Part shown: positions 1 through 64,000 of the stretch, piece after piece | How the letters are laid out: every line of letters starts with the position of its first letter | Numbering within the stretch: position 1 is the first letter of the stretch | Origin: an uncultured Candidatus Saccharibacteria bacterium | Lineage (GTDB): Bacteria; Patescibacteriota; Minisyncoccia; Phycocordibacterales; PALSA-1337 | Assembly (NCBI GenBank): GCA_964532285.1 | Contig: CAZHHB010000002.1 | Location: 36,684 to 100,683 of the forward strand | Direction: 5' to 3' | Length of the DNA stretch: 64,000 nt | Made by a program: the position numbers and the translations under genes | The notes under the pieces: model-generated | Seen by the model: only the letters and a program-made list of their open reading frames with translations | What the model was told of the DNA's origin: nothing | Databases searched by the model: none

Positions 1-897
1 ATCTCTTCATCATTCATCTTACTCATTGCTGTAATACCTCCTTTTATAACATCGATCAAGGCATCACCGACTTCATAAGGTTCTTGCGGACCGAAGATCG
101 GCTCGTCACTACGATATATGATCTTGCGTGGATTTTGTTTATCAAGAATTACAAAACCAAGCTGATATCGAAAAGCTTCATCAATGCCGTGATAGAGAAC
201 TAGCCAACCTTTTTCGGTAAGGATGGGAGGTGGACCTGTTTCTATAAAAGTATTATCAAAATAGTGTGTTCCCTTTCTGGGAGTTAAGATCGGTTCTGAA
301 TCAGCGACATAACTACTCCCATCAGATGAACTCGCCAGCCACATGAAATATTCTCCGAAAATAAGGGTGATCTCTCCCGAAATACGCTCAGGGAATAATG
401 CTCCGGATTTATTCCAAACGGTACCGCGCTTGGTGGTCGTCTTTTCAACCGGCTTGCCACCTTTCCAACTGACCATCTTTCCGCCATTCTTGAAGAAATC
501 AAAATCAGGGAGCATAGTGCCCTTGCGAGTCCATGGACCATCCAGAGATGTAGCTGTAGCGCTGTGGAGAAGTACCCTCTTTCCATCGTATGCAGAAAAG
601 ACAATGTAATAGATGCCGTCCAAGAAAATCACGCGGGGATCTTCCAAACCTCTCTTTTCACTTTTTCCGGTTCTGACCAAGATGGGCTCCTTGTCCCATT
701 CGAAATGTTCACCGTCAGTAGAAACCGCATGAGTTATGCGCGAATGCCAGTCCAATTCCTTCTTCACAACACGCGGGAAGATATGTATTTTGCCTGTCTC
801 GTCAATCGCCGCCCCAGGATTGTAAATTTTCCACCATTCAGTGTCTTTTGGGTTGAGGATAGGATTAAACTTTGACCGTGTGAAGATGTTTTTCATA
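1..897 (-). CDS. Glycoside hydrolase family 130-like (beta-mannoside phosphorylase-like) protein, 3' end outside window
   Basis: Reverse-strand translation from ATG at 897 reads MKNIFTRSKFNPILNPKDTEWWKIYNPGAAIDETGKIHIF...DGPWT.... The NPGA/DG.W pattern and overall layout resemble the GH130 five-bladed propeller. It runs off the window edge, so it is absent from the complete-ORF track. Confidence 0.55.
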
Positions 898-969
898 ATT
901 TAGAATTATAACATCTATTATTAAAAGTCGTTGCCCTCTACCTTATTTCATGCTTGAATTGGCTTAGAT

Positions 970-1185
970 ATGAATAACTATGATGTAATAAAGGGAAAGA
1001 AGGGCCAAAAACAGGTCAGATTCTGGCCTCATCCGAAAGTCCAGCCCATCAACATGAACGATTTCAAGAAAGCCATTGATGCAGAATTCCCAGGAGTTGA
1101 CCCCAAGGAACTCTGGATTGTCCCCGGATTTATGAGTTTCTGGGTCGAACACAAGGTTGATGGAACGGTTGATCTCGAAAGTTAA
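970..1185 (+). CDS. Small hypothetical protein (71 aa)
   Basis: Complete ORF, followed by a plus-strand hairpin and T-run at 1214-1245. The overlapping minus ORF 964-1203 is an alternative. Confidence 0.35.
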   Translation: MNNYDVIKGKKGQKQVRFWPHPKVQPINMNDFKKAIDAEFPGVDPKELWIVPGFMSFWVEHKVDGTVDLES

Positions 1186-1213
1186 CGCGCGCACGACGCA
1201 CAAATAACATCAA

Positions 1214-1245
1214 GTCGGAGAACGAACAGTCTCCGGCTTTTTTAT
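1214..1245 (+). terminator. Rho-independent terminator-like hairpin (cggaga..tctccg, then T7)
   Basis: Stem cggaga/tctccg at 1216-1235 is followed by gcttttttatt. Confidence 0.5.
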
Positions 1246-1252
1246 TACTTAT

Positions 1253-1483
1253 TTAAACCTTCCCCATAATATCTGCGTATTCCTGCACAGAAATGCCAAG
1301 CACACGGAGATTATTTCGTATAACAAAGACTGGTATAGCAGAGGTCTTAGGAAGAACCACAGGACGCTTGAGTCCGGTCCTGCCCCAAATGCGGTGATCG
1401 CCCTTTTCACGGAGAAGCGTACAGCCGACAAAAGTTAGAAACTTTTCAAAGCGTTTCCAGTCTGTCGGAGCTAGGCCGGGCAT
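1253..1483 (-). CDS. hicA: HicA-family (YcfA-like) toxin, mRNA interferase
   Basis: 76 aa; KGDHRIWGRTGLKRPVVLPKTSAIP...LRVLGIS matches the HicA/YcfA KGSH...P.H motif. It lies 4 bp downstream of the HicB-like ORF. Confidence 0.7.
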   Translation of the reverse strand: MPGLAPTDWKRFEKFLTFVGCTLLREKGDHRIWGRTGLKRPVVLPKTSAIPVFVIRNNLRVLGISVQEYADIMGKV

Positions 1484-1486
1484 GAG

Positions 1487-1777
1487 TTACGCCGGCATCG
1501 GCACATTAAACATCTGCGTATCCTGCGCCACGACCGTCGGTGGATTCCATCCACTATTTTGTTTATTCCAGCCAAGATCAGACAAAACGGATTCAAGCGT
1601 ACCCATATTGAGACACTCTTCAAAGAAAATACCTACCACCTCGTTAAAGCGCTTTTTTGCTTGTTCGAAGGTATCTCCTGATGTAGAGAGGTCTAGTGCA
1701 GGAGTATAAGCAACGAATTGCTCGCCTTCGCGGAGAAATGTTACTGGTAATGAGGCTTGAAAGTTGATCTTTCTCAT
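1487..1777 (-). CDS. hicB: HicB-family antitoxin (UPF0150)
   Basis: 96 aa; FVAYTPALDLSTSGDTFEQAKKRFNEVVGIFFEE is a typical HicB N-terminal fold motif. It forms an operon with hicA. Confidence 0.65.
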   Translation of the reverse strand: MRKINFQASLPVTFLREGEQFVAYTPALDLSTSGDTFEQAKKRFNEVVGIFFEECLNMGTLESVLSDLGWNKQNSGWNPPTVVAQDTQMFNVPMPA

Positions 1778-1977
1778 GGCTCAATACTATCAAATATACG
1801 CCTGTAAAGCAATTTCACGTTTCAACCATACTACTAGCAATGAAACTTTATAAAGTTACGCAAAATAGTGGATTCCTATAAAGTTAGTTGGGCGTTACCA
1901 CTCGTCAATGGAAATTGAAACCTTGTAATACCCAGCGCTTTCATTCGGCACCAGAGTACAGAGACAGAGATGACAAT

Positions 1978-2232
1978 ATGACACCATTCATACAATCAGA
2001 AATATTCTTCTTTATAGCTTCAATAGGCTTTGTCGTAGTCGGAGTCGTTATTTTCATCTTCGCCACCTACTCAATCAAAGTGGTCCGCTCCCTGCTCCGA
2101 ATAGTTGAACGAATCGAATCCAGCCTGAATGACATTGGCGACATAACAATAGAGCTCCTCGATGACTTGCGCAATAATATATTCTTCAGGATATTATTCC
2201 CTACCAAGAAGAAACGGAACAATAAACGATAA
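1978..2232 (+). CDS. Small membrane protein, hypothetical
   Basis: Internal Met start (MTPFIQSEIFFFIASIGFVVVGVVIFIFATY) gives one TM helix. The ORF-track start at 1888 is probably too far upstream. Confidence 0.4.
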   Translation: MTPFIQSEIFFFIASIGFVVVGVVIFIFATYSIKVVRSLLRIVERIESSLNDIGDITIELLDDLRNNIFFRILFPTKKKRNNKR

Positions 2233-2263
2233 AAAATCTATTAATTAATCACAAAAAAATATT

Positions 2264-2602
2264 ATGAAAAATAAACCAAATAAAAATAAAATATCAAAAG
2301 GAAAGGTGGTGGCACTCGGCGCTAGTGCGATCGCTCTCGCCGCAAGCACATATTATTTCTTCGGACCGCTAGGCAAGATCCATCGCACTAAAGCTTTGGG
2401 TTGGATGATCAGAATGAAAGGCGAGATCATAGAGAAGATTGAGGAAGCTGGCGAAATGACTAAGGAAGGCTACAACAAGATCGTTGACTCAGTGTTAGAT
2501 ACATATATCACTGCTGGTAAGATAGCTAAACCCGAACTACAGACTTTCGCTAACAATTTGAAGAAGCAGTGGAAACACATACTAGAGACTTTGCCGAGTT
2601 AG
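2264..2602 (+). CDS. Hypothetical membrane-anchored protein (YtxH-like topology)
   Basis: N-terminal K-rich segment plus TM (VVALGASAIALAAS), followed by a helical charged region. Confidence 0.4.
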   Translation: MKNKPNKNKISKGKVVALGASAIALAASTYYFFGPLGKIHRTKALGWMIRMKGEIIEKIEEAGEMTKEGYNKIVDSVLDTYITAGKIAKPELQTFANNLKKQWKHILETLPS

Positions 2603-2638
2603 GTGAATTAGCCGACAAGATAATGGTTGCCAATGAAA

Positions 2639-3292
2639 TTAGAATGCATTAGAAGTATTGAAAATATTCTTCTTCCCAAGACCGATAATTTTGGTCGTCT
2701 TTCCATTTATCAATACTGCCTGCTTATCAGTTAACGCTATTACTGGGTATTTTGTCTTTTTCGTGCCCTCAATAACTGCATCGCGACATTCCCTATTGAA
2801 ATGTGCCGTGATTAAAAATGGAACCAGATTCAATCCTCGCAGATTCTTCAGACCTAAATTATCCCTATCAGCATGTTTCCATGTCGCCGCCTCAATCGTT
2901 GGACATGCTACATAACTCCCCGCGCTCAATCCCAAATATACACCCCCTTTCTTAACGAAATGCTTTATAGCCTTATCTAGACCAGTTTTCCTGATACCAT
3001 TCAGATATTCAAAGGTATTTCCTCCAAAAACAAATACCGCATCAAATGCCTTCAATTCACTGTTTTTTATCTTTCTATCGAATTGAAAAAAGGTAATGTT
3101 CTCTTTTAGTATATGAACTCCTTTGAATTGTCTGAACTGGCGAAGAATATATTTATTGCGTTTGAGATATTTTACTGGCGTGATAACCAATAATATCCTG
3201 ATATCGGAAGGTTTCTTACCGACCAATTTAACAAACTCTTTGCCTATAGAAGGGTTTTTCCACCAACCTGCCGATGTAAGAAGTAATTTCAT
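2639..3292 (-). CDS. Peptidase S51 family (peptidase E / cyanophycinase-like)
   Basis: MKLLLTSAG start, GGNTFEYL, and the catalytic-Ser context GLSAGSYV are typical of the S51 family. Confidence 0.7.
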   Translation of the reverse strand: MKLLLTSAGWWKNPSIGKEFVKLVGKKPSDIRILLVITPVKYLKRNKYILRQFRQFKGVHILKENITFFQFDRKIKNSELKAFDAVFVFGGNTFEYLNGIRKTGLDKAIKHFVKKGGVYLGLSAGSYVACPTIEAATWKHADRDNLGLKNLRGLNLVPFLITAHFNRECRDAVIEGTKKTKYPVIALTDKQAVLINGKTTKIIGLGKKNIFNTSNAF

Positions 3293-3436
3293 AATTATGA
3301 ATATATCATAATAATTTTTAATTCACATCCGGCTCTATACAGTGATTGTATTACACAATCTTTGTTACCGATGTGACCTGCGTCAGTGAATATTGGAACT
3401 AGTTATTATCACAAATTACCAATTATTCGCATATTA

Positions 3437-4006
3437 TTAATTCTTCAACAAGACCGGCTCTTTAATAACAGGAATTATAAGATCTGTACTTATGTTTGGT
3501 AATTGCATTCTAATCCTGTCCAGATTATTTCCGCCAGTATCAATAAAATACCATGTCTTGCCTTTATCTGGCGATATCGCAATTAACGCACCTTGTGACA
3601 CGAGAAGTCCTGTTGGTATCTTTATCTCGAGAGTCTGAGGGAGTACTGACTGTAGTTCGGTACCAGTATCGACAATTTTTGTTGGCTCACTAAATATAAC
3701 TTTAGAGAGAATCGTGTCTTTTGAAACAGCATCCTTCATGATCTGAATAAACTTGTCTTTACCTCCCAGAGCACTAACAATTTTTGGATAGGCAAATTCA
3801 GAAAACTTTTCGTAATCTTTGCTTATCAAAGCCTGAGCCATTTTATTTGCCTGTTCTATCATCACAGAGGCAGTACTAGTACTAGTGGTCTCAATATTAT
3901 TTTTTACAGTATTTTCATTCGGCTTATTATTAAAAATAATCATTCCACACACAATAACTAAAGCTAATGTAATTACTACAACTATGTTTCGTTTTTGATT
4001 TTTCAT
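3437..4006 (-). CDS. Hypothetical membrane-anchored secreted protein
   Basis: Start chosen at MKNQKRNIVVVITLALVIVCGMIIF (signal anchor). The ORF-track start at 4042 is upstream of this. Confidence 0.4.
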   Translation of the reverse strand: MKNQKRNIVVVITLALVIVCGMIIFNNKPNENTVKNNIETTSTSTASVMIEQANKMAQALISKDYEKFSEFAYPKIVSALGGKDKFIQIMKDAVSKDTILSKVIFSEPTKIVDTGTELQSVLPQTLEIKIPTGLLVSQGALIAISPDKGKTWYFIDTGGNNLDRIRMQLPNISTDLIIPVIKEPVLLKN

Positions 4007-4051
4007 ATAAATGATTAAACCACGACATGTCATTACACACAAGACTCATTG

Positions 4052-4123
4052 TAGCCCTACAGGGAATCGAACCCTGATTACTGCCTTGAGAAGGCAATGT
4101 CCTAACCGTTAGACGATAGGGCC
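4052..4123 (-). tRNA. tRNA-Glu (anticodon CUC)
   Basis: Reverse complement GGCCCTATCGTCTAACGGTTAGGACATTGCCTTCTCAAGGCAGTAATCAGGGTTCGATTCCCTGTAGGGCTA folds as a cloverleaf. Anticodon loop is TTCTCAA, T-loop is GGTTCGATTCC, and the D-arm is Glu-like. Confidence 0.8.
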
Positions 4124-4213
4124 CTTCGTCGCTTCGCTCCTCAGGGCCTCCGGCCCAAATACTCAGAGAGAATCAACTCGTGCACTATAACCCGAAAATT
4201 AAACTTATTCAAC

Positions 4214-4234
4214 TACCGAGATCGGATCTTGGTG
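4214..4234. repeat. 21-bp palindromic repeat unit (taccgagatcggatcttggtg), family P
   Basis: Matches units at 32724, 35876, 37441, 45545, 47039, 47666, 48893 and 52130. Confidence 0.7.
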
Positions 4235-4237
4235 TTT

Positions 4238-5608
4238 CTAAGCTTTCTCCAGCCACTCCTTCTCTTGTCTGACCAGGAGTCTCGCCGCTCGATCTGGTTC
4301 TCTCATCAGAGCCTTTACAACTCTCTCCATCCTTATAGATTGTGAACCCTTCACCAGGATAATATCACCAGGCTTCATGATCGATACGAGATAATCTGGC
4401 ACTTGACTTGAAGAGTCAAATGAAACGACGGCACTTTCGGCAAGACCAGCTTGGACAGCCTCTCCGGCTGTTGACCGAGACCTTTGCCCTACCGTTATCA
4501 GACGGCCAACAACATTCGCAGCTGCCCTACCGACACTACGATGTTCTTCAGAGGCATATTTACCCAATTCCATCATGTCTCCCAAGACAGCAATCTTCGT
4601 TCCATTACATTTCAAATCTTTCAGGGCCTGGAGTGCGGAGAGTGTTGCATCAGGAGAAGAATTGTAAGTATCATCTATGATCGTGGTTTCATTCAAACCA
4701 GGGATGATATTCATACGCCCATGAGGAGCCTCGTATGTGTTCAATCCTTTGACTATAGTTTCAAAACTCAAATTGCGAGCCTTACCGACAGCCGCGGCCG
4801 CCAATAGAGGATATTGATAGACATTTCCCAAAACATTACCAATCCTGATCTTTTCTGTTCGACCTTCAATTATCAAATCAAATGTAATGCCTATAGGAAT
4901 ATCTACCTGTTTTGAATTTGAAATACCTAAGCCTTCTGTAGTATTAGAAACACTCGTAGCCCCCAACATGTTTGATTCGTAAACCGTTGAAACGCCGCCC
5001 GACCTAACTGTTGCTTCGGGATTTGTGCCGTATGACAAAACCTTAACATCCTTATCCTTGATCATACCCTTCATAGACATCACTTTCTCATCATCAGCAA
5101 AAAGTATCACCGTACCACCATCTTTCACCGCTTGAACCAAAGAGAACTTCTCTTCAAAAACTTGTTCGGGGGATGTGAAGAATTCGACATGAACCGGAGT
5201 ACGACTAACCATAGTGATCACAGAAATATCTGGATGCAACCATTTCGCAATCTTTTTGATGTCTCCTGGATAATCTGCCCCTATTTCTAGAATCAGACAA
5301 TCAGGATATTCTTGGCGTTTCAGGATCAAACTCAATCCTCTATGAATATTCTCAAGCCACAGAGCGACACTATGCCAAGCATTTGGGACACCGATCACAG
5401 TCAGGGGTAGTCCGATATCACTATTGAAACTCTTGTCGCTTTTCCTCACATATTTACTCTGATCTTTTAGGACACAATAAATAGCATCTTTTGTAGAAGT
5501 CTTGCCGACACTACCTGTTACGGCAACGATAAAAGGCTTGTATTTACGCAATATCAAACGAGATTCCCAAATGAGAATCTTTATGATTATCTTCTTGAAA
5601 ATAAACAT
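4238..5608 (-). CDS. murF: UDP-N-acetylmuramoyl-tripeptide--D-alanyl-D-alanine ligase
   Basis: 456 aa; P-loop AVTGSVGKTSTK and Mur ligase domain architecture. Sits in dcw cluster context. Confidence 0.9.
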   Translation of the reverse strand: MFIFKKIIIKILIWESRLILRKYKPFIVAVTGSVGKTSTKDAIYCVLKDQSKYVRKSDKSFNSDIGLPLTVIGVPNAWHSVALWLENIHRGLSLILKRQEYPDCLILEIGADYPGDIKKIAKWLHPDISVITMVSRTPVHVEFFTSPEQVFEEKFSLVQAVKDGGTVILFADDEKVMSMKGMIKDKDVKVLSYGTNPEATVRSGGVSTVYESNMLGATSVSNTTEGLGISNSKQVDIPIGITFDLIIEGRTEKIRIGNVLGNVYQYPLLAAAAVGKARNLSFETIVKGLNTYEAPHGRMNIIPGLNETTIIDDTYNSSPDATLSALQALKDLKCNGTKIAVLGDMMELGKYASEEHRSVGRAAANVVGRLITVGQRSRSTAGEAVQAGLAESAVVSFDSSSQVPDYLVSIMKPGDIILVKGSQSIRMERVVKALMREPDRAARLLVRQEKEWLEKA

Positions 5609-5611
5609 ATT

Positions 5612-7333
5612 TTATCTATCGGGTACGATATTGTAATAGCTTATCAGAAACTTCGCCAAATCGCTAAAGGGGTCTGTTAGAGTCTCCGAGGCGTATTCGG
5701 CACCCTTTGGGTAGACTTGATACAAGAATACTAAAAATTCTGGATCATACGCAGGGAAATATCCGAAAAATGAATGTAAATACCTATCAGAATAGTATCC
5801 CCCACTCTTATCAGCAATCTGGGCCGTACCAGTCTTGGCGGCAATACTATATCTCTCCATGCGTATATTGGGATGCGAAACAGCGATTTTCTCATCGACA
5901 ACTTTGACCAACATACCAGTAACACTGTCCGTAGTTTCTTTTGAAAGTACCGGCCCACTTCTCTGTGGTTGATTCTTCTTTATTGTCCCATCAGAATAAT
6001 CTATCTCTTTCATCAGATGAGGTGTAACCAAATAACCCCCATTGGCAAGGACAGAGAGCACTCTGGTCATACTTATAGGAGAAATGGATATGCCTTGACC
6101 ATATGCCATAGTGGCAATTTCTACATCACGCCCAGTCTTTAGATTGGTAGCTATGCCCGCAGATTCAAACGGCTGATCAATACCGGTTTTCTCCCCCAAA
6201 CCAAATTCAGTAAAATATTTTACAAAGACTTCTTTACCCATTTTGAGAGCAATCGTAGCCGCCCCGACATTCAAAGACTGACTGAGTATTTCCTGCATCG
6301 GGATAATGCCTCGAGCCTTACCGTCATAGTTAGATATCTTTTTACCCGACAAAGTCATCGTTCCAGTATCATCATATGTAGAGTGTGGTTTTTCTGTACC
6401 GCTATCCAAGGCGGCGGCCATAGTCAAAGGTTTCATGATTGACCCCATCTCGTAAGCGCTCTCGACCAGGGGATTGGATAGGATAGAAATGTTTTTGATT
6501 GATGAGGTATTATTCGGATTGAAAGTGGGCAGAGAAGACATGGCTATAATCTCCCCTGTTTTTGGGTCTATGACAATTCCACCGATTTCATCTGGACGCC
6601 AGATGGTATTGGTTTGAACCAAGACTCTTTCCAAATATCTTTCAACCGTCGGTTCTACGGTCATGATGATATCGCCTTCTTTTTTGGAACTACCACCGAA
6701 GATAGTATTCCTCAAACCAGAAAAAAGCTCAGCAAAGACATTGATATTATTACTGCTACCAGAACGGCTCAAAACATCTTCGTATACGCGCTCCAGACCA
6801 TAACGCCCAGTGACAGATGAGGATTTCGAATCTTCACCTACAATACCCAGAGTATGAGCCGCCAAACTTCCCCCCGGATAAGATCTCCAAGTTTTTGGGA
6901 TTACACTTACTCCATTTATAAGCAAATTCTTCACAGACTGTGCAACCACAGCATCAGTCTGATCAACCAGTACTTCATAATGACTATTGGGTTTACCGGC
7001 TTTCGCCAAGAAATCCGTCTCATTTAATTTTATATACTGAGATAATGCTTCATATACCTGCACGGGGTTGGCTATAACCGTCGGATTCATAAATATAATG
7101 AAACCACTTTCCAGAGTAGCGGCTGAAGCTTTGGTGCCATCTTTCGATTGAAAATACATGGATCCCCTATCGAAAAGTGTATTTAACGGTTTGACATATT
7201 GTTCATTTGCTTTAGTGGCATATGATTTACCCCTGACAATTTGCGTCCAGTAAAGAGACACGGCTATCACCATCGCCCCCATAACGATTAAAATTAGAAC
7301 TATTTTAGCTCGCGAATATTGTTCAGAGTTCAT
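5612..7333 (-). CDS. ftsI: Penicillin-binding protein, class B transpeptidase (FtsI-like)
   Basis: 573 aa; N-terminal TM, transpeptidase motifs SIMKP, SSN-like and KTGTAQ. Lies downstream of ftsL. Confidence 0.85.
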   Translation of the reverse strand: MNSEQYSRAKIVLILIVMGAMVIAVSLYWTQIVRGKSYATKANEQYVKPLNTLFDRGSMYFQSKDGTKASAATLESGFIIFMNPTVIANPVQVYEALSQYIKLNETDFLAKAGKPNSHYEVLVDQTDAVVAQSVKNLLINGVSVIPKTWRSYPGGSLAAHTLGIVGEDSKSSSVTGRYGLERVYEDVLSRSGSSNNINVFAELFSGLRNTIFGGSSKKEGDIIMTVEPTVERYLERVLVQTNTIWRPDEIGGIVIDPKTGEIIAMSSLPTFNPNNTSSIKNISILSNPLVESAYEMGSIMKPLTMAAALDSGTEKPHSTYDDTGTMTLSGKKISNYDGKARGIIPMQEILSQSLNVGAATIALKMGKEVFVKYFTEFGLGEKTGIDQPFESAGIATNLKTGRDVEIATMAYGQGISISPISMTRVLSVLANGGYLVTPHLMKEIDYSDGTIKKNQPQRSGPVLSKETTDSVTGMLVKVVDEKIAVSHPNIRMERYSIAAKTGTAQIADKSGGYYSDRYLHSFFGYFPAYDPEFLVFLYQVYPKGAEYASETLTDPFSDLAKFLISYYNIVPDR

Positions 7334-7655
7334 TTCCAGTCATGGCGACACGACCAATCGGAACAGATCGAGGAATATATTCACTTACATGCCCCTGACT
7401 CATACCATGAACGGATAGGCTGTCAGGCATGATGGTGCTGGAAAGTTCTATATATTTACCATCCAAACGATCGACAGAAGCACTCAGAGTCTTCATCTCT
7501 ACCCCAATCTTTTGTATAGAAACTGTATTCGAAACTATCTTATAAATATTGATGGCATACAACAGGGCCAATACAGGACAAATAACAAAGAATACATAAG
7601 CGATCTTTGTACGATATTCGGAAGCAATATTATAAGTTTGTGCTATTTGTTTCAT
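7323..7655 (-). CDS. ftsL: Cell division protein FtsL-like
   Basis: 110 aa single-TM coiled-coil protein between rsmH and ftsI; position is conserved in dcw clusters. Confidence 0.6.
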   Translation of the reverse strand: MKQIAQTYNIASEYRTKIAYVFFVICPVLALLYAINIYKIVSNTVSIQKIGVEMKTLSASVDRLDGKYIELSSTIMPDSLSVHGMSQGHVSEYIPRSVPIGRVAMTGNEL

Positions 7656-8588
7656 TTATTTTTCAAGTATTCTTAATTTTGCACTTCTAGATCTTGGATT
7701 GATTGCTACTTCTTCATTACTAGGTCTAATCGGCTTTTTCGTGACAATCAATGCGCCATCTTTTGCTTTTTCTTTATAAAAATTCTTAACGATACGATCC
7801 TCTAAACTATGAAATGAAATTATCGCCATCCTCCCTCCATAATTCAAAAACTCATATCCTTTGGCGAGACCTTCTTTGAGAGCACCGAGTTCATCATTCA
7901 CTGCTATCCTCAACGCTTGGAATGTCTTCGTGGCTGGATGTATCTTTCCTCTCCTATAAAATGCCGGGACTGAACTCTTCACTATCTCTGAAAGTTCTCC
8001 TGAGGTCTCTATCTTCTTTTTTGCCCGATAGCTGATGATGGCTCTACTGATACGCCTGGCGAATCTCTCTTCTCCATATCCAAATATGACATCAGCGATA
8101 GTTTCTTCACTCCACTCATTGACTATTGTCTTTGCATTGAATGGATAGCTCGCGGGATCACCCATAGTCATCAGTAATTCTTCATCTTTCTGAAATGAAA
8201 ACCCTTTGCCTGAAGACTGTAGTTCATCTGAAGAAATGCCCAGATCCAAAATAATAAAATCTATATTTTGAATACCGTACTTATTCAGAACCTTGTCTAT
8301 ATTACGGAAATTCTCACATTCGAGAATGATCTTGTTTGCCTTGCCAGACAGAGTCTTTGCGGCTTGTTCTGTGGCTTTTGGATCTCTATCGAGCCCGATC
8401 AGGTTGATCCTCTCATGGAAGAATCCGCAAATTTCCAGAGAATGTCCGGCTCCGCCCAGGGTGCCGTCCACAACCGTTATTGTCTTCTCCCCACTTATAG
8501 ATGTCTGCCTACTATTGATCTGCGACCAATAATCAGTCAAATGAGATGTAACCTCGTGTAAAAGAACAGGTTTGTGCACACTTTGCAT
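7656..8588 (-). CDS. rsmH: 16S rRNA (cytosine1402-N4)-methyltransferase RsmH/MraW
   Basis: 310 aa; VVDGTLGGAGHS motif and mraZ-rsmH linkage. Confidence 0.9.
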   Translation of the reverse strand: MQSVHKPVLLHEVTSHLTDYWSQINSRQTSISGEKTITVVDGTLGGAGHSLEICGFFHERINLIGLDRDPKATEQAAKTLSGKANKIILECENFRNIDKVLNKYGIQNIDFIILDLGISSDELQSSGKGFSFQKDEELLMTMGDPASYPFNAKTIVNEWSEETIADVIFGYGEERFARRISRAIISYRAKKKIETSGELSEIVKSSVPAFYRRGKIHPATKTFQALRIAVNDELGALKEGLAKGYEFLNYGGRMAIISFHSLEDRIVKNFYKEKAKDGALIVTKKPIRPSNEEVAINPRSRSAKLRILEK

Positions 8589-8594
8589 GATCTC

Positions 8595-9035
8595 CTATAG
8601 CATGCCCGCTTGACCCAACTTCTCCGCCAAAGCATCGGCTTTATTCTCGATGGATTGACGATAAGCGTTCCAAGTATCCTCATCCCACAGTTCGGCTCGA
8701 TCTTTGACGCCAATGAAGACAACTTTGGTCTTGAGTTTGGCACGATCGCGAAGATAACTAGGGATAAGCATGCGGCCGACTGCATCAACCTCGACTTCAA
8801 CCGCACCTCCGAGAAGATATCGGTTGAAGCCTCGATTGTCCGCCTGCAGTATCGAACTTTCACTCACTGACAAACGCGCGGATATCTTTTCCCATTCTTT
8901 CATCGTGAAGATGAATAGACAGGAATCAAGTCCGGGCGTTATAACCACTTTTTTGCCCATCTCCTGTCTGAATTTGGCAGGGAGGGATAAGCGGCTTTTG
9001 TCATCGATAGAATGAGTGTATTGTCCGATGATCAT
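8595..9035 (-). CDS. mraZ: Transcriptional regulator MraZ
   Basis: 146 aa; duplicated MraZ domain (DDKSRLSLPAKFR ... RMLIPSYLR); first gene of the dcw cluster. Confidence 0.9.
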   Translation of the reverse strand: MIIGQYTHSIDDKSRLSLPAKFRQEMGKKVVITPGLDSCLFIFTMKEWEKISARLSVSESSILQADNRGFNRYLLGGAVEVEVDAVGRMLIPSYLRDRAKLKTKVVFIGVKDRAELWDEDTWNAYRQSIENKADALAEKLGQAGML

Positions 9036-9165
9036 AATTGCCCGCGGGATTTTGTGTAAAATTATTTCTTCAAAATTATCAAATTATGAGAAATATATTT
9101 ATACCACTTCTTCCCACTTGGTGACCATTATATCCCACTTAATGGTTTTTCACAGCAAAAATAAC

Positions 9166-9185
9166 AGTGGATAAGCTGTGGATAA
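9166..9185 (+). promoter_or_regulatory. Two tandem DnaA-box-like 9-mers (agtggataa / tgtggataa, the reverse complement of TTATCCACA) upstream of mraZ
   Basis: tgtggataa at 9177-9185 is a perfect DnaA box; agtggataa at 9166-9174 has one mismatch. They sit 11 bp apart in the same orientation. Confidence 0.4.
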
Positions 9186-9202
9186 GATTTAACCGTGCGA
9201 CA

Positions 9203-9354
9203 GGTTGGAATATTCTATTCCGAACCCACGATCGGCCTTGCTCGTACAACGGAACACCTCGCAAGGCCGTCTCTTCTCGCGCTGGTGTTATTGGTATACA
9301 GAGTTAATCTACAACAGCGCTCCGAAAGGGGTGTCGTCATAGAATATTCCAACC
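9203..9354. ncRNA. 152-nt GC-rich structured element with 16-bp perfect terminal inverted repeats; candidate ncRNA/structured element
   Basis: ggttggaatattctat (9203-9218) pairs with atagaatattccaacc (9339-9354). Inside are a 9-bp stem cggccttgc/gcaaggccg and a 6-bp stem gcgctg/cagcgc. GC content is far above the flanking sequence. Confidence 0.35.
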
Positions 9355-9363
9355 TGCCGTATT

Positions 9364-10818
9364 TTACTTGGGTCTCATCAATGGGAATAACTGTGTCTCG
9401 CGCAGAGGTTTGTTGGCCATAATAGCGAAGAATCTTTCACCGAAACCAAAACCGCAGGTAGGTGGCATGCCATGCTCTAGCATCTCCACGAATTCATGAT
9501 CATGCATCATAGCCTCGGTATCCCCTTTTTCTAGAAGTTTCTGTTGTTCCTTGAATCTATTTTCTTGGTCAATAGGATCATTCAATTCTGAATAACCACG
9601 ACCTATCTCACTACCAGCGATAATTGGCTGGAACATCTGGACGGTTCCAGGATTATTCTTCATACTCTTTGCGAGCGGTGCGATCAAGATCGGGTGGTTG
9701 ATTAGGAATGCCGGACCGGCGATATTCTTGCGACAATACTTCCAGAGCGTATCCACGAGTCTTTCGCGATTTGTACCCTCGTAGGAGATTTTCAAATCCT
9801 CCAATTTCTTCTTTATTTCAGAGTCCTTGGCTTTGTTGATATCCAATCCTGTCTGTTTTATTATCTCTTCGGCATAATCAATCTTCTTCCATTCATCATT
9901 TAGATCAAATTCATAATCTTTGTACTTGAATTTGGTCGTACCAAAGACTTCCTTTGCTAATTTACGATAAAGTTCTATGACAAGTTTCATACCGTCCTTA
10001 TAATCAGCATACGACCAGTAAAATTCCATATTGGTAAACTCTTGTAGATGTTCTGGACTAGAGCCCTCATTGCGAAAAGTTCTGCCTATTTCGAAAGTCT
10101 TCGGAAATCCCGCCGCCATGAGTCTCTTTTGCCACAATTCCCCTACGGAGATACGCAGGAAAACATCCAAGTCATAATCATTGTGATGTGTTTTGAATGG
10201 AGTGACTTCGGCACCACCGGTCGTAATCTCCAATGAAGGTGTCTCTACCTCTAGGAAACCCTGCTCTTCTAGAAAGGAGCGCGTAGTCTTCCAAAAGAGC
10301 GCTTTCTTTTTGAATAGATCTCGTGTTTCTGGATCCATGATGAAATCCAGGTAACGCTTGCGGAGTTTCTCATCAGGATCAGTGAGCCCATGCCATTTCT
10401 CAGGTAAAGGTAATAGAGATTTTGAAGCCATTGTCCACGAAGTCACGAGGATACTCTGTTCCCCTCTCTGGGTTGTGAAAAACTTACCAGTCACACTCAA
10501 AATATCACCGATATCGACGGTGTCAGATAAAAGATTGAATAATTGTTCACTCAAAACATCCTTTTTTATCACTGCCTGGAAAGTTGATTTGCCATCATCG
10601 AGAACGAAGAATAATATAGCCCCTTGTCCACGGATAGCCATGACTCTGCCAGCTAGAGAGACTTCTCTTTGAGATTTCTCATATTCAACGAAGTTATTTT
10701 TCGCATCAGCCAAACAAGAATCACGAGGGACTTTGGCAGGATAAGGATCCATCCCAGCCTTTTTCAATAGGTCGAGTTTGTGCAAACGCGTGGCGCGAAG
10801 TTCTTCTAGTGAAGCCAT
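9364..10818 (-). CDS. lysS: Lysine--tRNA ligase (class II)
   Basis: 484 aa; N-terminal OB anticodon-binding domain plus class II core motifs (FRNEG..., GGxGxGxDR-like). Confidence 0.9.
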   Translation of the reverse strand: MASLEELRATRLHKLDLLKKAGMDPYPAKVPRDSCLADAKNNFVEYEKSQREVSLAGRVMAIRGQGAILFFVLDDGKSTFQAVIKKDVLSEQLFNLLSDTVDIGDILSVTGKFFTTQRGEQSILVTSWTMASKSLLPLPEKWHGLTDPDEKLRKRYLDFIMDPETRDLFKKKALFWKTTRSFLEEQGFLEVETPSLEITTGGAEVTPFKTHHNDYDLDVFLRISVGELWQKRLMAAGFPKTFEIGRTFRNEGSSPEHLQEFTNMEFYWSYADYKDGMKLVIELYRKLAKEVFGTTKFKYKDYEFDLNDEWKKIDYAEEIIKQTGLDINKAKDSEIKKKLEDLKISYEGTNRERLVDTLWKYCRKNIAGPAFLINHPILIAPLAKSMKNNPGTVQMFQPIIAGSEIGRGYSELNDPIDQENRFKEQQKLLEKGDTEAMMHDHEFVEMLEHGMPPTCGFGFGERFFAIMANKPLRETQLFPLMRPK

Positions 10819-10835
10819 TGGTTTTGTTTTATTAT

Positions 10836-11303
10836 CTATTTGATGGTTTCAACACTATATACCACTTCTCCCTTCGGGGTCTGAACTTTCACTGTATCAC
10901 CCTTCTTGTGACCCAAGAGAGCAGAACCTAGTGGTGACATATTGGAGATCTTGCCATGAGCCATGTCTGCTTCTTCTGAACCTACGATAGTGTATAAATA
11001 AGACTTATTATCGCCTTCTTTATTCAAGCGGAAAGTTGAACCGATAGTTATGACATTTTTACCACCCTCTCCGGTGATAACGGCATCTTTCAATAGATTC
11101 TCCAGGCGCATTATGCGATCTTCTATCTCTGCTTGTTCCTCACGAGCCTGATGATATTCGGCATTTTCTGATAAATCACCGAGTTTCTTGGCATATTCTA
11201 GATGTTCAGCGACTTCTTTGCGTCGTTCTACCTTCAAAAACTCCAATTCCTTTTGTAATTCAATAAATTTTTCGTTTGTGAGATATTGTACTTCAGTTGT
11301 CAT
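10836..11303 (-). CDS. greA: Transcription elongation factor GreA
   Basis: 155 aa; LTNEKFIELQKELEFLK coiled-coil N-domain, GDLSENAEY motif, and C-terminal FKBP-like domain. Confidence 0.9.
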   Translation of the reverse strand: MTTEVQYLTNEKFIELQKELEFLKVERRKEVAEHLEYAKKLGDLSENAEYHQAREEQAEIEDRIMRLENLLKDAVITGEGGKNVITIGSTFRLNKEGDNKSYLYTIVGSEEADMAHGKISNMSPLGSALLGHKKGDTVKVQTPKGEVVYSVETIK

Positions 11304-11394
11304 CTAAATAAATATTTAAGTTATTAAGTTATGCAGGTCTCTAATATAGCAAATAACTAGCGAAATTTCAACATTAACATACAATAAAAATATG

Positions 11395-13173
11395 CTACTT
11401 AAAATACTCCGGGGTATTGGCTTGCATCCAATCTAATTGTTGCCTCATGGCAGCGGCCGCACCGATGAGGTTATGAACCGACCCCCTCTCCAACATCACC
11501 ACAAAGGCGTACTTCGGGTTTTCATACGGCCAGAAACCAGTGATCCAAGAGTTAACTTTGTCTTTGGAAACACCCAACTCTGCTGTACCAGACTTCCCTG
11601 CAATATTCACATATGGGACATTCAAAGCCACGCTGGTGCCTTCTTTTGTACTCAAACGCATACCTTCATGAACGATCTTAAAATATTTTTCAGGAATATC
11701 TACAACCGATTCAATCTTCGGTTCCAATCCTTTAATTATAGTCGGCTCAAGAATAGTACCCTTATTCGCCATAGCAGCTACAGCACGGACAATCTGTATC
11801 AATGTCACCTGAAATCCGTATTGACCGATAGTGGTGTTGTAAGTATCACCCACATACCAGTCTTCATTGAATGTCTTCTTTTTCCACTCTGGTGTTGGTA
11901 TTGTCCCAGCTTTATTCAATAAGAATGATTCACCCTTACCCATAGTCGTAGTGCCGAAACCAAATAAGCGCAAGTATTTATCTATGTTCAAAATACCCAA
12001 TCCCTTTTGATCTTTGTACCCACCTCCTACAGTATAGAAATAAGCATCAGAAGACATGGCGATAGCATGACGCATATCCATAGCTCCGAGATTTTTCCAA
12101 TCTCTAAATATTGTGAACTTCGTAGAATCATATGGATTGGGTATAGAGATAGAACCTGTGGTGCGTATGATAGTCATAGGATCTATGATATTTTCATTCA
12201 AAACACCCAGAGCGACATAGGGCTTCACAATAGAACCAGGTGTGTACAGACCGTCAACTGCACGATTTAGAAAAGGCAATCCTTTGTTGGTCAAGAGTGC
12301 TCTGATGGCTGTATTATCCGTCTTATCTGACATGACCTTGGAGCTATATTCTGGATAACTGGTCAAAGCCAAAATCTCTCCGGAACGCACATCCATTATC
12401 ACTCCTGCTCCACCAGAAAATCCCACCCTCTTGGCAATATCATTGATATTTTCAAATAGAGCTGACTGTACTCTACTGTCTATAGACAAGATTATACTTT
12501 CGCCCTGGACAGGAGGTTTTATAATATTTTGAGAAACAATATTATTTAATGCATCTACTTCTACCAAACGCGAACCGGAGACTCCCTTGAGCCTATCATC
12601 AAAATATTTTTCCGAACCAGCCACACCTAGGAAATCTTCTTGGTAATAGAAACCATTATTGTCTTTTGAAGGATATTGAACATATCCGATGATATGAGAA
12701 AGACCTGTTGAAGTTGCGTATTTGCGTATAGAGACAGTATCTTCGGTGTTTATAATACTTTTCTCAGATGAATTCTCAATGACGATAGTCTCGCTATGTT
12801 TTGGCTCATTCCAAGCAAGAGGTTTGCCATTTCTGTCATATATAATACCTCTACCGGCAAATATTGGAACGGGACGAAGGAGGTTGTTTTGACTTCTGGT
12901 TCGATAGTTTTCTGTTTGGACTACCTGCAATTTGACTGCCTGAACCAACAAGATAGAAATCATAACAACGAACACCCCGCTTAATACATATAGGGTTAGA
13001 CGCGAGATTGATTTCTCCAATCGGCCTTCTAGTCGTGAAGTGTCGTAATTTGGAAGATTGCTGGAATCTATCAAAATTTCGTCAGGATCTATCTCCCGAC
13101 CTCTACGGACCTTGCGGGTCCATTTTATTTTATCGCTATATATATTTTTCCAAAATTTAATTATATTGTTCAT
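11395..13173 (-). CDS. mrdA: Penicillin-binding protein 2 (class B, elongasome transpeptidase)
   Basis: 592 aa; TM anchor, transpeptidase motifs SIVKP and KSGTAE. Lies immediately downstream of mreBCD. Confidence 0.8.
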   Translation of the reverse strand: MNNIIKFWKNIYSDKIKWTRKVRRGREIDPDEILIDSSNLPNYDTSRLEGRLEKSISRLTLYVLSGVFVVMISILLVQAVKLQVVQTENYRTRSQNNLLRPVPIFAGRGIIYDRNGKPLAWNEPKHSETIVIENSSEKSIINTEDTVSIRKYATSTGLSHIIGYVQYPSKDNNGFYYQEDFLGVAGSEKYFDDRLKGVSGSRLVEVDALNNIVSQNIIKPPVQGESIILSIDSRVQSALFENINDIAKRVGFSGGAGVIMDVRSGEILALTSYPEYSSKVMSDKTDNTAIRALLTNKGLPFLNRAVDGLYTPGSIVKPYVALGVLNENIIDPMTIIRTTGSISIPNPYDSTKFTIFRDWKNLGAMDMRHAIAMSSDAYFYTVGGGYKDQKGLGILNIDKYLRLFGFGTTTMGKGESFLLNKAGTIPTPEWKKKTFNEDWYVGDTYNTTIGQYGFQVTLIQIVRAVAAMANKGTILEPTIIKGLEPKIESVVDIPEKYFKIVHEGMRLSTKEGTSVALNVPYVNIAGKSGTAELGVSKDKVNSWITGFWPYENPKYAFVVMLERGSVHNLIGAAAAMRQQLDWMQANTPEYFK

Positions 13174-13191
13174 ATGAATAAATCACTCGCG

Positions 13192-13458
13192 TTATCTCCT
13201 CAAAATGTGCTTAAATCCGAACAAAGCTATAAATAGAATAATGGTACAAATCATCCCCAAATACCCTCTTATATCAGTTGAATATATTGGAGAAAAAAGC
13301 AAATCATACACTAGACCAATCAGGATGATCTCAATAAAAGAAGGAAATATCCATAAGCCCGCGATTCCAATAGGAATAATTATAATCCACAGGCCGTGTA
13401 TTACAGAGATGACTAAAATTATATCTATGATGATTCGTAAAAAAAGTCTTTTATCCAT
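13192..13458 (-). CDS. mreD: Rod shape-determining protein MreD-like (small polytopic membrane protein)
   Basis: 88 aa, highly hydrophobic, between mreC and mrdA; the assignment is mainly by position. Confidence 0.5.
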   Translation of the reverse strand: MDKRLFLRIIIDIILVISVIHGLWIIIIPIGIAGLWIFPSFIEIILIGLVYDLLFSPIYSTDIRGYLGMICTIILFIALFGFKHILRR

Positions 13459-13469
13459 TTTGAATTTCT

Positions 13470-14261
13470 CTAATTCTTATTGCTTGTATCGATGAGCACC
13501 CATCTCAATTGATAAATATTCACAGTAGGAGCAAATAATATTGTCTCAAATGGTTCCGTAGGATCGGAAGCCACCGATACAATAGATCCAAAAGGTTTAT
13601 CATCTACAGAAGGTGCTATGACAAAATCTCCTTCCTGAACTTTAACATCTCTAGGCAAATCCGCTCTATATTGCCCACCTCCACGCCCTATAGCTGTCGC
13701 GGAAATATTATCGGGACCTATGAGGACCTCATACTTTTCACCCGGCGATGAGAGAAGTCTGACCTTGGAAGTTTGACGAGCCACATCTACAATACGACCT
13801 ATCAAAACCTTGCCTGGAGCATAAACTTTATCACCCGCGGAAAAACCTAGAGTTGTTCCGCCATCAATAATCATGTCATCATAATCAATAACGGGCGGGC
13901 GCACGAGAACCGGAGCCAAAATCAGTTTGGTTGTTGTGGACTGTCCCATGAGAGCCTTGAGTTCTATATTCTCTTTTTCAATAGCTGTAATCGTGGAAAG
14001 TCTGATGACATCTTCATCTAAATTTCTCTTTAATTCCTCATTTTCGCGCAAAAGTTGATTATATGATTTCAATGAACCGCTCATTATAGAAAATTCTGCC
14101 TGCCAGAAAGGTCTGGCAATACTATTCGCAAGATTTGGTAATGTATGAGGTGATAACCATTCAAATAATACAAAGACGATCACCAAAATAGAACAGATCG
14201 CAATAACGATTTTTGAATAGAGACTCCCGAAACGGGGCTTATGTCTTTGAAGGTAAATCAT
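13470..14261 (-). CDS. mreC: Rod shape-determining protein MreC
   Basis: 263 aa; N-terminal TM, coiled coil (LLRENEELKRNLDE) and C-terminal beta domain. Lies downstream of mreB. Confidence 0.75.
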   Translation of the reverse strand: MIYLQRHKPRFGSLYSKIVIAICSILVIVFVLFEWLSPHTLPNLANSIARPFWQAEFSIMSGSLKSYNQLLRENEELKRNLDEDVIRLSTITAIEKENIELKALMGQSTTTKLILAPVLVRPPVIDYDDMIIDGGTTLGFSAGDKVYAPGKVLIGRIVDVARQTSKVRLLSSPGEKYEVLIGPDNISATAIGRGGGQYRADLPRDVKVQEGDFVIAPSVDDKPFGSIVSVASDPTEPFETILFAPTVNIYQLRWVLIDTSNKN

Positions 14262-15300
14262 CTTCGCTTGAGAGAAGGACGGACTTGTAAGTGTCCAAAT
14301 CTTCTAAAACAATACCAGCCCCTCTAGCTATAGCAGTCAAGGGATCATCGGCAATTGTAACCGGCAATTGTAATGTCTGACGAAGCAATTCGTCCAAACC
14401 CTTAAGTAAGGCTCCACCACCGACCAGATGAACCCCACGCCTCATGATATCAGCCAAGATTTCAGGTGGAGTAGTCTCCAAAACCTCCTTGGCGGAAGTG
14501 ACTATTATCTCTATAGACTGACCCATGGCTTCACGGATATCTGAATCTGTAATAATAACCTCTCTAGGTAATCCGGTGATAAGGTCGCGACCGCGGATAG
14601 TGGTCTCCAATGGTTCTCCCGGAATAACCATACCGACAGCAATCTTGACTTGTTCTGCGGTCATCTCGCCAATCAATATTTTGAATTCATTCCTTATATA
14701 GGAAATAATATCGCTATTAAGTTTGTCTCCGGCAACCTTGAGGCTCTTGGATTGGACGATACCACCGAGAGAAATAACTGCAATATCAGTAGTTCCACCA
14801 CCTATGTCTATGATCATGCTACCGACTGGATCATGAATAGGTAGACGAATACCTATGGCTCCAGCCATGGGCTGTTCTATGATGTAGACTTCCCGAGCTC
14901 CGGCGTTGCTGGTTGCATCACGGACAGCACGAACTTCTACATTGGTCACGCCGGAAGGTACACCGACGACAACTCTAGGTCCGAGCAACTTTTTGGGCAT
15001 GAACTCACCGGCTCTTTTCAAGAGATATGAAAGTAGTTCTTCGGTTATTTCAAAATCTGATATAACACCATCGACGAGCGGACGCACGGCTGTGATATGT
15101 CCTGGTGTACGACCGAGCATCTCCTTGGCGGCGGTACCTACAGCGACTACCTGACCAGTCTTCTCATTGACAGCGACGACGGATGGTTCGGTGACGACGA
15201 TACCCTTGCCACGAACATAAACTAGGGTATTGGCAGTACCGAGGTCTATGCCGACATCATTGGAAAATCTAGCTAGAAATTTGTCTTTTTTATCTTTCAT
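14239..15300 (-). CDS. mreB: Rod shape-determining protein MreB (actin homolog)
   Basis: Motifs GIDLGTANTLVYV, DIGGGTTD and LVGGGALL. Start chosen at MKDKKDKFLARF; a longer ORF extends to 15354. Confidence 0.9.
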   Translation of the reverse strand: MKDKKDKFLARFSNDVGIDLGTANTLVYVRGKGIVVTEPSVVAVNEKTGQVVAVGTAAKEMLGRTPGHITAVRPLVDGVISDFEITEELLSYLLKRAGEFMPKKLLGPRVVVGVPSGVTNVEVRAVRDATSNAGAREVYIIEQPMAGAIGIRLPIHDPVGSMIIDIGGGTTDIAVISLGGIVQSKSLKVAGDKLNSDIISYIRNEFKILIGEMTAEQVKIAVGMVIPGEPLETTIRGRDLITGLPREVIITDSDIREAMGQSIEIIVTSAKEVLETTPPEILADIMRRGVHLVGGGALLKGLDELLRQTLQLPVTIADDPLTAIARGAGIVLEDLDTYKSVLLSSEDDLPSKT

Positions 15301-15362
15301 CAGTAAGGGAACATTAGCATATAGGAGAGTAATGATACAAGATTCAATACCCATAATGAATC

Positions 15363-15505
15363 TGCCCTCTCGCCAGCCTGCGGAACTCGCTCGTTAAATT
15401 GCTAGGTAAAATGCTCAGGAATTATAAATAATTCCAACAACATTCGCATTTTACCAAGCAATTTATACTCACTCAGACAGTCCTCGGCTGTCTCGAAGAC
15501 AGATT
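15363..15505. repeat. Copy A of ~150-bp palindromic intergenic element (family L), extended by locus-specific IR cataatgaatctg / cagattcattatg
   Basis: Shares the core ...gaaattgctaggtaaaa.gctcaggaatt...aattccaac.acattcgc.ttttaccaagcaattt... with copies at 38941, 42325, 54150, 57577 and 63160. Confidence 0.8.
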
Positions 15506-15547
15506 CATTATGGGTACAAATAATAAGACATAAATCCGACCTATGTT

Positions 15548-17818
15548 TTATTTCGCAACCACCACTGCCTCTTCAAAAGCGATAGAGAGCAGACGAGACG
15601 AACCATCGTTGCCCATAGTCACACCATAGAGAACTCCAGCACGCGACATAGTTTCGCGATTGTGAGTAATCAAGATGAGTTGAGAATGTTTGGAGAGGTT
15701 CTCTATCATATCACCATACTTCTTGGAGTTAGCTTCATCCAGGGCCGCATCAGTCTCGTCCAAGATGATAAATGGCGGTGGATTGACTTGAGAGATGGCA
15801 AATAGGAGAGCAATAGATGTCAGGGCGCGCTCACCACCAGAGAGCATCATCAAACCTTTGACTTTCTTCCCTGGTAAACTAACATTTACTTCAATACCTT
15901 CTGGACCAGTTTCTTCATTTCCTTCGCCGATTGTCTCTGGCATGCCCGTATCTTCATTGAGCAGACTATCCAACTCTTCTTTATCACTATGTTTACGCCT
16001 GACAGGCTCTTTGACCAACGATAGTTGTGCCTTGCCTCCGCCGAACATCAGAGTAAAGAAGTTATGAAATTGCTCGTTAATCTTCAAAATGCCGTTTTTG
16101 AATTCGAAATCAATACGCATGTCCAGATCATTGACTAGGGTGTGTAGTTCCGTCTTGGCTTTTTCCAGATCCGCCAATTCTCTCACCAAGAAAGCATCTC
16201 TCTCTTCGGTTTCTTTGAACTCCTTCATCACCTCTGCCCCGCCTGCCGCACCGGAATCCTCAATTCTAATTTTATTTCTCTCAATCTTCTTGCGTCTTTC
16301 TTCTTGGAGAGAACGTAAATTAGAAATATCATCTTTAGACACTTGACCATCAGCATGATGGTAATCCACCGCTTCCCTACCAGCAATAATTGCCGCCTCA
16401 CCCAATTCACGCTTCAGATTTTCTTCTTCATGCAAGATGACGTTTGATTGCGCCGTCAAAACGGATATAACATTGCGAACTTCATTTTGTCTGGCAATAA
16501 TCCTAAAGACATCTTTCTCCGCTTCCCTATTCGTATCCTTTTCCTTTTCAATAGCATTTTTCAAATCATTGTATTCCCCAATCAGTTTTGATTCTGATCC
16601 TTCCAGATGTTTTATCCTCTCCTCCAAATCAGTGCGACCCTGAGACAATCTCTGTATCTCTTTTTCCAAATCAGCAATAACTACCGAATCATTCTTGGAA
16701 CGATGGCTGGCTATGAAATTCTTCAGAGTCGAGACCACTTCACTGAACAATTTCCTAGCATCTTCAATAGAATGGAAAGACTCTATGGTCTTCACGATAT
16801 CTTCTACATCCTTCACATAAACAGTTCTAGTCTCTTCATCCCGCAAACGATCCTCCTCTTTCTCAACAGCTCTCTTGCCAGCGTTGATTTCCCCTTCCAA
16901 TCTTCCAAGCTCTCGCATAACTACATCTTTCTCGCTCCGAGCATTTGCAATCTTTCCTTCTAAATCTATAATCCCATCACTCTTTTTATCTTTATTCTTG
17001 GAATCAGTCAGGATCTTCTTTGCTCTCTCCAGTTCAGCGTCCAGAGATGACATTTCTTTTCTAGGTCCAGATATCTCATTTGTGATCCTCTCCTTTTCAC
17101 TTTTTATGTAATGATCCTCGACCGCAAAATATTCCTTGTAAAGGATTATGAGCTCTTTACGTAATTCTTCTGTCTTCTCAAACTTCTCAACTTGCTTCTT
17201 CAAAAACTTGATATGTGGAGCGATCTCTCGACGCAGTGATTCAACCTGCTTCATATTCTCTTCTGTCTTTTCAAGCCTGCGCAAACTCTCCAACTTCTTC
17301 CACTGGTATTGTTTGAGTCCGAGTGCGTCCTCTACCATCTCTCTGCGTTCACGGATAGAAGCCGAGAGTATCCTATCAGCTTCACCTTGAGAGATTATAT
17401 GGTGTCCAGTGGATCCAATATGTGCACCTGAAAGCATCTCTACAATATCGCGAAGTCGGACTTGACTACCATTCAATAAATATTCATTGGAATTGTCTCT
17501 GTGAACAACGCGCTCCAAAGTCACTTCATCAAAATCAATATTGGGGAAGAGTTTCTTCCTATTATCAAAAGTAAGCTTCACACTTGCCCTATTGGCACGA
17601 CTATTGGTCTCGGCTCCATTCCAGATCATGTCTTCACCACGCTTACCGCGTAGTGATTTGATAGATTGCTCACCGAGAACGAAACGAAAGGCTTCAGCAG
17701 TATTGGATTTGCCGGAACCATTGGGTCCGACGATACCTGTTATAGAAGAAGTGAATTCCAAAGTCGCCTTTTTCGCAAAGGATTTGAAGCCGGAAAGTTC
17801 CAGAGATTTCAGATACAT
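15548..17818 (-). CDS. smc: SMC-family chromosome segregation ATPase (short form, 756 aa)
   Basis: N-terminal Walker A GPNGSGKSN, long coiled-coil middle, C-terminal signature LSGGERALTSIALLFA and Walker B ILDETDAALD. The hinge is not obvious at this length. Confidence 0.6.
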   Translation of the reverse strand: MYLKSLELSGFKSFAKKATLEFTSSITGIVGPNGSGKSNTAEAFRFVLGEQSIKSLRGKRGEDMIWNGAETNSRANRASVKLTFDNRKKLFPNIDFDEVTLERVVHRDNSNEYLLNGSQVRLRDIVEMLSGAHIGSTGHHIISQGEADRILSASIRERREMVEDALGLKQYQWKKLESLRRLEKTEENMKQVESLRREIAPHIKFLKKQVEKFEKTEELRKELIILYKEYFAVEDHYIKSEKERITNEISGPRKEMSSLDAELERAKKILTDSKNKDKKSDGIIDLEGKIANARSEKDVVMRELGRLEGEINAGKRAVEKEEDRLRDEETRTVYVKDVEDIVKTIESFHSIEDARKLFSEVVSTLKNFIASHRSKNDSVVIADLEKEIQRLSQGRTDLEERIKHLEGSESKLIGEYNDLKNAIEKEKDTNREAEKDVFRIIARQNEVRNVISVLTAQSNVILHEEENLKRELGEAAIIAGREAVDYHHADGQVSKDDISNLRSLQEERRKKIERNKIRIEDSGAAGGAEVMKEFKETEERDAFLVRELADLEKAKTELHTLVNDLDMRIDFEFKNGILKINEQFHNFFTLMFGGGKAQLSLVKEPVRRKHSDKEELDSLLNEDTGMPETIGEGNEETGPEGIEVNVSLPGKKVKGLMMLSGGERALTSIALLFAISQVNPPPFIILDETDAALDEANSKKYGDMIENLSKHSQLILITHNRETMSRAGVLYGVTMGNDGSSRLLSIAFEEAVVVAK

Positions 17819-17825
17819 AATTATA

Positions 17826-17880
17826 TTATACCCCGAGGTCCGACCTAGCGGTATCTAGGTCGGACCTAGCGGTATCTACC
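17826..17880. repeat. Divergent variant of palindromic repeat family P (ccgaggtccgacctagcggtat x2)
   Basis: Two tandem units gaggtccgacctagcggtatc / taggtcggacctagcggtatc. The palindrome is preserved with substitutions relative to ccaagatccgatcttggtata. Confidence 0.55.
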
Positions 17881-18583
17881 ACTTTTTTATCTCCAAAGCC
17901 TTCTCTGCCGCCATTTGTTCAGCCTCTTGCTTGGAAGCGCCAGCACCCGTGGCGATTTGCACATCACCGAGGAATACTCCGAGAGTGAATTGTTTGTTGT
18001 GATCAGGACCAGTCTCCTTCAATGTTTTGTATGACGGAGTGAGGCCGGCTTTCTCCTGGGCCCTCTCTTGGAAACGACTCTTGGCATCGAGCCAAGATTT
18101 CTTGGCTACAATGTCATCTATGTCTATGACATTCAAAATATGATCTGAGATGAAATTGGCCGAAGCATTATAACCCTGATCCATATAGATAGCGCCGATC
18201 AAGGCTTCAACAGCGTTAGCGAGGATGATAGAACGCGCACGACCAGTGTCTTTAGCCTCGCCTTTGGACATCAGGAGATAACTGTTCAAATCTAGATGTT
18301 CAGCCACCTTGGTCAGACTCACGGTATTCACTATAGCCGAACGAAAGGCTGTCAGCTCCCCTTCTGCTTTCTGTGGATATTTTCTAAATAGAAAACTAGT
18401 CACTACTAACTCCAAAACAGCATCTCCCAAAAACTCCAGACGCTCATTGTGTTCTATGTCTTCACCGCGATTTTCATTCAAAAAAGAACGGTGCGTGCAG
18501 GCATTACGAAGAAGTGCAGGATCATTGAACTGCACATTTATCTTTTTCTGAAAAGTTTCTAGGTTAGTCATATTATCCTTCAC
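17876..18583 (-). CDS. rnc: Ribonuclease III
   Basis: 235 aa; RNase III signature ERLEFLGDAVLELVV plus a C-terminal dsRBD. Confidence 0.9.
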   Translation of the reverse strand: MKDNMTNLETFQKKINVQFNDPALLRNACTHRSFLNENRGEDIEHNERLEFLGDAVLELVVTSFLFRKYPQKAEGELTAFRSAIVNTVSLTKVAEHLDLNSYLLMSKGEAKDTGRARSIILANAVEALIGAIYMDQGYNASANFISDHILNVIDIDDIVAKKSWLDAKSRFQERAQEKAGLTPSYKTLKETGPDHNKQFTLGVFLGDVQIATGAGASKQEAEQMAAEKALEIKKW

Positions 18584-19472
18584 TGAGCATCGTCACGGCC
18601 TTGGTTACAATCGGCAAAATATCATTATAAAAATTCAATTCCAATATATCAACTAGCTTGAACCATTTTGCATCATCCAATCCAGGCTTTTTCGCCAGAT
18701 GCAGATCCCCAAAAGATGATTCGGCCAAATAATAATGTACTTGCTTTCTGATCTTGCCGAGTTCCGGATCATTGGCTATATATTCATTTGTACCGAGGTC
18801 GGCCTTGATAGTTACATCCAACCCTATTTCCTCTTTAACCTTACTCACTGTACCAGTAGTAGGTTCAACACCTTCAGCGATCTTGCCTTTGGATAATGTC
18901 CAATGTCCGAAAATATCGTGGACAAAAGCCATATACATCTCTTCGCCATTTTTAGCATATACGATTGCCCCACCTAGATGTTGGACTGGCATCTGTTCAT
19001 AAGGGACTTCTGCGATCTTTTTCTTTTTGGCTGGAGCGGCGTCTTTGCCTGGTTCACCGAGTTCTTTATAAACTGCCCCTAATACACCGTTGACGAACCT
19101 TCCCGAAGTCTCTCCACCAAAAGTTTTGGCGAGTTCTATAGCTTCGTTGATGGCGACTTTGGCAGGCACTTCATCGCGATCAGAAAACAGGAGTTCATAT
19201 AGACCGAGCCTGAGGACATTTCTGTCGACCGGAGAGATCTTGTCTATCGGCCAATCAGGTGCGGCTTTCTCAATAATTTTATTTAGATCATCTTGTTTGG
19301 CCAGAATACCCTTCATCAAGTCTGCCATAAAGGATACATCAGACATGCCCGGTGCGAATTCTTTTGCATTCCTAGCAACAATAGCGCCAATATCTTTGTC
19401 ATGATGACCACGAGCGTCCCATTCAAATAGGGATTGTAAGACGACTGAGCGTGATAGGTGTCTATTTGCCAT
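18573..19472 (-). CDS. nusB: NusB antitermination factor fused to a C-terminal Nudix-like hydrolase domain
   Basis: 299 aa. The N-terminal ~150 aa are NusB-like (LFEWDARG..., RLGLYELLF). A K/A-rich linker is followed by a Nudix-box-like segment GKIAEGVEPTTGTVSKVKEEIGL. Confidence 0.7.
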   Translation of the reverse strand: MANRHLSRSVVLQSLFEWDARGHHDKDIGAIVARNAKEFAPGMSDVSFMADLMKGILAKQDDLNKIIEKAAPDWPIDKISPVDRNVLRLGLYELLFSDRDEVPAKVAINEAIELAKTFGGETSGRFVNGVLGAVYKELGEPGKDAAPAKKKKIAEVPYEQMPVQHLGGAIVYAKNGEEMYMAFVHDIFGHWTLSKGKIAEGVEPTTGTVSKVKEEIGLDVTIKADLGTNEYIANDPELGKIRKQVHYYLAESSFGDLHLAKKPGLDDAKWFKLVDILELNFYNDILPIVTKAVTMLSEG

Positions 19473-19657
19473 ATTTATTTAATGAAAGAACATTTGAATT
19501 AGAACGGGAAGATATAAGAGGTGATTAAGTTATAAAGTTTTAAAGTTTAAAGTTGTAAAGTATCCTTATAGAAAACCTTACAGACTTCGAATTTTACAAT
19601 CCCTATACTTACCTCCTATCTCTTGACTCTTTCTCAAAAAAACTGGCAAATCGCGAA

Positions 19658-19876
19658 CTACCTCGTTTGTGCCTTGGCCTTTGTAGCTTTGCGGGCTACT
19701 TTGGCTGCCAAATCAAGAACTTTGCGTCCGTTGTATGAGCCGCAATTGATACAAATGCGATGACTCTGGTGTAGAGCACTGCAATTGGAACATTTGGAAA
19801 AACGCATCACATTCAAAGCGTGATGTGATCTCCTATTGTTGCGGTGTGACCGCGTGGCGCGCATTCGATTTACCAT
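19658..19876 (-). CDS. rpmF: 50S ribosomal protein L32
   Basis: 72 aa; MVNRMRATRSHRNNRRSHHAL... with a CxxC...CxxC zinc ribbon. Confidence 0.85.
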   Translation of the reverse strand: MVNRMRATRSHRNNRRSHHALNVMRFSKCSNCSALHQSHRICINCGSYNGRKVLDLAAKVARKATKAKAQTR

Positions 19877-19956
19877 GGGTAGAGTATTACATATTTAATA
19901 AAGTTGCGCAAGACCAACATCTCTGTTATTGTTTGTATAGAAAATTTAAAAATATT

Positions 19957-19990
19957 CCCGCCCATAGCTGTTTTGGTAGTTGTTGGAGCA
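19957..19990 (+). pseudogene. Degenerate partial copy of the tRNA-Lys 5' half (pseudo-tRNA fragment)
   Basis: cccgcccatagctgttttggtagttgttggagca aligns with tRNA-Lys 5' tccgcccatagctcagctggtagagcag, which lies 75 bp downstream. Confidence 0.45.
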
Positions 19991-20031
19991 ATGTTCGCAT
20001 ATAGTTCTTTTTAGTTTAATTAATTTTATTT

Positions 20032-20104
20032 CCGCCCATAGCTCAGCTGGTAGAGCAGATCCCTCTTAAGGATAAGGTCGTAGGTTCGATCCCTACTGGG
20101 CGGA
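20032..20104 (+). tRNA. tRNA-Lys (anticodon CUU)
   Basis: CCGCCCATAGCTCAGCTGGTAGAGCAGATCCCTCTTAAGGATAAGGTCGTAGGTTCGATCCCTACTGGGCGGA. Anticodon loop CTCTTAA; T-loop GGTTCGATCC. Confidence 0.85.
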
Positions 20105-20132
20105 CTCGCAAAGTTATAAAGTTATTTGACCC

Positions 20133-20214
20133 GCCGGGGTGGCGAAATTGGTAGACGCACTTGGCTTAGGACCAAGCGGAGTAATCCATGGAGGTTCGAG
20201 TCCTCTCCCCGGCA
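20133..20214 (+). tRNA. tRNA-Leu (anticodon UAG), long variable arm
   Basis: GCCGGGGTGGCGAAATTGGTAGACGCACTTGGCTTAGGACCAAGCGGAGTAATCCATGGAGGTTCGAGTCCTCTCCCCGGCA. Anticodon loop CTTAGGA. Confidence 0.85.
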
Positions 20215-20500
20215 CACATCTCGTATACCACTAGCAAGCCCCCTGCGGGGCTTGCGTCCAAGACTCGAACGGCGGAGCGATGTTTCGCGCACCAGCGCGA
20301 AACCGCGAGCCGGTGGCTAGCCCGAACGAGCGGGTAGCGAGTGAGAGGCGAAGCCGAGTCCTCTGTACCGCGCCTGTAAGGCGAGAGTCCTCTCCCCGGC
20401 ACTTCTACGCTCTTCACTCGCTACGCTCATTCAGAGCTACGAAGTGCAGGCACAATAGAATGTTTTTTATAAGATACCGCATAGATAACTATAGTAGTCA
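20215..20500. other. GC-rich (~65%) structured non-coding segment carrying an 18-bp direct repeat of the tRNA-Leu 3' end (att-like scar)
   Basis: gagtcctctccccggcac occurs at 20189-20206 (within the tRNA) and again at 20385-20402; gagtcctct also occurs at 20359. Several GC hairpins are present (agcaagcccc/ggggcttgc; tttcgcgc/gcgcgaaa). Confidence 0.5.
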
Positions 20501-20537
20501 ATATTGTTTTTTATTTTTGAAATGAGAAAATTATGGC

Positions 20538-21368
20538 ATGGAAAAAGAGAAAAAACATTTAGCTATATTTGAAAGTAAACAGATTCGCCGACACTGGGAT
20601 GATCAGTCGGAGAAGTGGTATTTCTCCGTGGTTGATGTAGTGGGTGTATTATCTGAAAGCACAGACCCGAGGAACTATTGGAAGGTCTTGAAAAACAGGT
20701 TAAATGCGGAAGGTAGTGAGTTGGTTACAAAATGTAACCAACTGAAAATGAAATCATCTGATGATAAGTATTATTTAACTGATGCCGCTGACACCGAAGT
20801 ATTATTACGCCTCATCCAATCAATTCCATCCCCCAACGCCGAACCATTCAAGCTATGGCTTGCCAAGGTCGGCTATGAAAGACTAGAAGAAACCGCTGAT
20901 CCAGAGCTTGCTATCAATCGTGCCCTGAAGACTTATTTGGCAAAGGGCTATTCACCAGCGTGGATAATGCAGAGGTTGAAGAGTATTGAAATTCGCAAGG
21001 AACTTACTGATGAATGGGAGAAGGCAGGGGTTAAAGAGGGTCTAGAATTTGCCATCCTTACAGATGAGATTACCAAAGCATGGACAGGCATGACTACCCG
21101 TGAATACAAAAATCTCAAAGACCTCAAAAAGGAGAATCTGCGTGACAATATGACCAATCTTGAGTTAGTTCTCAATATGTTGGCTGAGACCGCTACTACG
21201 GAGATTTCCAAAAAAGTGGAGCCGAAAGGGTTGGAACCGAGTAAGAAGGTTGCTAAGAAAGGAGGTCAAATTGCCGGAAATGCTCGACGACAAGTGGAAG
21301 CGGAAACTGGAAAACCTGTTATTACTGGTGATAATTGGGAGACTAGAAAGAACAAATCACTCAAATGA
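20538..21368 (+). CDS. Bro-N domain protein, DinD-like (DNA-damage-inducible protein D family)
   Basis: 276 aa. The N-terminal KWYFSVVDVVGVLSESTDPRNYWKVLKNRL is Bro-N-like. The C-terminal region resembles DinD/KilA-C-like antirepressor proteins. Confidence 0.5.
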   Translation: MEKEKKHLAIFESKQIRRHWDDQSEKWYFSVVDVVGVLSESTDPRNYWKVLKNRLNAEGSELVTKCNQLKMKSSDDKYYLTDAADTEVLLRLIQSIPSPNAEPFKLWLAKVGYERLEETADPELAINRALKTYLAKGYSPAWIMQRLKSIEIRKELTDEWEKAGVKEGLEFAILTDEITKAWTGMTTREYKNLKDLKKENLRDNMTNLELVLNMLAETATTEISKKVEPKGLEPSKKVAKKGGQIAGNARRQVEAETGKPVITGDNWETRKNKSLK

Positions 21369-21455
21369 ATATAACCAGGCTATCGAAGATATAATTAAAC
21401 TAATAAAAAAGGCGCACACAGTGAAGTGCGCGCCCTGTGATAAAGAACTTGGAAA

Positions 21456-22553
21456 CTAACCCTTGCCACCGTAACCGCCTGGCGATACCAGCTTAATCCC
21501 TTGGGAGATGATGTGGTACACACCCTCAAGGGTATTCGTAACGGTTGTCTTCGTCTGGGGATCCAGTAATGCGGGAACCTCGATCTTTTTGCCAGTCGCC
21601 TGGTTTTCGAGCACATACGAGGTAGCAGCTTGCCCACCAGAAGTGTATGTGTGTAGAACGACGTTCGTCGTCGGTTTGTCAAATGTGACAATACCCAACG
21701 GGATGTTGCCGTACTCATTCCCCTCACCATCCTTCCAAGTCCAGACAACCATCGTCAAGTCGCTCGTGTTCTTGAAGGAGACGAGGTCACTTGAGTTTTG
21801 CAACAAAACCCTGACCTCCACGGGCGTAAGTGTAACCGGAGAACCGTCCTTGAGTGAGATCGTCTCTTGAAAATACGACCACACATTATCACCGGCCGGC
21901 TTCCATCCCGAGATGGCTATCACCCCGTTGCCGGCGTATTGGGATTGGAAATAAAAACCGTCACTATCCGTCCTCAAGGACACTGGATATGGGTTATTAT
22001 TGTTGGAGTCGCGAACGATGAGTCGCACCCCTCTCAACTGTACGCCGTTGGGCACCGCAATCTTGACTTCCGATGATAGGTATAAACCCACCATCTCTGC
22101 CCAATCTGGCAGTAGCCACCGACCATACTTGTCTTGGTAAGGTTGTGATGTGCTACCGCCACTGAATAGTGGCTGTGGTTTGTTCCCCGACCAGCGAATC
22201 TGATTCCAGTTGTTTGTGCTGTACAGATCCATGCTGATGGAGAAGTAGTCCTTCGGCGAAGTAACCTGCAAAACCCAGCGTTCGTTGACCAGCAGTTCCA
22301 TGATCCCTTCAAGAGTTTTGATCTTGTCGTTGTATTCATAGAACCGCTCGTTGTACCCATTGTCAGCCGTATCGCTGCCACAGGTCACATTCACCGCAAC
22401 CCCCTGCACCTGTTTGAAGGCGTAGGAGATCAGGGCGGTCCGATTGGTAAGCATGGACAAGTCCATGTTCACAGCAGTCTGCGCTTGAGTTTGCACTGGC
22501 ATCCAAATGCCGAGGCACAGGAAACCGACGATTAGTGTGAGTATGTTTTTCAT
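21456..22553 (-). CDS. Secreted hypothetical protein (signal peptide), GC-rich
   Basis: 365 aa; signal peptide MKNILTLIVGFLCLGIWMPVQTQAQT. Elevated GC compared with core genes. Confidence 0.5.
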   Translation of the reverse strand: MKNILTLIVGFLCLGIWMPVQTQAQTAVNMDLSMLTNRTALISYAFKQVQGVAVNVTCGSDTADNGYNERFYEYNDKIKTLEGIMELLVNERWVLQVTSPKDYFSISMDLYSTNNWNQIRWSGNKPQPLFSGGSTSQPYQDKYGRWLLPDWAEMVGLYLSSEVKIAVPNGVQLRGVRLIVRDSNNNNPYPVSLRTDSDGFYFQSQYAGNGVIAISGWKPAGDNVWSYFQETISLKDGSPVTLTPVEVRVLLQNSSDLVSFKNTSDLTMVVWTWKDGEGNEYGNIPLGIVTFDKPTTNVVLHTYTSGGQAATSYVLENQATGKKIEVPALLDPQTKTTVTNTLEGVYHIISQGIKLVSPGGYGGKG

Positions 22554-22607
22554 CTATCGCTCTCTCTTTCTTTGTTTGTTTTTTTGGTTTTTGTTTGTTA
22601 CCGCAGA

Positions 22608-22874
22608 TTACTTCAGCGTGATTTTGGTCACGCGAACCGTGACGTGATTTGTGTCCACAGGCCGTTCGGCACGAACAGTGTTACTGGAGGAGTTCTGCCC
22701 CCGCGAGGGATTCTGCTGATTCCTCACAGTCTCATCCACCTTGGACGCACCGTAAATCAACATACCGACGAAGGCCAAGACGGCGACGATCGAAAAGGCA
22801 CAAATCACCCAGATCACACCCCTTGTCTTCTCTTCCCGTTTTTCCTGCTTCCTGACTGTATTAACCTTTTTCAT
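22608..22874 (-). CDS. Small membrane protein, hypothetical
   Basis: 88 aa; K/R-rich N-terminus then one TM (VIWVICAFSIVAVLAFVGMLIY). Confidence 0.35.
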   Translation of the reverse strand: MKKVNTVRKQEKREEKTRGVIWVICAFSIVAVLAFVGMLIYGASKVDETVRNQQNPSRGQNSSSNTVRAERPVDTNHVTVRVTKITLK

Positions 22875-23160
22875 ATTATTTTGCTTTCAAACTGCGTTTC
22901 TGTCGTTTTTTCTGTCTCCAAATGAAAAGTGGCCCGTATAGCCATATCCATTAACTGGCAAGAGTGTATCAGACTAGTTGGCAGATGTCAATACTTAACT
23001 TGACAAGAACAACTCATAATGCTAACATGCAACCAGTACGCACAGTCTGCTTGAACCTTCAAATGTTCGCTTTGCGGATATGAGATGGGGCGGATTGATA
23101 ACATACCTAGGAAACTAGGATCATAATAAATGGCGATAAGCCATTAGCAGAAAGAACAGT

Positions 23161-23838
23161 ATGAGCACACAAGTAGCAGGAACGGCAACGAGCACGGAAG
23201 GACCAACACTTCTCGTGCTTGAAGAGAAACAGCCGATGACCACCGAAGCCTACGACTGGATGATGAGTATCAACTCTCTTCCTGGGTGCGGACTCTCCCC
23301 AATTCGTTTCATTGGGTTGAAAAACATCGAAAGGCTCTCGGAAGCCCTCGGACACCAGATAACCCTTGAGGAGGCGAAGATACTCGTCCGGTTGGACGGT
23401 GACAAAATGAAGTGCGATGATACTGAGAGGGAGTTCCAACCAATCGCATACTGGCCGTACATCAACGCGGACATGGAGAAGGACCTCGCGTCCGGGAAAA
23501 CACTGGCTGAAATCTCCGTGCCCTTTGGCGGAGCCTTCTTCCTCGAAGGCAAACAGATCTTCGCCTTCTCCGGACCGGTTTACGACAAACTCGGGGCTAG
23601 CTGGATGAATGAAAGCCCGCTTGTCAAAGCGTCAAAAGAAGCCGGCTTCATCAGGAAACTCAAACGCCCGATCTGGGGGAAATGCTTCCAGGTGTTGGCG
23701 GACTATCTGTCTGACGAGGTGGAGAGGAAGAGGCGTCAGCAAGAAAGCCGGGACCGCATCAAAGACAAGTTCTCTGGGAAAAAGCGGGGGCTGAATAAAC
23801 TGAACAATGTTTTTGCCTCGCTGGAACTGGAGGATTAA
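23161..23838 (+). CDS. Hypothetical protein (GC-rich island gene)
   Basis: 225 aa complete ORF with a protein-like composition. The antisense ORFs in this region are R/W/C-rich, which suggests they are artefacts. Confidence 0.4.
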   Translation: MSTQVAGTATSTEGPTLLVLEEKQPMTTEAYDWMMSINSLPGCGLSPIRFIGLKNIERLSEALGHQITLEEAKILVRLDGDKMKCDDTEREFQPIAYWPYINADMEKDLASGKTLAEISVPFGGAFFLEGKQIFAFSGPVYDKLGASWMNESPLVKASKEAGFIRKLKRPIWGKCFQVLADYLSDEVERKRRQQESRDRIKDKFSGKKRGLNKLNNVFASLELED

Positions 23839-24034
23839 CACCCGAGATCAAACAAGATCAAAGAGCCCGCATGTCTACATGCGGGCTCCCTTTTTATATG
23901 TAATATGGAACAAGCCTTGACATCACTATTGTAATGATATATAATGCTCGTCAGTGATTAAAGTTGTTTTGACAACAAATAGAAACGAAAACAAAGACCA
24001 CGAGCGATCGTAGGTCACAACCACAAGGAAACAA

Positions 24035-25534
24035 ATGAAAAGCAACCCAGCGGGATTGCCCGCAGTGAAAGGGTTCAGTCTGAACCATCCGTTTCAGGTG
24101 ACTTGGGGAGAAATTCCCAATACCGAATACATCACGACCGTGATCATCCCTCCCGATGGGAAGAGGATGAAGGGCACCAAGACCAAGAATAATGGTCTTG
24201 ATATCAGGGTCCTGAAAAACATCCCCGGGGAACATATCCTCGAGGTGTTGGCTACTACTCCTGACGGCTCCAGTAAGGGGCCGGCTGGGCGAGTCAGCTT
24301 CAAGATCGTGAATGAAAAAGTGGAGGAGTTCAAGGAACTGCCTCCCGAGGAAGAAGATGAGGACGAGGATCCAAACCAAATCCCCAACTTGTCGGGCGGA
24401 ACGGGATCGACCGCCGGAACTGGAACGGGCACTTCGCCCGCGCCGAATCCGACGCCTGGGTCCGGAGCTGGTCCGGTGAATCGTCCCGCCGGTCCCGTGA
24501 GTCAGCCGACTTCGGGAACCGCGAGTCACGACCTCAGTCTGGCCTTGAACCATCTGGGTGAGGGAATCAAAACCCTGGTCTCTCAGGGTGTGGCAAATAC
24601 AAACTCGCTCCGCACCTTGGCGGAAAGCAACAAGGGATTCGCCGAGGGATTCAGTTCCCTCAGTAGCGAGAATGGACCGCTGGCACAGATGACGCAGCTC
24701 CACGGCAAAACAGCGCTGGCGTTGGATGGGATTCTGATTAAACTCAACCAACTGCCGCCCGCCGCCATTACTACGCCCACCGGTACTGTGGCGACGACCG
24801 GAGTTCAGCAAAAGCCGCAGAAGACCAAAAAGTCCGGAAACGGGAAGTGGTGGCTGCCGGCTGTTGCAATCGTCGCAATGGTTGCGCTGGTTGCATTCGT
24901 TGCCATGAAATCCATGAATAACCTGACCCAAACTCCCCCTCCCGCCCAGTCGATTGAAACCGATAAAGCGGTGATGGATGCCCGAAGAATGGCAGTGGAG
25001 GCCAACAGTAAGGCCAACGAGATGCAGCAGCAGGTGGAAGCCATTCACCGCGAGTTGAACAAACCCGCGCCGGCTCCCATCGCACAGCCGATAACGGTGA
25101 ATGTTGTTGTGACGAACAACAATATCAACAACAACTGTTGTGGGGAAAGGCAAAAGGCGGAAACGCCTGCTGTCCAACCCCCGCCAGTTCCGGCTCCGAC
25201 TGCCCCACCCCAACCGGTGGCACAGGTTCCACAGCAAAAGGGTTATTGGTACCAAGAAGTGGTGCCCGTAGCTCAGACGGTTCAGACTTATGTGGAACCA
25301 CAACAAGTTGTGATCCAGCAGCCTGGATTCAATGGGTATTACTATCAACCGTACGGGCCATCCTGCGGAACTTCCGTTGGATTCCGTGTCGGTATCGGTG
25401 GTGGCTACGGCGGTGGTGGTGGAGGCTATTGTCCTCCGCCGGCACGCGGGGGGTTCTACTCCCCGACACAGTTGAGTCAACCATGTCCACCACAAGGTGG
25501 AGGTGGTCGCGGTGGCCATGGTGGTCGCCGATAA
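24035..25534 (+). CDS. Pro/Gly/Thr-rich low-complexity membrane protein, hypothetical
   Basis: 499 aa with a central TM (WWLPAVAIVAMVALVAFVAM), PAPxP repeats and a Gly-rich C-terminus. The antisense 536-aa ORF has R/W/C-rich composition typical of a GC-rich artefact. Confidence 0.45.
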   Translation: MKSNPAGLPAVKGFSLNHPFQVTWGEIPNTEYITTVIIPPDGKRMKGTKTKNNGLDIRVLKNIPGEHILEVLATTPDGSSKGPAGRVSFKIVNEKVEEFKELPPEEEDEDEDPNQIPNLSGGTGSTAGTGTGTSPAPNPTPGSGAGPVNRPAGPVSQPTSGTASHDLSLALNHLGEGIKTLVSQGVANTNSLRTLAESNKGFAEGFSSLSSENGPLAQMTQLHGKTALALDGILIKLNQLPPAAITTPTGTVATTGVQQKPQKTKKSGNGKWWLPAVAIVAMVALVAFVAMKSMNNLTQTPPPAQSIETDKAVMDARRMAVEANSKANEMQQQVEAIHRELNKPAPAPIAQPITVNVVVTNNNINNNCCGERQKAETPAVQPPPVPAPTAPPQPVAQVPQQKGYWYQEVVPVAQTVQTYVEPQQVVIQQPGFNGYYYQPYGPSCGTSVGFRVGIGGGYGGGGGGYCPPPARGGFYSPTQLSQPCPPQGGGGRGGHGGRR

Positions 25535-25561
25535 ACAATAGTTCCTTGTTCCAACACACAT

Positions 25562-25600
25562 CCCTCGCGCAGACTACAGAGTCTGCCGAGGGTTGTTTTT
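25562..25600 (+). terminator. Terminator-like hairpin gcagact..agtctgc followed by a T-run
   Basis: gcagactacagagtctgc is followed by cgagggttgttttttg. Confidence 0.5.
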
Positions 25601-25809
25601 TGTACTAAAAACTATCACAACACATAAATAAATTTTTGAATACTTGTGCAGAAACTAAAATCTTTGATAAAATTTAAGTATCAGTAGGTAGATTTGCTCA
25701 CGTCAAAGACGAAGGAACTACAATTAAATAATCCGAGGGCGCGCAGAGCCATCACAATCCACTTTTATGAATAAGTGGAAATTTTTTATTAAATTAAATA
25801 AACACGATC

Positions 25810-26799
25810 ATGAATATTCAAAACATAAAACAAAATGGGAATGTCGTCCTTTACACTGACAAACACGGTAATGTTGAATTACGCGCGGACTTAGAAAAAG
25901 ATACGATTTGGGCGACACAGGATCAAATCATGCGTTTGTTCGAGATTGATCAGTCTGTCGTATCACGTCATATAAATAATATAATCAAAGACGGTGAAAT
26001 TGATGGGAAAAGCAATATGCAAAAAATGCATAGTGCTAATTCAGATCGTCCGATAACCCTTTATTCACTTGATATTATATTGTCCGTTGGTTATAGAACC
26101 AATTCAAAGAATGCTATATCTTTCAGAAGATGGGCAACGGGCGTTCTCCGTGACTATCTCACTAAAGGTTACGCTATAAACCAACACAAACTAGCTGAGA
26201 CTCGAGAAAAGTTTACTGACTTACAAAAGGCGGTTGCTCTCATAGAATCGAAGTCACATCGTGAATCATTGAAAGGTAAAGCTGGAGATATCCTCGAGCT
26301 TCTGTCTGCATATTCGAAAACTCTCACTATTCTCGAACAATACGATAACGAGACTCTTACTGATATTAAGGGCAAAAGAAGTGTCTACAAACTAACCTAT
26401 GAAGATAGTTTAGGATTGATCGATGATATAGAAATGGAACTGTCTGTGAAGGGCGAAGCTAATGAACTCTTTGCTGTAGAACGCGGTGGCATGTTTGAAG
26501 GAGTTGTTAAATCTGTCTACCAGACATTTGGCGGCAAAGAGCTCTATCCAACGATAGAAGATAAGGCTGCCAACCTCTTATATTTCGTTATAAAAGATCA
26601 TCCTTTTTCTGATGGCAACAAGCGCATCGGCTCAATGGTGTTCTTGTATTTCCTGCATCGCAACAGATACCTCATCAGACCAAATGGTGAACGAAAGATA
26701 AATGATACCGCAATGGCTGCATTGGCACTCCTCGTGGCCGAGAGTGATCCTAAAGAGAAAGAAACCATAGTCAAATTAACCAAGAACCTAGTACACTGA
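25810..26799 (+). CDS. RhuM-family N-domain fused to Fic/Doc-family domain protein
   Basis: 329 aa. The N-terminus (VLYTDKHGNVELRADLEKDTIWATQDQIMRLFEIDQSVVSRHINNI) resembles RhuM/COG3943. The C-terminus has the Fic/Doc motif HPFSDGNKRIG. Confidence 0.7.
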   Translation: MNIQNIKQNGNVVLYTDKHGNVELRADLEKDTIWATQDQIMRLFEIDQSVVSRHINNIIKDGEIDGKSNMQKMHSANSDRPITLYSLDIILSVGYRTNSKNAISFRRWATGVLRDYLTKGYAINQHKLAETREKFTDLQKAVALIESKSHRESLKGKAGDILELLSAYSKTLTILEQYDNETLTDIKGKRSVYKLTYEDSLGLIDDIEMELSVKGEANELFAVERGGMFEGVVKSVYQTFGGKELYPTIEDKAANLLYFVIKDHPFSDGNKRIGSMVFLYFLHRNRYLIRPNGERKINDTAMAALALLVAESDPKEKETIVKLTKNLVH

Positions 26800-26852
26800 T
26801 TAAACCTATCATCTAAGCCATTCTAAGCCATATTCTCATTATTACATTTCCC

Positions 26853-26881
26853 TTGACATCCACCTCCAAAAATGATACAAT
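26853..26881 (+). promoter_or_regulatory. Sigma70-like promoter (TTGACA, 17-nt spacer, TACAAT)
   Basis: ttgaca at 26853-26858, 17-nt spacer, tacaat at 26876-26881, upstream of the SPFH-like gene. Confidence 0.4.
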
Positions 26882-27009
26882 ACGGGACAGTTAAGTCAGC
26901 AGTGTGATATTCGTGTGAGTGTCCCTGCGTTGACAATTTGAATAGAAAAAACGACAAAAACAATACTTCCCTACAAACGGGAGGTTACAAAATCGGAGGA
27001 AAGAGAGTT

Positions 27010-28041
27010 ATGAGTAAAGAACACGAATCAACACCAAACAAAGAAAGAAGGGGTGAATATCTCTTGGTAGCAATACTGGAGATCGTCATTATTGGGTTGG
27101 TATTGGGCTGGATAGTGAAATTCATACTGAACGAAAGGTATGAAATAGCGACCAGCACCATTTACATCTCGAGCATGATGGTGTGGATCTCTGTAATAGG
27201 TTTTACAGGACTTCACAGGAGGTTCTTCACCTATGTACCAGAAAATTCTGGAGCCGTGATTGTAAACCAACTCCGAACATACGAGGAGCCCAAGAAAGAA
27301 GAAGACCGCACGAAGCTGATGCCGACAAAATCACTTCGCGAAGTTGGTCCTGGTCTCCAAGGTCTTCTCCTATGGGAAAAAGTCGGATGGGTAATAGACC
27401 TCGGAAAACAGATCACCATCAAGAAAGAGGTTACAGCTTATTCAAAAGATAAGATTGAGCTCAAGCTTGATTGGCAAGTGATTCTCACGGCATTACGTGG
27501 ATACTTAGTCAATTTGGTACGACATGACGGTGACACTATAGCGTTATTCTTTGAAGGTGCTTGTCAGGCAAAATTAATTGAACTGATAAGTCATGAATAC
27601 GCCCAGGATGTACCGGCTGAAGCGGGGGCTGAAGCGATTCAGAGTCTATCAGAAAGACTTGTGATCATAAAGGAAGAATTTAATAACTTCCTTGGTGGTC
27701 CAAATGACACAGATGATATTGAGAAACAGTTTGGGACATTCACCAATAGTCCTCAAATCATCAATATTAGGTGGCCGAAAGGATTCACCGAATCAGCCGA
27801 GGCGTTGAGGGTAAACATGAACAATGCCGCAGCGATGACGGCACTAACGAGAGACAACCCTGGACTGAAACCAAACCAGGCCCTCATTGCAGTCTTAACT
27901 GCACAAGGAAAATCGCCTGATGGACTGATTGACTTAAACATCAGCGGTCTGGAAAACCTACACACACTAAACATGGCTGGCAATCCAGCCAATTTCCTAA
28001 AGAAAACTGGAAACAAGAAGAAAGGAGACGGTAATGAGTAA
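27010..28041 (+). CDS. SPFH/band-7-like membrane protein
   Basis: Start at MSKEHE with SD ggaggaaagag; the ORF could extend to 26938. N-terminal TM is followed by GAVIVNQLRTYEEP...GPGLQGL...VIDLGKQITIKKEVTAYSKDKIELKLDWQV, consistent with an SPFH core. Confidence 0.45.
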   Translation: MSKEHESTPNKERRGEYLLVAILEIVIIGLVLGWIVKFILNERYEIATSTIYISSMMVWISVIGFTGLHRRFFTYVPENSGAVIVNQLRTYEEPKKEEDRTKLMPTKSLREVGPGLQGLLLWEKVGWVIDLGKQITIKKEVTAYSKDKIELKLDWQVILTALRGYLVNLVRHDGDTIALFFEGACQAKLIELISHEYAQDVPAEAGAEAIQSLSERLVIIKEEFNNFLGGPNDTDDIEKQFGTFTNSPQIINIRWPKGFTESAEALRVNMNNAAAMTALTRDNPGLKPNQALIAVLTAQGKSPDGLIDLNISGLENLHTLNMAGNPANFLKKTGNKKKGDGNE

Positions 28042-28330
28042 AAAGACTGTGGCTTTCAGCCACGAAGATAGTCCTGGCGAAACAAAGCCTCCAGCTGACA
28101 AACCGGGGAGCCGTACAGACAACACACCAAAAGTTCTTGCAATCATATTGCTTGTCGCCGGAGGTCTGTTGTTGCTGATGATAAATCGGGATAGGGCAAC
28201 AAGCACCGGCAAACCCAAGGGAAATGCTCCGCTTGTCACCTCCTCCCCTCCCCTCATCCAAAGCGGTATCGTTGATATCGTGGTCGGTGAGTGGACAAAG
28301 CCAATTGTGTGCGCCCAGGGGGGGGGGTAA
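28034..28330 (+). CDS. Small membrane protein; ORF ends immediately after a G10 tract (possible frameshifted NfeD-like partner)
   Basis: 98 aa; TM (VLAIILLVAGGLLLLMI). Reading through the G10 tract at 28318-28327 would fuse it to frame 28339-28580. Confidence 0.35.
   Translation: MSKKTVAFSHEDSPGETKPPADKPGSRTDNTPKVLAIILLVAGGLLLLMINRDRATSTGKPKGNAPLVTSSPPLIQSGIVDIVVGEWTKPIVCAQGGG
28318..28327. repeat. Homopolymeric G10 tract
   Basis: cccaGGGGGGGGGGtaa joins two ORFs in different frames. Confidence 0.9.
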
Positions 28331-28607
28331 ACGCATCATGGCTGCGGTAATGACAGAGGGTGTCATGGTAGATGCCCTTCTTGATGGGACTCGGCCTTAT
28401 GTGATAGTGCCCAAAGGCTGGCCTGGGGCCAAACACTTGGAAATCACGAATGGTTTCAACGCCATTCAGCTCCAGGTACGAGCCGGGCAGACAAATAGGC
28501 TCGGTCAGCCGATCACAAGTGCGAAGGCGTCATGGGAAATAGTCCCCCGCAAAGACATTGTCGCTTCCGCTTGGAATTAGTTACTTGGAGCTCATCAGAG
28601 CTCACGC

Positions 28608-28648
28608 AAAACAGGCCACAGAGTAATATCTGCGGCCTGTCTTTTTTT
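28608..28648 (+). terminator. Rho-independent terminator (acaggcc...ggcctgt, T7)
   Basis: acaggccacagagtaatatctgcggcctgt followed by ctttttttg. Confidence 0.6.
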
Positions 28649-28678
28649 GTCCGAGGCCTACCCTTCGGAGGCCTTACA

Positions 28679-28978
28679 TCACAAAGCCTTAACTGTATTT
28701 GAGATGAGATATATTATTCCCCAAGCTGAGACCATGATGAATAAACCAAGCACGCCATACAATATCATCATCTTCCCTTTCGATCTGGCATCCTCATCGC
28801 CACCTTTTATGATCATCTGCAAAACTCCGTAAACAAAGACCACAACCGCTACACCGAACAGGAGTCCCAGGACTGGATAGACGATGTTTGAAATGATTGG
28901 ACTTAGAGTATTACCAAGAACCGTGGCATCTACTGCCGCATTAGCTTGCAGGATTGGCTCTGATAATAGAGAAAACAT
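28679..28978 (-). CDS. Small secreted two-TM protein, paralog 1 of 6 (VirB2/TrbC-pilin-like topology)
   Basis: 99 aa; hydrophobic N-terminus, two TM helices separated by the charged loop KGGDEDARSKGK. Confidence 0.45.
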   Translation of the reverse strand: MFSLLSEPILQANAAVDATVLGNTLSPIISNIVYPVLGLLFGVAVVVFVYGVLQMIIKGGDEDARSKGKMMILYGVLGLFIMVSAWGIIYLISNTVKAL

Positions 28979-28984
28979 TGATAA

Positions 28985-29380
28985 TTACTGAACGATAGGT
29001 ACTTGTCTGGCTGGTATACCATCTATCTGTTCATTATTCGTGAAGTTTGGAATCTTTTTGTCAGTTGGTTGTGTCCCAAATGTATTAGTCAAGATATTCA
29101 CCAAACCCCAGATAGATACAATGATGAATAGACCGACTATGCCCCAGAGGATATTCATACCGGCGGCTCCACGACCCTCTTCTCCCTTGCCCTTTATGAG
29201 ATACATCACAACATTCCATACGATGAATAGAACAGCGGCGGCGACTAAGATGTACACAATCGTACTACCAATACCCAGGATCTTGGTACTCAAGGAGTTG
29301 ACATCCACGACTCTGGCGGTTGTTTGAGCAAAAGCCATAGACGGAGCAATAGTTACGACAAAAGCAATGATTTTTTTCAT
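28985..29380 (-). CDS. Small secreted two-TM protein, paralog 2 of 6 (VirB2/TrbC-pilin-like)
   Basis: Signal peptide MKKIIAFVVTIAPSMAFAQTT; loop KGKGEEGRGAAG between two TMs. About 128 nt are identical to paralog 3. Confidence 0.5.
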   Translation of the reverse strand: MKKIIAFVVTIAPSMAFAQTTARVVDVNSLSTKILGIGSTIVYILVAAAVLFIVWNVVMYLIKGKGEEGRGAAGMNILWGIVGLFIIVSIWGLVNILTNTFGTQPTDKKIPNFTNNEQIDGIPARQVPIVQ

Positions 29381-29484
29381 ATTATTATATAAACTTATAA
29401 ATCTGATTAACACCTCTAATTATACCCCATAAGATAGAAAGTACGGCAAGAGTATCTGTGGATTAGTATTATACTCTGTAAGAT

Positions 29485-29901
29485 CTAATCTGGAGTCAGA
29501 GGACCCGAATTGTTACTGGTAAAATCAGTACTAGGGAAACGGTCTCTGGGAACATTATTATTTGTCCCAAATGTATTAGTCAAGATATTCACCAAACCCC
29601 AGATAGATACAATGATGAATAGACCGACTATGCCCCAGAGGATATTCATACCGGCGGCTCCACGACCCTCTTCTCCCTTGCCCTTGATAAGATAGAAGAC
29701 TACATTGTATACAATAAATACAACCGCCAAGACCACGAGAATATAGATGACAACATCGGCAATACCGATGAATTTCGTCTTTAAATCCTCGAGATTGTTG
29801 ATCTGCTTCAATGGGCCCTGAACTTGAGTCGTTGCCTGAGCAAATGAGATCAATGGTATAAAAACCAGAACGGACAATATCGCTAATAGTTTATTTTTCA
29901 T
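29485..29901 (-). CDS. Small secreted two-TM protein, paralog 3 of 6 (VirB2/TrbC-pilin-like)
   Basis: Start at MKNKLLAILSVLVFIPLISFAQATT. The C-terminal half is identical to paralog 2 (…KGKGEEGRGAAGMNILWGIVGLFIIVSIWGLVNILTNTFGT). Confidence 0.5.
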   Translation of the reverse strand: MKNKLLAILSVLVFIPLISFAQATTQVQGPLKQINNLEDLKTKFIGIADVVIYILVVLAVVFIVYNVVFYLIKGKGEEGRGAAGMNILWGIVGLFIIVSIWGLVNILTNTFGTNNNVPRDRFPSTDFTSNNSGPLTPD

Positions 29902-29918
29902 ACGGATGATTGTTATTA

Positions 29919-30284
29919 TTAATTTGGAAAAATATTCTTCAAATTCGCCCAACTACCTGGAGTATTAGGACCGAGATTAAATGTCGCGGTAACGATATTC
30001 ACTAGACCCCACATTGATAATATGACGAAGAATCCAATCAGACTCCACATCAGATACTTGCCAGCCTCAGTACGACCATCACCACCTTCATTCGGCATGA
30101 TGAAATATTTTACGATATAAAATACAAACATCAACACTGCCACACCCATAAGAAGTAGTAGAGCCTGATTCAAATAACCAGCGATAGATCCTATGAGATC
30201 GGATAATTTCTTGGTCGTAGCCGCAAAAGAAATGAGTGGAGATGCAAGCGTTATCGCGGGAATGATGTATTTTATTTTTTTCAT
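29919..30284 (-). CDS. Small secreted two-TM protein, paralog 4 of 6 (VirB2/TrbC-pilin-like)
   Basis: 121 aa; signal peptide MKKIKYIIPAITLASPLISFAATT; loop PNEGGDGRTEAG between TMs. Confidence 0.5.
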   Translation of the reverse strand: MKKIKYIIPAITLASPLISFAATTKKLSDLIGSIAGYLNQALLLLMGVAVLMFVFYIVKYFIMPNEGGDGRTEAGKYLMWSLIGFFVILSMWGLVNIVTATFNLGPNTPGSWANLKNIFPN

Positions 30285-30308
30285 ATAATAAATTGGTTAT
30301 CTATTTAT

Positions 30309-30788
30309 CTATCTTAAAGCATCTCTAGAGCCCTGCATAACTTGCGGACTGACTGTGCCGGTAGCTTCAATGGTATTTATAATAACTTCCACCATCACGC
30401 GTGCACCTATGACCACAGCCACACCTATGGCTAGCCACATAAGTCTCTTGTGCTGTTCCGCGATCTTGGCGGCATTACCTTGTGCTGCATACATGATGTA
30501 CATGAAGCCTACATAGATGAACATCAGTACCGCTATCAGGATGACGACATAACTGAATATCTCTACAGCACTCTTCACAAGACCACCAACAGAATCAACT
30601 TTCAATGGGTTCTGTAAAGTGAAGGTTTGTTGGCTATTCGTATTTCCGCCAATAGTTCCACCATTAGGAGTATTGCCCCCAATCGTACCCGGACCTTCTT
30701 CTATCGCAAAAACAGGACTTGCCATAGAAACCGAGACCGCAAGAACCATCACGATAGCTAAAATAGTTTTTTTATTGAAATATTTCAT
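30309..30788 (-). CDS. Small secreted two-TM protein, paralog 5 of 6 (VirB2/TrbC-pilin-like)
   Basis: 159 aa; signal peptide ...SMASPVFAIEE, Gly-rich GTIGGNT repeats, two C-terminal TMs. Confidence 0.45.
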   Translation of the reverse strand: MKYFNKKTILAIVMVLAVSVSMASPVFAIEEGPGTIGGNTPNGGTIGGNTNSQQTFTLQNPLKVDSVGGLVKSAVEIFSYVVILIAVLMFIYVGFMYIMYAAQGNAAKIAEQHKRLMWLAIGVAVVIGARVMVEVIINTIEATGTVSPQVMQGSRDALR

Positions 30789-30796
30789 ATTTTTAT

Positions 30797-31315
30797 TTAC
30801 TTACCCAGAAGCGCTCCGAATCCCGATTTGCCTGTAAGCCAACTCAATACTTGGAAAACGATGAGCCAAGCTGACAGCATTATTATAAACCCTATGAGCA
30901 CTTTTTTGAAAACACTGTGGGCCTGAGTCAACTTGCCTGGATCTCCAGAGCCCGTGATGTATAGGAATCCCGCGTATGAGAAACCGAGTATAGCTACAAG
31001 AACACCAACGACAATAGCGATATTTATCAGATGTTGAACCTGCATCATCAGACCGTTGAAGTCACATGGAATGTAATCGTCTTTAAGTGGATATTTGTAT
31101 GAACCATTTAATTTCTCTGATGAGAATTCCTTGGTTACTGGATTATAATGCCCCGCACCATCTGGCCCATCGCAAACTACCAACTTGAAGCCTTTGTCGC
31201 TAATATCCGTCGTCGGCAACTGATCATTCAATGTCCTTGTTGTCTGTGCGTAAACATTTACGACTGGTGTCATCAATACAAACACACCTAGAACAGAAAT
31301 AAATATTCTCTGCAT
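30797..31315 (-). CDS. Small secreted two-TM protein, paralog 6 of 6 (VirB2/TrbC-pilin-like)
   Basis: Start at MQRIFISVLGVFVLMTPVVNVYAQTT; two C-terminal TMs with loop GSGDPGKLTQ. The ORF could extend to 31393. Confidence 0.45.
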   Translation of the reverse strand: MQRIFISVLGVFVLMTPVVNVYAQTTRTLNDQLPTTDISDKGFKLVVCDGPDGAGHYNPVTKEFSSEKLNGSYKYPLKDDYIPCDFNGLMMQVQHLINIAIVVGVLVAILGFSYAGFLYITGSGDPGKLTQAHSVFKKVLIGFIIMLSAWLIVFQVLSWLTGKSGFGALLGK

Positions 31316-31394
31316 CAAAACTTTATAACTTTCTATCCTTCGAGACTGAGAGTCTCTCAGGACCTGATCGGCTTTATAACTTTTTAACTTCATT

Positions 31395-32708
31395 TTATTG
31401 TCCGGCTTGTCTTAGAATAATATCATACTGCGCACCTGTATCTTGAAGCGCTTGATCTGCTGTCTTTTGTCCACTCGTTACAGAATCAACCATGGAACTC
31501 AAAAGATTCCTGGATTGTATCGGGTCAATATCGAGCCAGGTCTTGGCGATCAAAGCCGCCTGATTGAATATGGTTATGTAAGGATCGCTTGAACCCTGGG
31601 CGATTATATCATTGCGAACTGATGGTATATACATATCACTAGACAATGTCGCCAGATTTTGCGGTGAAGTTAAGATGGCGATAACCTGATATGAGGTATT
31701 CAGATTTTGTGAAGCGCGCACCAGAGAGAAGCCGTACATCTTGCCGTAAGCGGCACTCTTGTCACTACTGGTGCGGGATTGTGGCAGTGGAGCTACATCA
31801 AAGTTTAGGTTCTGGTTCTTGTTACGAATATCGGATAGTTCGGAAGCAAAACCGAAATATGTTGCCAAAGTTCCAGAGAGGAAAGCCGTTTTGTCATTTT
31901 GCATTCCCCTATTCCAAGAATAATTGACACTCAACGGATTGACAGCATCACTGAAGAATTTCAATGCCGGCGAAATGTTCACCGAGTCAGAGGTTTTTAG
32001 GGTGGACTGCATAAAGCCTTGATTATTCATAACTGTCACCCTGTTCCCTTTTTGCAAAAACAAAGAACCGAGCAATTCTCTGGCATTGGTTATGTTGCTA
32101 AAGTTCCCCATTGCCAAAGCTGTCTTCCTCAAATTGCCATTCTGGTCTTTGGAAGTAAGTTTCTGAATCAACCCCATATTTTGAGATGTGCCGGTGAATT
32201 CATCCCAGTACTTCGGGTAGCTGGCAATACCGGCGGCATTGAATGTATCTCTATTCCAATACATCACCAACGGATCAACTGTAAATGGTACCGCCAATAA
32301 CCCATCCGATGACATATACACATCCGCCTCATCTATATACGACTCCATGAATGTCCTCTGCGGCAAAGCAGAATAAGGTATAAACGTGAGTTTGTTTTGC
32401 TGTGGCAAGATCATATCAGCAGTGATGAGCAGGACATCCGGACCTTGTCCGAGAGCTAGAGCATTGACGAAATCGCGAGAGAGAGTGTCGGGCTTTTTCT
32501 CTACATAATTGACCGTAATTTGCTGTGCCAAAGAACTGTTGATCGTAGAAACATACTGTGTGAAAGTATTCGTTGGGAATGTCCCCCAAATAGTTATGGC
32601 TGGTAGATTCGGGTTGGAATTGCTACCTCTATATAATGCAAAACCCATCACACCGCCGATGATGCATAAAACGAATATTCCCAGGGTTATGATTTGAAAT
32701 TTTGACAT
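31395..32708 (-). CDS. Extracellular solute-binding protein family 1-like (membrane-anchored)
   Basis: 437 aa; N-terminal anchor, then an SBP-like core (DVLLITADMIL, LAVPFTVDPLVMYWNRDTF). No permease or ATPase gene is adjacent. Confidence 0.4.
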   Translation of the reverse strand: MSKFQIITLGIFVLCIIGGVMGFALYRGSNSNPNLPAITIWGTFPTNTFTQYVSTINSSLAQQITVNYVEKKPDTLSRDFVNALALGQGPDVLLITADMILPQQNKLTFIPYSALPQRTFMESYIDEADVYMSSDGLLAVPFTVDPLVMYWNRDTFNAAGIASYPKYWDEFTGTSQNMGLIQKLTSKDQNGNLRKTALAMGNFSNITNARELLGSLFLQKGNRVTVMNNQGFMQSTLKTSDSVNISPALKFFSDAVNPLSVNYSWNRGMQNDKTAFLSGTLATYFGFASELSDIRNKNQNLNFDVAPLPQSRTSSDKSAAYGKMYGFSLVRASQNLNTSYQVIAILTSPQNLATLSSDMYIPSVRNDIIAQGSSDPYITIFNQAALIAKTWLDIDPIQSRNLLSSMVDSVTSGQKTADQALQDTGAQYDIILRQAGQ

Positions 32709-32723
32709 TTTATTGTTTGCTTG

Positions 32724-32744
32724 CCAAGATCCGATCTTGGTATA
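32724..32744. repeat. 21-bp palindromic repeat unit (ccaagatccgatcttggtata), family P
   Basis: Consensus unit; one arm reverse-complements the other around a central C. Confidence 0.75.
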
Positions 32745-33260
32745 TTATCTCATAAAAACCATCCCGTAGTGATGATCGCCTGCGTCGAATGACTGATCGA
32801 GCTTGAAACCTGATTTCTCAAAGAGAACTCTTGCCGTTGTCGCCGGAACTGTATGTTTCGGACTAAGATTGGAGACTTCACTCCAATCGATCAGGAGAAC
32901 CTTGCCGTCTGGTTTCAATATCCTCTTGATTTCTAGGACGAAACTGTCGGGTTTTTCTATCTGCGAAAGGACATTGGAAGCAATGACCCTGTCAGCGATC
33001 CCTTCACGGAGTTTCGTTCCACCAATCTTCTCGGCATTACCCCAGATCACTTCTATATTACGGAGTCCTTGATTGGCTCCAGCAGAGCGAAGACGCTCCA
33101 GAAGATCCTTCTGGACATCGACAGCATATACACGACCGCTTGTACCGACCCTCTTGGCAGTTTCAAAAGAATAGAAGCCAGAACCAGCCCCTAGGTCAAC
33201 CACTCTCATACCATCATTGATACCCAATTTGGCTAGATTTGAGGATGGATCAGAAAACAT
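32745..33260 (-). CDS. Class I SAM-dependent methyltransferase
   Basis: 171 aa; motif I VVDLGAGSGFYS; acidic residue after beta-2 (AVDV). Confidence 0.75.
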   Translation of the reverse strand: MFSDPSSNLAKLGINDGMRVVDLGAGSGFYSFETAKRVGTSGRVYAVDVQKDLLERLRSAGANQGLRNIEVIWGNAEKIGGTKLREGIADRVIASNVLSQIEKPDSFVLEIKRILKPDGKVLLIDWSEVSNLSPKHTVPATTARVLFEKSGFKLDQSFDAGDHHYGMVFMR

Positions 33261-33331
33261 GATGTAATTATAACACTTCGTTACACTCAGTGCCTCCGGT
33301 ATGTGGGGACAAAGTTACAAAACGTAACCAC

Positions 33332-35809
33332 CTACAAACAAATGAGCGAAGCCAACGAATCCCCTTCCCTGAGTTTCATAACTCTAACGCCTTGTGTAGA
33401 TCTGCCCAGCTTTGGTATTTCCTTGAGATCAACACGGATGACCTGACTCTTCTTGGACATGGCCACAGCCTCTTCTACATCATCAGTCACAACTTTTGCA
33501 GCTATAAGAGATCCCGTCTTGGCAGTAATATTCATAGTGAGTATTCCGGAACCGCCGCGATTCTGGGTCTTGTATTCGGAGAGACTGGTTTTCTTGCCAT
33601 AGCCATTTGCTCCCATGACGAATAGAGCGGGATTCTTGGCATCTGGAGAGACAATATCAGCAGAGATGACGGCGTCTTTGTCCAACTTGATAACACGCAC
33701 ACCACCGGCATTCCTCCCCATCTCTCTGACATCACTTTCTTTGAATCTTATAGACTGACCTTCTCTGGTCGCAATGACTATCTCATCTTTTGAACTGATG
33801 AAAGAAGCAGATATGAGTTCATCACCGTCATCTAGTGATATCGCGATGAGTCCAGAACGACGTACATCCTTGAAATGTTTTGCTGAAGTCTTCTTGCCGG
33901 TACCATCTTTTGTAACCATCATGAGAGACAGACCTTCGGCCTCTTTCTTATTCCTTGGCATAGGCAAAATGGAAGTTATGCGTTCATTTTCCGCCAAAGA
34001 AAGGAAATTCATGACCGACTTGCCCTTGGTAGCACGACGACCTTCGGGAATATCATACATTTTGATCTGATATGCCTTGCCTTTGTCTGTGAAGAAAAGC
34101 AGATCGTTGTGAGTAGTAGCGAAAACTAGATGTGTGATGAAGTCCTCCTCCTTTGTATCCAGATCAACCACACCAACCCCACCACGCTTCTGTTGGCGAT
34201 ATTCATCAGGATTGGTACGCTTGATATAGCCGCCTTTTGTGAGAATAAGGACTGACTCTTCATCTGCAATGAGATCTTCTGGATTGAAATCTTTGACACC
34301 GTGTTTGACGATCTTGGTCCTACGGTCATCGCCGTATTTTTCGCGAATCTCTTTCAATTCATCTTTGATAATACCTCTGACTTTCTTTTCGCTGGCCAAA
34401 ATTTCCTTGAGTTGACCGATGAGCTCTTGAACTTCTTTCAATTCATCTAAAACCTTTTTGCGCTCCAGACCAGCAAGTCTCTGCAACTTCATCTCCAAAA
34501 TAGCGGTGGCTTGTTTGTCACTAAACTTGAATTTCTTTATCAAATTGGCATGTGCCTCTACTGCATCTTTGGAAGCGCGGATGAGAGAGATGATCTCGTC
34601 TATGTGATCTAGGGCTTTCTTGAGACCAAGGAGAATATGTTCACGATCTTCGGCTTTGGTTAGGTCGAACTGTGTACGACGACGAACAACGGTGATGCGA
34701 TGTTTGACGAATTCTTCCAAGATCGATTTCAAAGACAGTGTATGTGGCACTCCATCTACGAGAGCGACGGTGTTTACATGGAAAGCATCCTCTAACTGCG
34801 TGTGTTTGTAAAGAAGATTGAGAACTTTTTCTGGATATGAACCTTGTTTGAGATCAATAACAATGCGGAGATCGTGATCGGATTCGTCACGGAGACCCTT
34901 GACTCCTTCTATAACTTTCTCGCGGACAAGATCAGCCATACGGATGATGAGATCAGACTTGTTCACTCTATAAGGAATAGAAGTGATGATGATTTGATAT
35001 TGACCCTTCTTGTCCTCCACTATCTCTGCTTCTCCACGGACGACGATACCTCCGCGCCCTGTAGCATAGGTATGGTTAATGTCTTTCTCACCATACATCA
35101 CAGCACCGGTCGGGAAATCAGGACCCTTGATGAATTGTAAGAGGTCTTCGGTAGTAGCGTCTTTGTTGTCTATTAGATGGACGGTAGCATCAACTACTTC
35201 ACGGAGATTGTGCGGAGCGATATTGGTGGCCATACCGACAGCGATACCGAGAGTGCCATTCAATAAAAGGTTCGGCACAGCGGTCGGAAGTACAATAGGC
35301 TCTTTGCGAGTACCATCATAGTTCGGCCTGAAATCTACTGTATCTTTGTCTATATCACGGAGGAGTTCGGCGGACAGACGAGACATCTTGGCTTCTGTAT
35401 AACGCATAGCGGCGGCAGGATCTCCATCTAGGTTACCAAAGTTTCCTTGACCTTGAACGAGCTGGTATCTCATAGAAAAATCCTGAGCCATCTTGACCAT
35501 GGATTCGTAAACAGCGGCGTCACCGTGTGGGTGGTAGTTACCGAGAACATCTCCGACGACCACGGCAGACTTACGGAACTTGGCTTGGAAAGTGAGACCT
35601 TTTTCATGCATGGCGAAGAGAATACGACGATGAACGGGTTTCAAACCATCACGAACATCAGGTAGAGCGCGGGCAGTGATAACTGACATGGCGTAGTCGA
35701 GATATGACTCACGCATCTCTGTTGTAATGTTGCGCGAGACAACGCCCGCACCATCGCGAGCGTTTACTTTGTCTGTGTTTGTTTTCTGTTCGCCGGGTTT
35801 TCTAGCCAT
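33332..35809 (-). CDS. gyrA: DNA gyrase subunit A
   Basis: 825 aa; [25 protein letters not shown] and the active-site Tyr region, with C-terminal beta-pinwheel repeats. Confidence 0.9.
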
Positions 35810-35875
35810 AAATCAAAAAGGAATCTCTTCCTTAATTGCTTACATTATAGCAGAAAAGGGGTGAAGATTCCAGTA

Positions 35876-35913
35876 CAAGATCGGATCTTGGTATACCGAG
35901 ATCGGATCTTGGA
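35876..35913. repeat. Inverted pair of family P palindromic units (acaagatcggatcttggtata / taccgagatcggatcttgga)
   Basis: Two units in tandem. They are translated as PRSDLGIPRSDL in the spurious ORF 35832-36152. Confidence 0.75.
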
Positions 35914-35920
35914 TAACCCC

Positions 35921-36220
35921 CTACTTCTTCCCCGCCCTCACTTCCACACTTGAGTAAATAACTTTCTTGGGACCGAATAGTAAATCCTTGATATCTGAAA
36001 CAAAAGTTCCGACGCCAGCAATGAGGGATTGTGCTGGGGTGCCAGCTTTGTTGACGGTAGTCTTTACCACTACCTTCGAAGTCTGACCGAGAGTTGTGAC
36101 TGAACCGATCCAGAAAGCGAAAATGATAGCGGTTAGACCGAATGATGTCCAAAAAGCATATCGCTTGCGAACATGCTCTGGTTTCGCACGGAGATTTTCT
36201 AAACTAGTCTGAAATGACAT
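35921..36220 (-). CDS. Small membrane protein, hypothetical
   Basis: 99 aa; TM (FWTSFGLTAIIFAFWIGSV) upstream of gyrA. Confidence 0.35.
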   Translation of the reverse strand: MSFQTSLENLRAKPEHVRKRYAFWTSFGLTAIIFAFWIGSVTTLGQTSKVVVKTTVNKAGTPAQSLIAGVGTFVSDIKDLLFGPKKVIYSSVEVRAGKK

Positions 36221-36232
36221 GACTATATTGTA

Positions 36233-36865
36233 CTACTCTTTCTCCAGCACAACAATCTCTGCATCTTTGCCTTCTAGGTCTTTCTTCTTCAGAGTGAGCT
36301 TGGTCTCAGGCTTCGGGTTTTCGCCAGCTTCTTTGAGGAAAAGTTTCAGAGCATCTTTATTACCAAGGTCTCCGTAGTGTATCGGGATGATTATCTTTGG
36401 CCCTATTGAAACAGCCAATTTGTAAGCTCCGGCAGGATTCAAGACTCCTTCTCCACCTATCGGTACGAACAAGATATCCACATCATCAATAGCTTCGTCG
36501 GCCTCTTTTGGTAATTCAACAGAATTCACGGCACCTAGAAAACAAATATTCATACCCTCTAGGTTCACACTAAAAATAGTATTTATGCGCTTTTCTTTGT
36601 CATATTCAGTCTCTGATGATAGGCCTTTGATGAAGACACCCCTCACTTCGTATTCACCTGGACCATTGATCACAAAGGGTTTCTTCTCTCCGAATATGAC
36701 TTGATCGACACCATTCATATCTACATGGTTCAAGCTGGACAAAACGATGTCTGCACCGAATTTTGCAGTCTTCAATTTTGAATCCTTGGAAACAGGATTG
36801 AATGCGAGAATGGTGTCGCCAAATTGCACTTTTACAAATTCGCCTCCGAGATAAGTGATGATCAT
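36233..36865 (-). CDS. MBL-fold metallo-hydrolase
   Basis: 210 aa; beta-lactamase-like fold signatures (…HVDMNG…, …IPIHYGD…). Confidence 0.6.
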   Translation of the reverse strand: MIITYLGGEFVKVQFGDTILAFNPVSKDSKLKTAKFGADIVLSSLNHVDMNGVDQVIFGEKKPFVINGPGEYEVRGVFIKGLSSETEYDKEKRINTIFSVNLEGMNICFLGAVNSVELPKEADEAIDDVDILFVPIGGEGVLNPAGAYKLAVSIGPKIIIPIHYGDLGNKDALKLFLKEAGENPKPETKLTLKKKDLEGKDAEIVVLEKE

Positions 36866-36976
36866 AGTGCGGTAATAGTAGCAAAACTAGGCACTTTTTG
36901 TAACTTGACTTTTGTACTTAAGTATGCTATCATGGTATTAGGTAGAAACAATCAACAACACAGAACATTAAAACCT

Positions 36977-37378
36977 ATGCGCAAACGAAGAATATTACTA
37001 GTAGACGATGACGGTGACATACGGAGCATGGTCAGAAAGCTCCTGGAAGTGATCGCCGGTGGGGCGACTATCGTCGTGGAATGTTCCACCTTAATCGAGG
37101 CGCTCAATGCCCTCGCGGAGAGTGTGACCAGCGGAAATCGGTTCGACTTGGTCATAACGGACTTCCAAATCCCCGCCGGCAAAGAAGGCGGAGATATTGC
37201 CCGGGCTGTCAAGGAACTTTCACCTTCAGTTCCCGTCATCATTATGAGCGGGAACATGGAAGGGGTCCTCAAATCGGAAGCGCCCGCGGACTTCATCTTG
37301 TCCAAACCATTTGAGTTCAGGGCGTTTGCCAATACGGTTACCAAGGGCTTTGAAATCGCCCAGGTCTCCTCCTCGTAG
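36977..37378 (+). CDS. Single-domain response regulator (CheY-like receiver), GC-rich orphan
   Basis: Start at MRKRRILLVDDDGDIRSM; conserved acidic pocket DDD, phospho-acceptor in LVITDFQIP, and K in SKPF. GC is about 55% against a low-GC background. Confidence 0.7.
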   Translation: MRKRRILLVDDDGDIRSMVRKLLEVIAGGATIVVECSTLIEALNALAESVTSGNRFDLVITDFQIPAGKEGGDIARAVKELSPSVPVIIMSGNMEGVLKSEAPADFILSKPFEFRAFANTVTKGFEIAQVSSS

Positions 37379-37406
37379 GATTACTCTACGAAAAACAACA
37401 CCTCAC

Positions 37407-37440
37407 CGCACAGCTTCAAGCTATGCGGTGATTTATTTTA
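37407..37440 (+). terminator. Terminator-like hairpin caccgca...tgcggtg followed by a T-rich run
   Basis: caccgcacagcttcaagctatgcggtg followed by atttatttta. Confidence 0.5.
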
Positions 37441-37483
37441 TACCAAGATCCGATCTCGGTATACCGAGATCGGATCTTGGTAG
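37441..37483. repeat. Inverted pair of family P palindromic units (taccaagatccgatctcggta / taccgagatcggatcttggta)
   Basis: 42-bp composite palindrome immediately after the terminator. Confidence 0.8.
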
Positions 37484-37601
37484 ACACCGCCCCATTTCCA
37501 TGCTAGATTCCTATTACACGGCAAGGGCCGTTTTTAATAGTCTCGCGTAACCCCGCAATTATTTATTAATCGTTAAAAAGCGGAACGGAGACACACATAA
37601 C

Positions 37602-38924
37602 ATGTTTAAAAAACTTAAAGAGACATTGACTGGACACAAAGAGAGTTCACCAGCTATAGAGGATCACAAATCAGAGAAAGTTAAAGAGGTAGAAGAGATG
37701 ACAGCGCCAAAAAATGACGCTGTTGAAGCTTCACCAGTTGCACCAAAGGTCGCAAAAACTTCAAAGAAAACTGCTACACTCAAAACTCCGCGCACAGCTG
37801 AGCAGATTGCCGCTACTCCGAAGAATAAAGGCGATCTAGAGATGACTGATGAACAGAAAGAGACTGTCATGGGCAAACTCATTGCTAGCATGAAGAATCC
37901 CCCTATCATTGGCGACTTGGTAGAAGGACCAGTTATCGCAATCGAGAAATCATCTGTCTATGTAGACCTCGCTCCATTCGGAACAGGTATCATATATGGT
38001 CGTGAATTCCTCGTTGCTCGCGACATTATAAAGAAAGTAAACATCGGAGATGTCATCGCCGCCAAGATCGTAGATACCGCTCACAAAGAAGGCTATTACG
38101 AACTATCACTCAAAGAAGCTCGCCAGGCTCTCATTTGGAATGAGGCTGAAGTCGCTATAAGAGAAAAGAAGGTCCTCGACCTCCCTATCAAAGAAGCAAA
38201 CAAGGGCGGATTGCTTATAGAATGGCAAGGTATTGTTGGTTTCTTGCCAGCTTCACAGCTCAAGACCGAACATTATCCTAGAATTTCCGATGGAGACAAA
38301 GACAAGATATTGGATGAGCTCAAGAAGCTCGTCGGTACTCGTCTCAATGTAGCCATCATCACTGCTGATCCAAAGGAAGGTAAATTGATATTCTCCGAAA
38401 AGGGTTCAGAATTCAAAGAAAAAGAAAAGATCGTCAGCAAATACGAGATTGGCGATGAAGTAGACGGAACAGTTACCGGTATCGTAGATTTTGGTGTCTT
38501 CGTCAAACTAGAAGAAGGACTGGAAGGCCTCATCCATATCTCCGAGATAGATTGGGGTCTAGTAGATGATCCTAGAAACTTTGTAAAAGTAGGGTCAAAG
38601 ATCAAAGCCAAGATCATAGAGATCAAGGATGGCAAGATTTCCCTATCACTGAAACAACTCAAGACAAATCCTTGGACAGAAGCTGCGAAGAAATACAAGA
38701 AAGATATGCCTGTTACAGGAGTCATCATCAAGTTCAATAAGCATGGCGCCCTGGCTTCCATAGAAGAAGGTGTTGCAGGACTCATACATGTATCTGAATT
38801 TGGTTCAGAAGAAAAACTCCGCAAGGCTCTAGAATTGGGCAAGACTTACGATTTCAAGATCACTCTATTTGATCCAAAGGAACAGAAGATGGCGTTATCT
38901 TACGCAGGGGCAGTTAACAAGTAA
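37602..38924 (+). CDS. rpsA: 30S ribosomal protein S1
   Basis: 440 aa; K/A-rich N-terminal extension followed by four S1 (OB) repeats (GDVIAAKIV..., GTVTGIVDFGVFVKL, GVIIKFNKHGALASI). Confidence 0.8.
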   Translation: MFKKLKETLTGHKESSPAIEDHKSEKVKEVEEMTAPKNDAVEASPVAPKVAKTSKKTATLKTPRTAEQIAATPKNKGDLEMTDEQKETVMGKLIASMKNPPIIGDLVEGPVIAIEKSSVYVDLAPFGTGIIYGREFLVARDIIKKVNIGDVIAAKIVDTAHKEGYYELSLKEARQALIWNEAEVAIREKKVLDLPIKEANKGGLLIEWQGIVGFLPASQLKTEHYPRISDGDKDKILDELKKLVGTRLNVAIITADPKEGKLIFSEKGSEFKEKEKIVSKYEIGDEVDGTVTGIVDFGVFVKLEEGLEGLIHISEIDWGLVDDPRNFVKVGSKIKAKIIEIKDGKISLSLKQLKTNPWTEAAKKYKKDMPVTGVIIKFNKHGALASIEEGVAGLIHVSEFGSEEKLRKALELGKTYDFKITLFDPKEQKMALSYAGAVNK

Positions 38925-38940
38925 GAATATTTTAAGAGTC

Positions 38941-39095
38941 TGGCGATACGTCTTCGAGACAGCCGAGGACCTGTTTGAGCGCAGTAGAAATTGCTTGGTA
39001 AAAGGCGAATGTCGTTGGAATTGTTTACAATTCCTGAGCCTTTTACCTAGCAATTTCACGAAGCGAGTTCCGCAGGCTGGCGAGAGGACGTATCA
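38941..39095. repeat. Copy B of ~150-bp palindromic element (family L), opposite orientation to copy A; locus-specific IR tggcgatacgtc / gacgtatcacca
   Basis: About 90% identical to the reverse complement of copy A, between the convergent genes rpsA and pth. Confidence 0.8.
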
Positions 39096-39109
39096 CCAGA
39101 CTCAAAAGA

Positions 39110-39703
39110 TCATCCGGCGTTAAATACACTCATAGCCTTTTCTCTGCCCTCTTTGATCAACATCACGATTGCTTCCGTGACGCTTTTTGATACCTTCTTC
39201 AGGATCTTCAATTCTTCATCTTTGAATTTGCCGAGAATGAACTTCTCTATCTTGTCATCGCCATGCGGAGTCTTTGCTACACCCTTGGCGTTAGCTGGGG
39301 AGGTACCGATCCTAATCCTCACGAAAGCCTCTGTCTTTACAGCTTTGATAATAGACTCCACGCCATTGTGTCCGCCTGAACTGCGGTTGTAAGACAACTT
39401 CATACGACCAAGTGGCAAATTGAAATCATCATAAATAACTATCAATTTCCCGGCGGCTTTGACATTTTTGACCAAGAGACCAACAGACTTGCCGGAATTA
39501 TTCATAAATGTTTCTGGCGCAATCATCACTACTTTCTCTTGACCGATCTTCCCTTCTGCAAATTGCGCATTCAGCTTTTTATTAAATGAAAATTCCCCAG
39601 CGTATTCTTTACGGACAGCTTCAAGAACCATTCTACCAGTATTGTGGCGTGTACTATCATATTCCGCTCCGGGATTTCCCAATCCGACTATTATATAAGG
39701 CAT
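39110..39703 (-). CDS. pth: Peptidyl-tRNA hydrolase
   Basis: 197 aa; MPYIIVGLGNPGAEYDSTRHNTG signature. Confidence 0.9.
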   Translation of the reverse strand: MPYIIVGLGNPGAEYDSTRHNTGRMVLEAVRKEYAGEFSFNKKLNAQFAEGKIGQEKVVMIAPETFMNNSGKSVGLLVKNVKAAGKLIVIYDDFNLPLGRMKLSYNRSSGGHNGVESIIKAVKTEAFVRIRIGTSPANAKGVAKTPHGDDKIEKFILGKFKDEELKILKKVSKSVTEAIVMLIKEGREKAMSVFNAG

Positions 39704-39762
39704 ATTGGAAGTATAAGTGTAAATTTGGAGAAAAACAACTTTCGCGCTATAATGGCTCCACT

Positions 39763-40389
39763 ATGGATCCCGTAAGCGATAAACACAGTAATCTTTGGAA
39801 AGAACTACTGGAATGGGTAAAGGTCATCGTTATCGCTCTTATAATCTCTCTCCCTATCAGATATTTCATCGCTGAACCATTCATCGTGAATGGTGCTTCA
39901 ATGGACCCAGCTTTTTCTACTAGCCAATTCCTCATTGTAGACCGTGTCACATACCGCTTCAATGAACCAAAGCGCGGAGATGTTATCGTCTTCAAATACC
40001 CGAATGATCCAAGTACTTATTACATAAAACGCATTATAGGATTGCCAGGAGAAACATTAAATATAAAAAATGGCAAGGTAATACTTGGAAAATATGATTC
40101 AGAATGCAACACTATTGAGAATCGCTCATCGGCTTATTCAGATTGCATCATTCAAACTTTGGATGAACCGTATGTAAGTAGTACTCACGCTTCCAATGAC
40201 ACATTGACCGTCACTCTGAAATCTACTGAATATTTCGTAATGGGAGACAACCGTGCTCAAAGTTCAGACTCGCGCATTTGGGGACCTCTCGACAAAAGCT
40301 TCATCATCGGTCGCCCGATTGTGAGACTTTATCCATTTGACACATTATCATTATTCCCCGGTGAGCATCATGCGTATACACAAAAATAA
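39763..40389 (+). CDS. lepB: Signal peptidase I (S26)
   Basis: Start at MDPVSDKH; TM, then the catalytic Ser box NGASMDP and a K in the GDNR..SDSR box. Confidence 0.8.
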   Translation: MDPVSDKHSNLWKELLEWVKVIVIALIISLPIRYFIAEPFIVNGASMDPAFSTSQFLIVDRVTYRFNEPKRGDVIVFKYPNDPSTYYIKRIIGLPGETLNIKNGKVILGKYDSECNTIENRSSAYSDCIIQTLDEPYVSSTHASNDTLTVTLKSTEYFVMGDNRAQSSDSRIWGPLDKSFIIGRPIVRLYPFDTLSLFPGEHHAYTQK

Positions 40390-40390
40390 C

Positions 40391-41659
40391 ATGAAAACAA
40401 AGGAAAAGAGAAAAACGACCATATCGCGATACATAAATTACAATCATCTAGACAAAATAGGCGAGATCGCTGTCTACTATGGATTCACACCCGCCAAAAG
40501 TCCGATAATTTCCAAGGTTGATCTAGATTTCGCCAAAGGTATCACGGAGGGTGACTATGTGGACGATGAAACTTCCGAGCACGGCAGACTCCCGCTTCAT
40601 GTAGAAGAAAAGATCGCCCTGATCCGCACTTACCAAGAAGAAAATATGTACAATCTTTCCCAGCCGGTTATGCAATATTTCAAAGATCCTTGCAAAAACT
40701 CATATCACACCGGCAATGCTAAGAAAAACATCTATAATCGCTATGCGGATCTGGAGATCCTGGGTGCTTCAGGACCAATAGCCGAAGCCACACTCATCCA
40801 GACAGCCAGAGTGATTTTGGCCGAAGAGGGATATACGGATACGAGAGTGGACATCAACTCCATAGGTGAGCGTGACGCAATAAATCGCTTTGTACGCGAA
40901 CTGACTGCTTATTATCGCAAGAATCTAAACGAGATGACGCCTGAATGTAGGCAGATGTTCAAACGGGATCCGTTTGAATTATTATCTTCGCATGACAAAT
41001 CTGCCAAGGAATTAAATGCCAAGGCACCGCGCTCCATGGACTTCTTATCAGAAGATAGCCGAAAACACCTGGAGGAGGTCTTAGAATATTTAGAAGCTCT
41101 GAAGATACCTTACAACATCAATAACAATCTGATGGGTAATAGGAAATATTGTACAGAGACAATATTCACTATAGTCAATGTTGAACAAAGCAGTGATGAA
41201 AACAAGAAAACTGGCCAACACATACTTGCTTTGGGCGTACGTTATAATGGGCTGGCAAAACGCCTATCAGCCAAAAGAGATGTGCAGGGAGTCGGTATCT
41301 CGATACTGATCAAAAACCACAACAACGGCCTCCGTAAACCTTCTCCAAAAATGAAGAAACCAATCGCTTCATTTGTACAACTCGGCTTACAATCTAAATT
41401 GCTCTCACTGGAAGTTGTAGAAAAACTAAGACAATCAAAAATTCCACTTTACCTATCTTTAGCCAAAGATCACCTAGGCGCTCAGGTTTCTTCCGTAGAG
41501 AGATACCACACCCAATACGTCATAGTTATAGGCAAGAAAGAGGCTGTGGAACGCACGGCTATCGTTAGGAAAAATGATACTCACTCTCAAGAGATTGTTC
41601 CGTTGGATGAATTACCCAAATATATGAAAAAAGTGGAGACACAGTTGTACAAGAGGTAA
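40391..41659 (+). CDS. HisRS-like class II aaRS paralog (HisZ-like); function uncertain
   Basis: 423 aa; motifs RYADLEILG, GVRYNGL (degenerate motif 3) and a C-terminal anticodon-binding-like domain. The genuine hisS is at 55496-56800. Confidence 0.5.
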   Translation: MKTKEKRKTTISRYINYNHLDKIGEIAVYYGFTPAKSPIISKVDLDFAKGITEGDYVDDETSEHGRLPLHVEEKIALIRTYQEENMYNLSQPVMQYFKDPCKNSYHTGNAKKNIYNRYADLEILGASGPIAEATLIQTARVILAEEGYTDTRVDINSIGERDAINRFVRELTAYYRKNLNEMTPECRQMFKRDPFELLSSHDKSAKELNAKAPRSMDFLSEDSRKHLEEVLEYLEALKIPYNINNNLMGNRKYCTETIFTIVNVEQSSDENKKTGQHILALGVRYNGLAKRLSAKRDVQGVGISILIKNHNNGLRKPSPKMKKPIASFVQLGLQSKLLSLEVVEKLRQSKIPLYLSLAKDHLGAQVSSVERYHTQYVIVIGKKEAVERTAIVRKNDTHSQEIVPLDELPKYMKKVETQLYKR

Positions 41660-41682
41660 TTCTATGCTAACATTTCCCAATC

Positions 41683-41925
41683 ATGATTAATGCAGAAGTA
41701 ACTAGGAATCAAGGAGAAAACGCCATGGGCGTGATACGCCGTTTTACCCGCAAAGTACAAGGGGCCGGCATATTGCCTCGCGTACGCAGTCTCCGTTCCA
41801 GCACCCGTATCCAATCTCACTACAAAGTCAAAAAGCGCGCTTTGACACTGATCAAGCGCCGCGAACATATGGCCGAACTCATCAAACTCGGTAAGGCTCC
41901 AGTCAAAGCAGAGAGACGCAAATAA
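41683..41925 (+). CDS. rpsU: 30S ribosomal protein S21
   Basis: 80 aa; VIRRFTRKVQGAGILPRVRSLRS... basic S21 pattern. Operonic with ybeY. Confidence 0.7.
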   Translation: MINAEVTRNQGENAMGVIRRFTRKVQGAGILPRVRSLRSSTRIQSHYKVKKRALTLIKRREHMAELIKLGKAPVKAERRK

Positions 41926-41930
41926 GCTAG

Positions 41931-42317
41931 ATGTCAAAATCTTTCTCCTTAATTAACGAAACACGCACGAAATCTCCAAGTGCGTCTGTTTTCTTGTCTA
42001 TTAAAAATGCTTCTCTCGGCAAGAACTATCATTTGAATATCATTATCACTACGCCTGCCAAAATTAAAAAACTAAATACGATCTACCGCGACAAAGAAGA
42101 GGCGACGGATATACTAAGCTTCCCTATTTCAGATAATGAGGGCGAGATCTTCATTTGTCCTAGTGAAGCCAAGAAAGAGGCTGTGAAATTCGGCAGGACT
42201 TACGAAAATTTCTTGAAATTTCTCCTTATCCACGGTTGTGTCCATTTGAAAGGCTACGACCATGGTAGTACAATGGAGAACATAGAGGTCGGGCTTCGCA
42301 AGGAGTTCGGGGTGTAG
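41931..42317 (+). CDS. ybeY: Endoribonuclease YbeY (rRNA maturation factor)
   Basis: 128 aa; metal-binding motif HGCVHLKGYDH. Confidence 0.85.
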   Translation: MSKSFSLINETRTKSPSASVFLSIKNASLGKNYHLNIIITTPAKIKKLNTIYRDKEEATDILSFPISDNEGEIFICPSEAKKEAVKFGRTYENFLKFLLIHGCVHLKGYDHGSTMENIEVGLRKEFGV

Positions 42318-42324
42318 TTATACT

Positions 42325-42480
42325 GTGCTTGTGATATGTCTTCTAGCGAGCCGAGGACCTGTTTGAGCAGAGTATAAATTGCTAGGTTTTTATGCTCGGA
42401 CTGCCAGATGCCCCGTGAGCGTAAAAACCTTGCAATTTAACGATAGCGAGTCCCGCAGGCGAGTGAGAAGATATATCACA
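42325..42480. repeat. Copy C of family L palindromic element (degenerate core); locus-specific IR tgtgatatgtcttct / agaagatatatcaca
   Basis: Shares the arms cgagccgaggacctgtttgagc...gaaattgctagg and ...caatttaacg.tagcgagtcccgcagg. The central part is replaced. Confidence 0.65.
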
Positions 42481-42518
42481 GGCACAGTACACAACAACTA
42501 TTCAACCAACCAAATCAC

Positions 42519-43700
42519 ATGTCACGAAATATCATAACCGGAATAGATGTAGGCACTTATTATGTGAAAGTGATCATTGCAAGTGCGCATGAACGCAATG
42601 AAAAAGGCATGCCGAAGATATTAGCAGCGGCCTCCACCGAATCCAAAGGTGTCAGACATGGTTATGTGACGAATGTCAGGGATGTATCAGATGCCATAAA
42701 GCGCGCGGTAGAACTCGCCGAAGAAAAAGCTGGAGTAAAAATAAAAAAAGCTTTCGTGGGTATATCAGGCATAGGACTATCTTCTGTTTCTGTGAATAGC
42801 ACCGTCATGACTTCGCGAGCTGATGCGGAGATCACTGAATTGGACCTCAAGAAACTTCACGAACAATGCGAGAAGGATATACCACATTCAGCCATAGTAA
42901 ACCGCAGGATAATATATGAGATCCCTCTGCAATACAAAATAGACGGATTCCCTTCCATGGGATCGTTGGATGGTATGAAAGGCAATAAAATAGAACAAAA
43001 AGCTCTATTCATAACATGCCTAGATCGTCATGTAGCAGACCTCATCTCTGCTGTTAACGAAGCTGGGGTTGAAGTTGAGGATATAATGGCGGCCCCTATA
43101 GCTGCCGGATTCGTAACTCTTTCAAAAACCCAAAAAGTCGCTGGTTGTGTCCTAGCGAACATAGGTGCCGAAACAGTCTCTATCGCTGTTTTTGAAAATA
43201 ATATCCCCACATCACTTGAAGTCTTCCCCATCGGGTCAACCGATATTACAAATGACATTGCTCTCGGTCTCAAAGTCCCATTGGAAGAAGCCGAACAAAT
43301 CAAGGTTGGCGCGATCACAGGAACTTCATATCCACGGAAGAAACTTGATGAGATAATCTCAGCTCGTCTTTCCGATATATTTGAATTGATAGAGGCACAT
43401 TTGAAAAAGATTGGGAGAAATGGTCTCTTGCCAGCAGGAATTATCATTACCGGAGGTGGTTCCAGCCTGTCGTCCATAGATACGATGGCAAAAGTCTCAC
43501 TCAAATTACCTTCCAGGATAGGACTTATCGGTTTCGTCGACGGAAAATCTTCTTTCAAAGAAGCGGCTTGGGCGGTAGCATACGGACTGTGTATCTGGGG
43601 TGTTCACGCCGAAGAAAGTCCAGAACTAGACAATTCAACCCAATTCATCAAACATACATGGAAGGTCACGGGAAGGTGGTTCAAGCAATTTCTTCCTTAA
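42519..43700 (+). CDS. ftsA: Cell division protein FtsA
   Basis: 393 aa; actin fold (GIDVGTYYVKV, ITGGGSSL). Confidence 0.85.
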   Translation: MSRNIITGIDVGTYYVKVIIASAHERNEKGMPKILAAASTESKGVRHGYVTNVRDVSDAIKRAVELAEEKAGVKIKKAFVGISGIGLSSVSVNSTVMTSRADAEITELDLKKLHEQCEKDIPHSAIVNRRIIYEIPLQYKIDGFPSMGSLDGMKGNKIEQKALFITCLDRHVADLISAVNEAGVEVEDIMAAPIAAGFVTLSKTQKVAGCVLANIGAETVSIAVFENNIPTSLEVFPIGSTDITNDIALGLKVPLEEAEQIKVGAITGTSYPRKKLDEIISARLSDIFELIEAHLKKIGRNGLLPAGIIITGGGSSLSSIDTMAKVSLKLPSRIGLIGFVDGKSSFKEAAWAVAYGLCIWGVHAEESPELDNSTQFIKHTWKVTGRWFKQFLP

Positions 43701-43723
43701 TCAATATTTCCTAAAATAATACT

Positions 43724-44296
43724 ATGATTTTACCTGGGCATTTGGCTGGAGGATATCTCGTGACGAAGGCGCTGGCCCTCGTAGTAAATCCTGCCATGAG
43801 TCCAGAACAGATGGTGGCTATTTTTATTATAGGCACACTAGCTGGTGAACTACCCGATATAGATATCGCCATTCACATATTCACAAAATACTTTACAAAG
43901 AGAATCGACAAGCCCAACCACAGAGAGTATATAACCCACACACCACTTTTCTGGGCAATCATATCCGGAATAATATCTTCTATCGGATATCTAATAAATT
44001 CAGATTTTGTAATCTTCGGCGGACTAATCATTTTGGCCGGCACATGGTCACATCTTCTGTTGGATTCTATAGAATACGGAGTGCGCTGGTTGTGGCCATT
44101 TTCCAACAAGAGATACTCTATTATCAAAGAATCTACAGAAAAGGTAGTCTTCAATAATCCAGGATCGATATCTTATTATTTCGATGTTTTAAAGTTTTCC
44201 TGTGGACACAAACTCCTGTTATACATAGAGATATGTATCACACTACTTGCTCTGTATTTTGTAATTCTCACTTGTGTACTTAAATCCCTATGGTAA
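43724..44296 (+). CDS. Membrane-bound metal-dependent hydrolase-like protein (YdjM/DUF457-like)
   Basis: 190 aa polytopic protein; MILPGHLAGGYL...SHLLLD pattern. Confidence 0.4.
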   Translation: MILPGHLAGGYLVTKALALVVNPAMSPEQMVAIFIIGTLAGELPDIDIAIHIFTKYFTKRIDKPNHREYITHTPLFWAIISGIISSIGYLINSDFVIFGGLIILAGTWSHLLLDSIEYGVRWLWPFSNKRYSIIKESTEKVVFNNPGSISYYFDVLKFSCGHKLLLYIEICITLLALYFVILTCVLKSLW

Positions 44297-44327
44297 TATA
44301 CAACACATAGAAAGCTAAATCCCCAAT

Positions 44328-45536
44328 ATGCCAAACATAACTCCAGACATAGAAGCATTTGCCAGAATAAAAGTCCTCGGTGTCGGTGGCTCAGGAATGA
44401 ATGCCGTCAACCACATGATCAACTGCAAAGTTCGCGGTGTTGATTTCATGGCTATCAATACAGATTCGCAAGATTTGCATCGCTCTCTAGCCAAGAAACG
44501 CATCCACATAGGCAAAAGTCTCACTCGCGGTCTAGGTACTGGTATGAATCCAGATCTAGGCAGACGCGCCGTAGAAGAGACCAAGGACGAGATCCAGGAA
44601 GCCGTTAAGGGTGCTGATATGGTATTCGTCACATGTGGACTGGGGGGTGGTACCGGTAGTGGCGCAAGCCCAACAGTTGCACGTACCGCAAAAGAGCTCG
44701 GCTGTTTGACAGTAGCAGTTGTGACCAAGCCATTCTATTTCGAAGGACGCCAGCGTGCACGCATTGCCGAAGCGGCTCTAGATGAACTGCGCAAAGAAGT
44801 AGACGCTATCATTGTCATCCCGAACGATCGCCTGCTCTCTTCTATCAACAAAGAGACCACAGTCAAAAATGCTTTCTCTCAATGTGATGAGATATTGCGC
44901 CAAGCAGTCGAGGGTATATCTGACCTCATCACCACTCCAGGCTTGATCAATATAGACTTTGCCGACATTCGTACAGTCATGGAAAATGCTGGATCAGCTC
45001 TCATGGGTATCGGTTCTGCCTCTGGAGAGAATCGCGCCATCGAAGCCGCCAAAGCTGCTATCAATTCCCCACTTCTGGATGTCTCTATCGCCGGAGCCAA
45101 GGGTGTTCTATTCTCCATTGCTGGCGGTGAAGACCTGACAATGTTCGAGATCCAGGATGCCGCCAAGGTCATTACCGAATCCATAGACCAAGAAGCCAAG
45201 ATTATCTTCGGTACAGTGAGAGATGATAAGTTGAAGAAAAATGAGATCAAGATCACAGTTATCGCCACGGGTTTCCCAGAAGGTGTCTCAGCTTCGGGCA
45301 GTAGACAGACTCCTACCACTGCCACACAGCCTGCACCTACCGAGTCATCCATCTCTTCTCTGATGCGTCGTGGTGAAAAGAGCAAGATCTACAGTCAGTC
45401 AGAGGATGCCTCAAAGACTCCTACTGTTCCTAACTCCGAAAAAACCGAAACAAAAAATATAAAACCAGAGACGAAAGATGACGATGATGATTGGGGTGCA
45501 ATACCGGCGTTTTTGAGGAGAAGTAGGTTGAAGTAA
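44328..45536 (+). CDS. ftsZ: Cell division GTPase FtsZ
   Basis: 402 aa; tubulin signature GGGTGSG and T7 loop NxDFAD; P/T-rich C-terminal linker. Confidence 0.9.
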
Positions 45537-45544
45537 ACTTTCTT

Positions 45545-45565
45545 CCAAGATCCGATCTCGGTATA
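45545..45565. repeat. 21-bp palindromic repeat unit, family P
   Basis: ccaagatccgatctcggtata immediately after the ftsZ stop. Confidence 0.75.
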
Positions 45566-45609
45566 TTGACATCACATATACATAGTGATACTTTTTACCA
45601 TAGACGAAA

Positions 45610-45981
45610 TTGAAAAACTATAAAATTATGACTGCAACAAAAGATCCTATCATCTCCCAGGATGACCTAGAGGAATTGGCTAGAATAAAATACACAGACG
45701 GAGAATTGGCTTGCATGGAATCTTTCCTGTCTGATTTCTGCAAAACGGCCCGCCTGTATCTGACTCGTATCTTCGTCAGGGGGAAAATCAGCGGCAAGAC
45801 ATTCAGCGAAATATTGGACGTGTGCTCCACACTGAATGAAACTGTCTGGAAAAATGGTACAGAAGAACGCATCGGCGATCCGGATGATGTCGCACCACCG
45901 AATGTTGGTATGAATAATACCGCGGCTTTTTACAAAGCTTACGAAATGCTTGGACTCCGGTCACCGAAATTTCTCTTTTGA
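45610..45981 (+). CDS. Hypothetical protein (123 aa)
   Basis: Complete ORF with no recognisable motif. Confidence 0.35.
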   Translation: MKNYKIMTATKDPIISQDDLEELARIKYTDGELACMESFLSDFCKTARLYLTRIFVRGKISGKTFSEILDVCSTLNETVWKNGTEERIGDPDDVAPPNVGMNNTAAFYKAYEMLGLRSPKFLF

Positions 45982-46091
45982 TCACTATGTTCGAGTTAGC
46001 CCCGTCCACAAGGATGGGGCTATTTTATACACGAAAATAAATTTCTTTTCCTCTCCCACCCATGCTCCTTTTCTGCTACAATAAGAAACCT

Positions 46092-47033
46092 ATGACATAC
46101 GATCTTGCAATCATCGGTGGTGGACCTGCGGGAGCGGCGGCGGGAGTTTATGCCGCCAGAAAGCGCCTGCGTACCATATTCATCACAAAAGACTGGTTCG
46201 GGCAAAGCTCCGTCTCAGAAAAAGTCGAAAACTGGATAGGAACAGTTGCCATATCGGGGACTGAACTTTCAAATAGTCTGGAAAAACATGTTAAAGCTTA
46301 CGCCGGAGATATCATAGATATACACGAGGGTGAGGGCTGCAAAAATATCTCTAGAGATTCTGCGGATGTTTCATCGGGCGAAATTTTCTCAATAACTACA
46401 GACAAGGGTGAGTACAAAGCCAAGACTATCCTCATCACATCAGGTAGTCGCAGACGTAAGATGGATATACCAGGGGCTGACAAATATGAACACAAAGGTC
46501 TCACCTACTGTGCTACCTGCGACGGACCTATGTATGCTGACCAGGATGTAGCTGTTATCGGCAGTGGCAATGCTGGATTTGAGAGTGCTGCGCAATTATT
46601 GGCGTATTGCAAGAGTGTTACTTTATTGAATAGAAGCGGTGTGTTCAAAGCTGATCCAGAAACAATAGAGAAGGTCTTGAAACATCCGAAAATGAAAGTC
46701 CTCAAGTTCGCTGTACCAAAAGAGATAAAGGGTGACAAATTCGTAACCTCCATTGTCTATACGGATTCGCAATCTGGCAAAGATGTTGAACTCCCAGTCA
46801 CGGGAATATTCGCCGAGATCGGATCTATACCGAACACTGATTTTACCAAAGGTTTCGTTGAGTTGGATAAATACGATCACATTGTAATAGATGCAAAGAA
46901 TCAACGCGCCTCTGTAGATGGCATCTGGTCTGCCGGAGATTGTACTGATGGATTATTCCACCAAAATAACATTGCGGCGGGTGATGCTGTAAAAGCTATT
47001 GAAGATATTTATTTGTGGTTGAATGCGAGGTAG
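46092..47033 (+). CDS. trxB: Thioredoxin-disulfide reductase
   Basis: Start at MTYDLAIIGGGPAGAAAGVYAA (FAD GxGxxG); redox-active CATCDG; second NAD(P) motif GSGNAG. Confidence 0.8.
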   Translation: MTYDLAIIGGGPAGAAAGVYAARKRLRTIFITKDWFGQSSVSEKVENWIGTVAISGTELSNSLEKHVKAYAGDIIDIHEGEGCKNISRDSADVSSGEIFSITTDKGEYKAKTILITSGSRRRKMDIPGADKYEHKGLTYCATCDGPMYADQDVAVIGSGNAGFESAAQLLAYCKSVTLLNRSGVFKADPETIEKVLKHPKMKVLKFAVPKEIKGDKFVTSIVYTDSQSGKDVELPVTGIFAEIGSIPNTDFTKGFVELDKYDHIVIDAKNQRASVDGIWSAGDCTDGLFHQNNIAAGDAVKAIEDIYLWLNAR

Positions 47034-47038
47034 TTACT

Positions 47039-47078
47039 ACCAAGATCCGATCTTGGTATACCTAGATCCGATCTAGCT
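47039..47078. repeat. Family P palindromic unit plus a degenerate second unit (accaagatccgatcttggtata / cctagatccgatctagc)
   Basis: Immediately after the trxB stop. Confidence 0.7.
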
Positions 47079-47423
47079 ACCCCCAACCCCGCCTAATTCC
47101 GCCTTAACCTTAATCAAAACATTCCCATTGAAATAATTTTCAATATTCGCGATACAACCAAACTCGGGTACGCTCACTTCCCCATTCAAAAAGTAATCTT
47201 TGGCAATCATCAGAGTTGCTGTATCCAGACAGGCGTTCGCATTGAAACGAGCTTGGATGCGGAGTTCGTGGCGATTTACAGTATCGGCGTAAGAGATGGC
47301 GGCTGACATTGTAACTAGGGAAAAAGAAATGGTGCCGAGGGCAAGCAGGATGACGGCGGTTACAGCCATGAAGCCCTTGTTCGAGGGTAGGCCTCGGTTA
47401 GTTTTGAATATCTTGTATATCAT
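47073..47423 (-). CDS. Pseudopilin/minor-pilin-like protein
   Basis: 116 aa; N-terminal KGFMAVTAVILLALG hydrophobic segment resembling a prepilin N-terminus but lacking Glu5. Confidence 0.4.
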   Translation of the reverse strand: MIYKIFKTNRGLPSNKGFMAVTAVILLALGTISFSLVTMSAAISYADTVNRHELRIQARFNANACLDTATLMIAKDYFLNGEVSVPEFGCIANIENYFNGNVLIKVKAELGGVGGS

Positions 47424-47595
47424 TTATTATTTCTATATTTCTTAAGTGCGTGCTATATGAATATTGAATGAAACCAGCCAGCAAAAAAGAAAGGAGCGTT
47501 GCGTAAATCAAAGATTCTATCAAAGTGAAGCCGTTACACGGTAACTTGATTGATATTTTGGGCTTAATAAGTAATTTCATAAACAACGGGAGCAT
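47398..47595 (-). CDS. pilA: Type IV prepilin (short)
   Basis: 65 aa; canonical class III signal ...NG|FTLIESLIYATLLSFLLAG. Confidence 0.6.
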   Translation of the reverse strand: MLPLFMKLLIKPKISIKLPCNGFTLIESLIYATLLSFLLAGFIQYSYSTHLRNIEIINDIQDIQN

Positions 47596-48943
47596 TAGCG
47601 GCTAATATGTAGAGATGGTTGCGATCACAAGTAATAGTCTTCGGTAAGATTGGTAGTGAGTAAGCCTCGAGATCCGATCTAGGTATACCAAGATCGGATC
47701 TTGGTATATCAAAAATCTGCAATTCCCTATCTACTTCTCGAGTGATAATAAACGATCTGGAACGATCTGCTACAATCCCATAGACACCGCCCCGAATATC
47801 GGTAGATGTTGGACTAGCAAGAGTTGTGGAGGAATTCGTAGGCCAAGAGAATAATTCATGATCAGAAGTGAGATTGAAACCACCAGAAGTGCGACCGAAT
47901 TTCAAACCGTCTTCAAATAATGAAATGTTCTTCCCTTCTTGTCTTTGCCAGCCAGATGGACTGAGTGAATTCAGAAGTACAGGGTTGGCGGGATCATGTA
48001 CATCAACTACTCGCAACTGTTTCTCATCGGAAGCTGCGATGTAAGCAATACCGTCTCTTACAAAAATATCATTAACTTTTGAATTGGTTTCCATACCGCT
48101 CAACCAGACAGGGTTGGCTGGATCAATGACATCAATAATATTAAATTCATCGCCGTCCCATTTCTCTGTACCGAGATAGACCTTGTTATCATTGAAGAAG
48201 ATGGCACTACCTAGTGCTGGTGTAGCTGTGGCGTAAGGTAGAGGCAATCTATATTTCTTCTCAAGGACTAGATTTTGCAGACTATCCATCCTGATGACAT
48301 GAAGTTCGGATGCTGTGCTTGGGGCTGAAGCAAATATTCTTTTGCCAGCCAGAGCTATTGAGGAGATGCCTGGACCGGTGTTTATCTGTGAGATGATTGA
48401 TGGATTGTCTTGATCTTTTGCATCTATTATCAAGAAGTCTGGATCAGAAGCGGTTGAAGAGTCGGCTCCAATATAGAAAACGCCATTTCTAACTTCAATG
48501 TCGGTTAACGGTAGAAGTGGATCGATTGGGAGATTGATAAGTTTGATGATTGGTGTGGACGCAGAGAAATCAACAGAACAAAGCGGTGTCCCAATGGCAT
48601 AAGAAGCGTCACTTAATTGGAAGACATTCTGAGAATTGGCTTGACGGGCAGAGACGGAAACAAATCGCAGAGTACTAGAAGCAACTTCAATATCTGTCTG
48701 AAACATATCATTACCATAAAGCTTCGTGCTTGAGGTGTAATCGCCAGCCTCATAAAGCTTCAGTGCTTCATCACGAGCTTGGGCTTGTTCAAATATTTCT
48801 TGTGAACCAGTTGAGAGTGAAGCAGTTACAGCAATAAAGATCGTCGCCAATGTCAGCGCCAAAATAATATCAATCGTAAGCGAGCCGGTTTTCCAAGATC
48901 CGATCTCGGTATATTTACTTTTGTAATGCTCTCGAAATATCAT
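47564..48943 (-). CDS. Large pilin-like/pilus-associated protein with N-terminal prepilin-like helix; C-terminus contains an in-frame family P repeat pair
   Basis: 459 aa; KTGSLTIDIILALTLATIFIAV N-terminus. The repeat at 47666-47707 is translated as IPRSDLGIPRSDLE 30 codons before the stop. Confidence 0.45.
   Translation of the reverse strand: MIFREHYKSKYTEIGSWKTGSLTIDIILALTLATIFIAVTASLSTGSQEIFEQAQARDEALKLYEAGDYTSSTKLYGNDMFQTDIEVASSTLRFVSVSARQANSQNVFQLSDASYAIGTPLCSVDFSASTPIIKLINLPIDPLLPLTDIEVRNGVFYIGADSSTASDPDFLIIDAKDQDNPSIISQINTGPGISSIALAGKRIFASAPSTASELHVIRMDSLQNLVLEKKYRLPLPYATATPALGSAIFFNDNKVYLGTEKWDGDEFNIIDVIDPANPVWLSGMETNSKVNDIFVRDGIAYIAASDEKQLRVVDVHDPANPVLLNSLSPSGWQRQEGKNISLFEDGLKFGRTSGGFNLTSDHELFSWPTNSSTTLASPTSTDIRGGVYGIVADRSRSFIITREVDRELQIFDIPRSDLGIPRSDLEAYSLPILPKTITCDRNHLYILAANAPVVYEITY
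47666..47707. repeat. Inverted pair of family P palindromic units inside a coding ORF
   Basis: ctcgagatccgatctaggtata / taccaagatcggatcttggtata. Confidence 0.75.
48893..48913. repeat. 21-bp palindromic repeat unit, family P
   Basis: ccaagatccgatctcggtata at the pilC / 459-aa ORF junction. Confidence 0.7.
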
Positions 48944-49970
48944 ATATCGGCATCATTATTGATAAAGCGATGGCACCGACTATGAGCCCCATGCCTGCCA
49001 TCATCACGGGTTCTATGAGAGAAGTTAAGCGTTTCAGGGAATGTTCAATATCACGATCAATAATAGAGGCCGCACGGATAATAGAAATGCCCAGAGTTCC
49101 AGACGATTCCCCTGCACGCAAGAGAGGTGCGACATAAGATGGGATTTTATTAAATGAAAGAATATTACCAAATGGAATACCACGCTTGGCATCCGACTCA
49201 GTTGACTGTAACCGCATCCTAAGTGGAATAAGAGAAATCGTCCTGATCGTATCAGAATAAGCACGCGAAGATGATATGCCAGACTCGACCAAGGCCCCAA
49301 ATGAGTGCAGAAACATAGATAATGAATATGAATATATGAGTGAACCGATAATAGGTACTCTGGAAATAAGAACGTGACAAAATTTCTTAAAAGTTTGTGA
49401 CTTCTTGAAAGCTGTTATACATACGACCGATACAACAATAAAGCCCCCGCCGCCAAATATTCCATAATTTAAAAACCCTTCTGAGATTGAAATAACCACG
49501 CGAGTCAAAAAAGGTAAATTTACATTCAAACCCTTGAGCATAGGAATGATCTGAGGCATCACTCCACGAACAAGCCCGACGGTCAAAAGTGTGGCAAATA
49601 AGCCGATGACGACTGGATAGACCATGGCTGAGGTGCATTTCTTGCGGAGTTCTTCTCCTCGTTCCATGGTAGATCTAGAAGCAGATAGAGATGAAGATAA
49701 ATTTCCCGAAAGTTCACCGTGCTCTATCAAGCTGGATATCGTAGGCGATAGTCCGATGTTTTTCGTAAGTGCTTGTGACAATAATCCTCCAGACTCTACG
49801 GCTAGACGAACACTCTCCAGAGAAGACTTTTGTTTCGGAGATATTCCTTCTCCGGCTATTTCAAGAGCTTTGTTGATAGTAAGTCCTGAAGAAACATAAA
49901 GCTCCAATCTTTCCAGAAGTAGAGTGATGTCTCTGCGCTTCCATTTTTTATTTAATGAAATTAGTTTCAT
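48915..49970 (-). CDS. pilC: Type IV pilus / type II secretion platform protein (GspF/PilC family)
   Basis: 351 aa polytopic protein with GspF-like repeats. Confidence 0.8.
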   Translation of the reverse strand: MKLISLNKKWKRRDITLLLERLELYVSSGLTINKALEIAGEGISPKQKSSLESVRLAVESGGLLSQALTKNIGLSPTISSLIEHGELSGNLSSSLSASRSTMERGEELRKKCTSAMVYPVVIGLFATLLTVGLVRGVMPQIIPMLKGLNVNLPFLTRVVISISEGFLNYGIFGGGGFIVVSVVCITAFKKSQTFKKFCHVLISRVPIIGSLIYSYSLSMFLHSFGALVESGISSSRAYSDTIRTISLIPLRMRLQSTESDAKRGIPFGNILSFNKIPSYVAPLLRAGESSGTLGISIIRAASIIDRDIEHSLKRLTSLIEPVMMAGMGLIVGAIALSIMMPIYDISRALQK

Positions 49971-49982
49971 ATTGGTTTGACA

Positions 49983-51092
49983 TCATGTGTACAAAACCCT
50001 CGCGACTTCTTCTCTGGTTGTAATCCCCCACTCTACCTTTTCCAAACCATCTTCGGTAATAGGACGAAAGCCTCTATCGCGGGCATAATCGCTACAAACA
50101 TTCAAAGACTCTTTCTTGGCGATGAGATCCCGCATACCCGCATCTATCTCCAATGCCTCTGCGATCACAGAGCGTCCGATAAAACCCGAATACCGACAAC
50201 GATCACAGCCTTCTGCGAAACATTCATGGCACATCGTACGGATCAGGCGCTGAGCGATGATAAGTTTCAAGGTGGAAGCCAGTAGGTATTGATCCACGCC
50301 CATATCCATAAGTCGCGGTATAGTCTCAAGAGCAGAATTGGTATGTAATGTAGACAAAACCAAGTGACCCGTAAGAGCTGTGTGAATAGCGACCTTGGCA
50401 GTTTCGTTGTCCCTGATCTCACCAACCATGATGACATCGGGATCTTGACGCAAGGCCGAACGCAGACCATTGGCGAAAGTGACACCGTGAGCGTGATTGA
50501 TATGAACTTGTCTAACTCCTTTGATCTCGTATTCGACAGGATCTTCTAATGTAATGATGGAAAGTGGCTCGCTGACTTTCAAAGACAGAGAGGTGTGGAG
50601 AGTAGTTGTCTTGCCGGAACCGGTTGGGCCAGTGACGAGGATGAGTCCGTGGGTTCTTTTCAATGCATCATCTATAGCACGCACATGGTCTGGGGTAAAT
50701 CCAAGTTTAGAAAATGAAATATTGCGAATTGAGTCGGCAGGAAGAAGACGCAATACAGCATTTTCTCCATGATATGTAGGCAAAAATGAAATACGGATAT
50801 TGTAAATCTCTCCAGCAACATCAGATCTGAAACGCCCATCTTGTGGCAGGGCGTGTATATCTGTACGCGCACCGGAAAGGATCTTGAGACGAGCGATCAT
50901 CTCTTCGTGAAGTCTCTTGGGTAAAATACCTGCTTCTGTGATCTGCCCGTCAACTCGTAATCGTACGACGACCGTATCAACACTGGGGTCACAGTGAATA
51001 TCAGACGCTCGCATATAAACGGCATACGCCAAAATATCATCTATTGTTTCTACTGCCGTAGATGGATTTTTAGGAAACTTTATTTTGTTCAT
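49983..51092 (-). CDS. pilB: Type IV pilus assembly ATPase (GspE/PilB family, short form)
   Basis: 369 aa; Walker A VTGPTGSGKTTTL, Asp box, His box and a C-terminal tetracysteine CHEC...CDRC. Confidence 0.85.
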   Translation of the reverse strand: MNKIKFPKNPSTAVETIDDILAYAVYMRASDIHCDPSVDTVVVRLRVDGQITEAGILPKRLHEEMIARLKILSGARTDIHALPQDGRFRSDVAGEIYNIRISFLPTYHGENAVLRLLPADSIRNISFSKLGFTPDHVRAIDDALKRTHGLILVTGPTGSGKTTTLHTSLSLKVSEPLSIITLEDPVEYEIKGVRQVHINHAHGVTFANGLRSALRQDPDVIMVGEIRDNETAKVAIHTALTGHLVLSTLHTNSALETIPRLMDMGVDQYLLASTLKLIIAQRLIRTMCHECFAEGCDRCRYSGFIGRSVIAEALEIDAGMRDLIAKKESLNVCSDYARDRGFRPITEDGLEKVEWGITTREEVARVLYT

Positions 51093-51111
51093 GTGGCAAT
51101 CGTATCAAACA

Positions 51112-51153
51112 AAGATAAATTCCTGATAAAAAAGAGATAAATTCCTGATAAAA
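51112..51153 (+). promoter_or_regulatory. Two 19-bp direct repeats (agataaattcctgataaaa) in the divergent pilB / kinase-like intergenic region
   Basis: Copies at 51112-51130 and 51135-51153, followed by a GC-rich segment with ggctcgccgtag x2. Confidence 0.45.
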
Positions 51154-51341
51154 TTCTTCGGCTCGCCGTAGTCCTGAGCCTGTCGAAGGACGAAGGCGGT
51201 CTAGGCTCGCCGTAGCCATGGGCGGAGGCGGCCCCTTCCCTTTTTTGAAATATGTGGTATTATCTTTCGCAGGCTGTTCTTTCTAGAAAACGATTGGAAA
51301 GACTTGCCTTTCGGCTGTTAAACAATCAAAAATACATAAAG

Positions 51342-52061
51342 ATGGCAAAAAGACTCAAGATCAACGGCATTCTGGCAACGGGTATCAGTCACAGTGGTAA
51401 GGGAACGCTCCTTAAACTGTTGGAGGAGGCCTTGTACCCCCACCATTCTGGGGGTCAGGTGAGTCGTGTGAGCATGGGAGACATCATTGTTTGGGGCAGC
51501 GACCTCAGCAACAAAATCGGCGAGGATGTGCGGAGGGAGCAATTGGAAGTCCTCGGTGGTGGCAGGTTCAGCGATGGCGTACTTATCCGCCTCTTTGACT
51601 TCTGGCTCGCCAGCGAGTTGGAAAGGGACCCGCAGATCAACACCGTTCTCATGAGCGACGCGCCCAGGAGTGTCCCCCAGCTCAATGCATTCACGAGCTT
51701 CGACAAATGGGCGGTGATTCACGTTAAGCTCGGGTGCGAGACCGCACGGCACATCAACCTCAAGAGGAGCGAGAAGGGTGGACGTGTCAACGAGGCCGTT
51801 ATCAGGAATGTGTTCGAGAGGCGGTGGAATCAGTATCGGGACGACACACTCTCCGCACTGAGTCAGTTGAAAAAATCCACAGTGCATGTTGATTACCACG
51901 ACCCCATCAGCATCAAACTGAAGCATGTCCTGCACCACCTCTCGGGAATGGGGAAAGAAAAATCCCCCATACCGCAAAAATTGGTGTCCCACGCCCTGGC
52001 TCGGCTCGAGGTGGAAGATCACCCGATCCATGAACGAATCCGAGCGGTCCAGATGTTCTGA
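51342..52061 (+). CDS. Adenylate-kinase-like nucleoside monophosphate kinase (GC-rich, likely horizontally acquired)
   Basis: Start at MAKRLKINGILATGISHSGKGT (P-loop); NMP-binding-like segment GGGRFSDGVLIRLFDF...DAPRSVPQ. GC is about 58%; the antisense 288-aa ORF is judged an artefact. Confidence 0.5.
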   Translation: MAKRLKINGILATGISHSGKGTLLKLLEEALYPHHSGGQVSRVSMGDIIVWGSDLSNKIGEDVRREQLEVLGGGRFSDGVLIRLFDFWLASELERDPQINTVLMSDAPRSVPQLNAFTSFDKWAVIHVKLGCETARHINLKRSEKGGRVNEAVIRNVFERRWNQYRDDTLSALSQLKKSTVHVDYHDPISIKLKHVLHHLSGMGKEKSPIPQKLVSHALARLEVEDHPIHERIRAVQMF

Positions 52062-52085
52062 TCGAACTGGCCATGAATCATCATC

Positions 52086-52116
52086 TCCCCTACTGCATGC
52101 AGTCGGGGATTTTTTA
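52086..52116 (+). terminator. Rho-independent terminator (cccctactgca/tgcagtcgggg, T6)
   Basis: Hairpin followed by attttttat. Confidence 0.55.
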
Positions 52117-52129
52117 TATCTTGTCCAAA

Positions 52130-52170
52130 TCCAAGATCCGATCTTGGTATACCAAGATCCGACCTTGGTT
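52130..52170. repeat. Two family P palindromic units (ccaagatccgatcttggtata / ccaagatccgaccttggttga)
   Basis: Immediately downstream of the terminator. Confidence 0.75.
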
Positions 52171-52241
52171 GACTTATAACCCATTTTTATGCTTTACTTA
52201 TGGGACGAGCCACGGGCTCTTCTTTTTATCTTCCAAACCAA

Positions 52242-54149
52242 ATGGATATCAGAAACATCGCAATTATCGCGCACGTTGACCACGGCAAGACCACTCTTAC
52301 CGATGCCATTATGACCCAGTGTGGCCATGGTGACGAAGGAACAATGGACTCAAACGCCCTAGAACAAGAGCGCGGTATTACTATATACGCAAAGAATACC
52401 TCTATTATATACAAGGATAGCAAGATAAATATTGTTGATACTCCTGGACACGCCGATTTCGGCTCAGAGGTGGAGCGTGTCTTGCGTTCTATTGATACTG
52501 TTCTCTTGGTCGTCGATGCTCAAGAAGGTCCGATGCCACAGACGAGATTCGTTTTAAAAAAGTCTTTGGAATTGGGGCTGAAGCCAATCGTAGTTATAAA
52601 TAAAATAGACAAACCAGCAGCGAATCCTATGCGCGTGCACGATGAAGTATTGGAGCTATTTATGGAATTGGGTGCCAACGACGAGCAGATTAACTTCCCT
52701 ACTATATATGCAATCGGCCGTACTGGTGTGGCGAAGAGGAAGATGGAAGATGAGGCGAAAGATTTGACACCATTACTTGATGTCATACTTGAACATGTAC
52801 CTCCGGCAAACAGACAGCCGATGGCAGGAGAAAGCGGTTCGATGGACACGCTGTCAGAGCCTGCTGGCTCTGCAGCTAGTTCTCCCTCGCCTTCGCTCAG
52901 TCCGAAATGTCCATCGCCCTCGCTTTCTCCTGCCATCGGCTCCACCACTACCCTTACCGCGCAAGTCTTCAACCTCGGTTATGACAATTTCCTCGGAAGA
53001 TTGGCAGTCTGCCGTATATATACTGGAGTTATCAAAAATGGTCAGAATGTCTGGGTCAAAGATATAAATGGCAAATCATTTACTGGAAAAATAACAAAGC
53101 TTTTTACATTCAGCGGCAAAAAGCGTCTGGAGACAGAAATGGCCGAATCAGGAGATATTGTAACTGTTGCTGGCATGCCTGATATCTATATCGGCGAGAC
53201 AATCACTGATAATGAAAACATTTCTGCTCTCCCGGCAATCACCGTTGATGAACCTACTATTTCTCTACAATTCTTGGTCAACAATTCCCCTTTTGCTGGC
53301 AAGGAAGGAACTTTCGTTACAGGCAGACAGATCCGCGAACGCTTACAGCTTGAACTAGAGACCAATGTCGGCTTGAAAGTAGACTTTTCTCAAAACGAAT
53401 ATTTCACCGTCTATGGTCGCGGAGAACTCCACGTCGCTATATTGATTGAAAATATGCGCCGTGAAGGTTACGAACTGCAAGTCTCCCAACCAAAAGTTAT
53501 AACAAAAGAAGAAAATGGCAAAACCTTGGAACCTTTTGAAGAAATGATCATAGATACGCCACAGGAATATTCTGGAGCTATTATCGAAACTCTAGGCAAG
53601 CGCAAAGGTATCATGCATGACATGAAGAATCATGGCAATCAAGTGCGTATGGTTTTCGAAATACCGACTCGCGGACTACTTGGTTATAGGAATGCATTTA
53701 CTATAGATACAAAGGGCGAGGGTATCATGTCTTCACGCGTGATCGGATTCAAAGAGCACGCCGGCGATATAGAGAAACGCGAGACTGGATCCATGACTTC
53801 TATGGTATCTGGCAAATCATTTGGATTTTCACTATGGAATCTGCAGGATCGCGGACGCCTATTCATCATCCCGGCTATGGAAATATATGAGGGTATGGTT
53901 ATCGGCGACACATCCAAGGGTGACGATTTGGAAGTTAATCCCTGCAAAGGAAAACAGCTATCCAACATGCGTTCATCTGGTAAGGATGAGGCTCTGACTC
54001 TCGTACCACCTTTTACTTTGAGTATTGAACGCGGTCTTGAACTGATGCGTGATGATGAATACTTAGAAATCACCCCAAAGAGTGTAAGGTTGCGCAAGAA
54101 ATTTCTAACTGAATTGGATAGGGCCAGAGCGAGAAGGAAGGATTTGTAG
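52242..54149 (+). CDS. typA: Translational GTPase TypA/BipA with a ~45-aa Ser/Pro-rich insertion
   Basis: Start at MDIRNIAIIAHVDHGKTT; G-domain DTPGHADF, NKID. The GC-rich insertion ...GESGSMDTLSEPAGSAASSPSPSLSPKCPSPSLSPAIGSTTT lies between domains G and II. Confidence 0.9.
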   Translation: MDIRNIAIIAHVDHGKTTLTDAIMTQCGHGDEGTMDSNALEQERGITIYAKNTSIIYKDSKINIVDTPGHADFGSEVERVLRSIDTVLLVVDAQEGPMPQTRFVLKKSLELGLKPIVVINKIDKPAANPMRVHDEVLELFMELGANDEQINFPTIYAIGRTGVAKRKMEDEAKDLTPLLDVILEHVPPANRQPMAGESGSMDTLSEPAGSAASSPSPSLSPKCPSPSLSPAIGSTTTLTAQVFNLGYDNFLGRLAVCRIYTGVIKNGQNVWVKDINGKSFTGKITKLFTFSGKKRLETEMAESGDIVTVAGMPDIYIGETITDNENISALPAITVDEPTISLQFLVNNSPFAGKEGTFVTGRQIRERLQLELETNVGLKVDFSQNEYFTVYGRGELHVAILIENMRREGYELQVSQPKVITKEENGKTLEPFEEMIIDTPQEYSGAIIETLGKRKGIMHDMKNHGNQVRMVFEIPTRGLLGYRNAFTIDTKGEGIMSSRVIGFKEHAGDIEKRETGSMTSMVSGKSFGFSLWNLQDRGRLFIIPAMEIYEGMVIGDTSKGDDLEVNPCKGKQLSNMRSSGKDEALTLVPPFTLSIERGLELMRDDEYLEITPKSVRLRKKFLTELDRARARRKDL

Positions 54150-54321
54150 ACGAGCCCTGCAACATGTTTTTCACCAGCCTGCGGTACTCGCTCCGTGAAA
54201 TTGCTAGGTAAAAGGCTCAGGAATTATGAATAATTCCAACGACATTCGCCTTTTACCAAGCAATTTCTACTGCGCTCAGACATGTCCTCGGCTGGCTCTA
54301 AAACATGTTGCAGGGCTCGCT
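54150..54321. repeat. Copy D of family L palindromic element, flanked by an 18-bp locus-specific perfect IR (gagccctgcaacatgttt / aaacatgttgcagggctc)
   Basis: Core ...gaaattgctaggtaaaaggctcaggaattatgaataattccaacgacattcgccttttaccaagcaattt..., between the convergent genes typA and the bPH-AlbA_2 gene. Confidence 0.8.
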
Positions 54322-54322
54322 T

Positions 54323-55300
54323 TTACTTCCACCTCGTCTTTATATACTCTTCCGCTTCACTCATAGAAAAAGGTTGTGTGGAGTTCCCCATTCTCACATA
54401 AAACTCTTCCTTACCTCCAGAATTCTGTATGTAAGCCGGCTTATGACTAGGCTCAACATGTATCAGGCAAGCTTCATTGTCGTTGAAGTAGTCAAAGCGT
54501 ACACGAATGTAATTTACGAACTTGATGCCGATCATAGTCTTTACCAGCATATTTAAATGATTCTCAAGACCATCGCGATTCTTCTTTGCCAGAGTTTCAT
54601 AATCGTCTTTCAGACCAGTAACCTTGCCATCATCATCAACACCGATGATGAGGGTACCACCGTCTGCATTCATAAAACCGGCGATAGCTTTTGCAATAGA
54701 ATGTTCTACATCTTTACTGACAGTTTTCTTGCGCACATCATATCTCATGGTTTGTTTGAATTCCAAAAACATTCCCTCCCCTTCTTTTAGGAATAACTGC
54801 AGACTGCGGTTATGCATGGGTTTCTTGGAAGAATTTTCAATGGTCTGTTTTATGACAGAAGCGTGTTCGGCGAACTCTGAGACATTGCGTATCTTTGTGA
54901 CACGACCATTGTCATGTTCCAAGATGAGAGTGGCGTGACGAGTGATGCGATCTAACGGCGACTGAGTTATCTCTACAGCGACAACATGGAGCAGTGAGAC
55001 TGACTTCTGGCGACGGAAGATGAAACCGGAGCGCCTGACAATTTCCTTCTCTCTGATTTCAAAATATTTGAAATACCAATCAAAGAATAGAGACAGCACA
55101 TAAATGAGCTGAAACAGAGAGAAAACTATCATCAAAAAGTTGTTGTAGCTCAAAATCTTCAATAAACCCATATTGCGGAAGAAATCTTCATAGTTCGCGA
55201 CATAAGAGATGGCGACAAAGAATATACAAGCCACTATTTCCATCACGAGGACATTGCGAAGGAAGACTACGGGACCTTCTTTGATGATTATTCGCTTCAT
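54323..55300 (-). CDS. Membrane protein with bacterial PH (bPH_2/YdbT-like) domain fused to AlbA_2/Schlafen-like domain
   Basis: 325 aa; two N-terminal TMs, FEIREKEIVRRSGFIFRRQKSVSL (bPH-like), and C-terminal FLEFKQT...AIAGFMNADGGTLIIGVDDDGKVTGL (AlbA_2-like). Confidence 0.5.
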   Translation of the reverse strand: MKRIIIKEGPVVFLRNVLVMEIVACIFFVAISYVANYEDFFRNMGLLKILSYNNFLMIVFSLFQLIYVLSLFFDWYFKYFEIREKEIVRRSGFIFRRQKSVSLLHVVAVEITQSPLDRITRHATLILEHDNGRVTKIRNVSEFAEHASVIKQTIENSSKKPMHNRSLQLFLKEGEGMFLEFKQTMRYDVRKKTVSKDVEHSIAKAIAGFMNADGGTLIIGVDDDGKVTGLKDDYETLAKKNRDGLENHLNMLVKTMIGIKFVNYIRVRFDYFNDNEACLIHVEPSHKPAYIQNSGGKEEFYVRMGNSTQPFSMSEAEEYIKTRWK

Positions 55301-55495
55301 GTGATTATCCTAGCATATGGATAAGATCCCACCACCCCTAGCGAGACACGAGGTCGGACCTTGAACAAACAGACAACATGCCGCTAGGCACTGAGCGAAG
55401 CGAAGTGCTATATTCGCTTCGCTCATATATCGCCTACGCTCGGATTTTGTGTAAGTGGGCTTCCACAAATCCTCACTTGGCGCTATAATCTCCCC

Positions 55496-56800
55496 ATGCC
55501 AGAAAAGCTGAAAAAACTAGATACTGGAGCCTACAAAGGCGTTAGAGACTTCTTCCCAGAAGACATGGCGGTGGAGAAGAAGATTTTTGATATCTGGAAG
55601 AATGCATGCGAAAAGTATGGCTACGAAGAATATGGCGCTTCTGTTTTGGAGCCGGCAGATCTCTATCGTGCCAAGACTGGTGAAGAGATAGTCAATGAAC
55701 AGACTTACACATTCAAAGATCGCGGTGATCGCGAGGTTACTCTCCGACCAGAGATGACTCCGACACTCGCCCGCATGGTGGCCGCTCGCAAGCGCGAGCT
55801 TGTATTCCCTTTGCGCTGGTATTCTATCCCCAACCTATTCCGATACGAACAACCCCAGCGAGGACGTACTCGTGAACATTGGCAGTTGAATGCAGATATC
55901 TTCGGCGTGGATTCTACAAATGCCGAGATTGAAGTCATTAATATAGCTTATGACATCATGCGAGCCTATGGTTTGAAAGATACTGATTTTGAGATTCGTA
56001 TCAATAGTAGAAAGATTGTTAACTACATCACAAGTAGTGTTTTTGGATTGAATGAAGAGACTGCCAAGAAAGTTTCCAAGCTCATAGATAAGAAAGATAA
56101 GATGAAACCGGAAGCGTTTGAAGCTTGTTTGAAAGATATTATGCCAGACAGGTTAAATGAATTCCTCACCCTACTCAATTCCAAAAACTTTGAAGAATTC
56201 GTATCAAAGTTACCGAAGACGGATGAGGAACAAAACGGTTTGAAAGAAGTCCGTGAAGTTATCCGAGGACTAGAGCGTCTAGGAATCAAGAATGCTCGTT
56301 TTGATCAGACGCTGATGCGTGGTTTTGATTATTATACAGGTGTAGTATTCGAAGTCTTCGACCTCAATCCAGCCAATAAGCGTTCAATTTTCGGCGGTGG
56401 ACGATACGACGATCTACTATCACTATTTGGAAATGAAAAGATAACGGCTGTTGGATTTGGTGCGGGTGATCTGATCGCCAGAGATTTGATGGAGACTTAC
56501 GGAACTCTACCAAAGGCCAACGCTTCAGCAGATCTGATGATATGTATAGCAGGTGAAGAAAATACCCCTTATGCTTTGGAACTGGCACAGAAGTTGCGTT
56601 CCAAAGGAATACGCGTGAGTGTTGATCTGTCTGGCAAGAAATTGGGTGATCAGATAGGCAATGCAGACAAACGCAAGATCCCGAAAGTTGTTTGCATCGG
56701 GGATGAAGAAGTCAAAAGTGGAAAGTTGAAAGTGAAAAGTTTAGCAACTAAAGAAGAGGTTGATGCAACAGAAGAAAACGTCATTCGAATTCTAAGGTAG
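55496..56800 (+). CDS. hisS: Histidine--tRNA ligase
   Basis: 434 aa; class II motifs (RPEMTP, FDYYTG, GGGRYDDL) and a C-terminal anticodon-binding domain. Confidence 0.9.
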   Translation: MPEKLKKLDTGAYKGVRDFFPEDMAVEKKIFDIWKNACEKYGYEEYGASVLEPADLYRAKTGEEIVNEQTYTFKDRGDREVTLRPEMTPTLARMVAARKRELVFPLRWYSIPNLFRYEQPQRGRTREHWQLNADIFGVDSTNAEIEVINIAYDIMRAYGLKDTDFEIRINSRKIVNYITSSVFGLNEETAKKVSKLIDKKDKMKPEAFEACLKDIMPDRLNEFLTLLNSKNFEEFVSKLPKTDEEQNGLKEVREVIRGLERLGIKNARFDQTLMRGFDYYTGVVFEVFDLNPANKRSIFGGGRYDDLLSLFGNEKITAVGFGAGDLIARDLMETYGTLPKANASADLMICIAGEENTPYALELAQKLRSKGIRVSVDLSGKKLGDQIGNADKRKIPKVVCIGDEEVKSGKLKVKSLATKEEVDATEENVIRILR

Positions 56801-56928
56801 GTGAAGGTGACGAATGTATGTTTCGAGGAAACGAACGGAGCCTTGCAAGGCTCCGTTCTCGGCTTCGGAAATTTTCTGCTGAAAATTTCCTGCAGATGTT
56901 CCTCGAAACATACATTCGTCACCTTCAC
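56801..56928. other. 128-nt three-hairpin palindromic element: a perfect 30-bp inverted repeat enclosing two internal stem-loops, directly after the hisS stop
   Basis: gtgaaggtgacgaatgtatgtttcgaggaa (56801-56830) pairs with ttcctcgaaacatacattcgtcaccttcac (56899-56928). Internal stems are aacggagcc/ggctccgtt and ggaaattttc/gaaaatttcc. Confidence 0.6.
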
Positions 56929-56984
56929 AAAACATTTCGTAATACTATTTGCCTATTCCGTGTCCGTAACCTACAATATTACCC

Positions 56985-57560
56985 ATGCGCAGAATTACTC
57001 TAGATATAGAAACGAAAAACTTTTTCAGTGATGTTGGCTCCAATGATCCCACTGACCTGGATATTGCCGTAGTCTGTCTACACGATTCATTTGATGATCA
57101 GTATAAGAGCTTTCTGGAACAAGACTTTTCAAAGCTATGGGGCATACTAGAACAAGCGGATGTCCTCGTAACATGGAATGGTGACCACTTCGATATTCCC
57201 CTGCTTGGCAAATACTACTCCGGAGATCTCACGAAGATAAAGAGTGTTGACTTGATGAAAGAAGCTCAGAAAGTACTCGGAAGGCGTCTGAAACTAGACG
57301 GCGTCTGCGGAGCCACACTTGGCGTTAATAAGTCTGGAGATGGTATTGAGTCGGTGGAGTGGTGGAGAAACGGTGAGGTTGATAAGGTCATCAAATATTG
57401 TATAGACGATGTCAGACTTACAAAAGAACTCTATGACTATGCTCTCGCGAACAATCATCTGAAATACAGTGACGCCGGTACTATCAAACAAATAAAGCTA
57501 GATACCAGTAAATGGGAAGTTCCAGAATCTGGCGCTATGACTTTCACTTTACCTTTTTGA
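56985..57560 (+). CDS. DEDDy-type 3'-5' exonuclease (RNase H-like fold, PolB-exo-like)
   Basis: 191 aa; Exo I LDIETKN, Exo II TWNGDHFDIPLL, Exo III YCIDDVRLTKELYDY. Confidence 0.6.
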   Translation: MRRITLDIETKNFFSDVGSNDPTDLDIAVVCLHDSFDDQYKSFLEQDFSKLWGILEQADVLVTWNGDHFDIPLLGKYYSGDLTKIKSVDLMKEAQKVLGRRLKLDGVCGATLGVNKSGDGIESVEWWRNGEVDKVIKYCIDDVRLTKELYDYALANNHLKYSDAGTIKQIKLDTSKWEVPESGAMTFTLPF

Positions 57561-57576
57561 GATTGATGGCCCCAGT

Positions 57577-57726
57577 GAATATGTCCTCTCGCCAGCCTGC
57601 GAGACTCGCTTCGTGAAATTGCTAGGTAAAAGGCTCAGGAATTGTAAACAATTCCAACGACATTCGCCTTTTACCAAGCAATTTCAACTCGCTCAAACAA
57701 GTTCTCGGCTGTCTCGAAGACATATT
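57577..57726. repeat. Copy E of family L palindromic element; locus-specific IR gaatatgtc / gacatattc
   Basis: Same orientation as copy A, between the convergent exonuclease gene and the giant surface protein gene. Confidence 0.8.
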
Positions 57727-57739
57727 CACTGGGGTCGTG

Positions 57740-60700
57740 CTATTTCAACCCAAAGAATGCTGCGATAGCATCCCATATAGATGAATTAAGATTTCTAGGA
57801 TTTATTCTCGTCACTGGTGATTCTGATGGATCTGGTTCTGGTGAAGCTGAGGGATCTGGTTCTGGTGTTGGTGATGATTCTGGTGAAGCTGATGGGGTTG
57901 GAGTGGTGGTTGTTGTTGGAGAGGCTGTCGGAGAAACTGTAGGTGATACTGTAGGTGTCACTGTTGGTGAAACTGTAGGAGATGCTGTTGGGGAAACCGT
58001 TGGTGTAACTGTTACTGTAGGTGTTGGGGTCGGTGAGGTCGTAGGAGATATTGTTGGAGATACAGTCGGTGATACTGTAGGAGTAATAGTTACTGTGGGT
58101 GTAGGAGTCGGGGTTGGGGTGGCGGTAGGAGTCGGTGTTGGGGTTGGTGAAGGGCAAATAAATGAAGGCATCGGGATTAAAGAAGGTGGTGTAGGTGTTG
58201 GAACCACAGCACTTGGTGTAGAACCAGGTGATGGCGATACCGACGGTCTCGGTATCGCGGTTGCGGTTATACTATCTATTCGCCATGGGAAAATTGGGCT
58301 TAATGGAAGACTAGGTGGTCCTTTTAAGAGAGTGACTGTAAATTCAAGGGATACCTCTTGAGACCATTCCTGATCTGGGAGTGGATTAATAGCAAAAGGA
58401 TCACTGATGAAAGTATTGTCGTAAAGTCTAAATTCATTGCTAGCTACAAATTCTTCAAGTGAATGAATAACATACCATCTACCACCTATAAGATAATACC
58501 TTTCTCCACTATGTTCTATATATTCTAGCAATGAGGCGTTATCAAGAATTAACGTTATATTTATACTCGCAGGATCACACTCTCCTACTTTTGAGTTCTT
58601 GAACAAAGCTCTCCATGGATGTGTTACATCTCGATTAGAAATAGTTCGCTCCATAATCGATGTACCAGTACATGCACTTCTCCGTACCGAACAATTAATT
58701 GGAGTCGGGGTCGGCGTTGGCGACACTGATGATCTGGCAACGACAGAAATACTCGGTGTGGGCGTGCTTCCCGGAGAGACGGCAGGGGTCGGAGTGGCTG
58801 ACGAAGCGGGAGATGGTGATACTGAGGAGACTGGAGACAGATTCTGGTCACCGACAATCAAAGACACAGTGGAGGAGATGGTGGAAACAACAGACTCTGT
58901 AATTCTTTGTACGCGTGAAGATATAGTATTTTGGGCGCGAGATATTACCCTACTCAGGAAACCTTGTGGCTTATCTTCCATGGTGACTATCAAAGACTCT
59001 GGCGATGAAGATGTAGCTTGAGGGGACGGTATGGCTTTAGGGGATGGCAGAATCGTTATTTGCGATGTGGCACCAACTGCATAATTAGGATTATCCTTGA
59101 AATATACATAGAAATTCGGAACAACGTACTGTGGCCAATCTGCTTTACTTGAAAAGGAAAACTCTGTAGCTCTAATCGATGTATTGGGGAAAATGTACCA
59201 TTTATTACACAGGTCTGTGCCATCTGTTCCATTTCCACCTACAGAAGTGACCCCCGATGGACAATGCAGGAATAGTTTTGTGGACACAGCACCTCCCGGG
59301 ACTTCATAATTCAATGTTACTGTCTCCCCCGATGTAATCCTGTCTTTATCAGGAGTTACTGATTGAACCATTGTCGGGGCGGATATACTAATACGAGCAA
59401 TATTACTCGCACCAGTTTTCGGATGAGTAACTTGGACGACATAGTCATCCGGCACAGTATTTGGGATGAACTCTAGAGATGTACCGTCTTTTGAGGAAAC
59501 AAGATACTGTCTAAAACTATCACAAGCAAATCCCTCTGGACATTTTGATTCCACAGAACTCAGAGTAACCGTATTCTTCTCTACCGTGGAAAAACGTGCA
59601 CCGGAGACTGTAATCAATTCATTAGATGGAATCTTCTCAGGCGAGACAGAGTTGATATATGGAGATTTTTCACCGACGACAACCACTGTATTGGTAGTAT
59701 TCGGCGTAGGGATTGTTAAATATATTGGATTACTATAATAATCACCGAGCATAATCCTGTCCAATACGCCATAATACGCGCCGGCAAACATATTCTTTAT
59801 ATTAAAAGATGTACTGACATTAAATATTGCTGTGGTATTTGCAGGGATAATATAAAAACCATTACCGTCATCGGTGGTACCAGAAGGTTGTGCATATTGT
59901 ATGGATAATGCCTGGGCATAGATATCACTATCTGTCTTTGCATATGTCCAAATAGCGTAATCTTTGGCAATTTTCTGACTTCTATTGCCAGCTGTAACTG
60001 CAATGTTGAATGTACTTATTAAAGCACTCTCATCGCCGCCTGGTCTGTCATAAGACAGAGAAAGAGTTGAGCTACCAACGATATTAACTGAGGGTGCTGT
60101 AGATGTTCCCGATGAGTTGATTCTAAAATAATTACTCTCCCCTCCTATGTTTGTATTTCTGTATCGCAATGATATTTTGTATTGACCAGGATCAATGTCT
60201 ACCAATTCCCATGAACCACGACCATTGCCACCTGGTGCATTGCTGTATTCATACACCTTACCAACTTCCCATGTGTTTGTATTTTCGCTAGATGAGATAC
60301 TATTATCAGGATTTGAAATATAATGACCACCCCTATCTGAACTAGTAATTATTATCTCCATGGGCTGATTCGGGGTACCGCTCCATTTAATCTGATACAA
60401 ATCCCCAAAAGCTAGTTTATCGTCTGCTTTTGGAGAAATTATCTCTATAGGATCGAAGTAACCGAGATCTAGACTGCCAGTTTTTGCTTCGAGTGTGAGT
60501 GGTGTGACATTATTATTCGGTTGGAAACTATTCATCTGAATATAGTATGCGTCTTTCAATAATTCTCCTGAATTTATCGGTGCACTTAGAGAAAATCTGA
60601 CTGTGGAATTCGGCGGTATGGAGTAATATGGTCCAGCATAATCTTCAATATTTCCAGATATCGGAGAATATTCAAAATCAATATCCTTTTGATCAATACC

Positions 60701-62221
60701 GCTGGTGCCGACCAGCTCGGCTTGAAAAGCGTTGCCGTATCTAGATTTAGACATCTGTACGGCTGAATCAGTGGTTTTGACCTCAACCACTAAACTGACC
60801 TGGCCATTTTTGACCACACCCGAAGAGGGTGCGCCGGTACAATCAAAACCTTTTGGACAAGGCACCGCGGGATTGGAGTCGGAACTATAAACAAATGTAG
60901 GGGTACCGATCATGGATACAGAAAGACCTGATACAGCCTTCGCTGTGCGGTAACAACTACTAAAAAATGTTTGTCTGTGAGAATTATATTCCTCGTCTGA
61001 AGTGAACGGCAAAACAACCGACCGCGACTCATATGTCTGATTGATACTTGAAGCAAAATCAGATGAATTGAAATATTTTGCATATTGATAGAATTTGATC
61101 TTCAAATATTCAATCAACTTTTCTTTATCTACATCTTTGTATGGAAAATCGTTAACGAGACTTATCATCTGATTCAAAGAGGTAGAGTTACCAAATATTT
61201 CTTTTGTAATACGGTAAAAGGCACTTTGATATGAAGATCGACTATTTACAGGTAGTCCATTGATCATATTAATAATCTGAATATCGGATGGATCAATTGA
61301 GAAGCAGGAGAAAGAGGAGTCAAATCCATGAGGTATAAGTTTGGCTTTTCCTGTTATCCAGTCAATTCCCCAGTCTTCATTGTGGAGATAATCCATATCT
61401 CCAACATTCAAGAAATCAGTTAGAAGTAAGAATTTGATCGTGCTGTCTTGATCGAAGGGTATTGTTATCTTTGAATTATCAGAAATCTTCGTAAGTACAG
61501 CCTGTGTCAATCGGTTTGAATTACTATAATCAAGATTCCAAGGTCGAGCTGATGATTCGTACACGCCCGATTCATACAGACTTGGATTCAAATTGAACTG
61601 TGTCGTAAAAGGTATCTGATCATCTTGTTCTGCTGGTCTCTGAACTATAATGTATCTGAAAGATTTTCCATTATATCCTGTATCGGGTGCGACAAAAGTC
61701 ACATTTGCAAAGCCCACAACATCTGCTGTAGGTATTCCAAATTTCCTGAATATCTTGAATATAATGTATTCACGAAGAGAAACATTGAGCTGACCACTAA
61801 ACCCCGTATCCCCATTACTCTTCCAATAATCGTTCCATATATCACATTCCGGAATCAATCTAATCTTCTGATATTGGAGTGTTGTAGCACCATCAAATGT
61901 GCTCACCCCGGTAAAATATTCTTTGGCTTTTCCCTTATCAAAACTCAAATTCAAAACAGGGGGTTCGCATATACCACGGCTACTACCTTTGTGCTCATAT
62001 TTGATCTTCCAGTCTTTTAGTAGAGTATCGCCAGAATATTCCTTCAATCTTCCATCTCTATCCAATTCAGTACCATTCAAAAGTAGCGTCTTACTCAAAG
62101 TATCCAATGTAAGATTTCTTATAGGATACGCCGTACTTTGAGCCTTTACTTGATTGGAGAATACGAAAAAGACTGACGCTATCGAGATAGCCACAGAGAG
62201 GGCTGTAACTATTTTTTTCAT
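57740..62221 (-). CDS. Giant secreted surface protein (1493 aa) with C-terminal Thr/Pro-rich repeats; possible CotH-like N-terminal domain
   Basis: Signal peptide MKKIVTALSVAISIASVFFVFSNQVKAQS. GIDWITGKAKLIPHGFDSSFS resembles the CotH lipWDlD motif. The C-terminal ~300 aa are PT/SPTV repeats. Confidence 0.55.
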   Translation of the reverse strand: MKKIVTALSVAISIASVFFVFSNQVKAQSTAYPIRNLTLDTLSKTLLLNGTELDRDGRLKEYSGDTLLKDWKIKYEHKGSSRGICEPPVLNLSFDKGKAKEYFTGVSTFDGATTLQYQKIRLIPECDIWNDYWKSNGDTGFSGQLNVSLREYIIFKIFRKFGIPTADVVGFANVTFVAPDTGYNGKSFRYIIVQRPAEQDDQIPFTTQFNLNPSLYESGVYESSARPWNLDYSNSNRLTQAVLTKISDNSKITIPFDQDSTIKFLLLTDFLNVGDMDYLHNEDWGIDWITGKAKLIPHGFDSSFSCFSIDPSDIQIINMINGLPVNSRSSYQSAFYRITKEIFGNSTSLNQMISLVNDFPYKDVDKEKLIEYLKIKFYQYAKYFNSSDFASSINQTYESRSVVLPFTSDEEYNSHRQTFFSSCYRTAKAVSGLSVSMIGTPTFVYSSDSNPAVPCPKGFDCTGAPSSGVVKNGQVSLVVEVKTTDSAVQMSKSRYGNAFQAELVGTSGIDQKDIDFEYSPISGNIEDYAGPYYSIPPNSTVRFSLSAPINSGELLKDAYYIQMNSFQPNNNVTPLTLEAKTGSLDLGYFDPIEIISPKADDKLAFGDLYQIKWSGTPNQPMEIIITSSDRGGHYISNPDNSISSSENTNTWEVGKVYEYSNAPGGNGRGSWELVDIDPGQYKISLRYRNTNIGGESNYFRINSSGTSTAPSVNIVGSSTLSLSYDRPGGDESALISTFNIAVTAGNRSQKIAKDYAIWTYAKTDSDIYAQALSIQYAQPSGTTDDGNGFYIIPANTTAIFNVSTSFNIKNMFAGAYYGVLDRIMLGDYYSNPIYLTIPTPNTTNTVVVVGEKSPYINSVSPEKIPSNELITVSGARFSTVEKNTVTLSSVESKCPEGFACDSFRQYLVSSKDGTSLEFIPNTVPDDYVVQVTHPKTGASNIARISISAPTMVQSVTPDKDRITSGETVTLNYEVPGGAVSTKLFLHCPSGVTSVGGNGTDGTDLCNKWYIFPNTSIRATEFSFSSKADWPQYVVPNFYVYFKDNPNYAVGATSQITILPSPKAIPSPQATSSSPESLIVTMEDKPQGFLSRVISRAQNTISSRVQRITESVVSTISSTVSLIVGDQNLSPVSSVSPSPASSATPTPAVSPGSTPTPSISVVARSSVSPTPTPTPINCSVRRSACTGTSIMERTISNRDVTHPWRALFKNSKVGECDPASINITLILDNASLLEYIEHSGERYYLIGGRWYVIHSLEEFVASNEFRLYDNTFISDPFAINPLPDQEWSQEVSLEFTVTLLKGPPSLPLSPIFPWRIDSITATAIPRPSVSPSPGSTPSAVVPTPTPPSLIPMPSFICPSPTPTPTPTATPTPTPTPTVTITPTVSPTVSPTISPTTSPTPTPTVTVTPTVSPTASPTVSPTVTPTVSPTVSPTASPTTTTTPTPSASPESSPTPEPDPSASPEPDPSESPVTRINPRNLNSSIWDAIAAFFGLK
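57800..58260. repeat. Tandem 24-nt periodic repeats encoding (PTVSPTVS)n in the giant protein
   Basis: Reiterated ggtga(a/g)actgt(a/c)gg(a/t)gat(a/g)ctgt units; the antisense ORF 57903-58361 is an artefact. Confidence 0.7.
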
Positions 62222-62313
62222 ATCTCAATTATACTCAATAGAATAACATCTTGATAGTTGATAACTTTCACAAAAAATATCGGTTAAGTCCTAAAATAAG
62301 GTACAATATTTCA

Positions 62314-63129
62314 ATGCATACAGACAAGATCGTAAAATCTGGCATTTATGTTTTCGCCCTCATCGGCTTTGTCATGACTTCTGGATATGTTGCCGTAAGA
62401 ATGGGTATAACAAATGAAAAAGGTGTAATCGACAACCAGAGAGCCAGTTTTTTGGAATCAACCTCAAATACTGGCGCAAATCCAACCACTCCCGATTGGG
62501 TTTCAAGTGAAGAGTGGCGGATCTTGAAACAGGCAATTATAAAAGATGCGCCCGTTATCTATAAAGTAGCTGGCATAACAGATATAGAACCGCGTTTGAT
62601 CGTAACTTTATTGGTTCCGGAACAATTACGACTTTTCCATGATAATAGAGAGGTATTCAAACAGATTTTTGCTCCACTCAAGATTCTTGGCAGTCAAAGT
62701 CAGTTCTCCTGGGGCATTATGGGCATCAAACATAATACCGCCGTTGCTATTGAAAAGAACCTGAAAGACACAAGCTCGTCATTTTATCCTGGGAAAGAGT
62801 ATGAGAACTTACTTGATTTTACTTCCAGCGATATTGAAAATGAACGCTTCATACGGATAACTGATGATAAAAATCACTATTATGGTTACTTATATGCCGC
62901 CCTCTATGCAAAACAAGTCATACAGCAATGGCAAAAATCAGGTTTTGATATTTCCGAAAAACCCGATATTCTAGGCACACTTTATAATATTGGTTTTAAT
63001 AATTCACATCCCAATCCCGATCCGCATTCAGGTGGTGCAATTATTGATATAAGCGGTAAAGAGTATAGTTTTGGTTCTTTGGCAGATGAATTTTATCGTT
63101 CAAATGAGTTAAAAGAGTATTTTCCCTAA
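62314..63129 (+). CDS. Hypothetical membrane-anchored protein
   Basis: Start at MHTDKIVKSGIYVFALIGFVMTSGYVAV (signal anchor); the ORF could extend to 62251. Confidence 0.4.
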   Translation: MHTDKIVKSGIYVFALIGFVMTSGYVAVRMGITNEKGVIDNQRASFLESTSNTGANPTTPDWVSSEEWRILKQAIIKDAPVIYKVAGITDIEPRLIVTLLVPEQLRLFHDNREVFKQIFAPLKILGSQSQFSWGIMGIKHNTAVAIEKNLKDTSSSFYPGKEYENLLDFTSSDIENERFIRITDDKNHYYGYLYAALYAKQVIQQWQKSGFDISEKPDILGTLYNIGFNNSHPNPDPHSGGAIIDISGKEYSFGSLADEFYRSNELKEYFP

Positions 63130-63159
63130 TAAGGACTCACGGAACTCGCAAAGGTGTCT

Positions 63160-63292
63160 TTGGGGTAGTCGAGGACATGTCTGAGCGCAGTAGAAATTGC
63201 TTGGTAAAAGGCGAATGTCGTTGGAATTATTTATAATTCCTGAGCCTTTTACCTAGCAATTTCACGGAGCGAGTACCGCAGACTACCCCAGA
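63160..63292. repeat. Copy F of family L palindromic element; outer stem ggggtagtc / gactacccc (a compensatory variant of cagcc/ggctg in other copies)
   Basis: Core about 95% identical to copy B, with flanking IR ggtgtctttggggtagtc / gactaccccagaggcacc. Confidence 0.8.
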
Positions 63293-63343
63293 GGCACCCT
63301 TGTGAGTCCCATGCTATACTTTAACCACTAATTAAATAAAACC

Positions 63344-64000
63344 ATGGAAAATAAACCAACCGTCAGTTTCCTGAATCTACCTAGTGCCATCGTCATCGCT
63401 GGAGCTATCATCGCCATCGCTATCATCTGGGTCAAAAGTCCAACCACTACGCCCGTAGCACAGAACACTGATGATCAAGTACGACAGGTCAACCTAACTC
63501 CAATAACCAGTGCAGATCATATCAAGGGCAACCCGAACGCCCCAATAAAGATCGTTGAATATTCCGACACATCATGCCCATTCTGCAAGACCTTCAGTTC
63601 CACGATGAATCGTGTTATGGATCAATATGGGCCAGATGGTAAGGTCGCTTGGGTGTACAGGCATTTCCCTCTAGACAAGCCGAATGTTGATGGTTCCATC
63701 TTGCACCCGAACGCTGGCTATGAAGCTCAGGCTATGGAATGTGCTGCTTCTGTCGGTAGCAATGAAAAATTCTGGGCTTTTGAAAAGCGCCTATATGAAG
63801 TCACACCATCAGTCACATCATCTTCTCCGAATGGTCTGGATAGGAAACAATTACCAGAGATAGCCAAGTATGTAGGTATCAATGTAACAAATTTCAATGA
63901 ATGTCTCTCCGGTGATAGATTCAAAGGTGAAGTAGAAGCCGACTATACAAGTGGAGTCAACGCTGGAGTTTCCGGTACACCAACCAACTTCATTGTACTT
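63344..64000 (+). CDS. DsbA-family thiol:disulfide oxidoreductase (partial, 3' end outside window)
   Basis: N-terminal TM; thioredoxin-fold CPFC active site (…YSDTSCPFCKTF…). Confidence 0.6.
   Translation, partial: MENKPTVSFLNLPSAIVIAGAIIAIAIIWVKSPTTTPVAQNTDDQVRQVNLTPITSADHIKGNPNAPIKIVEYSDTSCPFCKTFSSTMNRVMDQYGPDGKVAWVYRHFPLDKPNVDGSILHPNAGYEAQAMECAASVGSNEKFWAFEKRLYEVTPSVTSSSPNGLDRKQLPEIAKYVGINVTNFNECLSGDRFKGEVEADYTSGVNAGVSGTPTNFIVL

Follow-up and report, generated by a model that had tools for sequence, protein, structure and literature searches.

What does the repeated 3' end of a tRNA-Leu gene delimit when a run of accessory-looking genes follows it? A sequence-only reading of the 64-kb window (the whole stretch of DNA analysed here) had taken positions 20133-28650 for a single accessory island, inserted at the tRNA in the manner of an integrase. 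Our analysis favours, with somewhat more confidence than doubt, a different picture: the 18-bp repeat marks a small, non-coding, hairpin-rich and non-autonomous insertion element that targets tRNA genes, rather than the 8.5-kb block; the downstream genes are a separate matter. The features around the repeat are the following:

19946..19979, plus strand: pseudo-tRNA-Lys 5' fragment (12 nt of upstream flank and the first ~22 nt of the tRNA)
19985..19998, plus strand: GGAGCAATGTTCGC, between pseudo-fragment and tRNA-Lys, with a by-eye resemblance to GGAGCGATGTTTCGC at 20274-20288
20032..20105, plus strand: tRNA-Lys(CTT) (ARAGORN, Rfam)
20133..20215, plus strand: tRNA-Leu(TAG) (ARAGORN, Rfam), T-loop TTCGAGT
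20198-20215, plus strand: repeat copy 1, the last 18 nt of tRNA-Leu(TAG), G57 through the first base after the discriminator
20216..20233, plus strand: leader of a subtype-1 A element (..TATACCACTA), conserved in L004 and L083
20234..20255, plus strand: hairpin hp1 of the A element (GCAAGCCCC CTGC GGGGCTTGC)
20256..20269, plus strand: GTCCAAGACTCGAA, 5' strand of helix P1 and start of the junction
20270..20355, plus strand: B-type module in place of the A element's P2 domain, with hairpin GTTTCGCGC ACCA GCGCGAAAC
20356..20364, plus strand: GAGTCCTCT, a third but partial copy of the segment (tRNA nt 57-65)
20365..20384, plus strand: invariant GTAC and hairpin hp3 (CGCC TGTAA GGCG), 3' part of the A element
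20385..20402, plus strand: repeat copy 2 of the tRNA-Leu 3' end, which is the 3' end of the element
20405..20424, plus strand: 3' arm of a 20-nt inverted repeat (partner 20334-20353, inside the B module)

With up to 3 mismatches allowed, the 18-mer GAGTCCTCTCCCCGGCAC occurs exactly twice in the window, against a chance expectation of 0.01, and two matches were reached in 0 of 100 shuffles. Both copies are exact and close together as previously read, although their spacing is 187 bp start-to-start and not 180 bp. The 169 bp between them agree with the earlier description of some 170 bp with about 65% GC and hairpins: GC reaches 64.5% vs 43.5% for the window, and the stretch folds more stably than its shuffles (z = -3.3). 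The search for the 18-mer elsewhere, which had been proposed as a check, found no third copy of at least 12 nt in the window, nor at kb distance in any related locus. Besides, the pseudo-tRNA-Lys fragment reported upstream of the tRNA pair is present, but at 19946-19979 rather than 19957-19990; it is a 5'-end duplication with 76% identity to 20020-20053 (identity block CCGCCCATAGCT). The neighbouring GGAGCAATGTTCGC is possibly a remnant of a B-type module, for which its resemblance to GGAGCGATGTTTCGC is weak evidence.

On sequence comparison, the 169-bp insert is a member of a family of small elements behind tRNA genes in Paceibacteria, found at about ten related or metagenomic loci and apparently new to description. 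The type A layout comprises i) hp1, followed by helix P1, in which GGACUC pairs with GAGUCC of the tRNA copy, ii) GAAA and P2, which contains the internal loop UGA/GAA as well as a variable hairpin, and iii) GUAC and hp3 (loop UGUAA); the unit closes with the end of the neighbouring tRNA, copied from G57 in the T-loop to a point 1-4 nt beyond the discriminator. This core lies directly behind tRNA-Leu(tag), Leu(gag), Ala, Ile and Arg, all with the T-loop TTCGAGTCC, and the terminal copy is that of the local tRNA everywhere except at L086, where Leu-type units abut a tRNA-Val. A repeat is carried by 5 of the 8 tRNAs with this T-loop vs 1 of the 23 other tRNAs. Metagenome loci add five further tRNA species with the core and matching terminal copies; as these loci were retrieved by an exact 20-mer of the core, its invariance there is by construction.

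All units have the orientation of the tRNA and follow it directly; some stand alone or in tandem (2-3 copies), and some are truncated or recombined. At the orthologous tRNA-Leu, we found three tandem 142-nt units (L009), two units (L003), one unit each (L004, L006), a decayed remnant only (L118) and an empty site (L010); most of the unbiased cases come from this one locus, which limits their independence. L004 has an additional element behind tRNA-Lys, and the type B module, which outside the window sits behind tRNA-Lys, has its own repeat of 33 nt, compared to 18-24 nt in type A. Such variation in repeat length makes a fixed staggered cut unlikely. In L037, mini-units are flanked by a 5'-end duplication of rnhB. 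Neither a recombinase nor a transposase or reverse transcriptase lies next to any copy, and viral collections contained no match to the element.

The window copy (20216-20402, 187 bp including the terminal copy of the tRNA end) scores 58 bits with the covariance model (E 5e-10). Its P1 5' strand GACTC is complementary to GAGTC of the tRNA copy, and the A core is interrupted after GAA (20256..20269 segment). Alignment with the relatives shows it to be a composite, its P2 domain replaced by a type B module with 81% identity to part of the L004 element behind tRNA-Lys; a related module is present in L037. Pairing of the inverted repeat would enclose hp3 and repeat copy 2. The core is disrupted and an inverted tRNA copy is missing; the window copy may be a dead relic.

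RNAalifold recovered the helices of the units, in which 96% of the cells are paired and both sides have changed in 18 of 36 pairs. The observed value was reached by 0 of 500 shuffles, and slid controls pair just 29-44%. In subtype 2 and type C, tRNA nt 57-74 are additionally present as an inverted, Watson-Crick complementary copy. With it, the unit folds as one long hairpin, and the stem reproduces the tRNA gene's double-stranded 3' end. In MFE folds, the units with an inverted copy are closed, and the best pairing of the Leu-tag, Leu-gag and Ile units is in each case with the own tRNA type (own-repeat duplex z of -5.5, -5.1 and -5.4, respectively). The inverted arms have an A at the position where the 5' strand of the tRNA T-stem has a wobble G; they are therefore complements of the 3' strand rather than copies of the 5' strand.

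The downstream block contains these genes:

20538..21368, plus strand: Bro-N/DinD-like protein, 276 aa (Pfam Bro-N; weak DinD match in NCBIfam)
21456..22553, minus strand: 365-aa protein with a signal-like hydrophobic N-terminal segment, no family assignment (GC3 0.64)
23161..23838, plus strand: 225-aa protein of an uncharacterised family with 82 representative clusters, no Pfam match (GC3 0.66)
24035..25534, plus strand: 499-aa Pro/Gly/Thr-rich single-pass membrane protein (GC3 0.60)
25810..26799, plus strand: RhuM + Fic/Doc protein, 329 aa (full-length match to PADLOC PDC-S23; GC3 0.38)
26938..28041, plus strand: SPFH-fold membrane protein, 367 aa (predicted structure; typical GC3)
28034..28580, plus strand: small membrane-protein partner of the SPFH gene (98-aa and 118-aa ORFs, overlapping the SPFH gene)
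28608..28647, plus strand: terminator-like hairpin with T-run where the plus-strand gene run ends (read from sequence)

The earlier gene calls all hold, among them the Bro-N/DinD-like, the RhuM+Fic/Doc and the SPFH-like protein; the last of these has no Pfam match, and its predicted structure has the SPFH fold, with prohibitin, stomatin and HflK/C as Foldseek matches (E 2.5e-11). The small TM ORF is indeed broken at a G10 tract (28318-28327); with a G9 tract, both ORFs would be joined in a single 181-aa membrane-protein ORF, and the split gene is the orthologue of the relatives' 155-170-aa genes. The strong terminator placed at 28608 is visible as hairpin and T-run, but was not listed by a terminator consensus scan. 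GC is raised over 21.4-25.6 kb as claimed (51.8%, falling to 42.8% over 25.6-28.65 kb), yet atypical GC3 is confined to three genes of the block (0.60-0.66; window mean 0.436, sd 0.07). The Bro-N/DinD-like protein (GC3 0.42, window-typical) matches the PADLOC candidate PDC-S13 over its full length and is 81% identical to an L087 gene that follows tRNA-Leu and an A element. Both PDC-S13 and PDC-S23 are single-gene phage-defence candidates.

From the tRNAs to the pilin array, the stretch measures 2.1 to 8.8 kb and differs in length and content in every close relative, and the tRNA-Leu 3' flank is a hot spot. The Bro-N, 365-aa, RhuM-Fic and largely the 225-aa gene (33% identical homologue at the same position in L003) are absent from the relatives at the site, whereas the SPFH gene and its partner are kept there, directly before the pilin array (T4SS-pilin), SBP, methyltransferase and GyrA. 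Therefore, 26.9-28.6 kb is ancestral backbone and not island. This probably also applies to the 499-aa gene, which in L118 and L119 has a weak positional counterpart, a 498-aa gene that precedes the SPFH gene. RhuM-Fic is missing between the equivalent genes of these two loci and is, by gene order, a separate insertion between the 499-aa and the SPFH gene. Judged by this comparison, the block is a patchwork with four accessory genes (Bro-N/DinD-like, RhuM-Fic, 365-aa and 225-aa) and not one acquired island. The proposed "toxin and membrane-stress module" joins unrelated parts, namely defence candidates and the SPFH pair of a pilin locus.

That the block nevertheless entered as an island in the tRNA-Leu 3' end, with the 18-mers as att remnants and the integrase lost, appears improbable to us. 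Tyrosine-integrase att sites in tRNA genes classically extend from the T-loop to the tRNA 3' end, as the repeat does, and the variable region, the high GC3 of three genes and the defence-type cargo would fit as well. However, the model is contradicted by the positions of the repeats: both copies lie upstream of all genes and bracket 169 bp only, and the distal copy of an attL-island-attR arrangement is missing from the window and the relatives. Moreover, none of the block's ORFs had a match to an integrase family, in agreement with the earlier reading, the last 1.7 kb are conserved backbone, the Bro-N, RhuM-Fic and SPFH genes have typical GC3, and a repeat and GC-rich insert of the same kind stand behind tRNAs at loci where no island follows, such as L089. 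Hardly credible is a repeat with no family behind it, produced locally when replication slipped or switched template at GC-rich hairpins, or by faulty assembly. Other assemblies have contig breaks at the tRNAs and the region is thus hard to assemble, but an independent ENA assembly has the identical element sequence, and homologous units with compensatory changes occur at about ten loci behind six tRNA species.

A live rival, which we regard as possible but doubtful, is that each unit encodes a structured, tRNA-like ncRNA, transcribed with or beside the tRNA. The terminal tRNA copy and the internal complements would form an acceptor-plus-T-stem minihelix, the tRNA-processing enzymes of the host (RNase P, RNase Z and the CCA-adding enzyme) would then cut out unit-length RNAs, and the invariant three-way junction would bind a protein or be catalytic. 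This is in line with the constant strand and position of the units, the closed acceptor-like and T-like coaxial stem of subtype 2, and the GC-rich insert, as GC-rich islands within AT-richer genomes are a classic ncRNA signal. The strongly covarying hairpins surround an invariant core, and this junction, the GAAA, the tandem G-A internal loop (UGA/GAA) and the conserved hairpin loops together have the look of a tertiary motif in RNA, which counts against an insertion element. In addition, L089 aligns weakly over its full length with Rfam Clostridiales-1, with the motif UGAGCAU...AUGCGAA in common; this reaches 17 bits (gathering score 48) and is not reproduced on other copies, and no Rfam family was found at threshold for the units. 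Against an obligatory co-transcription, a canonical terminator separates tRNA and unit in L085, and in L037 and L025 the copies come after terminators that belong to protein genes. Unlike a housekeeping RNA, the units turn over rapidly at one orthologous locus (none, one, two or three, of different types, truncated or chimeric), and subtype 1, including the window copy, lacks the acceptor mimic. G-U intermediates are absent among 46 double changes; the G-U content (3.9% sense, 3.1% antisense) does not discriminate RNA from DNA.

For the tRNA-targeting insertion element, we envisage non-autonomous units that are mobile or at least horizontally exchanged, inserted by a trans-acting recombinase or nuclease working in the segment from T-loop to 3' end of the tRNA gene. 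A classical attP has one fixed tRNA copy and does not easily account for one core that bears different, matching tRNA ends. The internal complement (GGACUC, longer in subtype 2) may read the target by base pairing or mimic an att duplex, and would then be comparable to the attP of CTX-type phages, which is a folded single strand. Beyond the element, defence candidates and two or three high-GC3 genes would have been dropped onto an SPFH-partner-pilin backbone in a separately evolving, hypervariable stretch. At the tRNA itself, each insertion would restore an intact gene and leave a second copy of its 3' end, which would offer a new landing site and may give rise to the tandem arrays.

The source genome belongs to the Paceibacteria (Parcubacteria, CPR; GC about 43%) and its nearest public relatives are MAGs filed under Paceibacterota, Patescibacteria or "Saccharibacteria", whose NusB-NUDIX protein is up to 85% identical. 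This fusion protein (18573-19472) is conserved in about 600 Paceibacteria-like genomes scanned, and using it as query we retrieved 80 related loci for comparison (designated L and a number).

The 3' end of tRNA-Leu(tag), GAGTCCTCTCCCCGGCAC, is found at 20198-20215 and again at 20385-20402, with no other site in the window at up to 3 mismatches (chance expectation 0.01). The 169 bp separating both copies have a GC content of 64.5% and a folding z of -3.3 against shuffles, so that the tRNA 3'-end repeat and the GC-rich insert described in the sequence-only reading are indeed present. That reading had also interpreted 20133-28650 as an integrase-type island at a tRNA. However, both repeat copies lie upstream of all genes of the block, and a third copy of at least 12 nt was found neither in the window nor at kb distance in the related loci. 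Therefore, the 18-mer pair delimits a 187-bp unit (20216-20402, insert plus terminal tRNA copy, termed type A) rather than an 8.5-kb island. Besides, none of the eight main ORFs between 20.5 and 28.6 kb matches an integrase or recombinase family in Pfam, PHROGs or NCBIfam. What remains of the island is a hot spot behind the tRNA, and neither the repeat as boundary of the block nor the block as a single island could be maintained. The same element, identical in sequence, is found together with the Bro-N gene in an independent ENA assembly, which rules out an assembly artefact.

The window copy is a composite; its parts are named according to the type A units of the relatives (hp1, P1, P2 with hp2, hp3), while B and C denote other module or unit types.

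tRNA pair and composition of the window copy (window coordinates)
20032-20105, tRNA-Lys(ctt), called by ARAGORN and Rfam
20133-20215, tRNA-Leu(tag), called by ARAGORN and Rfam
20216-20233, subtype-1 leader
20234-20255, hp1
20256-20269, GTCCAAGACTCGAA
20270-20355, type B module replacing P2
20356-20364, partial tRNA copy GAGTCCTCT
20365-20368, GTAC
20369-20384, hp3
20385-20402, terminal tRNA copy

The B module has 81% identity to a portion of the element behind tRNA-Lys in L004 and is related to an L037 module that precedes a mini-unit. A 20-nt arm within it (20334-20353) pairs with 20405-20424.

Relatives that retain the order L32 - tRNA-Lys - tRNA-Leu carry comparable inserts behind tRNA-Leu(tag), with the exception of L010.

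Inserts behind tRNA-Leu(tag) in related loci
L009, three tandem units of 142 nt each
L003, two units of type C
L004, one unit; behind tRNA-Lys a different unit of type B with a 33-nt repeat
L006, one unit, whose terminal copy has the variant acceptor sequence of L006 itself
L011, start of a unit at the contig end
L118 and L119, decayed remnant
L010, nothing

The exact strings GGACTCGAAAAGTCTGAGCATAT and ATGCGAAGACTGTAC are common to three of these units, and scanning metagenome contigs with 20 nt of GGACTCGAAAAGTCTGAGCATAT gave seven loci. In these, the core lies behind tRNA-Ala(tgc), Leu(gag), Leu(tag), Ile(tat) and Arg(tcg, truncated), and in one locus Leu-type units adjoin tRNA-Val. Intact units end with a copy of the local tRNA, reaching from T-loop G57 (sometimes T54) to 1-4 nt past the discriminator. 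All target tRNAs have the T-loop TTCGAGTCC in common. Among the loci retrieved independently of the motif, a repeat follows 5 of 8 tRNAs with this T-loop versus 1 of 23 others, the five cases being non-independent as they come mostly from one orthologous locus. The window holds a single copy, and the related loci (1.36 Mb) contain three copies unlinked to a tRNA.

A structural consensus from the alignment of eight units has the order hp1, P1, GAAA, P2, GUAC and hp3. P1 is formed by GGACUC and the GAGUCC contained in the terminal tRNA copy, P2 includes a symmetric UGA/GAA internal loop together with the variable hairpin hp2, and the loop of hp3 is usually UGUAA. Standard pairs occupy 96% of the cells of this structure, and both sides have changed in 18 of the 36 pairs; this pairing and covariation was matched by none of 500 shuffles, and sliding the partners gave 29-44% pairing. 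One-sided (G-U) changes occur in no pair of the consensus structure. The covariance model built from the alignment detects the window copy (20231-20402) with 58 bits (E 5e-10) and three further, shorter relatives, none adjoining a tRNA.

Short relatives detected by the covariance model
L037 19940-20024, behind a protein-gene terminator
L025 15104-15208, behind a protein-gene terminator
L037 7729-7813, inside a duplicated rnhB 5' end

At L037 7530-7893, two short A-like units are located between a pseudo rnhB 5' end (GTG KKRITHIVGVDEAG...) and the intact start, and TTGGAGTCGATGAGGC is an identity block common to the displaced and the intact end. What is seen at the 3' ends of the tRNAs is thus mirrored here at a gene 5' end. 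The pseudo-tRNA-Lys fragment noticed earlier upstream of the tRNA pair was confirmed and is likewise a duplicated 5' end, broadly comparable to that of rnhB; 19985-19998 may be a faint B-like remnant associated with it. On the minus strand at 4124-4165, just 5' of tRNA-Glu, GGGCCGGAGGCCCTGAGGAGCGAAGCGACGAAG, rich in GC and purines, resembles element loops of the GAGCGAAGCGA type, and its GGGCC repeats the 5' end of tRNA-Glu.

Several single loci deserve mention. In L086 (2185-2477), tRNA-Val(gac) adjoins a tandem pair of units whose terminal copy is of the Leu type, with ..GCAC/AAAA as the sole shared junction, which suggests either a deletion of tRNA-Leu or a movement of the array. The A unit behind tRNA-Arg(tcg) in L088 (about 1834-1960) is broken within P2 after GAGCATAT, and the interrupting sequence carries an HTH-like 227-aa gene. 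The same region is interrupted in the window copy, so that P2 could be a hot spot for breakpoints. In comparison with the window, both tRNAs are inverted in L004 and tRNA-Leu alone, 3.3 kb away, in L006, in each case along with the elements; rearrangements thus do happen around these tRNAs. In L085 (about 1164-1190), a Gp49/HigB-like toxin gene 170 bp downstream of an A unit contains GACTCGAAAAGTCT, which is identical to the invariant core over 14 nt; in 1.4 Mb, no other such match lies outside the elements.

The A units fall into two subtypes with regard to their match to the target. Subtype 2 (L009, L085, L086, L087, L089) and type C (L003) additionally contain tRNA nt 57-74 in inverted form, interrupted by hp1, and their minimum-energy folds are predicted to close on themselves, with acceptor-like and T-like stems taking up the whole terminal copy. 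In subtype 1 (window copy, L004, L006, L083, L088) pairing is limited to the 6-bp GGACUC/GAGUCC; a stem reproducing the target duplex is predicted in the relatives, for subtype 2 and type C.

Arms of units with different target tRNAs
Leu-tag, GUGCCGG...GGAGAGGACUC
Leu-gag, GUGGCGCGG...GAGAGGACUC
Ile, ACACGCG...GAGGGACUC

When the body of each of these three units is paired with the repeats of six tRNA types, its own repeat gives the best duplex (z against shuffled repeats: Leu-tag -5.5, Leu-gag -5.1, Ile -5.4). The arms have an A at those positions of the T-stem 5' strand where the real tRNA has a wobble G, and therefore complement the 3' strand rather than being copied from tRNA 5' strands. 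L087 (Leu) and L089 (Ile) have a nearly identical hp2 and a similar hp1, implying that their three target-related segments were exchanged jointly and recently. An hp2 shared by the subtype-1 unit of L083 (Ala) and the subtype-2 unit of L085 (Leu-gag) demonstrates mosaicism.

Our data comprise recurrent insertion-like units with terminal copies matching the local tRNA, tandem arrays and mosaicism, together with structural constraint and arms complementary to the target. With modest confidence, we regard these units as non-autonomous insertion elements targeting tRNA genes. A trans-acting enzyme would insert them by acting on the stretch of a tRNA gene from the T-loop to the 3' end. The tRNA would stay intact and a second target would be created, which could give rise to arrays, and the internal complement would either read the target or, when folded, mimic the target duplex as in a folded attP of the CTX type. 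A catalyst gene was not seen adjoining any copy. The variable repeat length of 18-33 nt disfavours a fixed staggered cut, and different tRNA ends on the same core do not easily fit a classical attP. The invariant junction with GAAA and tandem G-A loop, the conserved loops of the hairpins, the orientation, which is always that of the tRNA, and the predicted tRNA-like closure of subtype 2 would all agree with pure non-coding RNAs. We consider this reading less likely. An element at the DNA level is favoured by the fast turnover at one orthologous locus, by copies behind terminators, including L085 where a canonical terminator separates tRNA and unit, by the two cases of duplicated gene 5' ends and by the absence of G-U intermediates. 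The overall G-U frequencies (3.9% sense and 3.1% antisense, compared to 8.5% in tRNAs) do not decide between RNA and DNA.

The insertion-element and RNA readings are not mutually exclusive. It is possible, and we raise it tentatively, that the units represent an undescribed kind of element, in which a scaffold of about 110 nt with an invariant core copies its target and surrounds itself with tRNA nt 57-74 in two forms, one direct and one inverted in the Watson-Crick sense. This would be either a new mechanism of tRNA-gene recombination in CPR bacteria or a new class of tRNA-mimicking RNAs matured by the tRNA-processing machinery. Target information would accordingly reside in exchangeable arms, comparable to guide-bearing systems such as EBS/IBS pairing of group II introns, IS608 guide sequences and bridge RNAs. 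We found no description of an equivalent element in the literature.

Nevertheless, several known systems share features with the units. Att duplications of tyrosine integrases and CIMEs, which are cis-mobilisable, integrase-less derivatives of tyrosine-integrase elements, show the same repeat from the T-loop to the 3' end or past it, an intact tRNA, tandem accretion and no internal recombinase. In contrast, the units are gene-less with 120-250 bp, combine one core with differing local tRNA ends, have stems that covary around an invariant junction and, in one subtype, possess an inverted target copy. In the case of the CTX phage (IMEX), single-stranded DNA folds into a dif-mimicking hairpin that is integrated by the host XerCD. 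Arrays, an orientation-specific insertion and the lack of an encoded recombinase are shared with the units; a regenerated target and a hairpin with a stem equivalent to the target duplex are likewise predicted, the latter for subtype 2 and type C. However, the target of the units is a tRNA gene instead of dif, they are about 50-fold smaller, subtype 1 lacks most of the mimic, and the likeness is one of sequence and fold. Bacterial MITE, REP and PATE sequences are also small, non-coding, hairpin-rich, intergenic and often located behind terminators, are mosaic among copies and require a trans-acting enzyme, as the units would. The units differ from them in their orientation, which is strictly that of the tRNA, and in a core far more conserved than the stems. 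Instead of the constant terminal inverted repeats and short fixed target duplication of a MITE, they have a long and variable duplication from a functional gene end (18-33 nt of the tRNA end), and their ends are not mutual inverted repeats, save for the target-derived copy in subtype 2. Casposons and Cas1-type systems likewise insert at tRNA 3' ends, duplicate the terminal gene segment and form tandem arrays, whereas the fixed 14-15-bp duplication, the terminal inverted repeats and the cas1 and polB genes of casposons are absent from the units.

With regard to RNAs, Rfam 15 returned no family at the gathering threshold apart from tRNAs, for 20216-20402 as well as for the units of the relatives. 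Clostridiales-1 (RF01699) has a similar layout with closing stem, long hairpin, a hairpin with UGAGCAU/AUGCGAA loop and a GUA-loop hairpin, but originates from another host group and has no reported tRNA link. L089 aligns over the full length and has the UGAGCAU/AUGCGAA loop in common; with 17.4 and 12.2 bits versus a gathering score of 48, membership was rejected and the similarity kept as a lead only. L083, L085, L086, L087 and the window gave no RF01699 match. The tRNA-like RNAs (tmRNA TLD, the bacterial Y-RNA YrlA, mascRNA) resemble subtype 2 in an acceptor-like stem on a T-like stem, both predicted, and in the tRNA 3' end. In the predicted subtype-2 structure, however, a three-way junction supplants the T-loop, the discriminator is paired, and D-loop/T-loop elements are missing; the YrlA and mascRNA matches derive from the tRNA itself. 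A hammerhead was rejected, as the alignment reads CUGAGCA without G8-A9 and the flanking strands pair together, which is forbidden by the hammerhead topology, and no match to any ribozyme family of Rfam was obtained. TIGR arrays and RNA repeats of type III toxin-antitoxin systems were dismissed by inspection: the tandem units are identical, without variable spacers or a matching neighbour protein. A viral origin was rejected as well, since IMG/VR contained no match to the 18-mer, to the 20-mer of the core or to a degenerate pattern of the mini-core; a 15-mer hit 28 loci there, all by chance and empty in the covariance model. Within GenBank phages only the tRNA portion matches. Searching the antisense translation of three tandem units, in case of mis-called ORF copies, against the protein collection gave no match.

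The gene block downstream of the unit is a mosaic of ancestral backbone and of accessory genes, the latter being the Bro-N/DinD-like, RhuM-Fic, 365-aa and 225-aa genes. The Bro-N/DinD-like, 365-aa and RhuM-Fic genes are missing from the relatives, which do carry the SPFH gene and its partner in syntenic position. Atypical GC3 is restricted to three of seven block genes (365-aa 0.64, 225-aa 0.66, 499-aa 0.60; mean 0.436, sd 0.07), and the values of Bro-N, RhuM-Fic and the SPFH gene lie in the usual range. As the GC content of close relatives ranges from 35% to 56%, a higher-GC relative would be a plausible donor. The Bro-N and RhuM+Fic assignments of the sequence-only reading hold. The former protein matches the PADLOC profile PDC-S13 over its full length (3.8e-133) and is 81% identical to the product of an L087 gene behind tRNA-Leu and an A unit, which has topA and infA-rpmJ-rpsM as other neighbours. 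RhuM-Fic is a full-length match to PDC-S23 (1.5e-114) and is lacking in the equivalent gap of L118 and L119. Both profiles stand for candidate defence systems of putative function. For the 365-aa signal-peptide protein no family was found. The 225-aa protein, which has a 33% identical homologue at the equivalent place in L003, is a member of an uncharacterised family with 82 representative clusters; a gp32-like single-strand-binding protein was discarded, because the weak PDB match (E 0.046) was lost with a 44-sequence profile and Pfam gave none. The 499-aa gene is probably part of the backbone, as a weak alignment (26%, E 0.002) connects residues 262-406 of its product with the 498-aa gene at the equivalent position in L118/L119. 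The tRNA-Asn(att) called by ARAGORN at 25398-25473 lies within the 499-aa ORF without Rfam support and is likely a false positive, and the 536-aa minus-strand ORF at 23951-25561 is an antisense shadow of the 499-aa gene, which is GC-rich and of low complexity.

The 367-aa protein (26938-28041) has 10 homologues and no Pfam Band_7 match. Its AF2 model reached a pLDDT of 73.5 with the alignment (a single-sequence model with 36 was discarded), and Foldseek against the PDB identified prohibitin, stomatin, HflK/C and QmcA (E 2.5e-11, probability 1.0), so the predicted fold is SPFH, with a membrane anchor. In the relatives, as in the window, the SPFH gene and an overlapping gene for a 155-170-aa membrane protein directly precede the T4SS-pilin array, SBP, methyltransferase and GyrA; by this gene order, the pair is ancestral backbone. 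The position upstream of the SPFH gene is taken by a 440-620-aa gene that has been replaced in each lineage. Between the pair and the SBP gene, six T4SS_pilin paralogues (VirB2/TrbC-like) occupy 28679-31393, a layout kept in the relatives. SPFH/NfeD-type operons are similar in fold, N-terminal membrane anchor and an overlapping downstream gene for a small membrane protein; the genes at 26.9-28.6 kb differ in the missing Band_7 match, a partner that is at most putatively NfeD-like and the fixed position beside the T4SS-pilin array. The G10 tract reported earlier is present at 28318-28327 and splits a 181-aa single-pass membrane protein, orthologous to the SPFH-overlapping gene product of the relatives, into ORFs of 98 aa (35% in alignment with the relatives' partner) and 118 aa; G9 restores the frame. 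Slipped-strand phase variation of a gene in a surface locus could be the cause, or else an error of sequencing or assembly. The terminator noted at 28608 corresponds to a terminator-like hairpin at about 28608-28647, recognised by reading the sequence.

tRNA 3' ends are classic landing sites of integrative elements, and the accepted picture of such integration includes a recombinase gene and a fixed att copy. In this context, the region would be ordinary if read as an island, and deserves follow-up as the first sighting of a tRNA-capping element family. For the supposed island, the boundaries were corrected, and a predicted SPFH fold and two defence-candidate families were assigned to its genes. 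More generally, where a short tRNA-end repeat lies beside variable genes, it should be checked what is bracketed before island boundaries are called. The family consists of a gene-less unit with a core conserved to the base, found behind at least five tRNA species with the matching end each time and sometimes in both orientations. If the units are RNAs, they would form a new conserved family using a tRNA-like end. If they are mobile, the target would be encoded by the arms, which would point to a trans-acting enzyme in the poorly understood Patescibacteria and may be relevant for site-specific or programmable insertion.

Follow-up and report, generated by a model that had tools for sequence, protein, structure and literature searches.

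The six genes of a tandem array within a 64 kb stretch of DNA (the window) from an ultrasmall bacterium of the Patescibacteria probably encode specialised, non-interchangeable VirB2-like subunits (PF18895) which are used with a monoderm-type type IV secretion system (T4SS), and which form part of a conserved module with a methyltransferase and a solute binding protein (SBP). This chromosomal module, consisting of the methyltransferase, then an anchored MalE-like SBP, then five or six pilins, spans Taylorbacteria-like Paceibacteria. Divergent VirB2-like pilin arrays in Patescibacteria have been published (Wang 2023; Quinonero-Coronel 2025) and the kind is therefore already known; the new element here is the fixed operon of methyltransferase, SBP and pilins, which is kept in every related genome examined.

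Organization of the conserved module

The initial annotation described six consecutive minus-strand genes of 99-173 aa, and this description holds. Six ORFs lie in tandem between 28679 and 31393 (Table 1) and encode proteins of 99-172 aa with the likely starts. For three of these, an internal ATG opens a signal-peptide-like N-terminus, and for the gene starting at 31315 the resulting length is also given by an independent gene call. With the start codons likely to be used, intergenic gaps in the operon are 6-104 nt.

Table 1. Features of the module and its surroundings, in window positions
Feature	Coordinates	Strand	Length	Remarks
Class I SAM-dependent methyltransferase	32745..33260	-	171 aa	Methyltransf_31/11/25 matches; first gene of the conserved module
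Membrane-anchored MalE-like SBP	31395..32708	-	437 aa	SBP_bac_8 5e-14, SBP_bac_1 1e-12
Pilin position 0	30797..31315	-	172 aa	ATG at 31315; longest ORF 30797-31393 (198 aa); PF18895 32.8 bits
Pilin position 1	30309..30788	-	159 aa	PF18895 31.4 bits; most TrbC/VirB2-like member
Pilin position 2	29919..30284	-	121 aa	PF18895 35.3 bits
Pilin position 3	29485..29901	-	138 aa	ATG at 29901; longest ORF 29485-29952 (155 aa); PF18895 35.4 bits
Gene-conversion tract, position-3 copy	29563..29685		123 nt	Exact match to 29072-29194
Pilin position 4	28985..29380	-	131 aa	ATG at 29380; longest ORF 28985-29413 (142 aa); PF18895 41.7 bits
Gene-conversion tract, position-4 copy	29072..29194		123 nt	Exact; end of TM1, loop, TM2
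Pilin position 5 (last gene)	28679..28978	-	99 aa	PF18895 48.6 bits; short 14-residue leader
Convergent membrane protein	26938..28041	+	367 aa	Semi-conserved neighbour

Directly upstream of the array is an orphan membrane-anchored SBP, an assignment of the initial annotation that is confirmed by the Pfam matches, the transmembrane (TM) helix and the lack of an adjacent ABC partner; neither an ABC ATPase nor a permease was detected among the window ORFs scanned. The SBP profile matches sugar-binding proteins in the PDB (best 4r9f MBP1 at 1.8e-15), and the AlphaFold2 model (pLDDT 67) matches maltose-binding protein with an E value of ~1e-18. The N-terminal TM helix is conserved to the same degree as the globular part. 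The protein remains anchored in the membrane and lacks a clear cleavage site, features more in keeping with a partner of a membrane complex than with an adhesin at a pilus tip.

The SBP has 2179 homologs at E<1e-5, and those with names belong to Paceibacterota or Taylorbacteria. In every related Paceibacteria/Taylorbacteria locus with at least 3 kb of sequence downstream of the SBP (63 of 63), 3-7 pilin genes (mode 5) come after the SBP ortholog (37-68% identity), and such a uniform arrangement is not due to chance. In 79 of 84 loci the gene immediately upstream of the SBP is a methyltransferase ortholog, with 70-78% identity in near relatives; more distant flanks lack conservation. The same gene order is found on further metagenome contigs.

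Family membership and predicted topology

All six array proteins exceed the Pfam gathering score for PF18895 T4SS_pilin (31-49 bits, cut-off 26.6 bits), and the VirB2/TrbC-pilin-like affiliation originally suggested is thus upheld. At position 1, the window protein scores 26.3 bits against PF04956 TrbC, slightly below the cut-off of 27.9 bits, and 21 of the 22 members of its orthogroup match this TrbC/VirB2 family (best E 5e-11). An hhalign comparison also places this group in register with genuine MPF_T VirB2, from TM1 through the loop to TM2 (E 3.4e-4, probability 38%). The position-1 and position-2 groups are homologous to each other (hhalign probability 98.6%), similarity of the position-2 group to genuine VirB2 was not detectable, and at the sequence level most array positions show weak homology to genuine VirB2.

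A hydropathy scan identified two strong hydrophobic segments in each of the six proteins, which also contain the loops quoted in the initial annotation, and an additional N-terminal segment in five. The AlphaFold2 model of the 121-aa position-2 protein (mean pLDDT 75) comprises a signal helix (4-22) and a hairpin of helices 27-62 and 69-101. Foldseek searches with this helical hairpin returned generic hairpins only (E >0.4), fold comparison being non-discriminating for such structures. A cleavable signal peptide had been proposed for every protein; by a heuristic, this applies to five of the six, in which a basic n-region and a hydrophobic core precede an A-x-A-type site (..SFA/QAT, ..SFA/ATT, ..AFA/QTT, ..VFA/IEE and ..VYA/QTT, the slash marking the site). 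It does not extend to the 99-aa protein, where the leader (MFSLLSEPILQANA/AVD) has no basic residues and a short core, and a short leader ending in A-x-A is conserved among the position-5 orthologs. In the position-0 protein the N-terminus is extended by a presumably extracellular segment of ~70 aa, which has two conserved Cys and a conserved CDGP...C motif.

Positional orthology and gene conversion

The paralogs of the array are old and position-specific. Orthologs at the same position are ~50-70% identical, as compared to 20-40% for paralogs in their own array, and for 316 of 329 pilins the nearest gene lies in another genome and not among the paralogs of the same array. Within the window array, identity to the first paralog is 16-33%. 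Pilin gene order is collinear among arrays, and each position has its own conserved motifs. The best matches of position 0 are position-0 genes elsewhere (48-59% identity), and orthologs reach 53-62% identity at position 2, 58-68% at position 4 and 54-70% at the last position (78-109 aa). Position 3 occurs in a subset of arrays only, with orthologs in loci L016, L033, L012 and L003; the order 012345 is found in 6 loci versus 01245 in 24.

The initial annotation also reported an identical stretch of ~128 nt shared by paralogs 2 and 3 (29073-29200 and 29565-29692). This stretch exists, with corrected limits and an exact length of 123 nt (Table 1); it is embedded in 165 nt at 93% identity with a sharp drop in identity beyond. 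Two independent short-read contigs, which match the window at 100% identity wherever they cover it, both end at 29656, inside the position-3 copy, as expected of a genuine repeat. In a close relative carrying both genes the exact run between them is 18 nt only, and identical inter-paralog runs of at least 40 nt occur in only 5 of 62 arrays. The tract stems from recent gene conversion, and the two paralogs involved are themselves old; of the two origins put forward, very recent duplication or gene conversion, the former is not sustained, as both genes have their own same-position orthologs at 54-68% identity.

Secretion machinery and comparison with known systems

VirB4, VirD4 and VirB6 were not detected among the window ORFs scanned, in agreement with the initial annotation. 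T4SS components were likewise not detected in ~8 kb beyond the left end of the window or in 5-10 kb on each side in five related contigs with Pfam-annotated genes. In the available part of a published survey, two relatives with the operon, L036 and L067, are recorded as having VirB4, and VirB4 went undetected in 9 of 23 draft Taylorbacteria genomes, counted irrespective of operon presence (PMC12102498).

The closest counterpart is the essential six-gene VirB2-like array SEML1_0014-0019 of Southlakia epibionticum ML1 (Saccharimonadia), located beside VirB4 and VirB6, and PF18895 arrays are treated as T4SS pilins in this published work (PMC10633639). Both arrays are chromosomal in a Patescibacterium and consist of six tandem genes of ~100-185 aa, all PF18895 and some PF04956, with divergent sequences and one shared predicted fold. 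However, the Southlakia array is inside a T4SS cluster without an SBP, whereas no T4SS gene could be detected within 28 kb of the window array, which is linked to both an SBP and a methyltransferase. The available text of the Patescibacteria survey reports 441 VirB2 arrays of 2-11 genes each in 383 assemblies, chiefly from Microgenomatia and Saccharimonadia, and puts forward host-range adaptation as the role of array variation (Quinonero-Coronel et al. 2025, PMC12102498). The definition used there, tandem PF18895/PF04956 genes, covers the window array, and within-array identity is low in both (survey mean 25%), although one window pair, at 56.5% through gene conversion, exceeds the survey maximum of 54%. 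Neither an SBP partner nor positional orthology is mentioned in that part of the survey; both are features of window-type arrays. The survey also cites chromosomal tandem VirB2 paralogs in the animal pathogens Bartonella and Anaplasma phagocytophilum, interpreted as tools for antigenic variation or host range (PMC12102498); the window array is likewise tandem and chromosomal, but its paralogs hold stable orthologous positions.

VirB2 of the Agrobacterium Ti plasmid and TrbC of RP4 share with the window pilins a leader followed by two hydrophobic helices and a short loop. These classical systems have a single major pilin, beside virB1, virB3 and virB4 in diderm systems, in contrast to the six paralogs here, and tblastn found no plasmid-encoded pilin. 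The Mbov_0395 family pilin-like conjugal transfer protein (NCBIfam NF045849) of Mycoplasma ICEs is a small two-helix protein from a wall-less/monoderm T4SS setting, and all six window proteins match it with E values of 8e-8 to 2e-4 but at 21-32 bits, under the 40-bit cut-off. The Mycoplasma gene is single copy within a mobile element, unlike the chromosomal six-gene array.

An SBP fold encoded together with monoderm conjugation/T4SS functions and without its own permease is also seen in PrgZ and TraC, OppA-like binding proteins of enterococcal conjugative plasmids. PrgZ, of the SBP_bac_5 type, is the receptor for a peptide pheromone, which it passes to the host Opp permease, and it regulates transfer. 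By comparison, the SBP of the window is of the MalE sugar type, and no regulatory circuit is evident.

Proposed function and alternative explanations

The subunits most likely belong to a T4SS pilus or conduit built by machinery encoded elsewhere. From their leaders, five subunits would be exported via Sec and cleaved after the A-x-A site, and the sixth (position 5) would insert with a short leader only. Each is predicted to form a membrane helical hairpin, probably with both ends outside and the charged loop inside. By analogy with the essential six-pilin array of Southlakia, the subunits could be extracted by a VirB4-type machine, with its genes elsewhere in the genome, and built into a surface pilus or conduit containing several subunit types, which would be used in host-cell contact. 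The co-conserved SBP presumably acts at the same cell-surface site, where its ligand may be a glycan or sugar from the host. A fixed set of 5-6 different subunits, each under purifying selection, is unlike classical conjugative pili with one major pilin and counts against this reading. To our knowledge, filament formation has been shown for no PF18895 protein.

The same pilins could instead have the SBP and methyltransferase as mere neighbours, with the SBP serving an ABC importer encoded elsewhere and adjacency reflecting shared regulation or inherited gene order, not physical cooperation. The ordinary MalE-like fold and Pfam domains of the SBP and the housekeeping-like evolution of the methyltransferase agree with this, and gyrA is still linked upstream in 55 loci, so part of the synteny is simply inherited. 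We nevertheless consider it rather unlikely, as the SBP-pilin linkage persists in all 63 loci, even where SBP identity is as low as 37%, despite turnover of the downstream flanks, outlasts loss of the gyrA neighbourhood, and is accompanied by no consistently placed ABC ATPase motif within 10 kb in 80 loci; the SBP also evolves at the rate of the pilins, not of GyrA, and its TM anchor and globular part are equally conserved. Strict coupling to a membrane-anchored SBP with neither ABC partner nor T4SS genes found nearby, together with the fixed set, order and number of subunits and their position-specific conservation, would also suit a non-filament, a heteromeric membrane complex of 10-12 helices which with the SBP forms an ATPase-independent uptake or sensing device. 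This is improbable given the TrbC/VirB2 profile matches and the occurrence of the same family, without an SBP, in the VirB4/VirB6 cluster of S. epibionticum. Weak DctQ-like matches in 5 of 22 position-1 proteins would favour such a device but are probably compositional, as weak matches among TM proteins often are, and we know of no precedent for an SBP-coupled two-helix complex of this type.

The proposal that these are antigenically variable surface-filament subunits, in a recently amplified or phase-variable array diversifying to evade or match hosts, is largely refuted by positional orthology, which argues against both a variation cassette and recent duplication, and we regard it as very improbable. 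Segments preceding TM1 are indeed less similar to orthologs than the cores (28-43% versus 51-61% mean identity), the SBP and pilins evolve faster than GyrA, and besides the one conversion tract a few arrays (e.g. L053, L050) contain recent duplicates. On the other hand, positional orthologs are maintained in >60 species-level genomes, every copy is full length with its own start, long identical runs are confined to the few arrays noted above, and both short-read contigs agree fully with the window where they cover it. Small size, two TM helices and a charged loop would fit holin-like, bacteriocin or immunity proteins, or small membrane proteins of some other kind with no relation to secretion, but this is disfavoured to the point of being barely credible: there are matches to PF18895 and PF04956, the six pilins hit neither a holin nor any other annotated PHROG family, the five compared with PADLOC hit no defence family, and the array sits in a conserved housekeeping chromosomal region.

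The 367-aa convergent membrane protein, which possibly lies outside the system, has no match in Pfam, PHROG or PADLOC. In 25 loci a homolog follows shortly after the downstream end of the array, on the opposite strand; of the 53 loci that extend at least 5 kb downstream, 21 have one.

Organization and conservation of the operon

Eight tightly packed minus-strand genes (28679-33260) encode a class I methyltransferase, a MalE-like solute binding protein (SBP) and six small pilin-like proteins, which we number 0 to 5 outward from the SBP gene. The intergenic gaps are 6-104 nt when likely start codons, chosen from a hydropathy scan and start-codon inspection, are used for the pilin genes.

Features of the operon and its surroundings (pilin coordinates are those of the ORFs and pilin lengths those of the likely products)
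Feature	Coordinates	Strand	Product (aa)	Remarks
Class I methyltransferase	32745-33260	minus	171	
SBP	31395-32708	minus	437	Single N-terminal TM helix; SBP_bac_8/SBP_bac_1 domains
Pilin, position 0	30797-31393	minus	172	PF18895 32.8 bits
Pilin, position 1	30309-30788	minus	159	PF18895 31.4 bits
Pilin, position 2	29919-30284	minus	121	PF18895 35.3 bits
Pilin, position 3	29485-29952	minus	138	PF18895 35.4 bits
Pilin, position 4	28985-29413	minus	131	PF18895 41.7 bits
Pilin, position 5 (last)	28679-28978	minus	99	PF18895 48.6 bits
NusB/NUDIX	18573-19472			
tRNA-Lys and tRNA-Leu	20032-20215			Variable island
Bro-N protein	20538-21368			Variable island
G/P/A/T-rich TM protein	24035-25534	plus	499	Variable island
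RhuM/Fic protein	25810-26799			Variable island
Two overlapping ORFs, different frames	28034-28580	plus	98 and 118	
S26 signal peptidase	39586-40389			
Type IV pilus genes	47564-51092			
PilC/T2SSF	48915-49970			
PilT-like T2SSE ATPase	49983-51092			
Long ORF	57740-62221	minus	1493	No Pfam match at E<=1e-3

This arrangement is strongly conserved. A scan of species-representative genomes identified at least 371 loci encoding an SBP relative; the best 80 were retrieved, ORFs were called in them, and a hidden Markov model built from the six window pilins was iterated to convergence at 393 ORFs. In every locus with at least 3 kb of downstream sequence (63/63), an SBP ortholog (37-68% identity) is followed by three to seven pilin-like genes on the same strand, with five as the mode (38 loci) and six in 17 loci. 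The methyltransferase gene lies directly upstream of the SBP gene in 79 of 84 loci and gyrA lies upstream in 55, while no gene family occurs downstream of the array in more than approximately 25 loci. Five metagenome contigs carry the same order as judged by independent gene calls and precomputed Pfam annotation. A 367-aa convergent neighbor was considered as a further component and left out of the core, being found in only ~40% of loci. Scans for promoters and terminators returned counts equal to those in shuffled sequence and were uninformative.

Tandem pilin genes of this type have been described previously. Six PF18895 genes (SEML1_0014-0019), essential by Tn-seq, adjoin VirB4 and VirB6 genes in Southlakia epibionticum (Wang et al. 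2023, PMC10633639). A survey that searched 3,035 Patescibacteria genomes for PF18895 and PF04956 gives VirB2-like pilins in 1,948 VirB4-positive assemblies, close to virB4 in only 1,135 of them, and 441 arrays of 2-11 genes, identity within an array averaging 25% (Quinonero-Coronel et al. 2025, PMC12102498); a 2025 review repeats the same picture (PMC12857230). If an array is taken as at least two PF18895/PF04956 genes in tandem in one Patescibacteria genome, the six genes here are a further example of this published kind and, taken alone, ordinary. The variant that we have not found described is the conserved methyltransferase-SBP-pilin operon with position-specific orthologs. Whereas the Southlakia array lies inside a type IV secretion system (T4SS) cluster and has no SBP, the present array is coupled to an SBP, and no T4SS gene was detected in the window. 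No paper joining Patescibacteria, VirB2 and a solute binding protein was found in a literature search of incomplete coverage, which is weak evidence of novelty.

Pilin family membership and relation to VirB2

All six small proteins exceed the gathering cut-off of the Pfam T4SS_pilin family (PF18895, 26.6 bits) and belong firmly to it; they also match the NCBIfam Mycoplasma ICE pilin-like model with scores under its cut-off. In a hydropathy scan each shows a pair of strong hydrophobic helices with a short charged loop between them. AlphaFold2 predicts the 121-aa pilin (59-sequence alignment, mean pLDDT 75) as a leader helix and then a helical hairpin, in support of this layout. The initial annotation had described six consecutive VirB2/TrbC-pilin-like genes, and the family assignment was right; the observation stands with two small corrections, to the length of an identical tract and to the leader of the last gene. 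A cleavable signal peptide had been attributed to every gene. Five of the six pilins do carry a canonical leader, basic and hydrophobic with an A-x-A motif, but the 99-aa last protein lacks one and has instead a 14-residue leader ending ANA|A. Short leaders ending in A-[Q/H/N]-A are common to the last-position genes of more than 40 other genomes. Across the related loci (L005-L084) this leader is conserved at ~10-14 residues before A-[Q/H/N]-A|A, with a very short hydrophobic core and no basic n-region.

The relation to the classical conjugative pilins is most visible at position 1. The window protein scores 26.3 bits (E 9e-6) against PF04956, slightly below the 27.9-bit cut-off, and 21 of 22 position-1 orthologs match this TrbC/VirB2 family at E<=1e-3 (best 5e-11). 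In profile-profile comparison with eight annotated MPF_T VirB2/TrbC proteins drawn from conjugative plasmids, the position-1 group aligned with 48 columns in register (probability 38%, E 3.4e-4). The PF04956 scan gave no match in the other five window pilins, and the position-2 profile found nothing in VirB2 (probability 0.6%); positions 1 and 2 are clearly homologous to each other (probability 98.6%). These profile comparisons make homology to classical VirB2 probable, and a single position of the six carries it. The fold search that the initial annotation had suggested was run on the pilin model and returned only generic helical hairpins from the PDB (Foldseek, E above 0.4), so the hairpin is non-discriminating and the search is unable to test VirB2 membership. 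A PDB profile search with the position-2 alignment gave nothing significant (the pKM101 pilin TraM appeared at E 0.49), and none of 72,556 plasmids was matched by tblastn with the most TrbC-like paralog. Scans of five pilins against PADLOC and of all six against PHROGs returned nothing relevant to defence, holin or phage functions, and these readings were set aside.

Positional orthology and gene conversion

Each paralog is old and occupies a fixed place. Best matches of the window pilins are the same-position genes of other arrays (50-70% identity), as against 20-40% for their own paralogs, and 316 of 329 pilins from 62 complete arrays are closer to a gene in another genome than to any paralog in their own array. 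When pilins are assigned to the nearest window paralog, the order reads 01245 in 24 loci and 012345 in six, with close variants elsewhere. Every position has its own conserved motifs; the extracellular segment of the position-0 pilin, for example, has a CDGP motif along with two conserved cysteines. Conservation is lower before TM1 than in the cores (28-43% vs 51-61%), and all copies are full length. The initial annotation had wrongly likened the array to antigenically variable surface-filament subunits. Positional orthology, collinear order and full-length copies are at odds with a recent amplification and with an antigenic-variation cassette, which would be expected to have paralogs closest to each other within a genome, lineage-specific amplification and silent or partial copies.

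Comparison of the window with its five nearest relatives (loci L003, L012, L013, L015 and L016) gave identities of 82-85% for GyrA, 70-78% for the methyltransferase, 59-61% for the SBP and 38-70% for the pilins. By these values both pilins and SBP are fast-evolving, with comparable rates, in the manner of surface proteins, yet they are stable orthologs.

An identical stretch had been noted between the position-3 and position-4 genes and is present, at 123 nt rather than about 128 (29072-29194 and 29563-29685), inside 165 nt of 93% identity. Two independent short-read contigs, obtained in two sequencing runs, match the window at 100% identity and both end at 29656 within the repeat, which supports a true repeat. 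Variation in pilin length between strains was considered for these two contigs and discarded, since start-codon calls alone differ. The stretch had been ascribed to very recent duplication or gene conversion. Separate orthologs of position 3 and of position 4 exist in other genomes, and the longest identical run between them in a close relative carrying both genes is 18 nt; duplication is thereby set aside, and the tract, as read from these alignments, is the product of a recent gene conversion running from the end of TM1 through the loop and TM2. Identical runs of at least 40 nt between paralogs occur in only 5 of the 62 arrays. Near-identical neighboring pilins are found at array positions 3 and 4 of two related loci, L053 (99% aa identity, identical run of 331 nt) and L050 (97%, 111 nt), and indicate that genuine recent duplications or extensive conversions occasionally occur in this operon.

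The solute binding protein

Profiles and predicted structure agree on a two-lobe MalE-like SBP. The SBP_bac_8/SBP_bac_1 scores (53.2 and 49.2 bits) are above cut-off, a profile search of the PDB retrieved sugar and oligosaccharide binding proteins (best 4r9f MBP1, 1.8e-15), and a model of moderate confidence (pLDDT 67) matched maltose-binding protein at E ~1e-18 in Foldseek. Homologs number 2179 at E<1e-5, the best 120 of them 56-68% identical, and those with a source name are from Paceibacterota, Parcubacteria, Patescibacteria or Taylorbacteria. The protein sequence lacks a lipobox, and no cleavage site is evident behind the TM helix. Across 76 orthologs this helix is conserved like the globular part (mean column conservation 0.65 vs 0.58), with F4, Q5, F12, G19, F23 and A24 conserved at >=90%, which may point to a specific contact inside the membrane.

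As the initial annotation had observed, the SBP has no ABC partner in the 64-kb window, where neither a cognate permease nor an ATPase gene was detected. Within 10 kb in 80 related loci only six ORFs carry both Walker A and LSGGQ motifs, at scattered positions. Together with the invariable pilin linkage, this makes the SBP consistently orphan and consistently coupled to the pilins.

Possible function of the operon

That five or six distinct subunits keep their order and always accompany a single sugar-type SBP suggests that the paralogs serve as specialised components of one structure rather than spare or variable copies. We consider them most likely to be specialised VirB2-like subunits of a T4SS pilus or conduit. 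The pilins would be exported and then inserted as membrane hairpins, a VirB4-type T4SS encoded elsewhere would assemble them, and the product would be a surface pilus or conduit for host contact, with the SBP acting at the same site. The data establish the pilin family, the conservation of the operon, the orthology by position and the gene conversion, whereas the route of export, the topology, assembly by a distant T4SS, formation of a filament and any part played by the SBP or the methyltransferase are inferred. In agreement with the initial annotation, VirB4, VirD4 and VirB6 were not detected in the window, and no VirB3, VirB4 or VirB6 gene was detected around the array in the window or in the Pfam-annotated flanks (5-10 kb per side) of five related contigs. 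The ~8 kb past the left window end contain sugar-metabolism genes and a large fn3 protein and no T4SS gene. Two relatives carrying the operon, L067 (Taylorbacteria RIFCSPHIGHO2_12_FULL_45_16) and L036 (RIFCSPHIGHO2_02_FULL_44_12), are VirB4-positive in Table S1 of PMC12102498; a third, L019, is listed there as VirB4-negative, with only 206 CDS annotated in its genome. One part of that table scores 14 of its 23 Taylorbacteria drafts as positive and 9 as not (PMC12102498).

Two main rivals to a T4SS pilus or conduit have to be weighed. The small proteins and the SBP may form a fixed membrane complex and not a filament, as the fixed set of subunits and the orphan, anchored SBP would allow, but the Southlakia array lacks an SBP and lies within a T4SS cluster; such a complex, if real, would be new biology. 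Alternatively, the SBP may simply be a neighbor of the pilin genes. As a bolder reading, the anchored SBP and its five or six VirB2-like partners could constitute one device, a T4SS-derived pilus or membrane conduit that, together with the SBP, captures or imports host-derived sugars or glycans. The coupling in 63 of 63 loci, the lack of a nearby ABC partner, the similar rates of SBP and pilin evolution and the conserved SBP anchor keep this idea in play; we nevertheless judge it decidedly improbable.

Patescibacteria represent a large share of uncultivated bacterial diversity. Their T4SS and its pilin array are essential for growth on the host in the single species tested (PMC10633639). A combined pilus-SBP device, if true, would give a concrete function to this relaxase-less, essential T4SS, and the operon nominates a specific partner protein, and hence a ligand class, for testing.

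Genomic setting

The window is ordinary chromosomal DNA of a Patescibacterium, encoding MreB, MreC, two PBP2-type transpeptidases, Mur ligase, LysRS, SMC, GyrA, S1, peptidyl-tRNA hydrolase, signal peptidase, FtsA, FtsZ, BipA and HisRS. The S26 signal peptidase gene, ~7 kb off the operon and in the same place in related contigs reaching that far, is probably that of a housekeeping enzyme; members of this peptidase family also process and cyclise the TrbC pilins of RP4. The type IV pilus genes, adjoined by a gene for a 459-aa protein with no Pfam match, represent a filament system separate from the VirB2-like array.

Between the NusB/NUDIX genes and the pilin array lies a variable island (20032-28600) which also encodes a secreted 365-aa protein. 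Its GC content reaches 0.47-0.52 (~0.43 elsewhere) and relatives have different genes at this site, so it may be an integrated element beside tRNAs. Long ORFs are open on both strands at 23951-25561; the plus-strand 499-aa product, of low complexity with a TM helix, looks real and the minus-strand 536-aa ORF looks like a by-product of locally high GC. An ARAGORN tRNA-Asn call (25398-25473, anticodon ATT) within the GC-rich ORF lacks Rfam confirmation and is probably a false positive. The overlapping 98- and 118-aa ORFs jointly resemble the single convergent post-array gene of relatives (~135-180 aa), with residues 105-181 of the protein from related locus L027 matching 28326-28568, and their split may be a frameshift or sequencing error.

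A protein with fn3 and PG_binding domains and a length of at least 1569 aa is encoded just past the left window end (L097). The cumulative GC skew has its minimum at ~40-46 kb, and near 36-37 kb a mostly minus-strand gene order gives way to a mostly plus-strand one. A replication origin in the vicinity of the array would fit this pattern; dnaA was not found in the window. The genome survey notes that some Patescibacteria have their T4SS genes close to the origin (PMC12102498).

Follow-up and report, generated by a model that had tools for sequence, protein, structure and literature searches.

The histidyl-tRNA synthetase gene hisS of the window, that is the whole 64,000-nt stretch of DNA analyzed here, is followed directly by a 128-nt nested palindrome in which 51 base pairs are formed with zero mismatches. 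The favored reading, tentatively held at a probability of about 0.45, is that this element is a lineage-specific foldback insertion in the hisS 3′UTR, which would serve as a 3′-end hairpin and is a probable substrate for RNase III.

The element possesses two 30-nt arms separated by 68 nt, as found by inverted-repeat search, and these form a closing stem around two inner hairpins (Table 1). Its centre is asymmetric, the two inner hairpins differing from each other, and in the fold the second of these gains 2+2 weaker pairs (56859-56898). The RNA fold of the 146-nt region is a three-way junction with an MFE of -86.5 kcal/mol, compared to -34.7 +/- 3.7 kcal/mol for dinucleotide shuffles of the same region (z -13.9), and the left arm of the closing stem is fully paired in both the MFE and centroid folds. 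The DNA fold of the element (-57 kcal/mol, z -15.3) is also very stable. When the 64 kb were scanned in 150-nt steps, the element ranked first in stability among all 150-nt windows.

An initial annotation made from the DNA letters had described a perfect 30-bp inverted repeat enclosing two perfect stem-loops, and this architecture is borne out. Of the inner stems of 9 and 10 bp that it gave, the latter is found again, while the stem of hairpin 1 is 11 bp long. The element does begin with the base immediately following the hisS stop codon TAG (56798-56800), and the T-run said to be missing 3′ of the stem is indeed absent, with AAAACATTTCG in its place and a terminator scan that came back empty. 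It had also been pointed out that both strands encode the same peptide, which agrees with the reading of VKVTNVCFEE on both strands from the outer arm. Four of the six reading frames of the element are stop-free, including the one continuing from hisS, a count reached by 0.2-0.7% of random sequences of the same architecture (P about 0.002-0.007). As one post-hoc statistic this is suggestive, hinting at a tolerance of coding contexts.

Table 1. Position of the hisS element, its parts, neighboring genes and other long-hairpin elements in the window.
Feature	Position	Strand	Description or basis
Promoter-like site of hisS	55462..55489	+	TCCACA-16-TATAAT, 10/12 in consensus scan
hisS (434 aa)	55496..56800	+	Pfam tRNA-synt_His and HGTP_anticodon, covered to residue 433
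Closing stem, left arm	56801..56830	+	GTGAAGGTGACGAATGTATGTTTCGAGGAA; 100% complementary to right arm
Inner hairpin 1	56833..56858	+	Perfect 26-nt palindrome (13+13 nt); 11-bp stem, 4-nt loop UGCA
Inner hairpin 2	56867..56890	+	A/T-rich 10-bp stem, loop UGCU
Closing stem, right arm	56899..56928	+	Inverted-repeat search
Element borders			Left flank ...TTCTAAGGTAG, ending AAGGTAG; right flank AAAACATTTCG, starting AAAACAT
Promoter-like site of next gene	56949..56977	+	TTGCCT-17-TACAAT; consensus scan
Downstream gene, RNase_H_2 / PolB-exonuclease-like (191 aa)	56985..57560	+	Pfam, synteny
RNase III gene (rnc)	17879..18583	-	Pfam Ribonuclease_3 (E 5e-39), dsRBD (E 3e-16)
L family, full copies	15348-15516, 38936-39093, 54151-54319, 57570-57734, 63138-63313		
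L family, partial copy	42328-42439		
typA palindrome (126 nt)	52816-52941		In frame within typA/bipA ORF 52200-54149
Three-way-junction element (162 nt)	9198-9359		18-bp perfect core of 38-nt arm pair; MFE -71.3, z -7.2
P palindromes	32722-52177, many intergenic sites, e.g. 37441-37482, 47038-47074, 52131-52168		CCAAGATCCGATCTTGG

Perfect palindromes are a known class of artefact in amplified metagenomic DNA, which speaks for an assembly or amplification artefact in the form of a chimeric foldback. However, an independent ENA contig (L001, ERZ27247817; 2,582 bp) matches the window from 55202 to 57783 with one SNP, at 57013, and its copy of the element is base-for-base identical. Since this second assembly carries the element, and since the centre with its two unlike hairpins is not that of a simple foldback, an assembly foldback is very unlikely. 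The flanks, furthermore, are collinear with those of relatives.

The TAG preceding the element is the native stop of hisS, as the Pfam domains reach residue 433 of 434 and the HisS proteins of relatives end within one or two residues of the same place. The best non-self HisS matches are 76-78% identical and carry the labels Paceibacterota, Taylorbacteria or Parcubacteria, which places the host among the CPR/Patescibacteria, at some distance from any sequenced relative. On the other side of the element, the promoter-like site of the next gene is separated from the element by 20 nt and from the ATG of that gene by 7 nt. A consensus scan identified no promoter-like site directed into the element from either side other than that of hisS. 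As these two are the only such sites nearby, it appears that the element could be transcribed solely as the tail of the hisS mRNA, and the hisS site is the likely source of transcripts entering it. The initial annotation had offered three options, a structured 3′-UTR element, a protein-binding cruciform and a miniature mobile element; the first of these fits best, with the element lying in the hisS tail and having no promoter of its own, so far as its transcription can be predicted in this way.

In 5/5 relatives with sequence, the 191-aa RNase_H_2-like gene again comes after hisS, and it is therefore not cargo of the element. Pfam analysis of 62 crude ORFs of the window showed ordinary housekeeping genes and a pilin array, and among these ORFs no transposase, RAYT / Y1 transposase or reverse transcriptase was detected. 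The pilin array consists of six small T4SS_pilin-domain genes in tandem (28682-31393). Upstream of it is a block of higher GC content (0.47-0.52; 20538-26796) with Bro-N and RhuM/Fic genes, which adjoins two tRNA genes (20032-20214) and may be an integrated mobile region. There is also a 1,493-aa ORF on the minus strand (57740-62221) without a Pfam domain, the C-terminal region of which contains 12-nt periodic repeats with at least 16 units (57814-58129); this is probably a repetitive surface protein. No turning point of the GC skew was found near 56.8 kb, and the idea of a replication origin or terminus at this site was dropped.

The element is absent in all five relatives with sequence, in which HisS is 76-78% identical, and a covariance model built from it gave no match among nine loci of relatives. 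The spacer between hisS and the next gene, which measures 184 nt in the window, is highly variable in these. It is 60 nt long in L025 with nothing notable, 78 nt in L004 without an inverted repeat, and 116 nt in L027, where it holds a REP-like double palindrome (GCAGAGGTCTGACCTCTGC twice, 3793-3848) unrelated to the hisS element. In L002/L003 it extends to 363 nt, with a promoter, about 280 nt of unassigned sequence and a canonical terminator, and on the contig carrying P0027 two extra genes lie between hisS and the RNase_H_2-like gene. The motif TTGCCS-(16-17)-TACAAT before the downstream gene is also present in L002, L004 and L027. Because the spacers of relatives vary and do not contain the element, with L027 having an unrelated palindrome instead, the spacer is viewed as a hot spot and the element as derived. 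On comparison of these sequences, it is best regarded as a lineage-specific occupant between the native stop and a promoter common to three relatives.

With regard to the long spacer of L002 (5300-5630; the relative carrying P0006), this comprises a strong TTGACG-17-TATAGT promoter, a non-coding stretch and the terminator, and a region of L005 (2950-3088) starts alike. No Rfam match was obtained for it at E <=0.1, and it may be an undescribed small RNA gene.

Further copies of the element were sought at several levels. Within the 64 kb, neither the 30-mer, nor the two inner hairpins, nor the two 15-nt arm halves had another above-chance occurrence with up to 3 mismatches; the 30-mer was absent from every shuffle of the window, and nhmmer with the element returned the self match only. 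The exact 30-mer had 0 matches in 185,579 species-representative genomes and in JGI metagenomes, as had the arm 20-mer in the latter. In viral contigs, the 12+12 termini pattern, an arm 18-mer and both inner hairpins likewise gave 0 matches, and blastn against plasmids and phages found no match. The concatenated six-frame peptides of the element, compared to 5.8 billion proteins, gave nothing at E <=10, so that no called ORF covers a similar element and no protein carries one in frame.

A looser pattern of 11+11 termini with variable gap gave 19 matches in genome contigs. Seventeen of them are loci of 52-73% G+C in which the repeat does not extend past 11-13 nt, and they were for this reason rejected as chance. 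The remaining two extend to 15 nt, namely L009 (a Gammaproteobacteria MAG) and L021 (Parcubacteria CG08_land, PEYJ01000015.1). In L021 (362-500), a stem of 15 bp surrounds a 5S rRNA directly after the 3′ end of the 23S, and in its outer 11 bp (GTGAAGGTGAC / GTCACCTTCAC) it matches the ends of the hisS element exactly. The likeness, however, ends with the 11 bases that the pattern imposed, and the pattern itself favors stems about 100-120 nt apart; the likeness is consequently regarded as probable coincidence. As far as could be searched, the element is single-copy within the 64 kb and the public collections. Its uniqueness to this locus, within that scope, and its absence from relatives are two of the three findings that the initial annotation had itself named as speaking against its proposals. 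The same annotation had held the element to be unrelated to two repeat families of the window, termed L and P, and this is correct at sequence level (nhmmer, shuffled local alignment).

Comparison with known classes of element gave mostly negative results. At 128 bp, with ORFs that have no homologues, the element falls within the size range of MITEs (about 50-500 bp, non-coding), and it has perfect terminal inverted repeats of 30 bp at its extreme ends. There is no target-site duplication, the borders reading TAG and AAA with no adjacent direct repeat. The flank-to-flank alignment (P = 0.055) is not adjacent to the element ends, and the five arm-flank and flank-flank alignments (P 0.04-0.06) are not significant over five tests. 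No parent insertion sequence was identified in the window, where the 15-mer ends are not found again above the chance level and the 62 ORFs have no transposase domain. Lacking a flanking repeat, a second copy within reach and a transposase or IS end in the window, the element was not filed as a MITE, and the suggestion of a miniature mobile element is thus unsupported as far as it could be tested.

A canonical intrinsic terminator, a short G+C-rich hairpin with a U-tract directly behind it, was rejected because the U-tract is absent, the scan being empty on both strands over 56801-56990. REP/BIME sequences are 20-40-bp high-copy palindromes with a GTAG or CGTC tag and an associated RAYT gene (PMC3733652). 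This identity was rejected for a single-copy unit of 128 nt with no Y1 transposase in the window, and the GTAG at its left border is the context of the hisS stop codon. An element of the type of the Rickettsia palindromic elements, which lie in frame within ORFs and have a peptide conserved among family members, was rejected as well, the unit starting after the stop codon and having no protein match at E <=10. A retron msr/msd, where inverted repeats flank the ncRNA and a reverse transcriptase gene adjoins it, was also rejected, the neighbors being HisRS and the RNase_H_2/exonuclease-like protein, without an RT domain. No Rfam family, with 5S included at E <=10, reached its gathering threshold, the best matches being plant microRNA hairpin models with 25 bits against thresholds of 155-211 bits, and ARAGORN was empty. 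For ERIC or IS5-type ends, a blastn search (word size 11) of 5,426 complete E. coli genomes, in which ERIC, REP and IS5 are present, found no match at E <=1. The string GAAGGTGACGAAT presumably resembles an IS5 end, and is too short to weigh.

The window has other long hairpins, and its strongest-folding intergenic regions are precisely those with the hisS element or hairpins of the L family. In this family a core of about 130 nt is conserved, while each copy has its own, self-complementary sequence in the outer 14-20 bp of its closing stem; RNAalifold shows both-sided changes at 22/61 pairs. Three L copies exactly fill the spacers between convergent genes, a terminator-like position, and one begins 1 nt past the typA stop. 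No Rfam match was found for the family. It has the look of a family of structured, terminator-like hairpins, and a classical transposon, whose terminal repeats would be fixed, does not fit.

The palindrome within typA (MFE -82.5, z -7.6) is built of perfect outer arms of 21 bp, an inner stem of 9 bp and a hairpin. Relative to solved BipA structures, about 42 extra residues are thereby placed between the G domain and domain 2. Related inserts are found at the same typA site in P0126 (L029) and P0130 (L030), with the common core GGTTCTCC.TCGCCTTCGCTCAGTCCGAA and different self-complementary arms. The inner hairpin of P0126 shows two compensatory pairs (CAGAGCC/GGCTCTG vs CTGCGCC/GGCGCAG), which, with the differing arms, indicates that nucleic-acid structure is maintained within the coding region of typA. 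The insert peptide had 0 matches among 1.84 billion representative proteins, and there is accordingly no evidence of palindromes of this type having spread through other proteins. Among relatives that are 80-86% identical, the linker after VPPAN in Paceibacterota TypA (alignment columns about 215-280) has from 0 to about 60 extra residues, and there is a second variable insert near residue 440. Both sites are hot spots of insertion, although the protein is otherwise highly conserved.

With filters off, the hisS covariance model scores the typA palindrome highest among its non-self matches in the window, at full length and with 36 bits. However, no sequence homology between the two was detected by nhmmer in both directions or by shuffled local alignment. 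The 128-nt and 126-nt elements are for this reason taken to share architecture and size, with no demonstrable common ancestry.

On the minus strand there is a class II aminoacyl-tRNA synthetase gene (9367-10818), and the end of another element (9198-9359) lies 4 nt away from its stop codon. Two synthetase genes in the window thus have such a 3′ element, while a third synthetase-like gene (40337-41656) is without one. The P palindromes are short and often occur as tandem inverted pairs, the repeated unit of L027 (GCAGAGGTCTGACCTCTGC, twice) being analogous to them. They resemble REP elements, without a RAYT gene in the window. The L family and the typA element show that this clade actively maintains hairpin structure.

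The proposed course of events, which builds on the features above, is as follows. A nested palindrome would have arrived or arisen in the variable hisS spacer of one Paceibacterota lineage. Lacking a promoter of its own, it would be read into by hisS transcripts, and a three-way junction with a 30-bp duplex would then fold co-transcriptionally at the 3′ end of the hisS mRNA. The likeliest effect is on the end of the RNA, where this hairpin would block 3′-to-5′ exonucleases or stall RNA polymerase, thereby defining the hisS 3′ end and insulating the next promoter. RNase III needs roughly two helical turns of duplex. The 30-bp duplex could also, or instead, be cut by the RNase III encoded in the genome, which would couple decay of the hisS mRNA to that enzyme. 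By either route, the 3′ end and stability of the hisS mRNA would be set and read-through into the next transcription unit limited. Counting against a role in 3′-end formation, the element has no U-tract, whereas the relative L002 has a canonical terminator.

The perfection of the arms could simply reflect a very young, neutral element. Such a DNA palindrome would stem from inverted duplication or from template switching during replication or repair and would be functionless, kept merely for doing no harm in the spacer. The 51 bp without a mismatch fit a very recent origin. In addition, the element is single-copy as searched and not conserved, and the motif AAAC.T..TTCG is weakly shared by the right arm, the right flank and the 3′ end of hisS (P 0.04-0.06). 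This likeness is, however, not significant once corrected for five tests, and a simple inverted duplication leaves the two independent perfect central hairpins unexplained. In addition, the L family (22/61 pairs) and the typA element (two compensatory pairs) keep their pairing in the lineage. As the clade maintains hairpins elsewhere, a purely neutral hisS element becomes somewhat less likely, albeit by analogy, the hisS element being known from one sequence and pairing covariation being seen only in the L and typA elements. Overall, a neutral palindrome is considered unlikely. Doubtful to the same degree is a true MITE, a non-autonomous transposon with 30-bp terminal inverted repeats that a transposase from elsewhere in the genome would mobilize, and with more copies outside the 64-kb window. 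Its size and perfect termini match the definition, the same spacer in relatives is without the element, the window is rich in other repeats (the L and P families), and the stop-free frames (4/6) recall the tolerance of MITEs for coding contexts (PMC10969869). Set against this are borders without a direct repeat and with marginal flank comparisons, 62 crude ORFs without a transposase domain, and the failure of covariance model and nhmmer searches, as of those before them, to find a second copy or half-copy in the 64 kb. Likewise, the 30-mer, 20-mer and hairpin patterns are unmatched in the genome, metagenome and viral collections searched, the 19 termini matches being due to chance, and no called ORF encodes the element peptides.

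Two further readings concern a function of the element other than at the hisS 3′ end. RNase III, which is encoded in the window, might free the 68-nt two-hairpin core as a stable small RNA by way of a 30-bp processing stem, as with rRNA precursors. A closing stem with two arms is the topology of an excised structured RNA, and in its outer 11 bp the stem agrees fully with the one around the 5S rRNA of L021. But it was the search pattern that dictated those 11 bp, and the likeness stops there, no Rfam family (5S included) is found at E <=10, and the core has no promoter of its own and is conserved in nothing that was searched, all of which renders a small RNA precursor improbable. Quite improbable, too, is a site acting at the DNA level, where a cruciform or hairpin would be bound by a nucleoid protein, recombinase or replication factor. 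The stability of the DNA fold would favor it, but a 68-nt spacer disfavors cruciform extrusion from duplex DNA kinetically. Nor is there a skew turning point near 56.8 kb, a candidate binding protein or a second site in the window. It should be mentioned that known MITEs can bear IHF sites (PMC10969869), a point in favor of DNA-level binding.

Taken by itself, the hisS element matters little, being an orphan hairpin behind a housekeeping gene with a plausible but putative effect on mRNA ends. Its value is as a pointer to the unusual density of long near-perfect hairpins in a 64-kb CPR stretch, where they lie at gene 3′ ends and once inside typA, and where at least two families keep their pairing by compensatory change. 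The hisS element might, although this is speculative and rather unlikely, be one case of an undescribed class of self-maintaining Paceibacterota hairpins. These would be modules of 125-175 nt with long closing stems that diverge freely from copy to copy and from species to species yet stay perfectly complementary. Found at the 3′ ends of genes and even in frame inside them, they could serve as signals for RNase III processing or for termination in these reduced genomes. The basis for such a class is the copy-specific stems of the L family together with the species-specific stems and compensatory changes of the typA insert in a coding region. This class, the in-frame typA element included, is the more interesting lead. 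If the lineage uses the hairpins to end or process its transcripts, they would matter for how Patescibacteria mark off their transcription units, of which little is known. In that case there would also be a natural example of selection on nucleic-acid structure within a coding sequence.

Several known systems share features with the hisS element. Like intrinsic terminators and SPRITE or terminator-like repeats, it is a stable hairpin located 3′ of a stop codon and before the next promoter. It departs from these in having no U-tract, in a stem three to five times the length of a terminator stem, and in branching into a three-way junction where a terminator forms a simple hairpin. With the Rickettsia palindromic elements (RPE) it has in common a palindrome of about 130 nt with many stop-free frames (4/6), and the 126-nt typA palindrome of the window, which has the same architecture, is inserted in frame. 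The hisS element in contrast lies outside an ORF, has no family or conserved peptide and is without detectable homology to the typA element. In the retroregulation of int by lambda sib, RNase III cuts a long duplex 3′ of the gene and so controls decay of the upstream message. The resemblance here is one of mechanism, with no relation in sequence, and an action of RNase III on the hisS element is proposed by this analogy. The L family is like the hisS element in having closing stems of about 30 bp that fill spacers at gene 3′ ends, with a comparable energy per nucleotide; it differs in being multi-copy with a conserved core, whereas the hisS element shares no L sequence and has a branched topology.

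The closest likeness in kind is to the Correia elements of Neisseria and the ERIC elements of Enterobacteriaceae. Both are intergenic palindromes of MITE type that are transcribed together with adjacent genes. They are similar in size (ERIC about 127 bp vs 128 bp), in the long terminal inverted repeats which fold the whole element into one hairpin, and in their location in transcribed spacers at gene 3′ ends. RNase III cleaves Correia elements at their inverted repeats in Neisseria, while ERIC insertions at 3′ ends alter mRNA stability (PMC10969869), and one or other of these effects would be expected of the hisS element. Both families, however, number tens to hundreds of copies, their repeats are imperfect and they show target duplications, while the hisS element is single-copy as searched, with perfect arms, no target-site duplication and no blastn similarity to ERIC-containing E. 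coli genomes. Although membership in a repeat family could be demonstrated for none, the hisS element would by analogy act like a Correia or ERIC hairpin in a 3′UTR.
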